From NCBI GenBank assembly GCA_964035545.1, contig OZ037765.1, positions 15,014,698-15,078,697 on the forward strand: a stretch of DNA of 64,000 bases. The letters run 5' to 3'. Of this stretch, positions 1 to 64,000 are shown piece by piece; the stretch's first letter is position 1; each line of letters opens with the position of its first letter. The position numbers and the translations under genes were made by a program. This DNA is from Bugula neritina. Its lineage: Eukaryota > Animalia > Bryozoa. A model generated the notes under the pieces. That model did no database searches and had not been told where the DNA came from. It saw only the letters and a list, made by a program, of their open reading frames with translations.

Positions 1-3000
1 ACTGCAACATACTGCAACATACTGAAATACACTGTAACCTACTGAAATACACTGCAACATACTACAACATACTGAAATACACTGTAACATTATGAATTAC
101 ACAGCAACACATTGAAATATACTGCAATATACCGAAATATATGGTAAACAACTGAAATATACTGCAAAAATACTGAAATATACTGTAACATACTGAAAGA
201 TACTGCAACATACTGAAATACACTGTAACATACTGAAATAAACGGCAACATACTGCAACATACTGTATTACACTGTAACATCTTGAAATACACTGCAACA
301 CATGTAAAGTTACTGCAACATACTGAAACATACTGCAACATACTGAAATATACTGCAACATATCGAAGTATATCGTAATATACGGACATGCACTGTAACA
401 TACTGAAACATACTGAAACATACTGAAACATACTGAAACATACTGAAATATACTGGAACGTATCGAAATATACTTCAACATACTAAAATACACTGCAACA
501 TACTGCACCATACTGAAATACACTGCAACACATTGAAGTATACTGTAATATACAGAAATGTACTGTAACATACTGAAACATACGTCAACATACTGAAATG
601 TACTGCAACATGTCGAACTATACTGCAAGACACTGAAACATACTGCAACATACTGAAACATACTGCGACATATCGAAGTATATCATAATATACGGACATG
701 CACTGTAACATACTGAAACATACTGAAACATACTGAAATATACTGGAACATACCAAAATATACTTCAACATATTAAAATATACTGCAACATACTGAAACA
801 CACTGTAACATACTGAAATACACTGCAACACATCGGAATAAACTGCAACATACCTAAATATACGGTAATATACTCAAATTTGCTGTTCACATTGAAAAAC
901 ACTGCAACATACTGAAATTTGCTGTAGCACAGTGAAATTCAGTGCAACCCACTGAAATATAGTGTAATATACGGAAATGTACTTTAACATACTGAAATAT
1001 ACTGCAAAATACTGAAATACCCTGTAACATACTGAAATACACTGTGACACACTGAAATATACTGCAACACACCGCAATAAACTGAAACACGCTGTAACAT
1101 ACTGAAATACACTGCAACATACTACAACATATTGAAATACACTGCAACACATTGAAATATACTGCAACACACTGAAACATACGGCAACATATTGAAATAT
1201 ACTGCAACACATTGAAATATACTGCAACATACCGAAAATAACTGCAACTGTGCAATATAATGAAATATACTGCAAAAATACTGAATTGTACTGCAACAAT
1301 TTGAAAGTTACTGTATGATACTGACATATACTGAAACACACTGAAACATACTGCGAGATACTGCAACATACTGAAACACACTATAACATACTGAAATACA
1401 CTGCAACATACTGCAACATACTGCAACATACTGAATTACACTGTAACATATTGAAATACACTGCAATACATTGAAATTTACTGCAACACACTGAAACATA
1501 CTGCAACATACTGAAATGTACTGCAACATATCGAAGTATATTGTAATATACGGACATGTACTGTAACATACTGAAACATACTGAAACATACTGAAACATA
1601 CTGAAATATACTTCAACATACTGAAATATACTGCAACATACTGCAACATACTGAAATGCACTGTAACATACTGAAACACACTGCAACACATTGAAACAAA
1701 CTGCAACAAACCTAAATATACGGTAATATACTGAAATATACTGTAACACATTGAAAAACACTGCAAGATACTGAACTATACTGCAACACACTGAAATACA
1801 CTGTAATATACTGAATTAAACTGCAACATACTGCAACATACTGAAATAAGCTGTAACATATTGAAATACACTACAACACATCGTAATATACTGCAACATA
1901 CTGAACCATACGGCAACATACTGAAATACACTGCAACACATCGGAATAAATTGCAACATACCTAAATATACGGTAATATACTGAAATATACTGTACACAT
2001 TGAAAAACACTGCAACATACTGAAATTTGCTGTAGCACAATGAAATTCTGTGCAACCCACTGAAATGTAGTGTAATATACGGAAATGTACTTTAACATAC
2101 TGAAACATACTGCAACACATTGACATATACTGCAACACACTGAAACATACGGCAACATATTGAAATATACTGCAACACATTGAAACATACTGCAACACAC
2201 TGAAACATACGGCAACATACTGAAATATACTGCAACATACTGCAACATACTGAAATACACTGTAATATACTGAATTAAACTGCAACACATTGTAATATAC
2301 TGCAACATACTGAATCATACGGCAACATACTGAAATATACTGCAACACATTGAAATATACTGCAACATATTGAAATATGCTGTAGCACCCTGAAATTCAC
2401 TGCAACTTACTGAAATATAGTGTAATATACGGAATTGTACTGTAACCTACTGAAATATACTGTAACACACTGAAATATGCAGTCACATACTGAAATATAC
2501 TGTAAATTATTAGAATTATACTGCAACATACTGCAACATACTGAAATACACTGTAACCTACTGATATACACTGCAATATACTACAACATACTGAAATACA
2601 CTGTAACATATTGAAATACGCTGCAACACATTGAAATATACTGCAAAATACCGAAATATATGGTAAACTGCTGAAATATACCGTAACACATCAAAAAATA
2701 CTGCAACATACTGAAATATACTGTAACACACTGAAATATACTGCAACTTACTGAAATACATTGTAACATACTGAAATATACTGCAACATACTGCAACATA
2801 CTGAAATACACTGTAACATACTGATATACACTGCTATATACTACAACATACTGAAATACACTGTAACATATTGAAATACGCTGCAAAACATTGAAATATA
2901 CTGTAACATACCGAAATATATAGTAAACTACTGAAATATACTGTAACACATCGAAAAATACTGCAACATACTGAAATATACTGTAACACACTGAAATATA

Positions 3001-6000
3001 CTGCAACATACTGAAATACATTGTAACATACTGAAATATACTGCAACATACTGAAATACACTGTAACATGCTGAAATACACTGCAACATACTGCAACATA
3101 CTGAAATACATTGGAACATATTGAAACACACTACAACACATTGAAATATACTGCAACACACTGAAACATACAGCAACACACTGAAACATACAGCAACATT
3201 CTGAAATACACTGTGACATATTGAAATACACTGCAACATACTGCAACATACTGAAACATACTACAACATACTGAAATACACTGTAACATATTGAAGTGCA
3301 CTGCAACACATTGAAATATACTGCAACACACTGAAACATACGGCAACATACTGAAGTATACTGCAACACATTGAAAAATACTGCAACATACCAAAATATA
3401 TGGTAAACTACTGAAATATACTGTAACACATTGAAAAAAACTGCAACATACTGAAATATACTGTAACACACTGAAATATACTGCAAAATACTGAAATACA
3501 CTGTAACATACTGAAATACACTGTAACACACTGAAATATACTGCAACACACTGCAATATACTGAAACACGCTGTAACATACTGAAATACACTGCAACATA
3601 CTACATTATATTGAAATACACTGCAACACATTGAAATATACTGCAACACAATGAAACATACGGCAACATACTGAAACATAGTGCGACACATTGAAATATA
3701 CTGCAACATACTGAAACATGCTGTAGCATACTGAAATACACTGCAACACATTGAAGTATACTGTAATATACACAAATGTACTGTAACATACAGAAACATA
3801 CGTCAACATACTGAAATGTACTGCAACATGCTGAACTATACTGCAACATACTGAAATACACTGTAATATACTGAATTAAACTGCAACATACTGCAACATA
3901 CTGAAATAAGCTGTAGCATACTGAAATACATTGCAGCACACTGAAGCGTCCTGCAATATGCAGAAACGTACTGCAACATACTGAAATATACCGCAACAAA
4001 CCGAAATTTATGGTATACTGAAATATGTTGCAAACTAGTAAAATGTACTGCAACATACCGAAAATAACTGCAACTGTGCAATATAATGAAATATACTGCA
4101 AAAATACTGAAATATACTGCAACAATTTGAAAGTTACTGTATGATACTGACATATACTGAAACACATTGAAACATACTGCAAGATACTGCAACATACTGA
4201 AATACACTATAACATACTGAAATACACTGCAACATACTGCAACATACTGCAACACACTGCAACATACTGAATTACACTGTAACATATTGAAGTACACTGC
4301 AATACATTGAAATTTACTGCACCACACTGAAACATACAGCAACATACTGAAATACACTGTGACATACTGAAATACACTGCAACATACTGCAACATACTGC
4401 AACATACTGCAACATACTGCAACATACTGAAATACACTGTAACATATTGAAATACACTGCAACGCATTGAAATATACTGCAACACAATGAAACATACGGC
4501 AACATACTGAAACATAGTGCGACACATTGAAATATACTGCAACATACTGAAACATGCTGTAGCATACTGAAGTACACTGCAACACATTGAAGTATACTGT
4601 AATATACAGAAATGTACTGTCACATACTGAAACATACGTCAACATACTGAAATGTACTGCAACATGCTGAACTATACTGCAACATACTGAAATATACTGC
4701 AACGTATTGAAGTATATTGTAATATACGGACATCTACTGTAACATACTGAAACATACTTAAACATACTGAAATATACTTCAACAAACTGAAATATACTGC
4801 AACATACTGCAACATACTGAAATACACTGTAACATACTGAAACACACTGCAACACATCGGAATAAACTGCAACATACCTAAATATACGGTAATATACTGA
4901 AATATACTGTTCACATTGAAAAACACTGCAACATACTGAAATTTGCTGTAGCACAGTGAAATTCACTGCAACCCACTGAAATATAGTGTAATATACGGAA
5001 ATGTATTTTAACATACTGAAATATACTGTAACACACTGGAATATACTGTCACATACTGAAATACACTGTAAAATACTGAAATATATTGCAACATAGTGCA
5101 ACATACTGAAATACACTGTAACCTACTGATATACACTGCAATATACTACAACATACTGAAATACACTGTAGCGTATTGAAATACGCTGCAACACATTGAA
5201 ATATACTGCAACATACCGAAATATATGGTAAACTACTGAAATATACTGTATCACATTGAAAAATACTGCAACATACTGAAATATGCTGTAACACACTGAA
5301 ATATACTGCAAAATACTGAAATACACTGTAACATACTGAAATATACTGCAACATACTGAAATACACTGTAACATACTGAAATATACTGCAACATACTGCA
5401 ACATACTGAAATACACTGTAACGTACTGAAATACACAGCAACATACTGCAACATACTGCAACATACTGAAATACGCTGTAACATATTGAATTACACTGCA
5501 ACACATTGAAATATACTGCAACACACTGAAACATACGGCAACATACTGAAATATACTGCAAAACATTGAAATATACTGCTACATACTGAAACATGCTGTA
5601 GCATACTGAAATACACTGCAACACACTGAAGTATACTGTAATATACAGAAATGTACTGTAACATACTGAAACATACGTCAACATACTGAAATGTACTCCA
5701 ACATGCTGAACTATACTGCAACATACTGAAATACACTGTAATATACTGAATTAAACCGCAACACATTGTAATATACTGCAACATACTGAATCATACAGCA
5801 ACATACTGAAATATACTGCATCACATTTAAATATACTGCAACATATTGAAATATGCTGTAGCACCCTGAAATTCACTGCAACTTACTGAAATATAGTGTA
5901 ATATACGGAATAGTACTGTAACATACTGAAATATACTGTAACACACTGAAATATGCTGTCACATACTCAAATATACTGTAAATTACTAGTATTATACTGC

Positions 6001-9000
6001 AACATACTGCAACATACTGAAATACACTGTAACCTACTGATATACACTGCAATATACTACAACATACTGAAATACACTGTAACATATTGAAATACGCTGC
6101 AACACATTGAAATATACTGCAACATACCGAAATATAGGGTAAACTACTGAAATATACCGTAACACGTCAAAAAATACTGCAACATACTGAAATATACTGT
6201 AACACACTGAAACATACTGCAATTTACTGAAATACATTGTAACATACTGAAATATACTGCAACATACTGCAACATACTGAATTACACTGTAACATACTGA
6301 TATACACTGCTATATACTACAACATACTGAAATACACTGTAACATATTGAAATACGCTGCAACACATTGAAATATACTGCAACATACCGAAATATATAGT
6401 AAACTACTGAAATATACTGTAACACATCGAAATATACTGCAACATACTGCAACATAATGAAATATACTATAACACATTGGAATAAACTGCAAAATACTGA
6501 AATATACTGTAACATACTGAAACATACTGCAACATACCGAAATATACTGTAACATACTGAAATATACTGCAAGATACTACAACGTACTGAAATACACTGT
6601 AACATACTGAAATACACTGCAACATACTGCGACATACTGAAATACATTGGAACATATTGAAACACACTACAACACATTGAAATATACTGCAACACACTGA
6701 AACATACAGCAACATACTGAAATATACTGCAACATAGTTAACTATAATGCAAGATACTGCAACATTCTGAAATACACTGTGACATATTGAAATACACTGC
6801 AACATACTGCAACATACTGCAACATACTGAAATACACTGTAACATATTGAAGTGCACTGCAACACATTGAAATATACTGCAACACACTGAAACATACGGC
6901 AACATACTGAAGTGTACTGCAACACATTGAAAAATACTGCAACATACCGAAATATATGGTAAACTACTGAAACATACTGTAACACATTGAAAAAAACTGC
7001 AACATACTGAAATATACTGTAACACACTGAAATATACTGCAAAATACTGAAATACACTGTAACATACTGAAATACACTGTAACACACTGAAATATACTGC
7101 AACACACCGCAATATACTGAAACACGCTGTAACATACTGAAATACACTGCAACATACTACAACATATTGAAATACACTGCAACACATTGAAATATACTGC
7201 AACACACTGAAACATACGACAACATATTGAAATATACTGCAACACATTGAAATATACTGCAACATACCGAAAATAACTGCAACTGTGCAATATAATGAAA
7301 TATACTGCAAAAATACTGAAATGTACTGCAACAATTTGAAAGTTACTGTATGATACTGACATATACTGAAACACACTGAAACATACTGCAAGATACTGCA
7401 ACATACTGAAACACATTATAACATACTGAAATACACTGCAACATACCGCAACATACTGCAACATACTGAATTACACTGTAACATATTGAAATACACTGCA
7501 ATACATTGAAATTTACTGCAACACACTGAAACATACTGCAACATACTGAAATATACTGCAACATATCGAAGTATATTGTAATATACGGACATGTACTGTA
7601 ACATACTGAAACATACTGAAACATACTGAAACATACTGAAACATACTGAAATATACTTCAACATACTGAAATATACTGCAACATACTGCAACATACTGAA
7701 ATACACTGTAACATACTGAAACACACTGCAACACATTGAAATAAACTGCAACAGACCTAAATATACGGTAATGTACTGAAATATACTGTAACACATTGAA
7801 AAACACTGCAAGATACTGAAATATGCTGTAGCACACTGAAATACACTGCAACATACTGAAATACACTGTAACCTACTGATATACACTGCAATATACTACA
7901 ACATACTGAAATACACTGTAGCATATTGAAATACGCTGCAACACATTGAAATATACTGCAACACACTGAAGGATACGGCAACATACTGAAATATACTGCG
8001 ACACATTGAAATATACTGCAACATACTGAAACATGCTGTAGCATACTGAAATATACTGTAACACACTGTAAAATACTGCAACATACTGCAACATACTGAC
8101 ATACACTGGAACATACTGAAATACACTGCAACATACTACAACATACTGAAATACACTGTACCCTACTGAAATATGCTGTAGCACACTGAAATATACTGCA
8201 ACATACTGAAATATAATGCAAGTTACTACAACATACTGAAATACACTGTGACATACTGAGATACACTGCAACATACTGCAACATACTGCAACATACTGAA
8301 ATACACTGTAACCTACTGAAATACACTGCAACATACTACAACATACTGAAATACACTGTAACATTATGAATTACACTGCAACACATTGAAAAATACTGCA
8401 ACACACTGAAACATACGGCAACATACTTAAATATATGGTAAACAACTGAAATATACTGTAACACATCGAAAAATACTGCAACATACTGAAATATACTGTA
8501 ACACACTGAAATATACTGCAACATAATAAAATACATTGTAACATACTGAGGTATACTGCAACATACTGCAACATACTGAAATACACTGTAACATACTGAA
8601 ATACACTGCAACATACTGCAACATACTGAAATACATTGGAACATATTGAAACACACTACAACACATTAAAATATACTGCAACACACTGAAACATACGGCA
8701 ACATACTGAAATATACTGCGACACATTGAAATATACTGCAACATACTGAAATATGCTGTAGCATACTGAAATATACTGTAACACACTGTAATATACTGCA
8801 ACATACTGGAACATACTGACATACACTGGAACATACTGAAATACACTCCAACATACTACAACATACTGAAATACACTGTAACCTACTGAAATATGCTGTA
8901 GCACACTGAAATATACTGCAACATACTGAAATAAAATGAAAGTTACTACAACATACTGAAATACACTGTGACATACTGAGATACACTGCAACATACTGCA

Positions 9001-12000
9001 ACATACTGCAACCTACTGCAACATACTGAAATACACTGTAACAGACTGAAATGTACTGTAACACACTGACATATACTGCAACACATTGAAATATACCGCA
9101 ACATACTGAAATATGCTGTAGCACACTGAAATACACTGCAACTCACTATAATATAGTGTAATATACAGAAATGTACTGTAACATACTGAAATATACTGTA
9201 ACATACTGAAATCTACTGCAACATACTGAAGTACACTGCAACATACTGCAACATACTGAAATACACTGTAACATATTGAAATACACGACAACACATTGAA
9301 ATATACTGCAACACACCGAAGGATACGGCGACATACTGAAATATACTGCGACACATTGAAATATACTGCAACATACTGAAATATGCTGTAGCATACTGAA
9401 ATATACTGTAACACACTGTAAAATACTGCAACATACTGCAACATACTGACATACACTGGAACATACTGAAATACACTGCAACATACTACAACATACTGAA
9501 ATACACTGTACCCTACTGAAATATGCTGTAGCACACTGAAACTTACTGCAACATACTGAAATATAATGCAAGTTACTACAACATACTGAAATACACTGTG
9601 ACATACTGAGATACACTGCAACATACTGCAACATACTGCAACATACTGAAATACACTGTAACCTACTGAAATACACTGCAACATACTACAACATACTGAA
9701 ATACACTGTAACATTATGAATTACACTGCAACACATTGAAAAATACTGCAACACACTGAAACATACGGCAACATACTGAAATACACTGTAACATATTGAA
9801 ATACACGACAACACATTGAAATATACTGCAACACACTGAAGGATACGGCAACATACTGAAATATACTGCGACACATTGAAATATACTGCAACATACTGAA
9901 ATATGCTGTAGCATACTGAAATATACTGTAACACACTGTAAAATACTGCAACATACTGCAACATACTGACATACACTGGAACATACTGAAATACACTGCA
10001 ACATACTACAACATACTGAAATACACTGTACCCTACTGAAATATGCTGTAGCACACTGAAATATACTGCAACATACTGAAATATAATGCAAGTTACTACA
10101 ACATACTGAAATACACTGTGACATACTGAGACACACTGCAACATACTGCAACATACTGCAACATACTGAAATACACTGTAACCTACTGAAATACACTGCA
10201 ACATACTACAACATACTGAAATACACTGTAACATTATGAATTACACTGCAACACATTGAAAAATACTGCAACACACTGAAACATACGGCAACATACTTAA
10301 ATATATGGTAAACAACTGAAATATACTGTAACACATCGAAAAATACTGCAACATACTGAAATATACTGTATCACACTGAAATATACTGCAACATAATAAA
10401 ATACATTGTAACATACTGAGGTATACTGCAACATACTGCAACATACTGAAATACACTGTAACATACTGAAATACACTGCAACATACTGCAACATACTGAA
10501 ATACATTGGAACATATTGAAACACACTACAACACATTAAAATATACTGCAACACACTGAAACATACGGCAACGTACTGAAATATACTGCGACACATTGAA
10601 ATATACTGCAACATACTGAAACATGCTGTAGCATACTGAAATACACTGCAACACACTGAAGTATACTGTAATATACAGAAATGTTCTGTAACATACTGAA
10701 AGGTACGTCAACATACTGAAATGTACTCCAACGTGCTGAACTATACTGTAACATACTGAAATACACTGTAATATACTGAATTAAACTGCAACATACTGCA
10801 ACATACAGAAATAAGCTGTAACATATTGAAATACACCACAACATATTGTAATATACTGCAACATACTGACCCATACGGCAACATACTGAAATATACTGCA
10901 ACACATTGAATCATACTGCAACATAGTCAAATATAATGCAAGATACTGTAACATTCTGAAAAACACTGTGACATACTGAAATACACTGCATCATACTGCA
11001 ACATACTGCAACATACTGCAACATACTGAAATACACTGCAACACATTGAAGTAAACCGCAACATACTTAAATATACGGTAACATACTGAAATATACTGTA
11101 ACTCATTGAAAAACATCGCAACATACTGAAACATACTGAAATATGCTGTAGCACACTGAAATACACCGCAGTTCAATAAAAAATAGTGTAATATACGGAA
11201 ATGTACCGTAACATACTGAAATATACTGTAACAGACTGAAATGTACTGTAACAAACTGAAATATACTGCAACATGCTGAAATACACTGTAACATAATGAA
11301 ATATACTGCAACATACTGCAACATACCGAATTACACTGTAACAAACTGAAATACACTCCAACATACTACAACATACTGAAATACACTGTAACATATTGAA
11401 ATACACCGCAACACATTGAAATATACTGCAACATACCGAAATATATGGTAAACTACTGAACTATACTGTAACACATTGAAACTTACCGCAAAATACTAAA
11501 ATACACTGCAACACACTGAAGTATACTGTAATATATAGAAATGTACTGTAAAGTACTTAAACATACGACAACATACCAAAAAACATACTGCAATATACTG
11601 AATTACACTGCAATATCCTGAAATATACTTCAACATACTGAAACATACCTAAAAACATTGAAATATACTGAAATACAGTGTAGGATATTGAAATACACTG
11701 CAACAATTTGGAATATACAGCAACATACCGAAATATATGGTAACCTACTGAAATATGTTGCAAACTACTGAAATATACTGCAACATACTGCAACATAATG
11801 AAATATACTATAACACATTGGAATAAACTGCAAAATACTGAAATATACTGTAACATACTGAAACATACTGCAACATACCGAAATATACTGTAACATACTG
11901 AAATATACTGCAAGATACTGCAATATACTGAAATACACTGTAACATACTGAAATACACTGCAACATACTGCAACATACTGACATACACTGGAACATACTG

Positions 12001-12411
12001 AAATACACTGCAACATACTACAACATACTGAAATACACTGTAACCTACTGAAATATGCTGTAGCACACTGAAATATACTGCAACATACTGAAATATAATG
12101 CAAGTTACTACAACATACTGAAATACACTGTGACATACTGAAATACACTGCAACATACTGCAAGAAACTGCAACATACTGAAATACACTGTAACATATTG
12201 AAATACACTGTATAACCTTGAAATATACTGCAACACACTGAAGGATACGGCAACGTACTGAAATATACTGTGACACATTTAAATGTACTGCAACATACTG
12301 AAATATGCTGTAGCATACTGAAATAGACTGTAACACACTGTAATATACTGCAACATACTGCAACATACTGACATATACTGGAACATACTGAAATAAACTC
12401 CAACATACTAC
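1..12411. repeat. 10-bp-monomer satellite array, left of the retroelement (ACTGCAACAT / ACTGAAATAY / ACTGTAACAY variants)
   Basis: A continuous 10-bp period is visible in every line. GAAAT-type and GYAAC-type monomers mostly alternate, giving a 20-bp sub-period. The array is more heterogeneous in the first ~8 kb and probably continues beyond the window start. Confidence 0.99.
9251..10290. repeat. 520-bp tandem duplication inside the satellite
   Basis: ATACACGACA at 9281/9801, GGATACGG at 9321/9841, CCCTACTGAA at 9511/10031, ACATTATGAA at 9711/10231. Confidence 0.85.
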
Positions 12412-12815
12412 TAGCCAACTTGGCAACAGGTTTTCGAGTTTATTAACTGTCAAATCGTACCCTATAAAATGGGAAACATTAGAAATTGTATAAATAAGTA
12501 GTCACAATATAAATCAAAATTCAGAGGAACACTATGAATATTACAGAACCAAAAAATTGACATGAACTATTGTAATTCTAATAAACTTACAATATTGATG
12601 CGTGGATAAAAATCTTAGCCATCACAATACCGAAACCGATAGTTTATTCATACAAAGAGTGTAAATATGGCGGTTTGATCATGATACACTGACTCATGCA
12701 GTACAGTGAATGAACTAGCTCTGCCAGCTAATAGTAGCTTTGGTGAAAGCTTTTGAAGCTTGAAAGCTTTAATGATTGGCTGCCTGCCAATACTTCTGGG
12801 TGGCATACCAATACA
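12407..12815 (-). repeat. 3' LTR, 409 bp, missing its terminal ~7 bp (TAAAACA)
   Basis: No mismatch to 18135-18543 in a by-eye comparison. The outermost ACTAC (12407-12411) is shared with the flanking satellite. Confidence 0.92.
12439..12444 (-). terminator. Polyadenylation signal AATAAA in the 3' LTR (5' LTR copy at 18167-18172)
   Basis: AATAAA lies ~40 nt upstream of the LTR 3' end on the sense strand. A second AATAAA is at 12643-12648. Confidence 0.6.
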
Positions 12816-12876
12816 TCGGTGGGGTCGAATTGTTTGGCAGATACTATTCTGACAAATATTGATAAATTATGTAAAT

Positions 12877-12904
12877 CAAAACAAACAAAACAAACAAAAC
12901 AAAA
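12877..12904 (+). repeat. (CAAAA/CAAA)n simple repeat in the element 3' UTR; U-rich on the sense strand
   Basis: caaaacaaacaaaacaaacaaaacaaaa. Confidence 0.85.
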
Positions 12905-13044
12905 TAGGATCAGTCACAGACCATGAAATTCTTGCACCAATCCGCTGACCCCTCCGCGCACCAGCCCGTCCCCCGAAAAATGGTTGAATGCAGACCCCTC
13001 CAGCGACACGAGCGTACACGCGGCCAAGAAGGTAGATCAGTCAT

Positions 13045-16000
13045 TTATGGGTTCACTTCAGTTAATAAAGCCAACCTATGCACGCTGCGGGTTATGATAT
13101 TGTCTTTACAGCCTACATAGTCCCTCAGTTTCCCTGCTACCTTATAGTTTTTGTAGGAAAAGGCTACTTTTCTTACTACGCCATCCTTGCTCGGATATAC
13201 TTGATGTACTCGAGCTAGTTTATACTGATTACGCAGCTGATTTGGATCCATAACCACTACAACATCTCCCACCTGAAAGTTTCGTCTTGGGGTATGCCAC
13301 TTTTGGTGATGAATCAGTGTGGGTGCATACAATTCGGTCCACTTCCGCCAGAAGTCATCTGAGACTGTATTTACCAAAGCCAGTCGCCCCCTTAAGGAGT
13401 AGTCTGTATTCCAGTTGCCAGGATTCTTGATGAAGGGTCGTCCAATAAGTTGACAGTTAGGTGTTAATATGTTGATCTCAGAGTCTGAATCTGGCAGTAA
13501 TCCCAATGGCCTTTCATTTAGTGTGTTTGCAGCTTCAGTGCAGATTGTGAGAAATTCTGTAGGTGAAAGCCGGCGGTTGCTCTTTGAAAATGTGAAACAT
13601 CTCTTGACAGCCTTTATGAGTGATTCAGCAGCGCCCTGATACCAGGGGCTGTCACCAGGTCCAAATTCCCATTGCAACCCATTTTCTGCACTGGTTTTCT
13701 TGATAGAATCTTTGTCCATGCGTCTCCACATATCTTTGAGTTCTTTTTCTGCTCCAGCTAACTGTGTTCCAGGATCAGAATAAATCTTGGATGGCCAGCC
13801 ACGAATGTTGACGAATCGAGTTAATGCCAACAGGAAAGAATCACTGTCATATCCGAAAACTGCTTCGATGTGTGCTGCTCGTGAACTGATGTCTGTGAAT
13901 ATTACTTCATAAGCTTTGCTCGAAGTTCTAGTCTGTTTTTCTCCTCTCACAATATACGGACCAAAAAGATCTATCATTACATTGTTGAATGGCGGTCCGG
14001 TCGTTAGTCGTTCTGTAGGAAGACTTCCCATCAGTTGATCAGTAAAGCGAGGTTGTTTGAGTCGACACATTTGGCATGATGTTACTATGCCCCTAGCAAC
14101 CTTAGATCCTTGCATAGTCCAAAACTCTTCTCGGAATCTTGCGAGTGTTGCATCTCGGCCACGGTGATAGCTGTTTATGTGTGCCTGCCGCATTGCCAAG
14201 TAAGTAAAGTAGTGAGAGGTGGGAAAGATTGATTGCGTGTGCGTTTTAATCGCTGTCATGGGGTTATGCCTTAGGAGTCTACTGCCTACTATCCATACTT
14301 CACTCTCTGTCTTAATGGGGTGAAGCCTTGTGTATTTCTCTTTAATCTTGCTCAACTCAGAATCTATAGTGCGTTGTACCTGCTTCAGTAAGTAGAGTTT
14401 GGTCTGCCGTAGATCTTCCACGGTGATGAGATCAGATTGGATTCCCTTAAAACTTTTGTATTTGAAGATGTTGCAAACTCGAGCTATTGTCCATGTTAGA
14501 CTCTTGAGGCTGCTGAAATTTTCATATTTAATAAATGATTGGACTTCTGTTGATGCAGTGACAGTGTAAACTATTTTCTTCTCTCCAAAGACAAGCTCAT
14601 TCGAGTCAGATGGCGATTTTATATCCCATTGATCCTCAGGCAGATAGAGAAAATTTGGGCCTCTCCACCATTCACTCTCAGGTCCAATGTCATTGACAGG
14701 CTTCCCTCTTGTAAGCCAATCTGCTGTGTTTTCCTTGCCACTTACCCAGTGCCAGCAGCTCATATCCCCATTGGTTGCTCCCTGAATTTCTCCAATGCGT
14801 ACACCTTCGTAAACATGAAACCTTGTTGACTTCTTTTGGAACATCTTGAGCACCGTTTTAGAATTGATAAGCTGATAAACTTTCTCAAACTCATAGCGCA
14901 TTTCAGTCTTAATAACTTGTCTGCCTCTCTTTGACCATACGGCCGCATTGAGTTCTAGTTGAGGAATCTTGAGTTGTTGTTTTATGGGTGCTATACGACA
15001 TTTAGCTGTAGCTTTGTTTACCCCTTTAGCAGTCGCTTTAGATTCTGCCCTCTCATTGGCCGGAACAGGCGTGGATTGTGTGATAGAGGTACTGCTAGTA
15101 AATTCATACTTTCTTTTAATCTCTACAGACATGGACATAGAGTCATTGACTTCTAAAGATCTGTTCAACTGTCCAGAACCGATTTGTCCTGCAGACTCAG
15201 TGTCTGGGTCTCCCGGGCTCTGTAAAGGGTCGGAATCATCGGCTGACTCAATCATACCACATTCAGTGGCTATAGTATGTGATTCACCATAATTTATAAT
15301 AGTCTGAGGTCTTGAAAATGACTTTGCAAACTGACTGGGAGATGCGTCGGGACTATTGACACTGTAAGTTGGCGTAGAAACTGTAGACAATTCAAAATCA
15401 CAACTGTTGAGCGTGTCGTTGTGTATGCTTTGAGTGAATTCAACTTCCTCTAACTTCTCATGCGCCATGGTAGCCTGTACATGAAAAGATGAGGATGGAA
15501 GTGTAGAAAAGTTGCTAAGGGTAGGGTGTGATCCCTGCACACACAGTCCAAAGGGTCCGGAATATACATAGAGGTGAGGTCCTGCTTGATCAACTTGGTG
15601 TTTTGGATGCAATCCAAGAAGATCGTTACCAATTAGCAGGTCGATGGGTCCCGTCTTCTTCAATAGCTTGTGAGTATCTACTTTCGGGAAGAGAGATTTG
15701 AGGATGTTTGCATCAAGTGGCCTGTTGATAGCCCCTGTGAGTTTCCGAAGGCTGTAAGCTAAAATCGAAAAGGTCCTTCCCTTTGGAGTTTGTAACTTTA
15801 CTTCATAAATAGTAGAAGTTTCGCTAACTTCATGTTCACCAAGTGTGTTCATTTCCAAATTCACCTTATCTATCTGTCGCGCACCCCACGCTTTAGCGGC
15901 TCTCTCCGATATGAATGAAGCATTGGATCCGCCGTCAAAGAATATAATAGCTGTATGAGATGTACCCACTACTTGGGCCTGCTGAATGGCAAATACTGTA

Positions 16001-18069
16001 GCATTTCCTGGATGATTGTGCGCTCCATGATTGAGAGACACACGGACCGTGGTGCTAACAGCAGACGCTTCAGAATTCTCGTTACTCTTGTGCTTAATTT
16101 GATCAGCTCTTGCTTTATTCTTGTTGGTATTACAATTGGTATGTGTATTAGTTTCAGCTGATTTGATGCACAATAATACATGGTGGGTTGTTTTATCACA
16201 GACTGAACAAGGGGTTCGGAAATTTGGACAGCACTTGGGCTTATGGGCACCCAAGCACCTAGCACATAGAGAATTAGTTTTTATTAACTTGTATCTTTCA
16301 TCTACAGACAACGCCAAGAAATTTCTGCACTCAACAAGACAATGACGCTCACTGCGATGAATAAAACAGTAATTCTCACTATCAATGGTTTTGCTATTAT
16401 TAGTAGACCTGTTACTACTAGACTTTGGGCCACTGCTTTCAGTGTGGAACGCTTTCACCTTCTGTTTATGCATACTGGAGGACTGCGGGTTTACGGTTTC
16501 TATGCGTCTGAGGGCTATCTGCCGTTCTTGCTCTAGAAACCTCATGAGGTGTGGGAATGGCTTGATTCTCTCCTCGTGAGTAAGTATGTGAAAGTGTCTA
16601 TCCCAGTCCCGTCTAATGCTTGTAGGTAATAGGTTTGCAAGAGTATCGACCTGTGGCAGCATAACAGTTTGCAACAGTCCCACTTCACCGAGTTGGCTGT
16701 ACGAACTTTCTACTGCATTGGCCATTTTGACGAGTTCTCGTGCATCGCCTTCTTTTACTGGCTTTAGTTCTTGTAGATTGTTGAAGACTGCTTGCACACT
16801 CATACTAGGATCATTGTAGACCTCTTCTAATCTACACATCATTCTCTCATAAGCTTGAGGCTGAGTTGCAAAGATTGGCTGAACCATCTCCAGAGCTTCG
16901 CCTGTGAGAAATTTTTTTAATTCACAAGCCCTATCGACATCATCGTAAAACATAGTGGCATACCTTAGCCACACTGACCTAAATTCCGGCCAATGGTATC
17001 TGGTGCCGTTAAATGGCTTGGGTTGTGAATGAGTTTTATGTATAGATGAATTGAAGTTATTTCCACCTGTATGTCTAGAGTCATAACTTATTTGACTAGT
17101 TCCATTAGGATAGCTATCATATGCATTGACAACCGAGGAAGTTGCGCCGCGAATCAAGGATTCCGAATGAGCTGCACGATCAGGACTACCATGTAGATCA
17201 CGTACTGAGAACGTAGAAAAACGAACATCTCTGACATTGGTACTTGCTATGACACCTGGATTTGATGCCAAAGCTTCACCGGATGTGTGATCTTCCCGTA
17301 GTACCTGCCTATCACTACCACTTGCTGTGATACCTGGATTTGGTGCAAGAGTAGCCTCATGTGTGCTAGGGTGTGATCTAGGAGAAAACAACTGACCCGA
17401 CGCGACCATAGTCGATGCATGACCCGCGCCGCTCGAAGGTGACCCCCCACCCATACCGCTCTCCACGAGACCGGACTGGACCACGGACGGATCAGATTCA
17501 CGGTGTTCGAAATTCATGCTCTGTGACTGAGCCCTTGACATAAGAGCAAACTTAGACATACAATAATCTAAAGATAAAATAACTTCGTCTAATTCTAATA
17601 ATAAATCAGAAAAACCTATGGTATCTGCCAAACTTTCTGAAAGAGCTACACATTTCCTATGATGTTCAGTGATAAGAGTATTGTCAGTACAATCAGCAAC
17701 TAATCCATTGGCTTTCTTAATTGCTAAAATAAGGCTGTGCTTGATTTTATAGAATTTGCTATGCCAAGTATTACAGTCAGAAATAGCTTTGTCATAACTA
17801 GCCTTTACAGCTTGATAGTACTCTACTGGACTCATCTTATTAACATAAGCAATGTCTTCCATAGACTCATCTGATGAAACGTATTCCAAAAAGTCATAAT
17901 GGATAGTTAGAAACTCTTGATATGTAGATTCAAGCTGAGATCGCAGGCATTCCACTTGTATAGAGTTGCTACTAGAGATTGCTGACTCTATGAGATTAGT
18001 TAGCATTGTTACCTTAGACCTCAGAGTAGTACGTTGCTTCTTGAGATTAACTATGTCCTGTCGGTCCAT
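13045..18069 (-). CDS. Gag-PR-(no RT)-partial RNase H-integrase polyprotein, 1674 aa from the first ATG
   Basis: The frame is open from 18123 to 13045. The ORF track starts at TTG 18123; the first ATG is at 18069. Motifs in order: KPFNG..WPEF..W (DUF1759-like Gag), three Cys/His knuckles, FFDGGSNASFI..IDLLIGND (protease), AKCRIAP..LEL..NTAD (RNase H part), H-H-CQMC, IDLFGP, YSDPGTQL, GAAESLIK (integrase), FWRKW..GDVVVV..DGVVRKV..RSVHRL (DUF5641-like tail). Confidence 0.93.
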   Translation of the reverse strand: MDRQDIVNLKKQRTTLRSKVTMLTNLIESAISSSNSIQVECLRSQLESTYQEFLTIHYDFLEYVSSDESMEDIAYVNKMSPVEYYQAVKASYDKAISDCNTWHSKFYKIKHSLILAIKKANGLVADCTDNTLITEHHRKCVALSESLADTIGFSDLLLELDEVILSLDYCMSKFALMSRAQSQSMNFEHRESDPSVVQSGLVESGMGGGSPSSGAGHASTMVASGQLFSPRSHPSTHEATLAPNPGITASGSDRQVLREDHTSGEALASNPGVIASTNVRDVRFSTFSVRDLHGSPDRAAHSESLIRGATSSVVNAYDSYPNGTSQISYDSRHTGGNNFNSSIHKTHSQPKPFNGTRYHWPEFRSVWLRYATMFYDDVDRACELKKFLTGEALEMVQPIFATQPQAYERMMCRLEEVYNDPSMSVQAVFNNLQELKPVKEGDARELVKMANAVESSYSQLGEVGLLQTVMLPQVDTLANLLPTSIRRDWDRHFHILTHEERIKPFPHLMRFLEQERQIALRRIETVNPQSSSMHKQKVKAFHTESSGPKSSSNRSTNNSKTIDSENYCFIHRSERHCLVECRNFLALSVDERYKLIKTNSLCARCLGAHKPKCCPNFRTPCSVCDKTTHHVLLCIKSAETNTHTNCNTNKNKARADQIKHKSNENSEASAVSTTVRVSLNHGAHNHPGNATVFAIQQAQVVGTSHTAIIFFDGGSNASFISERAAKAWGARQIDKVNLEMNTLGEHEVSETSTIYEVKLQTPKGRTFSILAYSLRKLTGAINRPLDANILKSLFPKVDTHKLLKKTGPIDLLIGNDLLGLHPKHQVDQAGPHLYVYSGPFGLCVQGSHPTLSNFSTLPSSSFHVQATMAHEKLEEVEFTQSIHNDTLNSCDFELSTVSTPTYSVNSPDASPSQFAKSFSRPQTIINYGESHTIATECGMIESADDSDPLQSPGDPDTESAGQIGSGQLNRSLEVNDSMSMSVEIKRKYEFTSSTSITQSTPVPANERAESKATAKGVNKATAKCRIAPIKQQLKIPQLELNAAVWSKRGRQVIKTEMRYEFEKVYQLINSKTVLKMFQKKSTRFHVYEGVRIGEIQGATNGDMSCWHWVSGKENTADWLTRGKPVNDIGPESEWWRGPNFLYLPEDQWDIKSPSDSNELVFGEKKIVYTVTASTEVQSFIKYENFSSLKSLTWTIARVCNIFKYKSFKGIQSDLITVEDLRQTKLYLLKQVQRTIDSELSKIKEKYTRLHPIKTESEVWIVGSRLLRHNPMTAIKTHTQSIFPTSHYFTYLAMRQAHINSYHRGRDATLARFREEFWTMQGSKVARGIVTSCQMCRLKQPRFTDQLMGSLPTERLTTGPPFNNVMIDLFGPYIVRGEKQTRTSSKAYEVIFTDISSRAAHIEAVFGYDSDSFLLALTRFVNIRGWPSKIYSDPGTQLAGAEKELKDMWRRMDKDSIKKTSAENGLQWEFGPGDSPWYQGAAESLIKAVKRCFTFSKSNRRLSPTEFLTICTEAANTLNERPLGLLPDSDSEINILTPNCQLIGRPFIKNPGNWNTDYSLRGRLALVNTVSDDFWRKWTELYAPTLIHHQKWHTPRRNFQVGDVVVVMDPNQLRNQYKLARVHQVYPSKDGVVRKVAFSYKNYKVAGKLRDYVGCKDNIITRSVHRLALLTEVNP
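13048..14190 (-). other. Integrase with HHCC zinc finger, DDE core and C-terminal domain
   Basis: H at 14179-81 and 14164-66, C at 14074-76 and 14065-67. D at 13969-71, D at 13774-76, E at 13624-26. The D-x49-E spacing is long, as is usual for BEL/Pao. Confidence 0.92.
14700..15006 (-). other. Truncated RNase H (C-terminal part only), probably inactive
   Basis: Begins at AKCRIAP, so the upstream F-x-D-A/G-S motif with the first catalytic Asp is absent. The usual x-D-S motif reads INS (AAT at 14863-14865). The E of LEL and the D of NTAD (14719-14721) are retained. Confidence 0.8.
15530..16000 (-). other. Aspartic protease domain (DUF1758-like), catalytic Asp at 15934-15936
   Basis: AIIFFDGGSNASFIS, then IDLLIGND and GPFGLCVQG. 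The triad is DGG rather than the usual DSG/DTG. Confidence 0.85.
16168..16368 (-). other. Triple zinc-knuckle nucleocapsid region
   Basis: CFIHRSERHCLVEC, CARCLGAHKPKCC and CSVCDKTTHHVLLC. Three knuckles are characteristic of BEL/Pao Gag. Confidence 0.88.
16520..17020 (-). other. Gag capsid-like domain (DUF1759-type), approximate bounds
   Basis: KPFNGTRYHWPEFRSVW...LKKFLTGEALEMV...AYERMMCRLEEVY...LPTSIRRDW...LMRFLEQE fits the BEL/Pao Gag pattern. Recognised by eye, not by HMM. Confidence 0.8.
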
Positions 18070-18189
18070 GTCAGCCTCAGCAATATTGGTACTGTATCGG
18101 TTTGTGTTTGTGTCTGGTTGCAAGATATGTTTTAACTACTAGCCAACTTGGCAACAGGTTTTCGAGTTTATTAACTGTCAAATCGTACC

Positions 18190-18318
18190 CTATAAAATGG
18201 GAAACATTAGAAATTGTATAAATAAGTAGTCACAATATAAATCAAAATTCAGAGGAACACTATGAATATTACAGAACCAAAAAATTGACATGAACTATTG
18301 TAATTCTAATAAACTTAC
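18190..18318 (-). other. Predicted 129-nt spliceosomal intron in the LTR (same position in the 3' LTR: 12462-12590)
   Basis: Perfect GTAAGT donor, TTCTAAT branch-point-like motif and TTTCCCATTTTATAG acceptor, all on the element's sense strand. Confidence 0.6.
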
Positions 18319-18500
18319 AATATTGATGCGTGGATAAAAATCTTAGCCATCACAATACCGAAACCGATAGTTTATTCATACAAAGAGTGTAAATATGGCG
18401 GTTTGATCATGATACACTGACTCATGCAGTACAGTGAATGAACTAGCTCTGCCAGCTAATAGTAGCTTTGGTGAAAGCTTTTGAAGCTTGAAAGCTTTAA

Positions 18501-18509
18501 TGATTGGCT
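18501..18509 (-). promoter_or_regulatory. CCAAT box in U3 of the 5' LTR
   Basis: AGCCAATCA matches the NF-Y consensus RRCCAATSR and lies ~35 nt inside the LTR 5' end. Confidence 0.4.
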
Positions 18510-20939
18510 GCCTGCCAATACTTCTGGGTGGCATACCAATACAAACATACTGAAATACACTGTAACCTACTGAAATATGCTGTAGCACACTGAAATATAC
18601 TGCAACATACTGAAATATAATGCAAGTAACTACAACATACTGAAATACACTGTGACATACTGAGATACACTGCAACATACTGCAACATACTGAAATACAC
18701 TGTAACAGACTGAAATGTACTGTAACACACTGAAATATACTGCAACATGCTGAAATACACTGTAACATACTGAAATATACTGCAACATACTGCAACATAC
18801 CGAATTACACTGTAACAAACTGAAATACACTCCAACATACTACAACATACTGAAATACACTACAACACATTGAAGTAAACCTCAACATACTTAAATATAC
18901 GGTAACATACTGAAATATACTGTAACTCATTGAAAAACATTGCAACATACTGAAACATACTGAAATATGCTGTAGCACACTGAAATACACCGCAGTTCAA
19001 TAAAAAATAGTGTAATATACGGAAATGTACCGTAACATACTGAAATATACTGTAACAGACTGAAATGTACTGTAACAAACTGAAATATACTGCAACATGC
19101 TGAAATACACTGTAACATAATGAAATATACTCCAACACACTGCAACATACCGAATTACACTGTAACAAACTGAAATACACTCCAACATACTACAACATAC
19201 TGAAATACACTGTAACATATTGAAATACACCGCAACACATTGAAATATACTGCAACATACCGAAATATATGGTAAACTACTGAATTATACTGTAACACAT
19301 TGAAACTTACCGCAAAATACTAAAATACACTGCAACACACTGAAGTATACTGTAATATATAGAAATGTACTGTAAAATACTTAAACATACGACAACATAC
19401 CAAAAAACATACTGCAACATACTGCAATATCCTGAAATATACTTCAACATACTGAAACATACCTAAAAACATTGAAATATACTGAAATACAGTGTAGGAT
19501 ATTGAAATACACTGCAACAATTTGGAATATACAGCAACATACCGAAATATATGGTAACCTACTGAAATATGTTGCAAACTACTGAAATATACTGCAACAT
19601 ACTGCAACATAATGAAATATACTATAACACATTGGAATAAACTGCAAAATACTGAAATATACTGTAACATACTGAAACATACTGCAACATACCGAAATAT
19701 ACTGTAACATACTGAAATATACTGCAAGATACTGCAATATACTGAAATACACTGTAACCTACTGAAATACACTGCAACATACTACAACATACTGAAATAC
19801 ACTGTAACATTATGAATTACACGGCAACACATTGAAAAATACTGCAACACACTGAAACATACGGCAACATACTTAAATATATGGTAAACAGCTGAAATAT
19901 ACTGTAACACATCGAAAAATACTGCAACATACTGAAATATACTGTATCACACTGAAATATACTGCAACATAATAAAATACATTGTAACATACTGAGGTAC
20001 ACTGCAACATACTGCAACATACTGAAATACACTGTGACATACTGAGATACACTGCAACATACTGCAACATACTGCAACCTACTGCAACATACTGAAATAC
20101 ACTGTAACAGACTGAAATGTACTGTAACACACTGACATATACTGCAACACATTGAAATATACCGCAACATACTGAAATATGCTGTAGCACACTGAAATAC
20201 ACTGCAACTCACTATAATATAGTGTAATATACAGAAATGTACTGTAACATACTGAAATATACTGTAACATACTGAAATCTACTGCAACATACTGAAGTAC
20301 ACTGCAACATACTGCAACATACTGAAATACACTGTAACATATTGAAATACACGACAACACATTGAAATATACTGCAACACACTGAAGGATACGGCGACAT
20401 ACTGAAATATACTGCGACACATTGAAATATACTGCAACATACTGAAATACGCTGTAGCATACTGAAATATACTGTAACACACTGTAAAATACTGCAACAT
20501 ACTGCAACATACTGACATACACTGGAACATACTGAAATACACTGCAACATACTACAACATACTGAAATACACTGTACCCTACTGAAATATGCTGTAGCAC
20601 ACTGAAATATACTGCAACATACTGAAATATAATGCAAGTTACTACAACATACTGAAATACACTGTGACATACTGAGATACACTGCAACATACTGCAACAT
20701 ACTGCAACATACTGAAATACACTGTAACCTACTGAAATACACTGCGACATACTACAACATACTGAAATACACTGTAACATTATGAATTACACTGCAACAC
20801 ATTGAAAAATACTGCAACACACTGAAACATACGGCAACATACTGAAATATATGGTAAACAACTGAAATATACTGTAATACATCGAAAAATACTGCAACAT
20901 ACTGAAATATACTGTAACACACTGAAATATACTGCAACA

Positions 20940-23900
20940 TAATAAAATACATTGTAACATACTGAGGTATACTGCAACATACTGCAACATACTGCAACAT
21001 ACTGAAATACACTGTAACATACTGAAATACACTGCAACATACTGCAACATACTGAAATACATTGGAACATATTGAAACACACTACAACACATTAAAATAT
21101 ACTGCAACACACTGAAACATACGGCAACATACTGAAATATACTGCAAAACATTGAAATATACTGCTACATACTGAAACATGCTGTAGCATACTGAAATAC
21201 ACTGCAACACACTGAAGTATACTGTAATATACAGAAATGTTCTGTAACATACTGAAAGGTACGTCAACATACTGAAATGTACTCCAACGTGCTGAACTAT
21301 ACTGTAACATACTGAAATACACTGTAATATACTGAATTAAACTGCAACATACTGCAACATACAGAAATAAGCTGTAACATATTGAAATACACCACAACAT
21401 ATTGTAATATACTGCAACATACTGAACCATACGGCAACATACTGAAATATACTGCAACACATTGAATCATACTGCAACATAGTCAAATATAATGCAAGAT
21501 ACTGTAACATTCTGAAAAACACTGTGACATACTGAAATACACTGCATCATACTGCAACATACTGCAACATACTGAAATACACTGCAACACATTGAAGTAA
21601 ACCGCAACATACTTAAATATACGGTAACATACTGAAATATACTGTAACTCATTGAAAAACATTGCAACATACTGAAACATACTGAAATATGCTGTAGCAC
21701 ACTGAAATACACCGCAGTTCAATAAAAAATAGTGTAATATACGGAAATGTACCGTAACATACTGAAATATACTGTAACAGACTGAAATGTACTGTAACAA
21801 ACTGAAATATACTGCAACATGCTGAAATACACTGTAACATAATGAAATATACTGCAACATACTGCAACATACCGAATTACACTGTAACAAACTGAAATAC
21901 ACTCCAACATACTACAACATACTGAAATACACTGTAACATATTGAAATACACCGCAACACATTGAAATATACTGCAACATACCGAAATATATGGTAAACT
22001 ACTGAACTATACTGTAACACATTGAAACTTACCGCAAAATACTAAAATACACTGCAACACACTGAAGTATACTGTAATATATAGAAATGTACTGTAAAAT
22101 ACTTAAACATACGACAACATACCAAAAAACATACTGCAACATACTGAATTACACTGCAATATCCTGAAATATACTTCAACATACTGAAATATACCTAAAA
22201 ACATTGAAATATACTGAAATACAGTGTAGGATATTGAAATACACTGCAACAATTTGGAATATACAGCAACATACCGAAATATATGGTAACCTACTGAAAT
22301 ATGTTGCAAACTACTGAAATATACTGCAACATACTGCAACATAATGAAATATACTACAACATATTGAAATACACTGTAACACATTGAAATATACTGCAAC
22401 ACACTGAAACATACGGCAACATATTGAAATATACTGTAACATACTGAAATATACTGCAAGATACTGCAATATACTGAAATACACTGTAACATACTGAAAT
22501 ACACTGCAAAATACTGCAACATACTGGCATACACTGGAACATACTGAAATACACTGCAACATACTACAACATACTGAAATACACTGTAACCTACTGAAAT
22601 ATGCTGTAGCACACTGAAATATACTGCAACATACTGAAATATAATGCAAGTTACTACAACATACTGAAATACACTGTGACATACTGAAATACACTGCAAC
22701 ATACTGCAAGAATCTGCAACATACTGAAATACACTGTAACATATTGAAATACACTGCAAAACCTTGAAATATACTGCAACACACTGAAGGATACGGCAAC
22801 ATACTGAAATATACTGTGACACATTTAAATGTACTGCAACGTACTGAAATATGCTGTAGCATACTGAAATATACTGTAACACACTGTAATATACTGCAAC
22901 ATACTGCAACATACTGACATATACTGGAACATACTGAAATAAACTCCAACATACTACAACATACTGAAATACACTGTAACCTACTGAAATATGCTGTAGC
23001 ACACTGAAATATACTGCAACATACTGAAATATAATGCAAGTAACTACAACATACTGAAAAACACTGTGACATACTGAGATACACTGCAACATACTGCAAC
23101 ATACTGAAATACACTGTAACAGACTGAAATGTACTGTAACACACTGAAATATACTGCAACATGCTGAAATACACTGTAACATACTGAAATGTACTGCAAC
23201 ATACTGCAACATGCCGAATTACACTGTAACAAACTGAAATACACTCCAACATACTACAACATACTGAAATACACTGCAACACATTGAAGTAAACCGCAAC
23301 ATACTTAAATATACGGTAACATACTGAAATATACTGTAACTCATTGAAAAACATTGCAACATACTGAAACATACTGAAATATGCTGTAGCACACTGAAAT
23401 ACACCGCAATTCAATAAAAAATAGTGTAATATACGGAAATGTACCGTAACATACTGAAATATACTGTAACAGACTGAAATGTACTGTAACAAACTGAAAT
23501 ATACTGCAACATGCTGAAATACACTGTAACATAATGAAATATACTGCAACATACTGCAACATACCGACTTACACTGTAACAAACTGAAATACACTCCAAC
23601 ATACTACAACATACTGAAATACACTGTAACATATTGAAATACACCGCAACACATTGAAATATACTGCAACATACCGAAATATATGGTAAACTACTGAATT
23701 ATACTGTAACACATTGAAACTTACCGCAAAATACTAAAATACACTGCAACACACTGAAGTATACTGTAATATATAGAAATGTACTGTAAAATACTTAAAC
23801 ATACGACAACATACCAAAAAACATACTGCAACATACTGAATTACACTGCAATATCCTGAAATATACTTCAACATACTGAAACATACCTAAAAACATTGAA

Positions 23901-26900
23901 ATATACTGAAATACAGTGTAGGATATTGAAATACACTGCAACAATTTGGAATATACAGCAACATACCGAAATATATGGTAACCTACTGAAATATGTTGCA
24001 AACTACTGAAATATACTGCAACATACTGCAACATAATGAAATATACTGTAACACATTGGAATAAACTGCAAAATACTGAAATATACTGTAACATACTGAA
24101 ACATACTGCAACATACCGAAATATACTGTAACATACTGAAATATACTGCAAGATACTGCAATATACTGAAATACACTGTAACATACTGAAATACACTGCA
24201 ACATACTGCAACATACTGACATACACTGGAACATACTGAAATACACTGCAACATGCTACAACATACTGAAATACGCTGTAACCTACTGAAATATGCTGTA
24301 GCACACTGAAATATACTGCAACATACTGAAATATAATGCAAGTTACTACAACATACTGAAATACACTGTGACATACTGAAATACACTGCAACATACTGCA
24401 AGAAACTGCAACATACTGAAATACACTGTAACATATTGAAATACACTGCAAAACCTTGAAATATACTGCAACACACTGAAGGATACGGCAACATACTGAA
24501 ATATACTCTGACACATTAAAATGTACTGCAACATACTGAAATATGCTGTAGCATACTGAAATATACTGTAACACACTGTAATATACTGCAACATACTGCA
24601 ACATACTGACATATACTGGAACATACTGAAATAAACTCCAACATACTACAACATACTGAAATACACTGTAACCTACTGAAATATGCTGTAGCACACTGAA
24701 ATATACTGCAACATACTGAAATATAATGCAAGTAACTACAACATACTGAAATACACTGTGACATACTGAGATACACTGCAACATACTGCAACATACTGAA
24801 ATACACTGTAACAGACTGAAATGTACTGTAACACACTGAAATATACTGCAACATGCTGAAATACACTGTAACATACTGAAATATACTGCAACATACTGCA
24901 ACATACCGAATTACACCGTAACAAACTGAAATACACTCCAACATACTACAACATACTGAAATACACTGTAACATATTGAAATACATCGCAACACATTGAA
25001 ATATACTGCAACACACTGAAATATACTGTAACACACTTTAATATACTGCAACATACTGCAACATACTGACATACACTGGAACATACTGAAATACACTCCA
25101 ACATACTACAACATACTGAAATACACTGTAACCTACTGAAATATGCTGTAGCACACTGAAATATACTGCAACATAATAAAATACATTGTAACATACTGAG
25201 GTATACTGCAACATACTGCAACATACTGAAATACACTGTAACATACTGAAATACACTGCAACATACTGCAACATACTGAAATACATTGGAACATATTGAA
25301 ACACACTACAACACATTAAAATATACTGCAACACACTGAAACATACGGCAACATACTGAAATATACTGCAAAACATTGAAATATACTGCTACATACTGAA
25401 ACATGCTGTAGCATACTGAAATACACTGCAACACACTGAAGTATACTGTAATATACAGAAATGTTCTGTAACATACTGAAAGGTACGTCAACATACTGAA
25501 ATGTACTCCAACGTGCTGAACTATACTGTAACATACTGAAATACACTGTAATATACTGAATTAAACTGCAACATACTGCAACATACAGAAATAAGCTGTA
25601 ACATATTGAAATACACCACAACATATTGTAATATACTGCAACATACTGAACCATACGGCAACATACTGAAATATACTGCAACACATTGAGTCATACTGCA
25701 ACATAGTCAAATATAATGCAAGATACTGTAACATTCTGAAAAACACTGTGACATACTGAAATACACTGCATCATACTGCAACATACTGCAACATACTGAA
25801 ATACACTGCAACACATTGAAGTAAACCGCAACATACTTAAATATACGGTAACATACTGAAATATACTGTAACTCATTGAAAAACATTGCAACATACTGAA
25901 ACATACTGAAATATGCTGTAGCACACTGAAATACACCGCAGTTCAATAAAAAATAGTGTAATATACGGAAATGTACCGTAACATACTGAAATATACTGTA
26001 ACAGACTGAAATGTACTGTAACAAACTGAAATATACTGCAACATGCTGAAATACACTGTAACATAATGAAATATACTGCAACATACTGCAACATACCGAA
26101 TTACACTGTAACAAACTGAAATACACTCCAACATACTACAACATACTGAAATACACTGTAACATATTGAAATACACCGCAACACATTGAAATATACTGCA
26201 ACATACCGAAATATATGGTAAACTACTGAACTATACTGTAACACATTGAAACTTACCGCAAAATACTAAAATACACTGCAACACACTGAAGTATACTGTA
26301 ATATATAGAAATGTACTGTAAAATACTTAAACATACGACAACATACCAAAAAACATACTGCAACATACTGAATTACACTGCAATATCCTGAAATATACTT
26401 CAACATACTGAAATATACCTAAAAACATTGAAATATACTGAAATACAGTGTAGGATATTGAAATACACTGCAACAATTTGGAATATACAGCAACATACCG
26501 AAATATATGGTAACCTACTGAAATATGTTGCAAACTACTGAAATATACTGCAACATACTGCAACATAATGAAATATACTACAACATATTGAAATACACTG
26601 TAACACATTGAAATATACTGCAACACACTGAAACATACGGCAACATATTGAAATATACTGTAACATACTGAAATATACTGCAAGATACTGCAATATACTG
26701 AAATACACTGTAACATACTGAAATACACTGCAACATACTGCAACATACTGGCATACACTGGAACATACTGAAATACACTGCAACATACTACAACATACTG
26801 AAATACACTGTAACCTACTGAAATATGCTGTAGCACACTGAAATATACTGCAACATACTGAAATATAATGCAAGTTACTACAACATACTGAAATACACTG

Positions 26901-29900
26901 TGACATACTGAAATACACTGCAACATACTGCAAGAATCTGCAACATACTGAAATACACTGTAACATATTGAAATACACTGCAAAACCTTGAAATATACTG
27001 CAACACACTGAAGGATACGGCAACATACTGAAATATACTGTGACACATTTAAATGTACTGCAACGTACTGAAATATGCTGTAGCATACTGAAATATACTG
27101 TAACACACTGTAATATACTGCAACATACTGCAACATACTGACATATACTGGAACATACTGAAATAAACTCCAACATACTACAACATACTGAAATACACTG
27201 TAACCTACTGAAATATGCTGTAGCACACTGAAATATACTGCAACATACTGAAATATAATGCAAGTAACTACAACATACTGAAAAACACTGTGACATACTG
27301 AGATACACTGCAACATACTGCAACATACTGAAATACACTGTAACAGACTGAAATGTACTGTAACACACTGAAATATACTGCAACATGCTGAAATACACTG
27401 TAACATACTGAAATGTACTGCAACATACTGCAACATGCCGAATTACACTGTAACAAACTGAAATACACTCCAACATACTACAACATACTGAAATACACTG
27501 CAACACATTGAAGTAAACCGCAACATACTTAAATATACGGTAACATACTGAAATATACTGTAACTCATTGAAAAACATTGCAACATACTGAAACATACTG
27601 AAATATGCTGTAGCACACTGAAATACACCGCAATTCAATAAAAAATAGTGTAATATACGGAAATGTACCGTAACATACTGAAATATACTGTAACAGACTG
27701 AAATGTACTGTAACAAACTGAAATATACTGCAACATGCTGAAATACACTGTAACATAATGAAATATACTGCAACATACTGCAACATACCGACTTACACTG
27801 TAACAAACTGAAATACACTCCAACATACTACAACATACTGAAATACACTGTAACATATTGAAATACACCGCAACACATTGAAATATACTGCAACATACCG
27901 AAATATATGGTAAACTACTGAATTATACTGTAACACATTGAAACTTACCGCAAAATACTAAAATACACTGCAACACACTGAAGTATACTGTAATATATAG
28001 AAATGTACTGTAAAATACTTAAACATACGACAACATACCAAAAAACATACTGCAACATACTGAATTACACTGCAATATCCTGAAATATACTTCAACATAC
28101 TGAAACATACCTAAAAACATTGAAATATACTGAAATACAGTGTAGGATATTGAAATACACTGCAACAATTTGGAATATACAGCAACATACCGAAATATAT
28201 GGTAACCTACTGAAATATGTTGCAAACTACTGAAATATACTGCAACATACTGCAACATAATGAAATATACTGTAACACATTGGAATAAACTGCAAAATAC
28301 TGAAATATACTGTAACATACTGAAACATACTGCAACATACCGAAATATACTGTAACATACTGAAATATACTGCAAGATACTGCAATATACTGAAATACAC
28401 TGTAACATACTGAAATACACTGCAACATACTGCAACATACTGACATACACTGGAACATACTGAAATACACTGCAACATGCTACAACATACTGAAATACGC
28501 TGTAACCTACTGAAATATGCTGTAGCACACTGAAATATACTGCAACATACTGAAATATAATGCAAGTTACTACAACATACTGAAATACACTGTGACATAC
28601 TGAAATACACTGCAACATACTGCAAGAAACTGCAACATACTGAAATACACTGTAACATATTGAAATACACTGCAAAACCTTGAAATATACTGCAACACAC
28701 TGAAGGATACGGCAACATACTGAAATATACTCTGACACATTAAAATGTACTGCAACATACTGAAATATGCTGTAGCATACTGAAATATACTGTAACACAC
28801 TGTAATATACTGCAACATACTGCAACATACTGACATATACTGGAACATACTGAAATAAACTCCAACATACTACAACATACTGAAATACACTGTAACCTAC
28901 TGAAATATGCTGTAGCACACTGAAATATACTGCAACATACTGAAATATAATGCAAGTAACTACAACATACTGAAATACACTGTGACATACTGAGATACAC
29001 TGCAACATACTGCAACATACTGAAATACACTGTAACAGACTGAAATGTACTGTAACACACTGAAATATACTGCAACATGCTGAAATACACTGTAACATAC
29101 TGAAATATACTGCAACATACTGCAACATACCGAATTACACCGTAACAAACTGAAATACACTCCAACATACTACAACATACTGAAATACACTGTAACATAT
29201 TGAAATACATCGCAACACATTGAAATATACTGCAACACACTGAAATATACTGTAACACACTTTAATATACTGCAACATACTGCAACATACTGACATACAC
29301 TGGAACATACTGAAATACACTCCAACATACTACAACATACTGAAATACACTGTAACCTACTGAAATATGCTGTAGCACACTGAAATATACTGCAACATAA
29401 TAAAATACATTGTAACATACTGAGGTATACTGCAACATACTGCAACATACTGAAATACACTGTAACATACTGAAATACACTGCAACATACTGCAACATAC
29501 TGAAATACATTGGAACATATTGAAACACACTACAACACATTAAAATATACTGCAACACACTGAAACATACGGCAACATACTGAAATATACTGCAAAACAT
29601 TGAAATATACTGCTACATACTGAAACATGCTGTAGCATACTGAAATACACTGCAACACACTGAAGTATACTGTAATATACAGAAATGTTCTGTAACATAC
29701 TGAAAGGTACGTCAACATACTGAAATGTACTCCAACGTGCTGAACTATACTGTAACATACTGAAATACACTGTAATATACTGAATTAAACTGCAACATAC
29801 TGCAACATACAGAAATAAGCTGTAACATATTGAAATACACCACAACATATTGTAATATACTGCAACATACTGAACCATACGGCAACATACTGAAATATAC

Positions 29901-32900
29901 TGCAACACATTGAATCATACTGCAACATAGTCAAATATAATGCAAGATACTGTAACATTCTGAAAAACACTGTGACATACTGAAATACACTGCATCATAC
30001 TGCAACATACTGCAACATACTGAAATACACTGCAACACATTGAAGTAAACCGCAACATACTTAAATATACGGTAACATACTGAAATATACTGTAACTCAT
30101 TGAAAAACATTGCAACATACTGAAACATACTGAAATATGCTGTAGCACACTGAAATACACCGCAGTTCAATAAAAAATAGTGTAATATACGGAAATGTAC
30201 CGTAACATACTGAAATATACTGTAACAGACTGAAATGTACTGTAACAAACTGAAATATACTGCAACATGCTGAAATACACTGTAACATAATGAAATATAC
30301 TGCAACATACTGCAACATACCGAATTACACTGTAACAAACTGAAATACACTCCAACATACTACAACATACTGAAATACACTGTAACATATTGAAATACAC
30401 CGCAACACATTGAAATATACTGCAACATACCGAAATATATGGTAAACTACTGAACTATACTGTAACACATTGAAACTTACCGCAAAATACTAAAATACAC
30501 TGCAACACACTGAAGTATACTGTAATATATAGAAATGTACTGTAAAATACTTAAACATACGACAACATACCAAAAAACATACTGCAACATACTGAATTAC
30601 ACTGCAATATCCTGAAATATACTTCAACATACTGAAATATACCTAAAAACATTGAAATATACTGAAATACAGTGTAGGATATTGAAATACACTGCAACAA
30701 TTTGGAATATACAGCAACATACCGAAATATATGGTAACCTACTGAAATATGTTGCAAACTACTGAAATATACTGCAACATACTGCAACATAATGAAATAT
30801 ACTACAACATATTGAAATACACTGTAACACATTGAAATATACTGCAACACACTGAAACATACGGCAACATATTGAAATATACTGTAACATACTGAAATAT
30901 ACTGCAAGATACTGCAATATACTGAAATACACTGTAACATACTGAAATACACTGCAACATACTGCAACATACTGGCATACACTGGAACATACTGAAATAC
31001 ACTGCAACATACTACAACATACTGAAATACACTGTAACCTACTGAAATATGCTGTAGCACACTGAAATATACTGCAACATACTGAAATATAATGCAAGTT
31101 ACTACAACATACTGAAATACACTGTGACATACTGAAATACACTGCAACATACTGCAAGAATCTGCAACATACTGAAATACACTGTAACATATTGAAATAC
31201 ACTGCAAAACCTTGAAATATACTGCAACACACTGAAGGATACGGCAACATACTGAAATATACTGTGACACATTTAAATGTACTGCAACGTACTGAAATAT
31301 GCTGTAGCATACTGAAATATACTGTAACACACTGTAATATACTGCAACATACTGCAACATACTGACATATACTGGAACATACTGAAATAAACTCCAACAT
31401 ACTACAACATACTGAAATACACTGTAACCTACTGAAATATGCTGTAGCACACTGAAATATACTGCAACATACTGAAATATAATGCAAGTAACTACAACAT
31501 ACTGAAAAACACTGTGACATACTGAGATACACTGCAACATACTGCAACATACTGAAATACACTGTAACAGACTGAAATGTACTGTAACACACTGAAATAT
31601 ACTGCAACATGCTGAAATACACTGTAACATACTGAAATGTACTGCAACATACTGCAACATGCCGAATTACACTGTAACAAACTGAAATACACTCCAACAT
31701 ACTACAACATACTGAATTACACTGCAACACATTGAAGTAAACCGCAACATACTTAAATATACGGTAACATACTGAAATATACTGTAACTCATTGAAAAAC
31801 ATTGCAACATACTGAAACATACTGAAATATGCTGTAGCACACTGAAATACACCGCAATTCAATAAAAAATAGTGTAATATACGGAAATGTACCGTAACAT
31901 ACTGAAATATACTGTAACAGACTGAAATGTACTGTAACAAACTGAAATATACTGCAACATGCTGAAATACACTGTAACATAATGAAATATACTGCAACAT
32001 ACTGCAACATACCGACTTACACTGTAACAAACTGAAATACACTCCAACATACTACAACATACTGAAATACACTGTAACATATTGAAATACACCGCAACAC
32101 ATTGAAATATACTGCAACATACCGAAATATATGGTAAACTACTGAATTATACTGTAACACATTGAAACTTACCGCAAAATACTAAAATACACTGCAACAC
32201 ACTGAAGTATACTGTAATATATAGAAATGTACTGTAAGATACTTAAACATACGACAACATACCAAAAAACATACTGCAACATACTGAATTACACTGCAAT
32301 ATCCTGAAATATACTTCAACATACTGAAACATACCTAAAAACATTGAAATATACTGAAATACAGTGTAGGATATTGAAATACACTGCAACAATTTGGAAT
32401 ATACAGCAACATACCGAAATATATGGTAACCTACTGAAATATGTTGCAAACTACTGAAATATACTGCAACATACTGCAACATAATGAAATATACTGTAAC
32501 ACATTGGAATAAACTGCAAAATACTGAAATATACTGTAACATACTGAAACATACTGCAACATACCGAAATATACTGTAACATACTGAAATATACTGCAAG
32601 ATACTGCAATATACTGAAATACACTGTAACATACTGAAATACACTGCAACATACTGCAACATACTGACATACACTGGAACATACTGAAATACACTGCAAC
32701 ATGCTACAACATACTGAAATACGCTGTAACCTACTGAAATATGCTGTAGCACACTGAAATATACTGCAACATACTGAAATATAATGCAAGTTACTACAAC
32801 ATACTGAAATACACTGTGACATACTGAAATACACTGCAACATACTGCAAGAAACTGCAACATACTGAAATACACTGTAACATATTGAAATACACTGCAAA

Positions 32901-35900
32901 ACCTTGAAATATACTGCAACACACTGAAGGATACGGCAACATACTGAAATATACTCTGACACATTAAAATGTACTGCAACATACTGAAATATGCTGTAGC
33001 ATACTGAAATATACTGTAACACACTGTAATATACTGCAACATACTGCAACATACTGACATATACTGGAACATACTGAAATAAACTCCAACATACTACAAC
33101 ATACTGAAATACACTGTAACCTACTGAAATATGCTGTAGCACACTGAAATATACTGCAACATACTGAAATATAATGCAAGTAACTACAACATACTGAAAT
33201 ACACTGTGACATACTGAGATACACTGCAACATACTGCAACATACTGAAATACACTGTAACAGACTGAAATGTACTGTAACACACTGAAATATACTGCAAC
33301 ATGCTGAAATACACTGTAACATACTGAAATATACTGCAACATACTGCAACATACCAAATTACACCGTAACAAACTGAAATACACTCCAACATACTACAAC
33401 ATACTGAAATACACTGTAACATATTGAAATACATCGCAACACATTGAAATATACTGCAACACACTGAAATATACTGTAACACACTTTAATATACTGCAAC
33501 ATACTGCAACATACTGACATACACTGGAACATACTGAAATACACTCCAACATACTACAACATACTGAAATACACTGTAACCTACTGAAATATGCTGTAGC
33601 ACACTGAAATATACTGCAACATAATAAAATACATTGTAACATACTGAGGTATACTGCAACATACTGCAACATACTGAAATACACTGTAACATACTGAAAT
33701 ACACTGCAACATACTGAAATACATTGGAACATATTGAAACACACTACAACACATTAAAATATACTGCAACACACTGAAACATACGGCAACATACTGAAAT
33801 ATACTGCAAAACATTGAAATATACTGCTACATACTGAAACATGCTGTAGCATACTGAAATACACTGCAACACACTGAAGTATACTGTAATATACAGAAAT
33901 GTTCTGTAACATACTGAAAGGTACGTCAACATACTGAAATGTACTCCAACGTGCTGAACTATACTGTAACATACTGAAATACACTGTAATATACTGAATT
34001 AAACTGCAACATACTGCAACATACAGAAATAAGCTGTAACATATTGAAATACACCACAACATATTGTAATATACTGCAACATACTGAACCATACGGCAAC
34101 ATACTGAAATATACTGCAACACATTGAGTCATACTGCAACATAGTCAAATATAATGCAAGATACTGTAACATTCTGAAAAACACTGTGACATACTGAAAT
34201 ACACTGCATCATACTGCAACATACTGCAACATACTGAAATACACTGCAACACATTGAAGTAAACCGCAACATACTTAAATATACGGTAACATACTGAAAT
34301 ATACTGTAACTCATTGAAAAACATTGCAACATACTGAAACATACTGAAATATGCTGTAGCACACTGAAATACACCGCAGTTCAATAAAAAATAGTGTAAT
34401 ATACGGAAATGTACCGTAACATACTGAAATATACTGTAACAGACTGAAATGTACTGTAACAAACTGAAATATACTGCAACATGCTGAAATACACTGTAAC
34501 ATAATGAAATATACTGCAACATACTGCAACATACCGAATTACACTGTAACAAACTGAAATACACTCCAACATACTACAACATACTGAAATACACTGTAAC
34601 ATATTGAAATACACCGCAACACATTGAAATATACTGCAACATACCGAAATATATGGTAAACTACTGAACTATACTGTAACACATTGAAACTTACCGCAAA
34701 ATACTAAAATACACTGCAACACACTGAAGTATACTGTAATATATAGAAATGTACTGTAAAATACTTAAACATACGACAACATACCAAAAAACATACTGCA
34801 ACATACTGAATTACACTGCAATATCCTGAAATATACTTCAACATACTGAAATATACCTAAAAACATTGAAATATACTGAAATACAGTGTAGGATATTGAA
34901 ATACACTGCAACAATTTGGAATATACAGCAACATACCGAAATATATGGTAACCTACTGAAATATGTTGCAAACTACTGAAATATACTGCAACATACTGCA
35001 ACATAATGAAATATACTACAACATATTGAAATACACTGTAACACATTGAAATATACTGCAACACACTGAAACATACGGCAACATATTGAAATATACTGTA
35101 ACATACTGAAATATACTGCAAGATACTGCAATATACTGAAATACACTGTAACATACTGAAATACACTGCAACATACTGCAACATACTGGCATACACTGGA
35201 ACATACTGAAATACACTGCAACATACTACAACATACTGAAATACACTGTAACCTACTGAAATATGCTGTAGCACACTGAAATATACTGCAACATACTGAA
35301 ATATAATGCAAGTTACTACAACATACTGAAATACACTGTGACATACTGAAATACACTGCAACATACTGCAAGAATCTGCAACATACTGAAATACACTGTA
35401 ACATATTGAAATACACTGCAAAACCTTGAAATATACTGCAACACACTGAAGGATACGGCAACATACTGAAATATACTGTGACACATTTAAATGTACTGCA
35501 ACGTACTGAAATATGCTGTAGCATACTGAAATATACTGTAACACACTGTAATATACTGCAACATACTGCAACATACTGACATATACTGGAACATACTGAA
35601 ATAAACTCCAACATACTACAACATACTGAAATACACTGTAACCTACTGAAATATGCTGTAGCACACTGAAATATACTGCAACATACTGAAATATAATGCA
35701 AGTAACTACAACATACTGAAAAACACTGTGACATACTGAGATACACTGCAACATACTGCAACATACTGAAATACACTGTAACAGACTGAAATGTACTGTA
35801 ACACACTGAAATATACTGCAACATGCTGAAATACACTGTAACATACTGAAATGTACTGCAACATACTGCAACATGCCGAATTACACTGTAACAAACTGAA

Positions 35901-38900
35901 ATACACTCCAACATACTACAACATACTGAAATACACTGCAACACATTGAAGTAAACCGCAACATACTTAAATATACGGTAACATACTGAAATATACTGTA
36001 ACTCATTGAAAAACATTGCAACATACTGAAACATACTGAAATATGCTGTAGCACACTGAAATACACCGCAATTCAATAAAAAATAGTGTAATATACGGAA
36101 ATGTACCGTAACATACTGAAATATACTGTAACAGACTGAAATGTACTGTAACAAACTGAAATATACTGCAACATGCTGAAATACACTGTAACATAATGAA
36201 ATATACTGCAACATACTGCAACATACCGACTTACACTGTAACAAACTGAAATACACTCCAACATACTACAACATACTGAAATACACTGTAACATATTGAA
36301 ATACACCGCAACACATTGAAATATACTGCAACATACCGAAATATATGGTAAACTACTGAATTATACTGTAACACATTGAAACTTACCGCAAAATACTAAA
36401 ATACACTGCAACACACTGAAGTATACTGTAATATATAGAAATGTACTGTAAAATACTTAAACATACGACAACATACCAAAAAACATACTGCAACATACTG
36501 AATTACACTGCAATATCCTGAAATATACTTCAACATACTGAAACATACCTAAAAACATTGAAATATACTGAAATACAGTGTAGGATATTGAAATACACTG
36601 CAACAATTTGGAATATACAGCAACATACCGAAATATATGGTAACCTACTGAAATATGTTGCAAACTACTGAAATATACTGCAACATACTGCAACATAATG
36701 AAATATACTGTAACACATTGGAATAAACTGCAAAATACTGAAATATACTGTAACATACTGAAACATACTGCAACATACCGAAATATACTGTAACATACTG
36801 AAATATACTGCAAGATACTGCAATATACTGAAATACACTGTAACATACTGAAATACACTGCAACATACTGCAACATACTGACATACACTGGAACATACTG
36901 AAATACACTGCAACATGCTACAACATACTGAAATACGCTGTAACCTACTGAAATATGCTGTAGCACACTGAAATATACTGCAACATACTGAAATATAATG
37001 CAAGTTACTACAACATACTGAAATACACTGTGACATACTGAAATACACTGCAACATACTGCAAGAAACTGCAACATACTGAAATACACTGTAACATATTG
37101 AAATACACTGCAAAACCTTGAAATATACTGCAACACACTGAAGGATACGGCAACATACTGAAATATACTCTGACACATTAAAATGTACTGCAACATACTG
37201 AAATATGCTGTAGCATACTGAAATATACTGTAACACACTGTAATATACTGCAACATACTGCAACATACTGACATATACTGGAACATACTGAAATAAACTC
37301 CAACATACTACAACATACTGAAATACACTGTAACCTACTGAAATATGCTGTAGCACACTGAAATATACTGCAACATACTGAAATATAATGCAAGTAACTA
37401 CAACATACTGAAATACACTGTGACATACTGAGATACACTGCAACATACTGCAACATACTGAAATACACTGTAACAGACTGAAATGTACTGTAACACACTG
37501 AAATATACTGCAACATGCTGAAATACACTGTAACATACTGAAATATACTGCAACATACTGCAACATACCGAATTACACCGTAACAAACTGAAATACACTC
37601 CAACATACTACAACATACTGAAATACACTGTAACATATTGAAATACATCGCAACACACTGAAATATACTGTAACACACTTTAATATACTGCAACATACTG
37701 CAACATACTGACATACACTGGAACATACTGAAATACACTCCAACATACTACAACATACTGAAATACACTGTAACCTACTGAAATATGCTGTAGCACACTG
37801 AAATATACTGCAACATAATAAAATACATTGTAACATACTGAGGTATACTGCAACATACTGCAACATACTGAAATACACTGTAACATACTGAAATACACTG
37901 CAACATACTGCAACATACTGAAATACATTGGAACATATTGAAACACACTACAACACATTAAAATATACTGCAACACACTGAAACATACGGCAACATACTG
38001 AAATATACTGCAAAACATTGAAATATACTGCTACATACTGAAACATGCTGTAGCATACTGAAATACACTGCAACACACTGAAGTATACTGTAATATACAG
38101 AAATGTTCTGTAACATACTGAAAGGTACGTCAACATACTGAAATGTACTCCAACGTGCTGAACTATACTGTAACATAGTGAAATACACTGTAATATACTG
38201 AATTAAACTGCAACATACTGCAACATACAGAAATAAGCTGTAACATATTGAAATACACCACAACATATTGTAATATACTGCAACATACTGAACCATACGG
38301 CAACATACTGAAATATACTGCAACACATTGAATCATACTGCAACATAGTCAAATATAATGCAAGATACTGTAACATTCTGAAAAACACTGTGACATACTG
38401 AAATACACTGCATCATACTGCAACATACTGCAACATACTGAAATACACTGCAACACATTGAAGTAAACCGCAACATACTTAAATATACGGTAACATACTG
38501 AAATATACTGTAACTCATTGAAAAACATTGCAACATACTGAAACATACTGAAATATGCTGTAGCACACTGAAATACACCGCAGTTCAATAAAAAATAGTG
38601 TAATATACGGAAATGTACCGTAACATACTGAAATATACTGTAACAGACTGAAATGTACTGTAACAAACTGAAATATACTGCAACATGCTGAAATACACTG
38701 TAACATAATGAAATATACTGCAACATACTGCAACATACCGAATTACACTGTAACAAACTGAAATACACTCCAACATACTACAACATACTGAAATACACTG
38801 TAACATATTGAAATACACCGCAACACATTGAAATATACTGCAACATACCGAAATATATGGTAAACTACTGAACTATACTGTAACACATTGAAACTTACCG

Positions 38901-41900
38901 CAAAATACTAAAATACACTGCAACACACTGAAGTATACTGTAATATATAGAAATGTACTGTAAAATACTTAAACATACGACAACATACCAAAAAACATAC
39001 TGCAACATACTGAATTACACTGCAATATCCTGAAATATACTTCAACATACTGAAATATACCTAAAAACATTGAAATATACTGAAATACAGTGTAGGATAT
39101 TGAAATACACTGCAACAATTTGGAATATACAGCAACATACCGAAATATATGGTAACCTACTGAAATATGTTGCAAACTACTGAAATATACTGCAACATAC
39201 TGCAACATAATGAAATATACTACAACATATTGAAATACACTGTAACACATTGAAATATACTGCAACACACTGAAACATACGGCAACATATTGAAATATAC
39301 TGTAACATACTGAAATATACTGCAAGATACTGCAATATACTGAAATACACTGTAACATACTGAAATACACTGCAACATACTGCAACATACTGGCATACAC
39401 TGGAACATACTGAAATACACTGCAACATACTACAACATACTGAAATACACTGTAACCTACTGAAATATGCTGTAGCACACTGAAATATACTGCAACATAC
39501 TGAAATATAATGCAAGTTACTACAACATACTGAAATACACTGTGACATACTGAAATACACTGCAACATACTGCAAGAATCTGCAACATACTGAAATACAC
39601 TGTAACATATTGAAATACACTGCAAAACCTTGAAATATACTGCAACACACTGAAGGATACGGCAACATACTGAAATATACTGTGACACATTTAAATGTAC
39701 TGCAACGTACTGAAATATGCTGTAGCATACTGAAATATACTGTAACACACTGTAATATACTGCAACATACTGCAACATACTGACATATACTGGAACATAC
39801 TGAAATAAACTCCAACATACTACAACATACTGAAATACACTGTAACCTACTGAAATATGCTGTAGCACACTGAAATATACTGCAACATACTGAAATATAA
39901 TGCAAGTAACTACAACATACTGAAAAACACTGTGACATACTGAGATACACTGCAACATACTGCAACATACTGAAATACACTGTAACAGACTGAAATGTAC
40001 TGTAACACACTGAAATATACTGCAACATGCTGAAATACACTGTAACATACTGAAATGTACTGCAACATACTGCAACATGCCGAATTACACTGTAACAAAC
40101 TGAAATACACTCCAACATACTACAACATACTGAAATACACTGCAACACATTGAAGTAAACCGCAACATACTTAAATATACGGTAACATACTGAAATATAC
40201 TGTAACTCATTGAAAAACATTGCAACATACTGAAACATACTGAAATATGCTGTAGCACACTGAAATACACCGCAATTCAATAAAAAATAGTGTAATATAC
40301 GGAAATGTACCGTAACATACTGAAATATACTGTAACAGACTGAAATGTACTGTAACAAACTGAAATATACTGCAACATGCTGAAATACACTGTAACATAA
40401 TGAAATATACTGCAACATACTGCAACATACCGACTTACACTGTAACAAACTGAAATACACTCCAACATACTACAACATACTGAAATACACTGTAACATAT
40501 TGAAATACACCGCAACACATTGAAATATACTGCAACATACCGAAATATATGGTAAACTACTGAATTATACTGTAACACATTGAAACTTACCGCAAAATAC
40601 TAAAATACACTGCAACACACTGAAGTATACTGTAATATATAGAAATGTACTGTAAGATACTTAAACATACGACAACATACCAAAAAACATACTGCAACAT
40701 ACTGAATTACACTGCAATATCCTGAAATATACTTCAACATACTGAAACATACCTAAAAACATTGAAATATACTGAAATACAGTGTAGGATATTGAAATAC
40801 ACTGCAACAATTTGGAATATACAGCAACATACCGAAATATATGGTAACCTACTGAAATATGTTGCAAACTACTGAAATATACTGCAACATACTGCAACAT
40901 AATGAAATATACTGTAACACATTGGAATAAACTGCAAAATACTGAAATATACTGTAACATACTGAAACATACTGCAACATACCGAAATATACTGTAACAT
41001 ACTGAAATATACTGCAAGATACTGCAATATACTGAAATACACTGTAACATACTGAAATACACTGCAACATACTGCAACATACTGACATACACTGGAACAT
41101 ACTGAAATACACTGCAACATGCTACAACATACTGAAATACGCTGTAACCTACTGAAATATGCTGTAGCACACTGAAATATACTGCAACATACTGAAATGT
41201 AATGCAAGTTACTACAACATACTGAAATACACTGTGACATACTGAAATACACTGCAACATACTGCAAGAAACTGCAACATACTGAAATACACTGTAACAT
41301 ATTGAAATACACTGCAAAACCTTGAAATATACTGCAACACACTGAAGGATACGGCAACATACTGAAATATACTCTGACACATTAAAATGTACTGCAACAT
41401 ACTGAAATATGCTGTAGCATACTGAAATATACTGTAACACACTGTAATATACTGCAACATACTGCAACATACTGACATATACTGGAACATACTGAAATAA
41501 ACTCCAACATACTACAACATACTGAAATACACTGTAACCTACTGAAATATGCTGTAGCACACTGAAATATACTGCAACATACTGAAATATAATGCAAGTA
41601 ACTACAACATACTGAAATACACTGTGACATACTGAGATACACTGCAACATACTGCAACATACTGAAATACACTGTAACAGACTGAAATGTACTGTAACAC
41701 ACTGAAATATACTGCAACATGCTGAAATACACTGTAACATACTGAAATATACTGCAACATACTGCAACATACCAAATTACACCGTAACAAACTGAAATAC
41801 ACTCCAACATACTACAACATACTGAAATACACTGTAACATATTGAAATACATCGCAACACATTGAAATATACTGCAACACACTGAAATATACTGTAACAC

Positions 41901-44900
41901 ACTTTAATATACTGCAACATACTGCAACATACTGACATACACTGGAACATACTGAAATACACTCCAACATACTACAACATACTGAAATACACTGTAACCT
42001 ACTGAAATATGCTGTAGCACACTGAAATATACTGCAACATAATAAAATACATTGTAACATACTGAGGTATACTGCAACATACTGCAACATACTGAAATAC
42101 ACTGTAACATACTGAAATACACTGCAACATACTGAAATACATTGGAACATATTGAAACACACTACAACACATTAAAATATACTGCAACACACTGAAACAT
42201 ACGGCAACATACTGAAATATACTGCAAAACATTGAAATATACTGCTACATACTGAAACATGCTGTAGCATACTGAAATACACTGCAACACACTGAAGTAT
42301 ACTGTAATATACAGAAATGTTCTGTAACATACTGAAAGGTACGTCAACATACTGAAATGTACTCCAACGTGCTGAACTATACTGTAACATACTGAAATAC
42401 ACTGTAATATACTGAATTAAACTGCAACATACTGCAACATACAGAAATAAGCTGTAACATATTGAAATACACCACAACATATTGTAATATACTGCAACAT
42501 ACTGAAGCATACGGCAACATACTGAAATATACTGCAACACATTGAATCATACTGCAACATAGTCAAATATAATGCAAGATACTGTAACATTCTGAAAAAC
42601 ACTGTGACATACTGAAATACACTGCATCATACTGCAACATACTGCAACATACTGAAATACACTGCAACACATTGAAGTAAACCGCAACATACTTAAATAT
42701 ACGATAACATACTGAAATATACTGTAACTCATTGAAAAACATTGCAACATACTGAAACATACTGAAATATGCTGTAGCACACTGAAATACACCGCAGTTC
42801 AATAGAAAATAGTGTAATATACGGAAATGTACCGTAACATACTGAAATATACTGTAACAGACTGAAATGTACTGTAACAAACTGAAATATACTGCAACAT
42901 GCTGAAATACACTGTAACATAATGAAATATACTGCAACATACTGCAACATACCGAATTACACTGTAACAAACTGAAATACACTCCAACATACTACAACAT
43001 ACTGAAATACACTGTAACATATTGAAATACACCGCAACACATTGAAATATACTGCAACATACCGAAATATATGGTAAACTACTGAACTATACTGTAACAC
43101 ATTGAAACTTACCGCAAAATACTAAAATACACTGCAACACACTGAAGTATACTGTAATATATAGAAATGTACTGTAAAATACTTAAACATACGACAACAT
43201 ACCAAAAAACATACTGCAACATACTGAATTACACTGCAATATCCTGAAATATACTTCAACATACTGAAATATACCTAAAAACATTGAAATATACTGAAAT
43301 ACAGTGTAGGATATTGAAATACACTGCAACAATTTGGAATATACAGCAACATACCGAAATATATGGTAACCTACTGAAATATGTTGCAAACTACTGAAAT
43401 ATACTGCAACATACTGCAACATAATGAAATATACTACAACATATTGAAATACACTGTAACACATTGAAATATACTGCAACACACTGAAACATACGGCAAC
43501 ATATTGAAATATACTGTAACATACTGAAATATACTGCAAGATACTGCAATATACTGAAATACACTGTAACATACTGAAATACACTGCAACATACTGCAAC
43601 ATACTGGCATACACTGGAACATACTGAAATACACTGCAACATACTACAACATACTGAAATACACTGTAACCTACTGAAATATGCTGTAGCACACTGAAAT
43701 ATACTGCAACATACTGAAATATGATGCAAGTTACTACAACATACTGAAATACACTGTGACATACTGAAATACACTGCAACATACTGCAAGAATCTGCAAC
43801 ATACTGAAATACACTGTAACATATTGAAATACACTGCAAAACCTTGAAATATACTGCAACACACTGAAGGATACGGCAACATACTGAAATATACTGTAAC
43901 ACATTTAAATGTACTGCAACGTACTGAAATATGCTGTAGCATACTGAAATATACTGTAACACACTGTAATATACTGCAACATACTGCAACATACTGACAT
44001 ATACTGGAACATACTGAAATAAACTCCAACATACTACAACATACTGAAATACACTGTAACCTACTGAAATATGCTGTAGCACACTGAAATATACTGCAAC
44101 ATACTGAAATATAATGCAAGTAACTACAACATACTGAAAAACACTGTGACATACTGAGATACACTGCAACATACTGCAACATACTGAAATACACTGTAAC
44201 AGACTGAAATGTACTGTAACACACTGAAATATACTGCAACATGCTGAAATACACTGTAACATACTGAAATGTACTGCAACATACTGCAACATGCCGAATT
44301 ACACTGTAACAAACTGAAATACACTCCAACATACTACAACATACTGAAATACACTGCAACACATTGAAGTAAACCGCAACATACTTAAATATACGGTAAC
44401 ATACTGAAATATACTGTAACTCATTGAAAAACATTGCAACATACTGAAACATACTGAAATATGCTGTAGCACACTGAAATACACCGCAATTCAATAAAAA
44501 ATAGTGTAATATACGGAAATGTACCGTAACATACTGAAATATACTGTAACAGACTGAAATGTACTGTAACAAACTGAAATATACTGCAACATGCTGAAAT
44601 ACACTGTAACATAATGAAATATACTGCAACATACTGCAACATACCGACTTACACTGTAACAAACTGAAATACACTCCAACATACTACAACATACTGAAAT
44701 ACACTGCAACATATTGAAATACACCGCAACACATTGAAATATACTGCAACATACCGAAATATATGGTAAACTACTGAATTATACTGTAACACATTGAAAC
44801 TTACCGCAAAATACTAAAATACACTGCAACACACTGAAGTATACTGTAATATATAGAAATGTACTGTAAAATACTTAAACATACGACAACATACCAAAAA

Positions 44901-46300
44901 ACATACTGCAACATACTGAATTACACTGCAATATCCTGAAATATACTTCAACATACTGAAACATACCTAAAAACATTGAAATATACTGAAATACAGTGTA
45001 GGATATTGAAATACACTGCAACAATTTGGAATATACAGCAACATACCAAAATATATGGTAACCTACTGAAATATGTTGCAAACTACTGAAATATACTGCA
45101 ACGTACTGCAACATAATGAAATATACTGTAACACATTGGAATAAACTGCAAAATACTGAAATATACTGTAACATACTGAAACATACTGCAACATACCGAA
45201 ATATACTGTAACATACTGAAATATACTGCAAGATACTGCAATATACTGAAATACACTGTAACATACTGAAATACACTGCAACATACTGCAACATACTGAC
45301 ATACACTGGAACATACTGAAATACACTGCAACATGCTACAACATACTGAAATACGCTGTAACCTACTGAAATATGCTGTAGCACACTGAAATATACTGCA
45401 ACATACTGAAATATAATGCAAGTTACTACAACATACTGAAATACACTGTGACATACTGAAATACACTGCAACATACTGCAAGAAACTGCAACATACTGAA
45501 ATACACTGTAACATATTGAAATACACTGCAAAACCTTGAAATATACTGCAACACACTGAAGGATACGGCAACATACTGAAATATACTCTGACACATTAAA
45601 ATGTACTGCAACATACTGAAATATGCTGTAGCATACTGAAATATACTGTAACACACTGTAATATACTGCAACATACTGCAACATACTGACATATACTGGA
45701 ACATACTGAAATAAACTCCAACATACTACAACATACTGAAATACACTGTAACCTACTGAAATATGCTGTAGCACACTGAAATATACTGCAACATACTGAA
45801 ATATAATGCAAGTAACTACAACATACTGAAATACACTGTGACATACTGAGATACACTGCAACATACTGCAACATACTGAAATACACTGTAACAGCCTGAA
45901 ATGTACTGTAACACACTGAAATATACTGCAACATGCTGAAATACACTGTAACATACTGAAATATACTGCAACATACTGCAACATACCGAATTACACCGTA
46001 ACAAACTGAAATACACTCCAACATACTACAACATACTGAAATACACTGTAACATATTGAAATACATCGCAACACATTGAAATATACTGCAACACACTGAA
46101 ATATACTGTAACACACTTTAATATACTGCAACATACTGCAACATACTGACATACACTGGAACATACTGAAATACACTCCAACATACTACAACATACTGAA
46201 ATACACTGTAACCTACTGAAATATGCTGTAGCACACTGAAATATACTGCAACATAATAAAATACATTGTAACCTACTGAGGTATACTGCAACATACTGCA
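20940..46300. repeat. Higher-order repeat block: six tandem ~4.2-kb units, each 2 x 1692 bp + 840 bp
   Basis: The same landmark recurs at 21082, 25306, 29530, 33744, 37948 and 42162 (periods 4224, 4224, 4214, 4204, 4214). The 12-bp variant monomer ACCAAAAAACAT recurs at alternating 1692 and 2512-2532 bp spacings. Block ends are approximate. Confidence 0.93.
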
Positions 46301-48670
46301 ACATACTGAAATACACTGTAACATATTGAAATACATCGCAACACATTGAAATATACTGCAACACACTGAAATATACTGTAACACACTGTAATATACTGCA
46401 ACATACTGCAACATACTGACATACACTGGAACATACTGAAATACACTCCAACATACTACAACATACTGAAATACACTGTAACCTACTGAAATATGCTGTA
46501 GCACACTGAAATATAATGCAACATACTGAAATATAATGAAAGTTACTACAACATACTGAAATACACTGTGAGATACTGAGATACACTGCAACACCTTGAA
46601 ATATACTGCAACACACTGAAAGATACGGCAACATACTGAAATATACTGCGACACATTGAAATATAGTGCAGCATACTGAAATATGCTGTAGCATACTGAA
46701 ATATACTGTAACACACTGAAATATACTGCAACATACTGAAATACATTGTAACATACTGAAATATACTGCAACATACTGAAATACACTGTAACATACTGAA
46801 ATATACTGCAACATACTGCAACATACTGAAATACACTGTAACATACTGAAATACACTGCAACATACTGCAACATACTGAAATACACTGGAAGAAATTGAA
46901 ACACACTACAACACATTGAAATATACTGCAACACACTGAAACATACAGCAACATACTGAACTATACTGCGACACATTGAAATATACTGCAATATAGTTAA
47001 ATATAATGCAAGATACTGCAACATTCTGAAATACACTGTGACATACTGAAATACACTGCAACATACTTCAACATACTGCAAGAAACTGCAACATACTGAA
47101 ATACACTGTAACATATTGAAATACACTGCAAAACCTTGAAATATACTGCAACACACTGAAGGATACGGCAACATACTGAAATATACTCTGACACATTAAA
47201 ATGTACTGCAACATACTGAAATATGCTGTAGCATACTGAAATATACTGTAACACACTGTAATATACTGCAACATACTGCAACATACTGACATATACTGGA
47301 ACATACTGAAATAAACTCCAACATACTACAACATACTGAAATACACTGTAACCTACTGAAATATGCTGTAGCACACTGAAATATACTGCAACATACTGAA
47401 ATATAATGCAAGTAACTACAACATACTGAAATACACTGTGACATACTGAGATACACTGCAACATACTGCAACATACTGAAATACACTGTAACAGCCTGAA
47501 ATGTACTGTAACACACTGAAATATACTGCAACATGCTGAAATACACTGTAACATACTGAAATATACTGCAACATACTGCAACATACCGAATTACACCGTA
47601 ACAAACTGAAATACACTCCAACATACTACAACATACTGAAATACACTGTAACATATTGAAATACATCGCAACACATTGAAATATACTGCAACACACTGAA
47701 ATATACTGTAACACACTTTAATATACTGCAACATACTGCAACATACTGACATACACTGGAACATACTGAAATACACTCCAACATACTACAACATACTGAA
47801 ATACACTGTAACCTACTGAAATATGCTGTAGCACACTGAAATATACTGCAACATAATAAAATACATTGTAACCTACTGAGGTATACTGCAACATACTGCA
47901 ACATACTGAAATACACTGTAACATATTGAAATACATCGCAACACATTGAAATATACTGCAACACACTGAAATATACTGTAACACACTGTAATATACTGCA
48001 ACATACTGCAACATACTGACATACACTGGAACATACTGAAATACACTCCAACATACTACAACATACTGAAATACACTGTAACCTACTGAAATATGCTGTA
48101 GCACACTGAAATATAATGCAACATACTGAAATATAATGAAAGTTACTACAACATACTGAAATACACTGTGAGATACTGAGATACACTGCAACACCTTGAA
48201 ATATACTGCAACACACTGAAAGATACGGCAACATACTGAAATATACTGCGACACATTGAAATATAGTGCAGCATACTGAAATATGCTGTAGCATACTGAA
48301 ATATACTGTAACACACTGAAATATACTGCAACATACTGAAATACATTGTAACATACTGAAATATACTGCAACATACTGAAATACACTGTAACATACTGAA
48401 ATATACTGCAACATACTGCAACATACTGAAATACACTGTAACATACTGAAATACACTGCAACATACTGCAACATACTGAAATACACTGGAAGAAATTGAA
48501 ACACACTACAACACATTGAAATATACTGCAACACACTGAAACATACAGCAACATACTGAACTATACTGCGACACATTGAAATATACTGCAATATAGTTAA
48601 ATATAATGCAAGATACTGCAACATTCTGAAATACACTGTGACATACTGAAATACACTGCAACATACTTCA
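45470..48670. repeat. 1600-bp tandem duplication inside the satellite
   Basis: The private variant ACAGCCTGAA occurs at 45891 and 47491. Identical translated pseudo-ORFs occur at 45596/47196, 46118/47718 and 46546/48146. Confidence 0.9.
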
Positions 48671-51600
48671 ACATACTGCAACATACTGCAACATACTGAA
48701 ATACACTGTAACATATTGAAGTGCACTGCAACACACTGAAACATACGGCAACATACTGAAATATACTGCAACACATTGAAATATACTGCAACATACTGAA
48801 ATATGCTGTAGTATACTGAAACACACTGCAACACAGTGAAGTATACTGTAAAATACAGAAATATACTGTAACATACTGAAACATATGTCAACATACTGAA
48901 ATGTACTGCAACATACTGAAATACACTGTAACAAACCCAATTACATTGCAACAAACTGCAACATACTGAAATACGCTGTAACATATTGAAATACGCTCCA
49001 ACACATTGAAAGAAACTGCAACATACCTAAATATACGATAATATAGTGAAAGATACTGTACCACATTGAAAAACATTGCAACATACTGAAACATGCTGTA
49101 GCACATTAAAATACACTGTAAGATACTGAAATACACTGCAACATACTACAACATACTGAAATACACTGTAACATTATGAATTACACTGCAACACATTGAA
49201 AAATACTGCAACATACCGAAATATATGGCAAACTACTGAAATATACTTTAACAGATTGAAAAAAACTGCATCATACTGAAATATACTGTAACACACTGAA
49301 ATATACTGCAAAACACTGAAATACACTGTAACATACTGAAATACACTGTAACATACTGAAATATACTGCAACACACTGCAACATACTGAAATGCGCTGTA
49401 ACATACTGAAATACACTGCAACATACTACAACATATTGAAATACACTGTAACACATTGAAATATACTGCAACACACTGAAACATACGGCAACATATTGAA
49501 ATATACTGCAACACATTGAAATATACCGCAACATACTGAAATATGCTGTAGCACACTGAAATACACTGCAACTCACTATAATATAGTGTAATATACAGAA
49601 ATGTACTGTAACATACTGAAATACACTGTAACATACTGAAATATACTGCAACATACTGAAGTACACTGCAACATACTGCAACATACTGAAATACACTGTA
49701 ACATATTGAAATACACTACAACACATTGAAATATACTGCAACACACTGAAGGATACGGCAACATACTGAAATATACTCTGACACATTAAAATGTACTGCA
49801 ACATACTGAAATATGCTGTAGCATACTGAAATATACTGTAACACACTGTAATATACTGCAACATACTGCAACATACTGACATAAACTGGAACATACTGAA
49901 ATAAACTCCAACATACTACAACATACTGAAATACACTGTAACCTACTGAAATATGCTGTAGCACACTGAAATATACTGCAACATACTGAAATATAATGCA
50001 AGTAACTACAACATACTGAAATACACTGTGACATACTGAGATACACTGCAACATACTGCAACATACTGAAATACACTGTAACAGACTGAAATGTACTGTA
50101 ACACACTGAAATATACTGCAACATGCTGAAATACACTGTAACATACTGAAATATACTGCAACATACTGCAACATACCGAATTACACCGTAACAAACTGAA
50201 ATACACTCCAACATACTACAACATACTGAAATACACTGTAACATATTGAAATACATCGCAACACATTGAAATATACTGCAACACACTGAAATATACTGTA
50301 ACACACTGTAATATACTGCAACATACTGCAACATACTGACATACACTGGAACATACTGAAATACACTCCAACATACTACAACATACTGAAATACACTGTA
50401 ACCTACTGAAATATGCTGTAGCACACTGAAATATAATGCAACATACTGAAATATAATGAAAGTTACTACAACATACTGAAATACACTGTGAGATACTGAG
50501 ATACACTGCAACACCTTGAAATATACTGCAACACACTGAAAGATACGGCAACATACTGAAATATACTGCGACACATTGAAATATAGTGCAGCATACTGAA
50601 ATATGCTGTAGCATACTGAAATATACTGTAACACACTGAAATATACTGCAACATACTGAAATACATTGTAACATACTGAAATATACTGCAACATACTGAA
50701 ATACACTGTAACATACTGAAATATACTGCAACATACTGCAACATACTGAAATACACTGTAACATACTGAAATACACTGCAACATACTGCAACATACTGAA
50801 ATACACTGGAAGAAATTGAAACACACTACAACACATTGAAATATACTGCAACACACTGAAACATACAGCAACATACTGAACTATACTGCGACACATTGAA
50901 ATATACTGCAACATAGTTAAATATAATGCAAGATACTGCAACATTCTGAAATACACTGTGACATACTGAAATACACTGCAACATACTTCAACATACTGCA
51001 ACATACTGCAACATACTGAAATACACTGTAACATATTGAAGTGCACTGCAACACACTGAAACATACGGCAACATACTGAAATATACTGCAACACATTGAA
51101 ATATACTGCAACATACTGAAATATGCTGTAGTATACTGAAACACACTGCAACACAGTGAAGTATACTGTAAAATACAGAAATATACTGTAACATACTGAA
51201 ACATATGTCAACATACTGAAATGTACTGCAACATACTGAAATACACTGTAACAAACCCAATTACATTGCAACAAACTGCAACATACTGAAATACGCTGTA
51301 ACATATTGAAATACGCTCCAACACATTGAAAGAAACTGCAACATACCTGAATATACGATAATATAGTGAAAGATACTGTACCACATTGAAAAACATTGCA
51401 ACATACTGAAACATGCTGTAGCACATTAAAATACACTGTAAGATACTGAAATACACTGCAACATGCTGAAATACACTGTAACCTACTGAAATACACTGCA
51501 ACATACTACAACATACTGAAATACACTGTAACATTATGAATTACACTGCAACACATTGAAAAATACTGCAACATACCGAAATATATGGCAAACTACTGAA

Positions 51601-54600
51601 ATATACTTTAACAGATTGAAAAAAACTGCATCATACTGAAATATACTGTAACACACTGAAATATACTGCAAAACACTGAAATACACTGTAACATACTGAA
51701 ATACACTGTAACATACTGAAATATACTGCAACACACTGCAACATACTGAAATGCGCTGTAACATACTGAAATACACTGCAACATACTACAACATATTGAA
51801 ATACACTGTAACACATTGAAATATACTGCAACACACTGAGACATACGGCAACATATTGAAATATACTGCAACACATTGAAATATACCGCAACATACTGAA
51901 ATATGCTGTAGCACACTGAAATACACTGCAACTCATTATAATATAGTGTAATATACAGAAATGTACTGTAACATACTGAAATACACTGTAACATACTGAA
52001 ATATACTGCAACATACTGAAGTACACTGCAACATACTGCAACATACTGAAATACACTGTAACATATTGAAATACACTACAACACATTGAAATATACTGCA
52101 ACACACTGAAGGATACGGCAACATACTGAAATATACTGCGACACATTGAAATATACTGCAACATACTGAAATTTGCTGTAGCATACTGAAATATACTGTA
52201 ACACACTGTAAAATACTGCAACATACTGCAACATACTGACATACACTGGAACATACTGAAATACACTGCAACATACTACAACATACTGAAATACACTGTA
52301 ACCTACTGAAACACGCTGTAGCACACTGAAATATACTGCAACATACTGAAATATAATGCAAGTTACTACAACATACTGAAATACACTGTGACATACTGAG
52401 ATACACTGCAACATACTGCAACATACTGTAACATACTGAAATACACTGTAACCTACTGAAACACACTGCAACATACTACAACATACCGAAATACACTGTA
52501 ACATCATGAATTACACTGCAACACATTGAAAAATACTGCAACATACCGAAATATATGGCAAACTACTGAAATATACTTTAACAGATTGAAAAAAACTGCA
52601 TCATACTGAAATATACTGTAACACACTGAAATATACTGCAAAACACTGAAATACACTGTAACATACTGAAATACACTGTAACATACTGAAATATATTGCA
52701 ACACACTGCAACATACTGAAATGCGCTTTAACATACTGAAATACACTGCAACATACTACAACATATAGAAATACACTGCAACACATTGAAATATACTGCA
52801 ACACACTGAAACATCTGGCAACATATTGAAATATACTGCAACACATTGAAATATACCGCAACATACTGAAATATGCTGTAGCACACTGAAATACACCGCA
52901 ACTCACTATAATATAGTGTAATATACAGAAATGTACTGTAACATACTGAAATATACTGTAACATACTGAAATATACTGCAACATACTGAAGTACACTGCA
53001 ACATACTGCAACATACTGAAATACACTGTAACATATTGAAATACATTACAACACATTGAAATATACTGCAACACACTGAAATATGCTGTAGCACACTGAA
53101 ATACACTGCAACTCACTATAATATAGTGTAATATACAGAAATGTACTGTAACATACTGAGATAAACTGCAACATACTGCAACATACTGCAACATACTGAA
53201 ATACACTGTAACATATTGAAATACACTGCAAAACCTTGAAATATACTGCAACACACTGAAGGATACAGCAACATACTGAAATATACTGCAACATACTGAA
53301 ATATGCTGTAGCATACTGAAATATACTGTAACACACCGTAATATACTGCAACATACTGCAACATACTGACATACACTGGAACATACTGAAATGCACTGCA
53401 ACATACTACAACATACTGAAATACACTGTAACCTACTGAAATATGCTGTAGCACACTGAAATATACTGCAGCTTACTGAAATATAATGCAAGTTACTACA
53501 ACATACTGAAATACACTGTGACATACTGAGATACACTGCAACACCTTGAAATATACTGCAACACACTGAAAGATACTGCGACACATTGAAATATACTGCA
53601 GCATACTGAAATATGCTGTAGCATACTGAAATACGCTGTAGCACACTGAAATATACTGCAACATACTGAAATATAATGCAAGTTACTACAACATACTGAA
53701 ATACACTGTGACATACTGAAATACACTGTGACAGACTGAAATGTACTGTAACACACTGAAATATAATGCAACATGCTGAAATACACTGTAACATACTGAA
53801 ATATACTGCAACATACTGCAACATACTGAAATACACTGTAACATACTGAAATGCACTGTAACATACTGCAACATACAGAAATACACTGGAGCAAATTGAA
53901 ACACACTACAACACATTGAAATATACTGCAACACACTGAAACATACAGCAACATACTGAAATATACTGCGACACATTGAAATATACTGCAACATAGTTAA
54001 ATATAATGCAAGATACTGCAACATTCTGAAATACACTGTGACATACTGAAATACACTGCAACATACTTCAACATATTGCAACATACTGCAACATACTGAA
54101 ATACACTGTAACATATTGAAGTGCACTGCAACACATTGAAATATACTGCAACACACTGAAACATACGGCAACATACTGAAATATACTGCAACACATTGAA
54201 ATATACTGCAACATAGTCAAATATAATGCAAGATACTGTAACATTCTGAAACACACTGTGAGATACTGAAATTCACTGCAACATACTGCAACATACTGCA
54301 ACATACTGCAACATACTGAAATACACTGTAACATATTGAAATACACTGCAACACATTAAAATATACTGCAAGACACTGAAACATACGGCAACATACTGAA
54401 ATATACTGCAACACATTGAAATATACTGCAACATACTGAAATATGCTGTAGTATACCGAAACACACTGCAACACAGTGAAGTATACTGTAAAATACAGAA
54501 ATATACTGTAACATACTGAAACATATGTCAACATACTGAAATGTACTGCAACATGCTGAAATATATTGCAACATACTGAAATACACTGTAACAAACCCAA

Positions 54601-57600
54601 TTACACTGCAACAAACTGCAACATACTGAAATACGCTGTAACATATTGAAATACGCTCCAACACATTGAACGAAACTGCAACATACCTAAATATACGACA
54701 ATATACTGAAATACACTGCAACATGCTGAAATACACTGTAACCTACTGAAATACACTGCAACATACTACAACATACTGAAATACACTGTGACATACTGAG
54801 ATACACTGCAACATACTGCAACATACTGAAATACACTGTAACAGACTGAAATGTACTGTAACACACTAAAATATACTGCAACATGCTGAAATACACTGTA
54901 ACATACTGAAATATACTGCAACATACTGCAACATACCGAATTACACTGTAACAAACTGAAATACACTCCAACATACTACAACATACTGAAATACACTGTA
55001 ACATATTGAAATACATCGCAACACATTGAAATATACTGCAACACACTGAAATATACTGTAACACACTGTAATATACTGCAACATACTGCAACATACTGAC
55101 ATACACTGGAACATACTGAAATACACTCCAACATACTACAACATACTGAAATACACTGTAACCTACTGAAATATGCTGTAGCACACTGAAATATACTGCA
55201 ACATACTGAAATATAATGAAAGTTACTACAACATACTGAAATACACTGTGAGATACTGAGATACACTGCAACACCTTGAAATATACTGCAACACACTGAA
55301 AGATACGGCAACATACTGAAATATACTCCGACACATTGAAATATAGTGCAGCATACTGAAATATGCTGTAGCATACTGAAATATACTGTAACACACTGAA
55401 ATATACTGCAACATACTGAAATACATTGTGACATACTGAAATATACTGCAACATACTGAAATACACTGTAACATACTGAAATATACTGCAACATACTGCA
55501 ACATACTGAAATACACTGTAACATACTGAAATACACTGCAACATACTGCAACATACTGAAATACACTGGAAGAAATTGAAACACACTACAACACATTGAA
55601 ATATACTGCAACACACTGAAACATACAGCAACATACTGAAATATACTGCGACACATTGAAATATACTGCAACATAGTTAAATATAATGCAAGATACTGCA
55701 ACATTCTGAAATACACTGTGACATACTGAAATACACTGCAACATACTTCAACATACTGCAACTTACTGCAACATACTGAAATACACTGTAACATATTGAA
55801 GTGCACTGCAACACATTGAAATATACTGCAACACACTGAAACATACGGCAACATACTGAAATATACTGCAACACATTGAAATATACTGCAACATACTGAA
55901 ATATGCTGTAGTATACTGAAACACACTGCAACACAGTGAAGTATACTGTAAAATACAGAAATATACTGTAACATACTGAAACATATGTCAACATACTGAA
56001 ATACACTGTAACAAACCCAATTATATTGCAACAAACTGCAACATACTGAAATACGCTGTAACATATTGAAATACGCTCCAACACATTGAAAGAAACTGCA
56101 ATATACCTAAATATACGATAATATACTGAAAGATACTGTACCACATTGAAAAACATTGCAACATACTGAAACATGCTGTAGCACATTAAAATACACTGTA
56201 AGATACTGAAACACACTGCAACATGCTGAAATACACTGTAACCTACTGAAATACACTGCAACATACTACAACATACTGAAATACACTGTAACATTATGAA
56301 TTACACTGCAACACATTGAAAAATACTGCAACATACCGAAATATATGGCAAACTACTGAAATATACTTTAACAGATTGAAAAAAACTGCATCATACTGAA
56401 ATATACTGTAACACACTGAAATATACTGCAACATACTGAAATATGCTGTAGTATACCGAAACACACTGCAACACAGTGAAGTATACTGTAAAATACAGAA
56501 ATATACTGTAACATACTGAAACATATGTCAACATACTGAAATGTACTGCAACATGCTGAAATATATTGCAACATACTGAAATACACTGTAACAAACCCAA
56601 TTACACTGCAACAAACTGCAACATACTGAAATACGCTGTAACATATTGAAATACGCTCCAACACATTGAACGAAACTGCAACATACCTAAATATACGACA
56701 ATATACTGAAAGATACTGTACCACATTGAAAAACATTACAACATACTGAAACATGCTGTAGCACATTAAAATACACTGTAAGATACTGAAATACACTGCA
56801 ACATGCTGAAATACACTGTAACCTACTGAAATACACTGCAACATACTACAACATACTGAAATACACTGTGACATACTGAGATACACTGCAACATACTGCA
56901 ACATACTGAAATATACTGTAACAGACTGAAATGTACTGTAACACACTAAAATATACTGCAACATGCTGAAATACACTGTAACATACTGAAATATACTGCA
57001 ACATACTGCAACATACCGAATTACACTGTAACAAACTGAAATACACTCCAACATACTACAACATACTGAAATACACTGTAACATATTGAAATACATCGCA
57101 ACACAGTGAAATATACTGCAACACACTGAAATATACTGTAACACACTGTAATATACTGCAACATACTGCAACATACTGACATACACTGGAACATACTGAA
57201 ATACACTCCAACATACTACAACATACTGAAATACACTGTAACCTACTGAAATATGCTGTAGCACACTGAAATATACTGCAACATACTGAAATATAATGAA
57301 AGTTACTACAACATACTGAAATTCACTGTGAGATACTGAGATACACTGCAACACCTTGAAATATACTGCAACACACTGAAAGATACGGCAACATACTGAA
57401 ATATACTGCGACACATTGAAATATAGTGCAGCATATTGAAATATGCTGTAGCATACTGAAATATACTGTAACACACTGAAATATACTGCAACATACTGAA
57501 ACCATTGTAACATACTGAAATATACTGCAACATACTGAAATACACTGTAACATACTGAAATATACTGCAACATACTGCAACATACTGAAATACACTGTAA

Positions 57601-58599
57601 CATACTGAAATACACTGCAACATACTGCAACATACTGAAATACACTGGAAGAAATTGAAACACACTACAACACATTGAAATATACTGCAACACACTGAAA
57701 CATACAGCAATATACTGAAATATACTGCGACACATTGAAATATACTGCAACATAGTTAAATATAATGCAAGATACTGCAACATTCTGAAATACACTGTGA
57801 CATACTGAAATACACTGCAACATACTTCAACATACTGCAACATACTGCAACATACTGAAATACACTGTAACATATTGAAGTGCACAGCAACACATTGAAA
57901 TATACTGCAACACACTGAAACATACGGCAACATACTGAAATATACTGCAACACATTGAAATATACTGCAACATACTGAAATATGCTGTAGTATACTGAAA
58001 CACACTGCAACACAGTGAAGTATACTGTAAAATACAGAAATATACTGTAACATACTGAAACATATGTCAACATACTGAAATACACTGTAACAAACCCAAT
58101 TACATTGCAACAAACTGCAACATACTGAAATACGCTGTAACATATTGAAATACGCTCCAACACATTGAAAGAAACTGCAATATACCTAAATATACGATAA
58201 TATACTGAAAGATACTGTACCACATTGAAAAACATTGCAACATACTGAAACATGCTGTAGCACATTAAAATACACTGTAAGATACTGAAACACACTGCAA
58301 CATGCTGAAATACACTGTAACCTCCTGAAATACACTGCAACATACTACAACATACTGAAATACACTGTAACATTATGAATTACACTGCAACACATTGAAA
58401 AATACTGCAACATACCGAAATATATGGCAAACTACTGAAATATACTTTAACAGATTGAAAAAAACTGCATCATACTGAAATATACTGTAACACACTGAAA
58501 TATACTGCAAAACACTGAAATACACTGTAACATACTGAAATACGCTGTAACATACTGAAATATACTGCAACACACTGAAATGCGCTTTAACATACTGAT

Positions 58600-61500
58600 A
58601 TACACTGCAACATACTGCAACATACTGAAATACATTGAAACATATTGAAACACACTACAATACATTAAAATATACTGCAACACACTGAAACATACGGCAA
58701 CATACTGAAATATACTGCAAAACATTGAAATATACTGCTACATACTGAAACATGCTGTAGCATACTGAAATACACTGCAACACACTGAAGTATACTGTAA
58801 TATACAGAAATGTTCTGTAACATACTGAAAGGTACGTCAACATACTGAAATGGACTCCAACGTGCTGAACTATACTGTAACATACTGAAATACACTGTAA
58901 TATACTGAATTAAACTGCAACATACTGCAACATACAGAAATAAGCTGTAACATATTGAAATACACCACAACATATTGTAATATACTGCAACATACTGAAC
59001 CATACGGCAACATACTGAAATATACTGCAACACATTGAATCATACTGCAACATAGTCAAATATAATGCAAGATACTGTAACGTTCTGAAAAACACTGTGA
59101 CATACTGAAATACACTGCATCATACTGCAACATACTGCAACATACTGCAACATACTGAAATACACTGCAACACATTGAAGTAAACCGCAACATACTTAAA
59201 TGTACGGTAACATACTGAAATATACTGTAACTCATTGAAAAACAATGCAACATACTGAAACATACTGAAATATGCTGTAGCACACTGAAATACACCGCAG
59301 TTCAATAACAAATAGTGTAATATACGGAAATGTACCGTAACATACTGAAATATACTGTAACAGACTGAAATGTACTGTAACAAACTGAAATATACTGCAA
59401 CATGCTGAAATACACTGTAACATAATGAAATATACTGCAACATACTGCAACATACCGAATTACACTGTAACAAACTGAAATACACTCCAACATACTACAA
59501 CATACTGAAATACACTGTAACATATTGAAATACACCGCAACACATTGAAATATACTGCAACATACCGAAATATATGGTAAACTACTGAACTATACTGTAA
59601 CACATTGAAACTTACCGCAAAATACTAAAATACACTGCAACGCACTGAAGTATACTGTAATATATAGAAATGTACTGTAAAATACTTAAACATACGAAAA
59701 CATACCAAAAAACATACTGCAACATACTGAATTACACTGCAATATCCTGAAATATACTTCAACATACTGAAACATACCTAAAAACATTGAAATATACTGA
59801 AATACAGTGTAGGATATTGAAATACACTGCAACAATTTGGAATATACAGCAACATACCGAAATATATGGTAACCTACTGAAATATGTTGCAAACTACTGA
59901 AATATACTGCAACATACTGCAACATAATGAAATATACTATAACACATTGGAATAAACTGCAAAATACTGAAATATACTGTAACATACTGAAACATACTGC
60001 AACATACCGAAATATACTGTAACATACTGAAATATACTGCAAGATACTGCAATATACTGAAATACACTGTAACATACTGAAATACACTGCAACATACTGC
60101 AACATACTGGCATACACTGGAACATACTGAAATACACTGCAACATACTACAACATACTGAAATACACTGTAACCTACTGAAATATGCTGTAGCACACTGA
60201 AATATACTGCAACATACTGAAATATAATGCAAGTTACTACAACATACTGAAATACACTGTGACATACTGAAATACACTGCAACATACTGCAAGAAACTGC
60301 AACATACTGAAATACACTGTAACATATTGAAATACACTGCAAAACCTTGAAATATACTGCAACACACTGAAGGATACGGCAACGTACTGAAATGTACTGT
60401 GACACATTTAAATGTACTGCAACATACTGAAATATGCTGTAGCATACTGAAATATACTGTAACACACTGTAATATACTGCAACATACTGCAACATACTGA
60501 CATATACTGGAACATACTGAAATAAACTCCAACATACTACAACATACTGAAATACACTGTAACCTACTGAAATATGCTGTAGCACACTGAAATATACTGC
60601 AACATACTGAAATATAATGCAAGTAACTACAACATACTGAAATACACTGTGACATACTGAGATACACTGCAACATACTGCAACATACTGAAATACACTGT
60701 AACAGACTGAAATGTACTGTAACACACTGAAATATACTGCAACATGCTGAAATACACTGTAACATACTGAAATATACTGCAACATACTGCAACATACCGA
60801 ATTACACTGTAACAAACTGAAATACACTCCAACATACTACAACATACTGAAATACACTGCAACACATTGAAGTAAACCGCAACATACTTAAATATACGGT
60901 AACATACTGAAATATACTGTAACTCATTGAAAAACATTGCAACATACTGAAACATACTGAAATATGCTGTAGCACACTGAAATACACCGCAATTCAATAA
61001 AAAATAGTGTAATATACGGAAATGTACCGTAACATACTGAAATATACTGTAACAGACTGAAATGTACTGTAACAAACTGAAATATACTGCAACATGCTGA
61101 AATACACTGTAACATAATGAAATATACTGCAACATACTGCAACATACCGAATTACACTGTAACAAACTGAAATACACTCCAACATACTACAACATACTGA
61201 AATACACTGTAACATATTGAAATACACCGCAACACATTGAAATATACTGCAACATACCGAAATATATGGTAAACTACTGAATTATACTGTAACACATTGA
61301 AACTTACCGCAAAATACTAAAATACACTGCAACACACTGAAGTATACTGTAATATATAGAAATGTACTGTAAAATACTTAAACATACGACAACATACCAA
61401 AAAACATACTGCAACATACTGAATTACACTGCAATATCCTGAAATATACTTCAACATACTGAAACATACCTAAAAACATTGAAATATACTGAAATACAGT

Positions 61501-62600
61501 GTAGGATATTGAAATACACTGCAACAATTTGGAATATACAGCAACATACCGAAATATATGGTAACCTACTGAAATATGTTGCAAACTACTGAAATATACT
61601 GCAACATACTGCAACATAATGAAATATACTATAACACATTGGAATAAACTGCAAAATACTGAAATATACTGTAACATACTGAAACATACTGCAACATACC
61701 GAAATATACTGTAACATACTGAAATATACTGCAAGATACTGCAATATACTGAAATACACTGTAACATACTGAAATACACTGCAACATACTGCAACATACT
61801 GACATACACTGGAACATACTGAAATACACTGCAACATGCTACAACATACTGAAATACACTGTAACCTACTGAAATATGCTGCAGCACACTGAAATATACT
61901 GCAACATACTGAAATATAATGCAAGTTACTACAACATACTGAAATACACTGTGACATACTGAAATACACTGCAACATACTGCAAGAAACTGCAACATACT
62001 GAAATACACTGTAACATATTGAAATACACTGCAAAACCTTGAAATATACTGCAACACACTGAAGGATACGGCAACATACTGAAATATACTGTGACACATT
62101 AAAATGTACTGCAACATACTGAAATATGCTGTAGCATACTGAAATATACTGTAACACACTGTAATATACTGCAACATACTGCAACATACTGACATATACT
62201 GGAACATACTGAAATAAACTCCAACATACTACAACATACTGAAATACACTGTAACCTACTGAAATATGCTGTAGCACACTGAAATATACTGCAACATACT
62301 GAAATATAATGCAAGTAACTACAACATACTGAAATACACTGTGACATACTGAGATACACTGCAACATACTGCAACATACTGAAATACACTGTAACAGACT
62401 GAAATGTACTGTAACACACTGAAATATACTGCAACATGCTGAAATACACTGTAACATACTGAAATATACTGCAACATACTGCAACATACCGAATTACACC
62501 GTAACAAACTGAAATACACTCCAACATACTACAACATACTGAAATACACTGTAACATATTGAAATACATCGCAACACATTGAAATATACTGCAACACACT
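58600..62600. repeat. Dispersed extra copy of the 4.2-kb higher-order unit
   Basis: The landmark series is the same as in the main block (58655 corresponds to 21082; 59686 and 61378 are 1692 bp apart), with several private substitutions. Confidence 0.85.
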
Positions 62601-64000
62601 GAAATATACTGTAACACACTGTAATATACTGCAACATACTGCAACATACTGACATACACTGGAACATACTGAAATACACTCCAACATACTACAACATACT
62701 GAAATACACTGTAACCTACTGAAATATGCTGTAGCACACTGAAATATACTGCAACATACTGAAATATAATGAAAGTTACTACAACATACTGAAATACACT
62801 GTGAGATACTGAGATACACTGCAACACCTTGAAATATACTGCAACACACTGAAAGATACGGCAACATACTGAAATATACTGCGACACATTGAAATATAGT
62901 GCAGCATACTGAAATATGCTGTAGCATACTGAAATATACTGTAACACACTGAAATATACTGCAACATACTGAAATACATTGTAACATACTGAAATATACT
63001 GCAACATACTGAAATACACTGTAACATACTGAAATATACTGCAACATACTGCAACATACTGAAATACACTGTAACATACTGAAATACACTGCAACATACT
63101 GCAACATACTGAAATACACTGGAAGAAATTGAAACACACTACAACACATTGAAATATACTGCAACACACTGAAACATACAGCAACATGCTGAAATATACT
63201 GCGACACATTGAAATATACTGCAACATAGTTAAATATAATGCAAGATACTGCAACATTCTGAAATACACTGTGACCTACTGAAATACACTGCAACATACT
63301 TCAACATACTGCAACATACTGCAACATACTGAAATACACTGTAACATATTGAAGTGCACTGCAACACACTGAAACATACGGCAACATACTGAAATATACT
63401 GCAACTCACTATAATATAGTGTAATATACAGAAATGTACTGTAACATACTGAAATACACTGTAACATACTGAAATATACTGCAACATACTGAAGTACACT
63501 GCAACATACTGCAACATACTGAAATACACTGTAACATATTGAAATACACTACAACACATTGAAATATACTGCAACACACTGAAGGATACGGCAACATACT
63601 GAAATATACTGCGACACATTGAAATATACTGCAACATACTGAAATTTGCTGTAGCATACTGAAATATACTGTAACACACTGTAAAATACTGCAACATACT
63701 GACATACACTGGAACATACTGAAATACACTGCAACATACTACAACATACTGAAATACACTGTAACCTACTGAAATACGCTGTAGCACACTGAAATATACT
63801 GCAACATACTGAAATATAATGCAAGTTACTACAACATACTGAAATACACTGTGACATACTGAGATACACTGCAACATACTGCAACATACTGTAACATACT
63901 GAAATACACTGTAACCTACTGAAACACACTGCAACATACTACAACATACCGAAGTACACTGTAACATCATGAATTACACTGCAACACATTGAAAAATACT

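What the first reader, a model, noticed from the sequence alone, without database searches (positions are those of the whole stretch)
12407..18543. Young BEL/Pao LTR element that lacks all four canonical reverse-transcription components (RT, active RNase H, PBS, PPT) but keeps an intact Gag-PR-IN polyprotein and identical LTRs
Seen in the sequence: LTRs with no visible mismatch over 409 bp; one 1674-aa ORF without stops or frameshifts; Gag, knuckle, protease and HHCC/DDE integrase motifs; no RT motifs (no Y-x-D-D in an RT context) between protease and RNase H; RNase H lacking its first Asp and with Asn at another catalytic position; no TGG-type PBS after the 5' LTR; no purine tract before the 3' LTR. 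Established: BEL/Pao pol order is PR-RT-RH-IN, and identical LTRs arise from reverse transcription. Inference: this may be a propagating semi-autonomous lineage rather than a one-off decayed copy. It would build its own particle and integrase but borrow RT/RNase H from a helper, with non-standard priming. This is the best candidate for an undescribed system in the window.
Basis: partly seen in the sequence, partly recalled or inferred. Interest (0 to 1): 0.85.

Follow-up and report, generated by a model that had tools for sequence, protein, structure and literature searches.

The report
RT-less BEL/Pao retrotransposon parasitic lineage
This is one copy of a roughly 26-copy family of BEL/Pao retrotransposons that lost its reverse transcriptase long ago but keeps its capsid, protease and integrase genes under selection. 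It evidently spreads by borrowing reverse transcriptase from three or four full-length sister elements with the same LTRs, a known kind of parasitism in an unusually clean and unusual form.

Summary
The observation largely holds, with corrections. The element (window 12407-18543, minus strand) has a 1674-aa Gag-PR-IN frame, no RT and a dead RNase H stump.

- **LTR boundary:** the true LTR is 451 bp (TGT...ACA), not 409.
- **Copy number:** the RT-less form is not a one-off. About 26 loci share the same junction, and 14 checked insertions have their own 5-bp target duplications. Many have identical LTRs, although copies differ by up to 4%.
- **What replaced RT:** RT and the RNase H N-terminus (1524 bp) are replaced by an unrelated open 438-bp filler.
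- **Helper:** three RT-bearing sister copies, one with a 2058-aa frame, have 99-100% identical LTRs and are otherwise collinear.
- **Selection:** Gag core, PR and IN are under purifying selection in the RT-less copies. The filler and the RNase H stump are not.
- **Priming signals:** the odd PBS and PPT belong to the whole clade. The 12-nt PBS pairs with a splice junction inside the LTR. First readers noted this idea before on other DNA of this genome, including a sister copy.

Closest analogue: mouse IAP I-delta-1. No read data or master sequences could be obtained.

The parts
18093..18543 (-). 5' LTR, true length 451 bp (TGTATTGG...CCGATACA). AATAAA at LTR 168 and 372.
   Evidence: The 3' repeat extends to el 451 in 12 sister copies and is followed by a TSD. 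Coordinates checked.
18190..18318 (-). 129-nt intron inside the 5' LTR (GTAAGT...TTTTATAG), LTR positions 226-354.
   Evidence: Removing it creates the complement of the PBS. Copies L015, L016 and C6:1030178-1030741 have LTRs lacking exactly this segment.
18081..18092 (-). 12-nt PBS-like site GTACCAATATTG directly after the LTR. It is complementary to the spliced LTR junction CAATATT|GGTAC.
   Evidence: 0 of 300 shuffles reach it. It is invariant in 14 copies while the next base is tri-allelic. A compensatory change is seen in relative L038.
13045..18069 (-). Single frame of 1674 aa plus stop: Gag, PR, filler, RNase H remnant, IN.
16594..17013 (-). Gag core (DUF1759).
   Evidence: Pfam E=2e-8. 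Omega of shared variants is 0.21.
16168..16266 (-). Two zinc knuckles (CX2CX3HX4C plus a second Cys/His cluster).
   Evidence: Invariant Cys and His columns in alignment A1.
15445..15969 (-). Aspartic protease (FFDGGSN) and its C-terminal linker, up to the left breakpoint.
   Evidence: Weak DUF1758 hit. Alignment A1. Shared variants are 11 synonymous to 1 non-synonymous.
15007..15444 (-). Filler of 438 bp (146 aa) that stands where relatives have 1524 bp encoding RT and the RNase H N-terminus. It is Ser/Thr/Glu/Asp/Pro-rich.
   Evidence: There is no similarity to RT in any frame. It has 0 stops in frame against 5-18 in the other five frames. No Pfam hit. Omega is 0.74, not significant. It occurs only in the 27 family loci and in about 6 loci of a second repeat family.
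14704..15006 (-). RNase H remnant (C-terminal third of the Peptidase_A17 profile). The first catalytic Asp region is absent and Asp is changed to Asn in NSKTVL.
   Evidence: Omega is 0.6-0.96, not significant.
13048..14253 (-). Integrase: HHCC (14050-14196), D,D,E core (13609-13986) and DUF5641 C-terminal domain (13141-13383).
   Evidence: Pfam. Invariant H, H, C, C, D, D columns. Omega of shared variants is 0.29, p=5e-4.
12816..13044 (-). 3' UTR. Its last 14 nt form a C-rich box (TTCGACCCCACCGA, 12816-12829) where a polypurine tract would be expected.
   Evidence: The box is conserved in L036, L037, L038 and L039.
12407..12815 (-). 3' LTR, truncated: 409 of 451 bp. The terminal 42 bp, including the ...ACA end, are missing. 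The LTR intron lies at 12462-12590.
18544..18548 (-). Upstream flank ATGTT in the satellite. The same pentamer lies at 12402-12406. This may be the TSD or may reflect the satellite's periodicity.
   Evidence: Satellite.

Best explanation
The element is a member of a long-lived, still recently active, non-autonomous ('semi-autonomous') sublineage of a BEL/Pao LTR retrotransposon family.

A single old event replaced the 1524 bp encoding RT and the N-terminal half of RNase H with 438 bp of unrelated open sequence. This fused Gag-PR in frame to the RNase H stump and IN. The resulting 6.18-kb element keeps the family's LTRs, leader, PBS and 3' signals.

It is transcribed and packaged like its parent, and it supplies Gag, protease and integrase itself. 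It depends on RT/RNase H made by the few RT-bearing sister copies (7.27 kb, 2058-aa frame), whose polyprotein co-assembles into the same particles.

Minus-strand priming in this clade is probably self-priming of the Tf1 type. The PBS pairs with a segment of the element's own LTR-derived leader. In this genome that segment exists only after a 129-nt LTR intron is spliced out. The cut that frees the primer would need the helper's RNase H.

Shown here: the anatomy, the copy numbers, independent integrations, shared cis sequences with RT-bearing copies, purifying selection, in vivo splicing of the LTR intron, and covariation of the PBS with the splice junction.

Inferred: trans-complementation by those particular copies, cis action of the RT-less polyprotein, and the priming chemistry.
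For: **Anatomy**
- No RT, and an RNase H stump only.

**Same junction at many loci**
- 26 loci match el 2500-3900 contiguously at 93-100%.
- The filler is at 27 loci.

**Independent integrations**
- Distinct flanks and perfect 5-bp TSDs are seen at L002-L012, L014, L015, L020 and L021.

**Recent activity of several sublineages**
- LTR pairs have 0 mismatches in 7 copies and 1 mismatch in 4 copies, while internal regions differ by up to 4% in a star-like tree.
- At least 8 of 15 copies read keep the complete 1674-aa frame.

**Helper**
- Only at C5:1939990-1947212, C8:38062-44946 and C2:26279323-26286137 does an RT/RNase H segment occur. It is 69% identical to P0001's and stop-free, and it lies exactly in the extra 1524 bp.
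- Those loci show a full A17 profile and RH-IN 95-96% identical to ours.
- Their PBS-Gag-PR is 97% identical and collinear, and their LTR plus 3' UTR is 99-100% identical.
- The length difference of 1086 bp (362 aa) equals 2058-1696.

**Selection within RT-less copies**
- Omega is corrected for kappa, using variants shared by at least 2 copies.
- Gag core 0.21 (p=5e-5), PR 0.04 (p=3e-5), IN 0.29 (p=5e-4).
- Filler 0.74 and RH stump 0.59, both not significant.

**Exchange with RT-bearing copies**
- The same 136-aa IN deletion is seen in an RT-less copy (C3:3051590-3057308) and an RT-bearing copy (C2).

**Priming**
-.

**Analogue**
- IAP I-delta-1 (PMC6466679).
Against: - Their relation rests on coordinates, identities and frame lengths, and no tree places them.
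- No RNA or read data are available. Transcription, packaging and present-day activity are therefore unshown.
- The low omega could partly be imported by recombination with RT-bearing lineages.
- IN-deleted derivatives of the RT-less form have also transposed (L020, L021), so IN can be supplied in trans and is not strictly required in cis.
- The window copy itself lacks the last 42 bp of its 3' LTR.
- Complementarity of the PBS to host tRNAs was not tested, because no tRNA set could be fetched.
Confidence: 0.85

Rival explanations
1. Passive parasite. The RT-less copies are mobilised entirely in trans and their own Gag, PR and IN do nothing for them. The open frame and low dN/dS come from frequent recombination with RT-bearing genomes, or from a need to avoid premature stop codons (nonsense-mediated decay, or translation-coupled packaging).
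For: - Derivatives that lack the IN core still transposed at two or three loci and also stay in frame.
- The same IN deletion occurs in RT-less and RT-bearing backgrounds, which suggests recombination.
- The filler and RH stump stay open without amino-acid constraint.
- All deletion derivatives seen keep the frame (2058, 1922, 1696, 1540 and 1440 aa).
Against: - Shared variants among RT-less copies are strongly biased to synonymous changes specifically in Gag core, PR and IN, not across the whole frame. Frame-keeping alone does not predict that.
- RT-less genomes outnumber RT-bearing ones about 8 to 1, so most recombination partners would themselves be RT-less.
- In IAP I-delta-1 the fusion protein acts in cis (PMC6466679).
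Confidence: 0.25
2. The helper is not the same-LTR sister family. It is one of the other intact BEL/Pao families of this genome (frames of 1909-2123 aa, many identical copies).
For: - Those families are numerous and intact.
- At least L031 and L034 use the same style of PBS pairing with an LTR splice junction.
Against: - They are only 27-32% identical to this family in RT and RH-IN, and their LTRs, PBS and PPT differ.
- Co-assembly with a 97%-identical Gag and recognition of identical cis signals point to the sister copies.
Confidence: 0.08
3. The RT-less copies are not a lineage. They are made again and again from RT-bearing genomes by the same rearrangement, for example splicing or a template-switch hot spot, and each is dead on arrival.
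For: This family does retrotranspose spliced RNA, as the intron-less LTR copies show.
Against: - The 438-bp filler is absent from the RT-bearing copies. The RT query fills 1488 of the 1524 extra bp, so the filler cannot arise from them by deletion or splicing.
- The filler has itself diverged to 82-86% aa identity between sublineages. Synonymous divergence there is 7.6%.
Confidence: 0.03
4. A one-off decayed copy, an assembly artefact, or a cryptic divergent RT hidden in the filler.
For: - RVT_1 is a weak detector in this clade. Relatives score below the gathering cut-off.
- The window copy sits in satellite DNA, where assemblies are fragile.
Against: - 26 loci on at least 9 contigs carry the same structure, and 14 read insertions have their own TSD.
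- The filler is 146 aa, compositionally biased, without similarity to any of 89 relatives in any frame, and evolves near-neutrally.
Confidence: 0.01

Closest known systems
Mouse IAP I-delta-1 proviruses (class II ERV)
   Same: Both are internal deletion derivatives with a new in-frame fusion polyprotein. Both are non-autonomous and depend on full-length relatives with the same LTRs. Both outnumber or out-insert the full-length form. In IAP the fusion protein matters in cis (PMC6466679, citing Saito et al. 2008); here that is inferred from selection.
   Different: I-delta-1 removes part of gag and pol (1.9 kb). Here only RT and half of RNase H are gone and are replaced by foreign sequence, while PR and IN stay intact and constrained. 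The superfamily (BEL/Pao) and the host (an invertebrate) differ. No experimental evidence exists here.
TR-GAG and Gag/PR-retaining 'semi-autonomous' LTR elements of plants; BARE-2
   Same: These are non-autonomous LTR elements that keep part of the coding capacity and rely on a partner for the rest (PMC13570524).
   Different: TR-GAGs keep Gag only. BARE-2 lacks Gag expression. Pol remnants in such families are described as decayed. Here IN and PR are complete and under purifying selection, and only RT/RH is missing.
LARD, TRIM, ETn/MusD, Dasheng/RIRE2 pairs
   Same: These are parasite-master pairs that share LTR, PBS and PPT.
   Different: Those parasites have no coding capacity at all.
Canonical BEL/Pao elements (Gag-PR-RT-RH-IN, TGT...ACA LTRs, short TSDs)
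   Same: The Pfam signature DUF1759/DUF1758/Peptidase_A17/Integrase_H2C2/DUF5641 is shared, as are the single frame, TGT...ACA ends and 5-bp TSD. Full-length relatives are 49-69% identical.
   Different: RT and the RNase H N-terminus are absent. The PBS is not tRNA-type and the PPT position holds a C-rich box. Both of these also apply to the RT-bearing members of this clade.
Tf1/Sushi-type self-priming (also Tcn1, and TAR/Houba copia lineages)
   Same: The PBS is complementary to the element's own 5' RNA instead of a tRNA. In Tf1 the first 11 bases pair with the PBS and RNase H cuts to free the primer (PMC7175516, PMC6317226). Relatives L036 and L037 have an uninterrupted 14 to 18-nt complement in the LTR.
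   Different: Self-priming is not reported for BEL/Pao in the library searched. In this genome and in L038 the complement is split by an intron, so pairing needs splicing. The position of the complement relative to the transcript start is unknown.

Membership tests
BEL/Pao LTR retrotransposons | Characteristic domain set (DUF1759 Gag, DUF1758 PR, Peptidase_A17 region, H2C2 plus DDE integrase, DUF5641). | tested here: met
   Relatives carry the same set.
BEL/Pao LTR retrotransposons | Complete pol in the order PR-RT-RH-IN. | tested here: not met
   RT and the RH N-terminus are absent in this element. They are present in sister copies. It is therefore a deletion derivative of a BEL/Pao family, not an autonomous member.
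BEL/Pao LTR retrotransposons | LTRs with TGT...ACA ends and a short target-site duplication. | tested here: met
   451-bp LTR and 5-bp TSDs in the 12 full-length sister copies. The window copy's own 3' end is truncated.
Non-autonomous deletion derivative mobilised in trans (IAP I-delta-1 type) | Internal deletion giving an in-frame fusion frame. | tested here: met
Non-autonomous deletion derivative mobilised in trans (IAP I-delta-1 type) | An autonomous partner in the same genome with the same LTR and cis signals. | tested here: met
   By coordinates and identity only. The partner's sequence was not read.
Non-autonomous deletion derivative mobilised in trans (IAP I-delta-1 type) | Multiple independent insertions of the deleted form. 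| tested here: met
Non-autonomous deletion derivative mobilised in trans (IAP I-delta-1 type) | Experimental dependence on the partner's proteins, and cis effect of the fusion protein. | not testable with these tools
   Only indirect evidence: purifying selection on Gag core, PR and IN.
TR-GAG / LARD / TRIM | No pol enzymes retained (Gag only, or no frame at all). | tested here: not met
   PR and IN are complete.
Self-priming LTR elements (Tf1 type) | PBS complementary to the element's own leader. | tested here: met
   A 12-nt complement to the spliced LTR junction, reached by 0 of 300 shuffles. Compensatory change in L038. Unspliced complements in L036 and L037.
Self-priming LTR elements (Tf1 type) | No usable tRNA complementarity at the PBS. 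| not tested
   There is no TGG at the PBS, but host tRNA sequences could not be fetched for a direct comparison.
Self-priming LTR elements (Tf1 type) | The complement lies at the 5' end of the transcript, and RNase H cuts to release the primer. | not testable with these tools
   The transcript start is unknown. Folding supports the pairing only for an assumed start near LTR 195-210.

The most novel reading that the evidence does not exclude
The RT-less lineage is an obligate, long-lived 'RT-parasite' whose own Gag, protease and integrase act preferentially on its own RNA. That makes it a natural dissection of which retroelement functions must be supplied in cis and which can be borrowed. In addition, its replication, like its helper's, starts by a splice-dependent self-priming step not described for any retroelement: the primer exists only after an intron inside the LTR is removed, and the RT-less RNA needs the helper's RNase H to release it.
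Probability: 0.35. Interest if true: 0.78.

Novelty: new variant of a known kind. Interest (0 to 1): 0.6.

Why it matters
Parasite-master pairs among LTR elements are well known, but nearly all parasites are either empty or keep Gag only. Here a lineage has shed just the polymerase module and has kept capsid, protease and integrase under measurable selection through a long diversification. It outnumbers its master about eightfold.

That gives a natural test of cis preference for each retroelement protein. It is also a BEL/Pao counterpart to the one well-studied animal case, IAP I-delta-1.

Working it out exposed a likely new priming mode for a BEL/Pao clade. Three kinds of sequence evidence support it: complementarity in four element families, genomic copies with the LTR intron precisely removed, and a compensatory change in another assembly. 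If confirmed, this ties retroelement replication to host splicing.

Tried and rejected
2. **Fetching the RT-bearing copies.** I mapped those copies by coordinate-only searches instead.
3. **Five other intact BEL/Pao families (L031-L035) as parents.** Rejected, because they are only 27-32% identical.
4. **The filler as a scrambled RT.** Rejected, because blastx finds nothing in any frame against 89 relatives and Pfam finds nothing.
5. **The filler as a captured host gene.** No single-copy source was found. There are only about 6 loci of a second repeat family at 61-72% aa identity. The origin is unresolved.
6. **A simple TSD reading for the window copy.** ATGTT flanks both ends, but the 3' LTR is truncated and ATGTT recurs in the satellite, so this is ambiguous.
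7. **Pairing of the C-rich pre-LTR box with G-rich boxes of the 3' UTR.** It is suggestive in ours, L038 and L039 (6, 2 and 9 of 200 shuffles) but absent in L036, so it is not robust.
8. **Uncorrected dN/dS.** It overstated the constraint. With the observed ts/tv of 3.7, the filler, the RH stump and the Gag N-terminus are not significantly constrained.
9. **Literature.** Searches found no BEL/Pao RT-less lineage and no BEL/Pao self-priming. A blank in this library is not proof of absence.

Full report
**Setting.** The 64-kb window is almost entirely a 10/20-bp satellite (1-12399 and 18544-63953). A single LTR element is inserted at 12407-18543. Its long frame lies on the minus strand. Below, 'el' coordinates count along the element's own strand (el x = window 18543-x+1).

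**Checking the observation.**
- The two terminal repeats are 409 bp and identical.
- The frame from the ATG at 18069 to the stop at 13045 is 1674 aa without interruption.
- Pfam finds the BEL/Pao set: DUF1759, weak DUF1758, Integrase_H2C2 and DUF5641. It finds no RVT_1, and Peptidase_A17 matches only profile positions 109-159 of 162.
- As a control, the same library gives the closest full-length relatives a complete A17 profile and weak RVT_1 hits at the expected place.
- Alignment with five full-length relatives shows about 560 residues between the protease and the RNase H C-terminus in the relatives. These hold a Cys/His knuckle, all RT motifs including YVDDIVDS, and the RNase H N-terminus LSDGS. 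Our protein has unalignable sequence there, and DSETVL reads NSKTVL.
- The CCHC knuckles, the protease Asp, and the integrase HHCC and D,D,E are in place.

- In every other full-length copy the 3' repeat runs 42 bp further, to ...CCGATACA. It is followed by 5 bp identical to the 5 bp upstream of the element.
- The family's LTR is thus 451 bp with canonical TGT...ACA ends. The window copy has lost the last 42 bp of its 3' LTR.
- The loss ends near the predicted poly(A) site, since AATAAA lies at LTR 372.
- The apparent TSD ATGTT in the window may be real, or it may reflect the satellite's period.

**It is a family, not a one-off.**
- A search of the window's own 216-Mb genome with the whole element returns at least 14 full-length copies at 96-100% identity on nine contigs, plus deleted copies.
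- A 1.4-kb probe across the PR-filler-RH junction matches contiguously at 26 loci at 93-100%. The filler protein is found at 27 loci.
- Twelve full-length copies have their own flanks and perfect 5-bp TSDs. So do the spliced-LTR copy L015 and two copies of a further-deleted derivative.
- LTR pairs show 0 mismatches in seven copies and 1 mismatch in four copies. Internal regions differ by up to 4% in a star-like tree.
- Several diverged RT-less sublineages have therefore each inserted recently, so the RT-less form has replicated as such for a long time.
- At least eight of fifteen copies read keep the full 1674-aa frame.

**What replaced RT.**
- In three loci (C5, C8, C2) the junction probe splits. 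Its first 599 bp and last 364 bp match at 95-96%, but they lie 1524 bp apart, where our element has 438 bp.
- The difference of 1086 bp (362 aa) equals the difference between their 2058-aa frame and our 1696-codon stop-to-stop frame.
- The RT-RNase H part of relative P0001 matches exactly inside that extra segment. The match is 69% identical, covers query positions 3-501 of 501 and has no stops. It occurs at only those three loci.
- The same loci give a complete A17 profile, whereas about 28 RT-less loci give only positions 107/112-162.
- The 438-bp filler has no similarity to RT in any frame. It has no stop in frame against 5-18 stops in the other frames. It is rich in Ser, Thr, Glu, Asp and Pro.
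- It is shared, in a longer form and at 61-84% identity, with a second Gag-PR-bearing repeat family that shows no RH-IN nearby.
- The event was a replacement, most simply a template switch between co-packaged RNAs. This is inference.

**The helper.**
- The C5 copy has a 5' LTR 100% identical to ours and a 3' UTR plus LTR 99% identical.
- Its PBS-Gag-PR is 97% identical and collinear, and its RH-IN is 96% identical. Its only structural difference is the 1524-for-438 swap.
- C8 lacks 338 bp near the 5' end of the internal region. C2 carries a 136-aa integrase deletion. A fourth locus (C3:14162508-14167053) is another one-off deletion.
- RT-bearing copies are thus outnumbered about eightfold.
- The same 136-aa integrase deletion also occurs in an RT-less copy (C3:3051590-3057308). 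That is most simply explained by recombination between RT-less and RT-bearing genomes, which would mean they are co-packaged.

**Selection.**
- Among 14 RT-less copies, whole-frame pN/pS is 0.39.
- Transitions are strongly favoured (ts/tv 3.7), so I recomputed the neutral expectation.
- Variants shared by at least two copies give omega 0.21 in the Gag core (p=5e-5), 0.04 in the protease (11 synonymous to 1 non-synonymous, p=3e-5) and 0.29 in the integrase (p=5e-4).
- The filler (0.74), the RNase H stump (0.59) and the Gag N-terminus (0.92) are not significantly constrained.
- This pattern is expected if Gag, PR and IN of the RT-less element work and the middle is only a linker that must stay open.
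- Two caveats apply. Part of the signal could be imported by recombination with RT-bearing lineages. A derivative that also lacks the integrase core (1440-aa frame) has transposed at least twice (L020 with TSD AAATC, L021 with TSD GTCAT), so IN can be borrowed too.

**PBS and PPT.**
- None of the other intact BEL/Pao families in this genome has a TGG-type PBS.
- Earlier first-reader notes on this genome propose that the PBS pairs with a splice junction inside the LTR. One of them (s1-478509) lies on sister copy L002. I tested the idea.
- In our element, the 12 nt directly after the true LTR are the exact reverse complement of the junction formed by removing LTR positions 226-354. That segment is a 129-nt GTAAGT...TTTTATAG intron. 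The same holds for L031 (12 nt) and L034 (13 nt). Shuffles reach these values 0, 1 and 0 times in 300.
- Three genomic copies have LTRs lacking exactly this intron. One is a complete RT-less copy with TSD ATAAG and a full frame. The intron is therefore spliced in vivo, and spliced RNA is retrotransposed.
- The 12-mer is invariant in 14 copies while the next base has three alleles.
- In relatives from other assemblies, L036 and L037 carry an uninterrupted 14-nt and at least 18-nt complement in the LTR.
- L038 is the closest public relative. There one PBS base and its partner at the exon edge have both changed (A/T swap), keeping 13 pairs across a diverged 167-nt intron.
- This matches Tf1-type self-priming (PMC7175516, PMC6317226), except that the primer sequence is completed by splicing.
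- A consistent model follows. The 5' copy of the intron is spliced to make the primer. The progeny LTR copies the 3' copy of the intron, so it usually keeps the intron. This is inference.
- Where a PPT is expected, all five elements of the clade carry a conserved C-rich box. Its role is unexplained.
- These signals are shared with RT-bearing elements, so they are not part of the RT loss.

**Comparison and novelty.**
- The element is a BEL/Pao derivative by domain content, LTR ends and TSD, but it fails the 'complete pol' criterion.
- Functionally it belongs with non-autonomous deletion derivatives mobilised in trans. The closest described case is mouse IAP I-delta-1: an in-frame fusion protein, dependence on full-length relatives, dominance among new insertions, and a cis effect of the fusion protein (PMC6466679).
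- Plant TR-GAG and Gag/PR-retaining families are called semi-autonomous (PMC13570524), but they do not keep an intact, selected integrase.
- I found no report of an RT-only-less BEL/Pao lineage.
- I rate it a new variant of a known kind.

**Limits.**
- No read or RNA data are available.
- The sequences of the RT-bearing copies were not read.
- The host was not identified. The closest named proteins are from the bryozoan *Watersipora subatra* at 49%.
- No tRNA comparison was made.
The functional mobilisation test is referred.

Noticed in passing
window 18081-18092, 18190-18318 and 12462-12590; L015:1276-7196; L031, L034, L036, L037, L038: The PBS is complementary to a splice junction inside the LTR in four element families (ours, L031, L034, L038). 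Three genomic copies have the LTR intron precisely removed. A compensatory PBS/exon-edge change occurs in relative L038. Relatives L036 and L037 have uninterrupted complements. This is a candidate for splice-dependent self-priming in BEL/Pao. First readers raised the idea elsewhere in this genome.
   Followed up: yes
window 12407-12448 region (3' LTR end) and 12402-12406: The window copy's 3' LTR stops at LTR position 409, about 37 nt after the AATAAA at 372. It lacks the last 42 bp, roughly U5, yet ATGTT flanks both ends. The cause could be a deletion into the periodic satellite, an assembly error or an aberrant cDNA end. This is not resolved.
   Followed up: partly
window 12816-12829; L036:9224-9245; L037:9468-9489; 3' trailers of L038 and L039: A conserved C-rich box (CGACCCCACC-like) sits immediately before the 3' LTR, where a polypurine tract is expected. 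It occurs in RT-bearing and RT-less members of the clade from at least four assemblies. Other BEL/Pao families in the genome have normal purine tracts. How the plus strand is primed is unexplained.
   Followed up: partly
window 1-12399 and 18544-63953; L008: A very large 10/20-bp satellite array (unit ACTGAAATAC-like) fills the rest of the window. A second copy of the family (L008, contig C192) is inserted in the same satellite with TSD AGTAT.
   Followed up: no
G000 C1:35204873-35208112, C5:8585200-8587208, C6:6328979-6331541, C2:28632566-28632957, C9:370961-377411, C298:139704-140104: A second repeat family has Gag-PR 85-93% identical to ours. It carries a longer version of the filler (about 520 bp more), and no RH-IN was detected nearby. 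It may be the donor of the filler or an older non-autonomous lineage.
   Followed up: partly
L020 (C1:29376270-29381638), L021 (C4:20303773-20309144), C3:21528430-21532589; L019 (C3:3051590-3057308) and C2:26279323-26286137: These are second-order derivatives. An extra in-frame deletion of the integrase core (1440-aa frame) has itself transposed, with distinct TSDs. An identical 136-aa integrase deletion is present in both an RT-less and an RT-bearing copy. Every derivative seen keeps the reading frame.
   Followed up: partly
14 aligned copies (L001-L014): Two observations come from these copies. There is a strong transition bias among copies (ts/tv 3.7). LTR and 3' UTR divergence (1.2-1.7%) is well below synonymous divergence (about 5.7%), which suggests constraint or homogenisation of the cis regions.
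   Followed up: no
G000 loci listed; L031-L035: The genome holds several other BEL/Pao families with many intact copies, for example at least 7 loci with a 2123-aa frame and identical A17 scores, and LTR pairs 99.9-100% identical. This indicates broad recent BEL/Pao activity.
   Followed up: no
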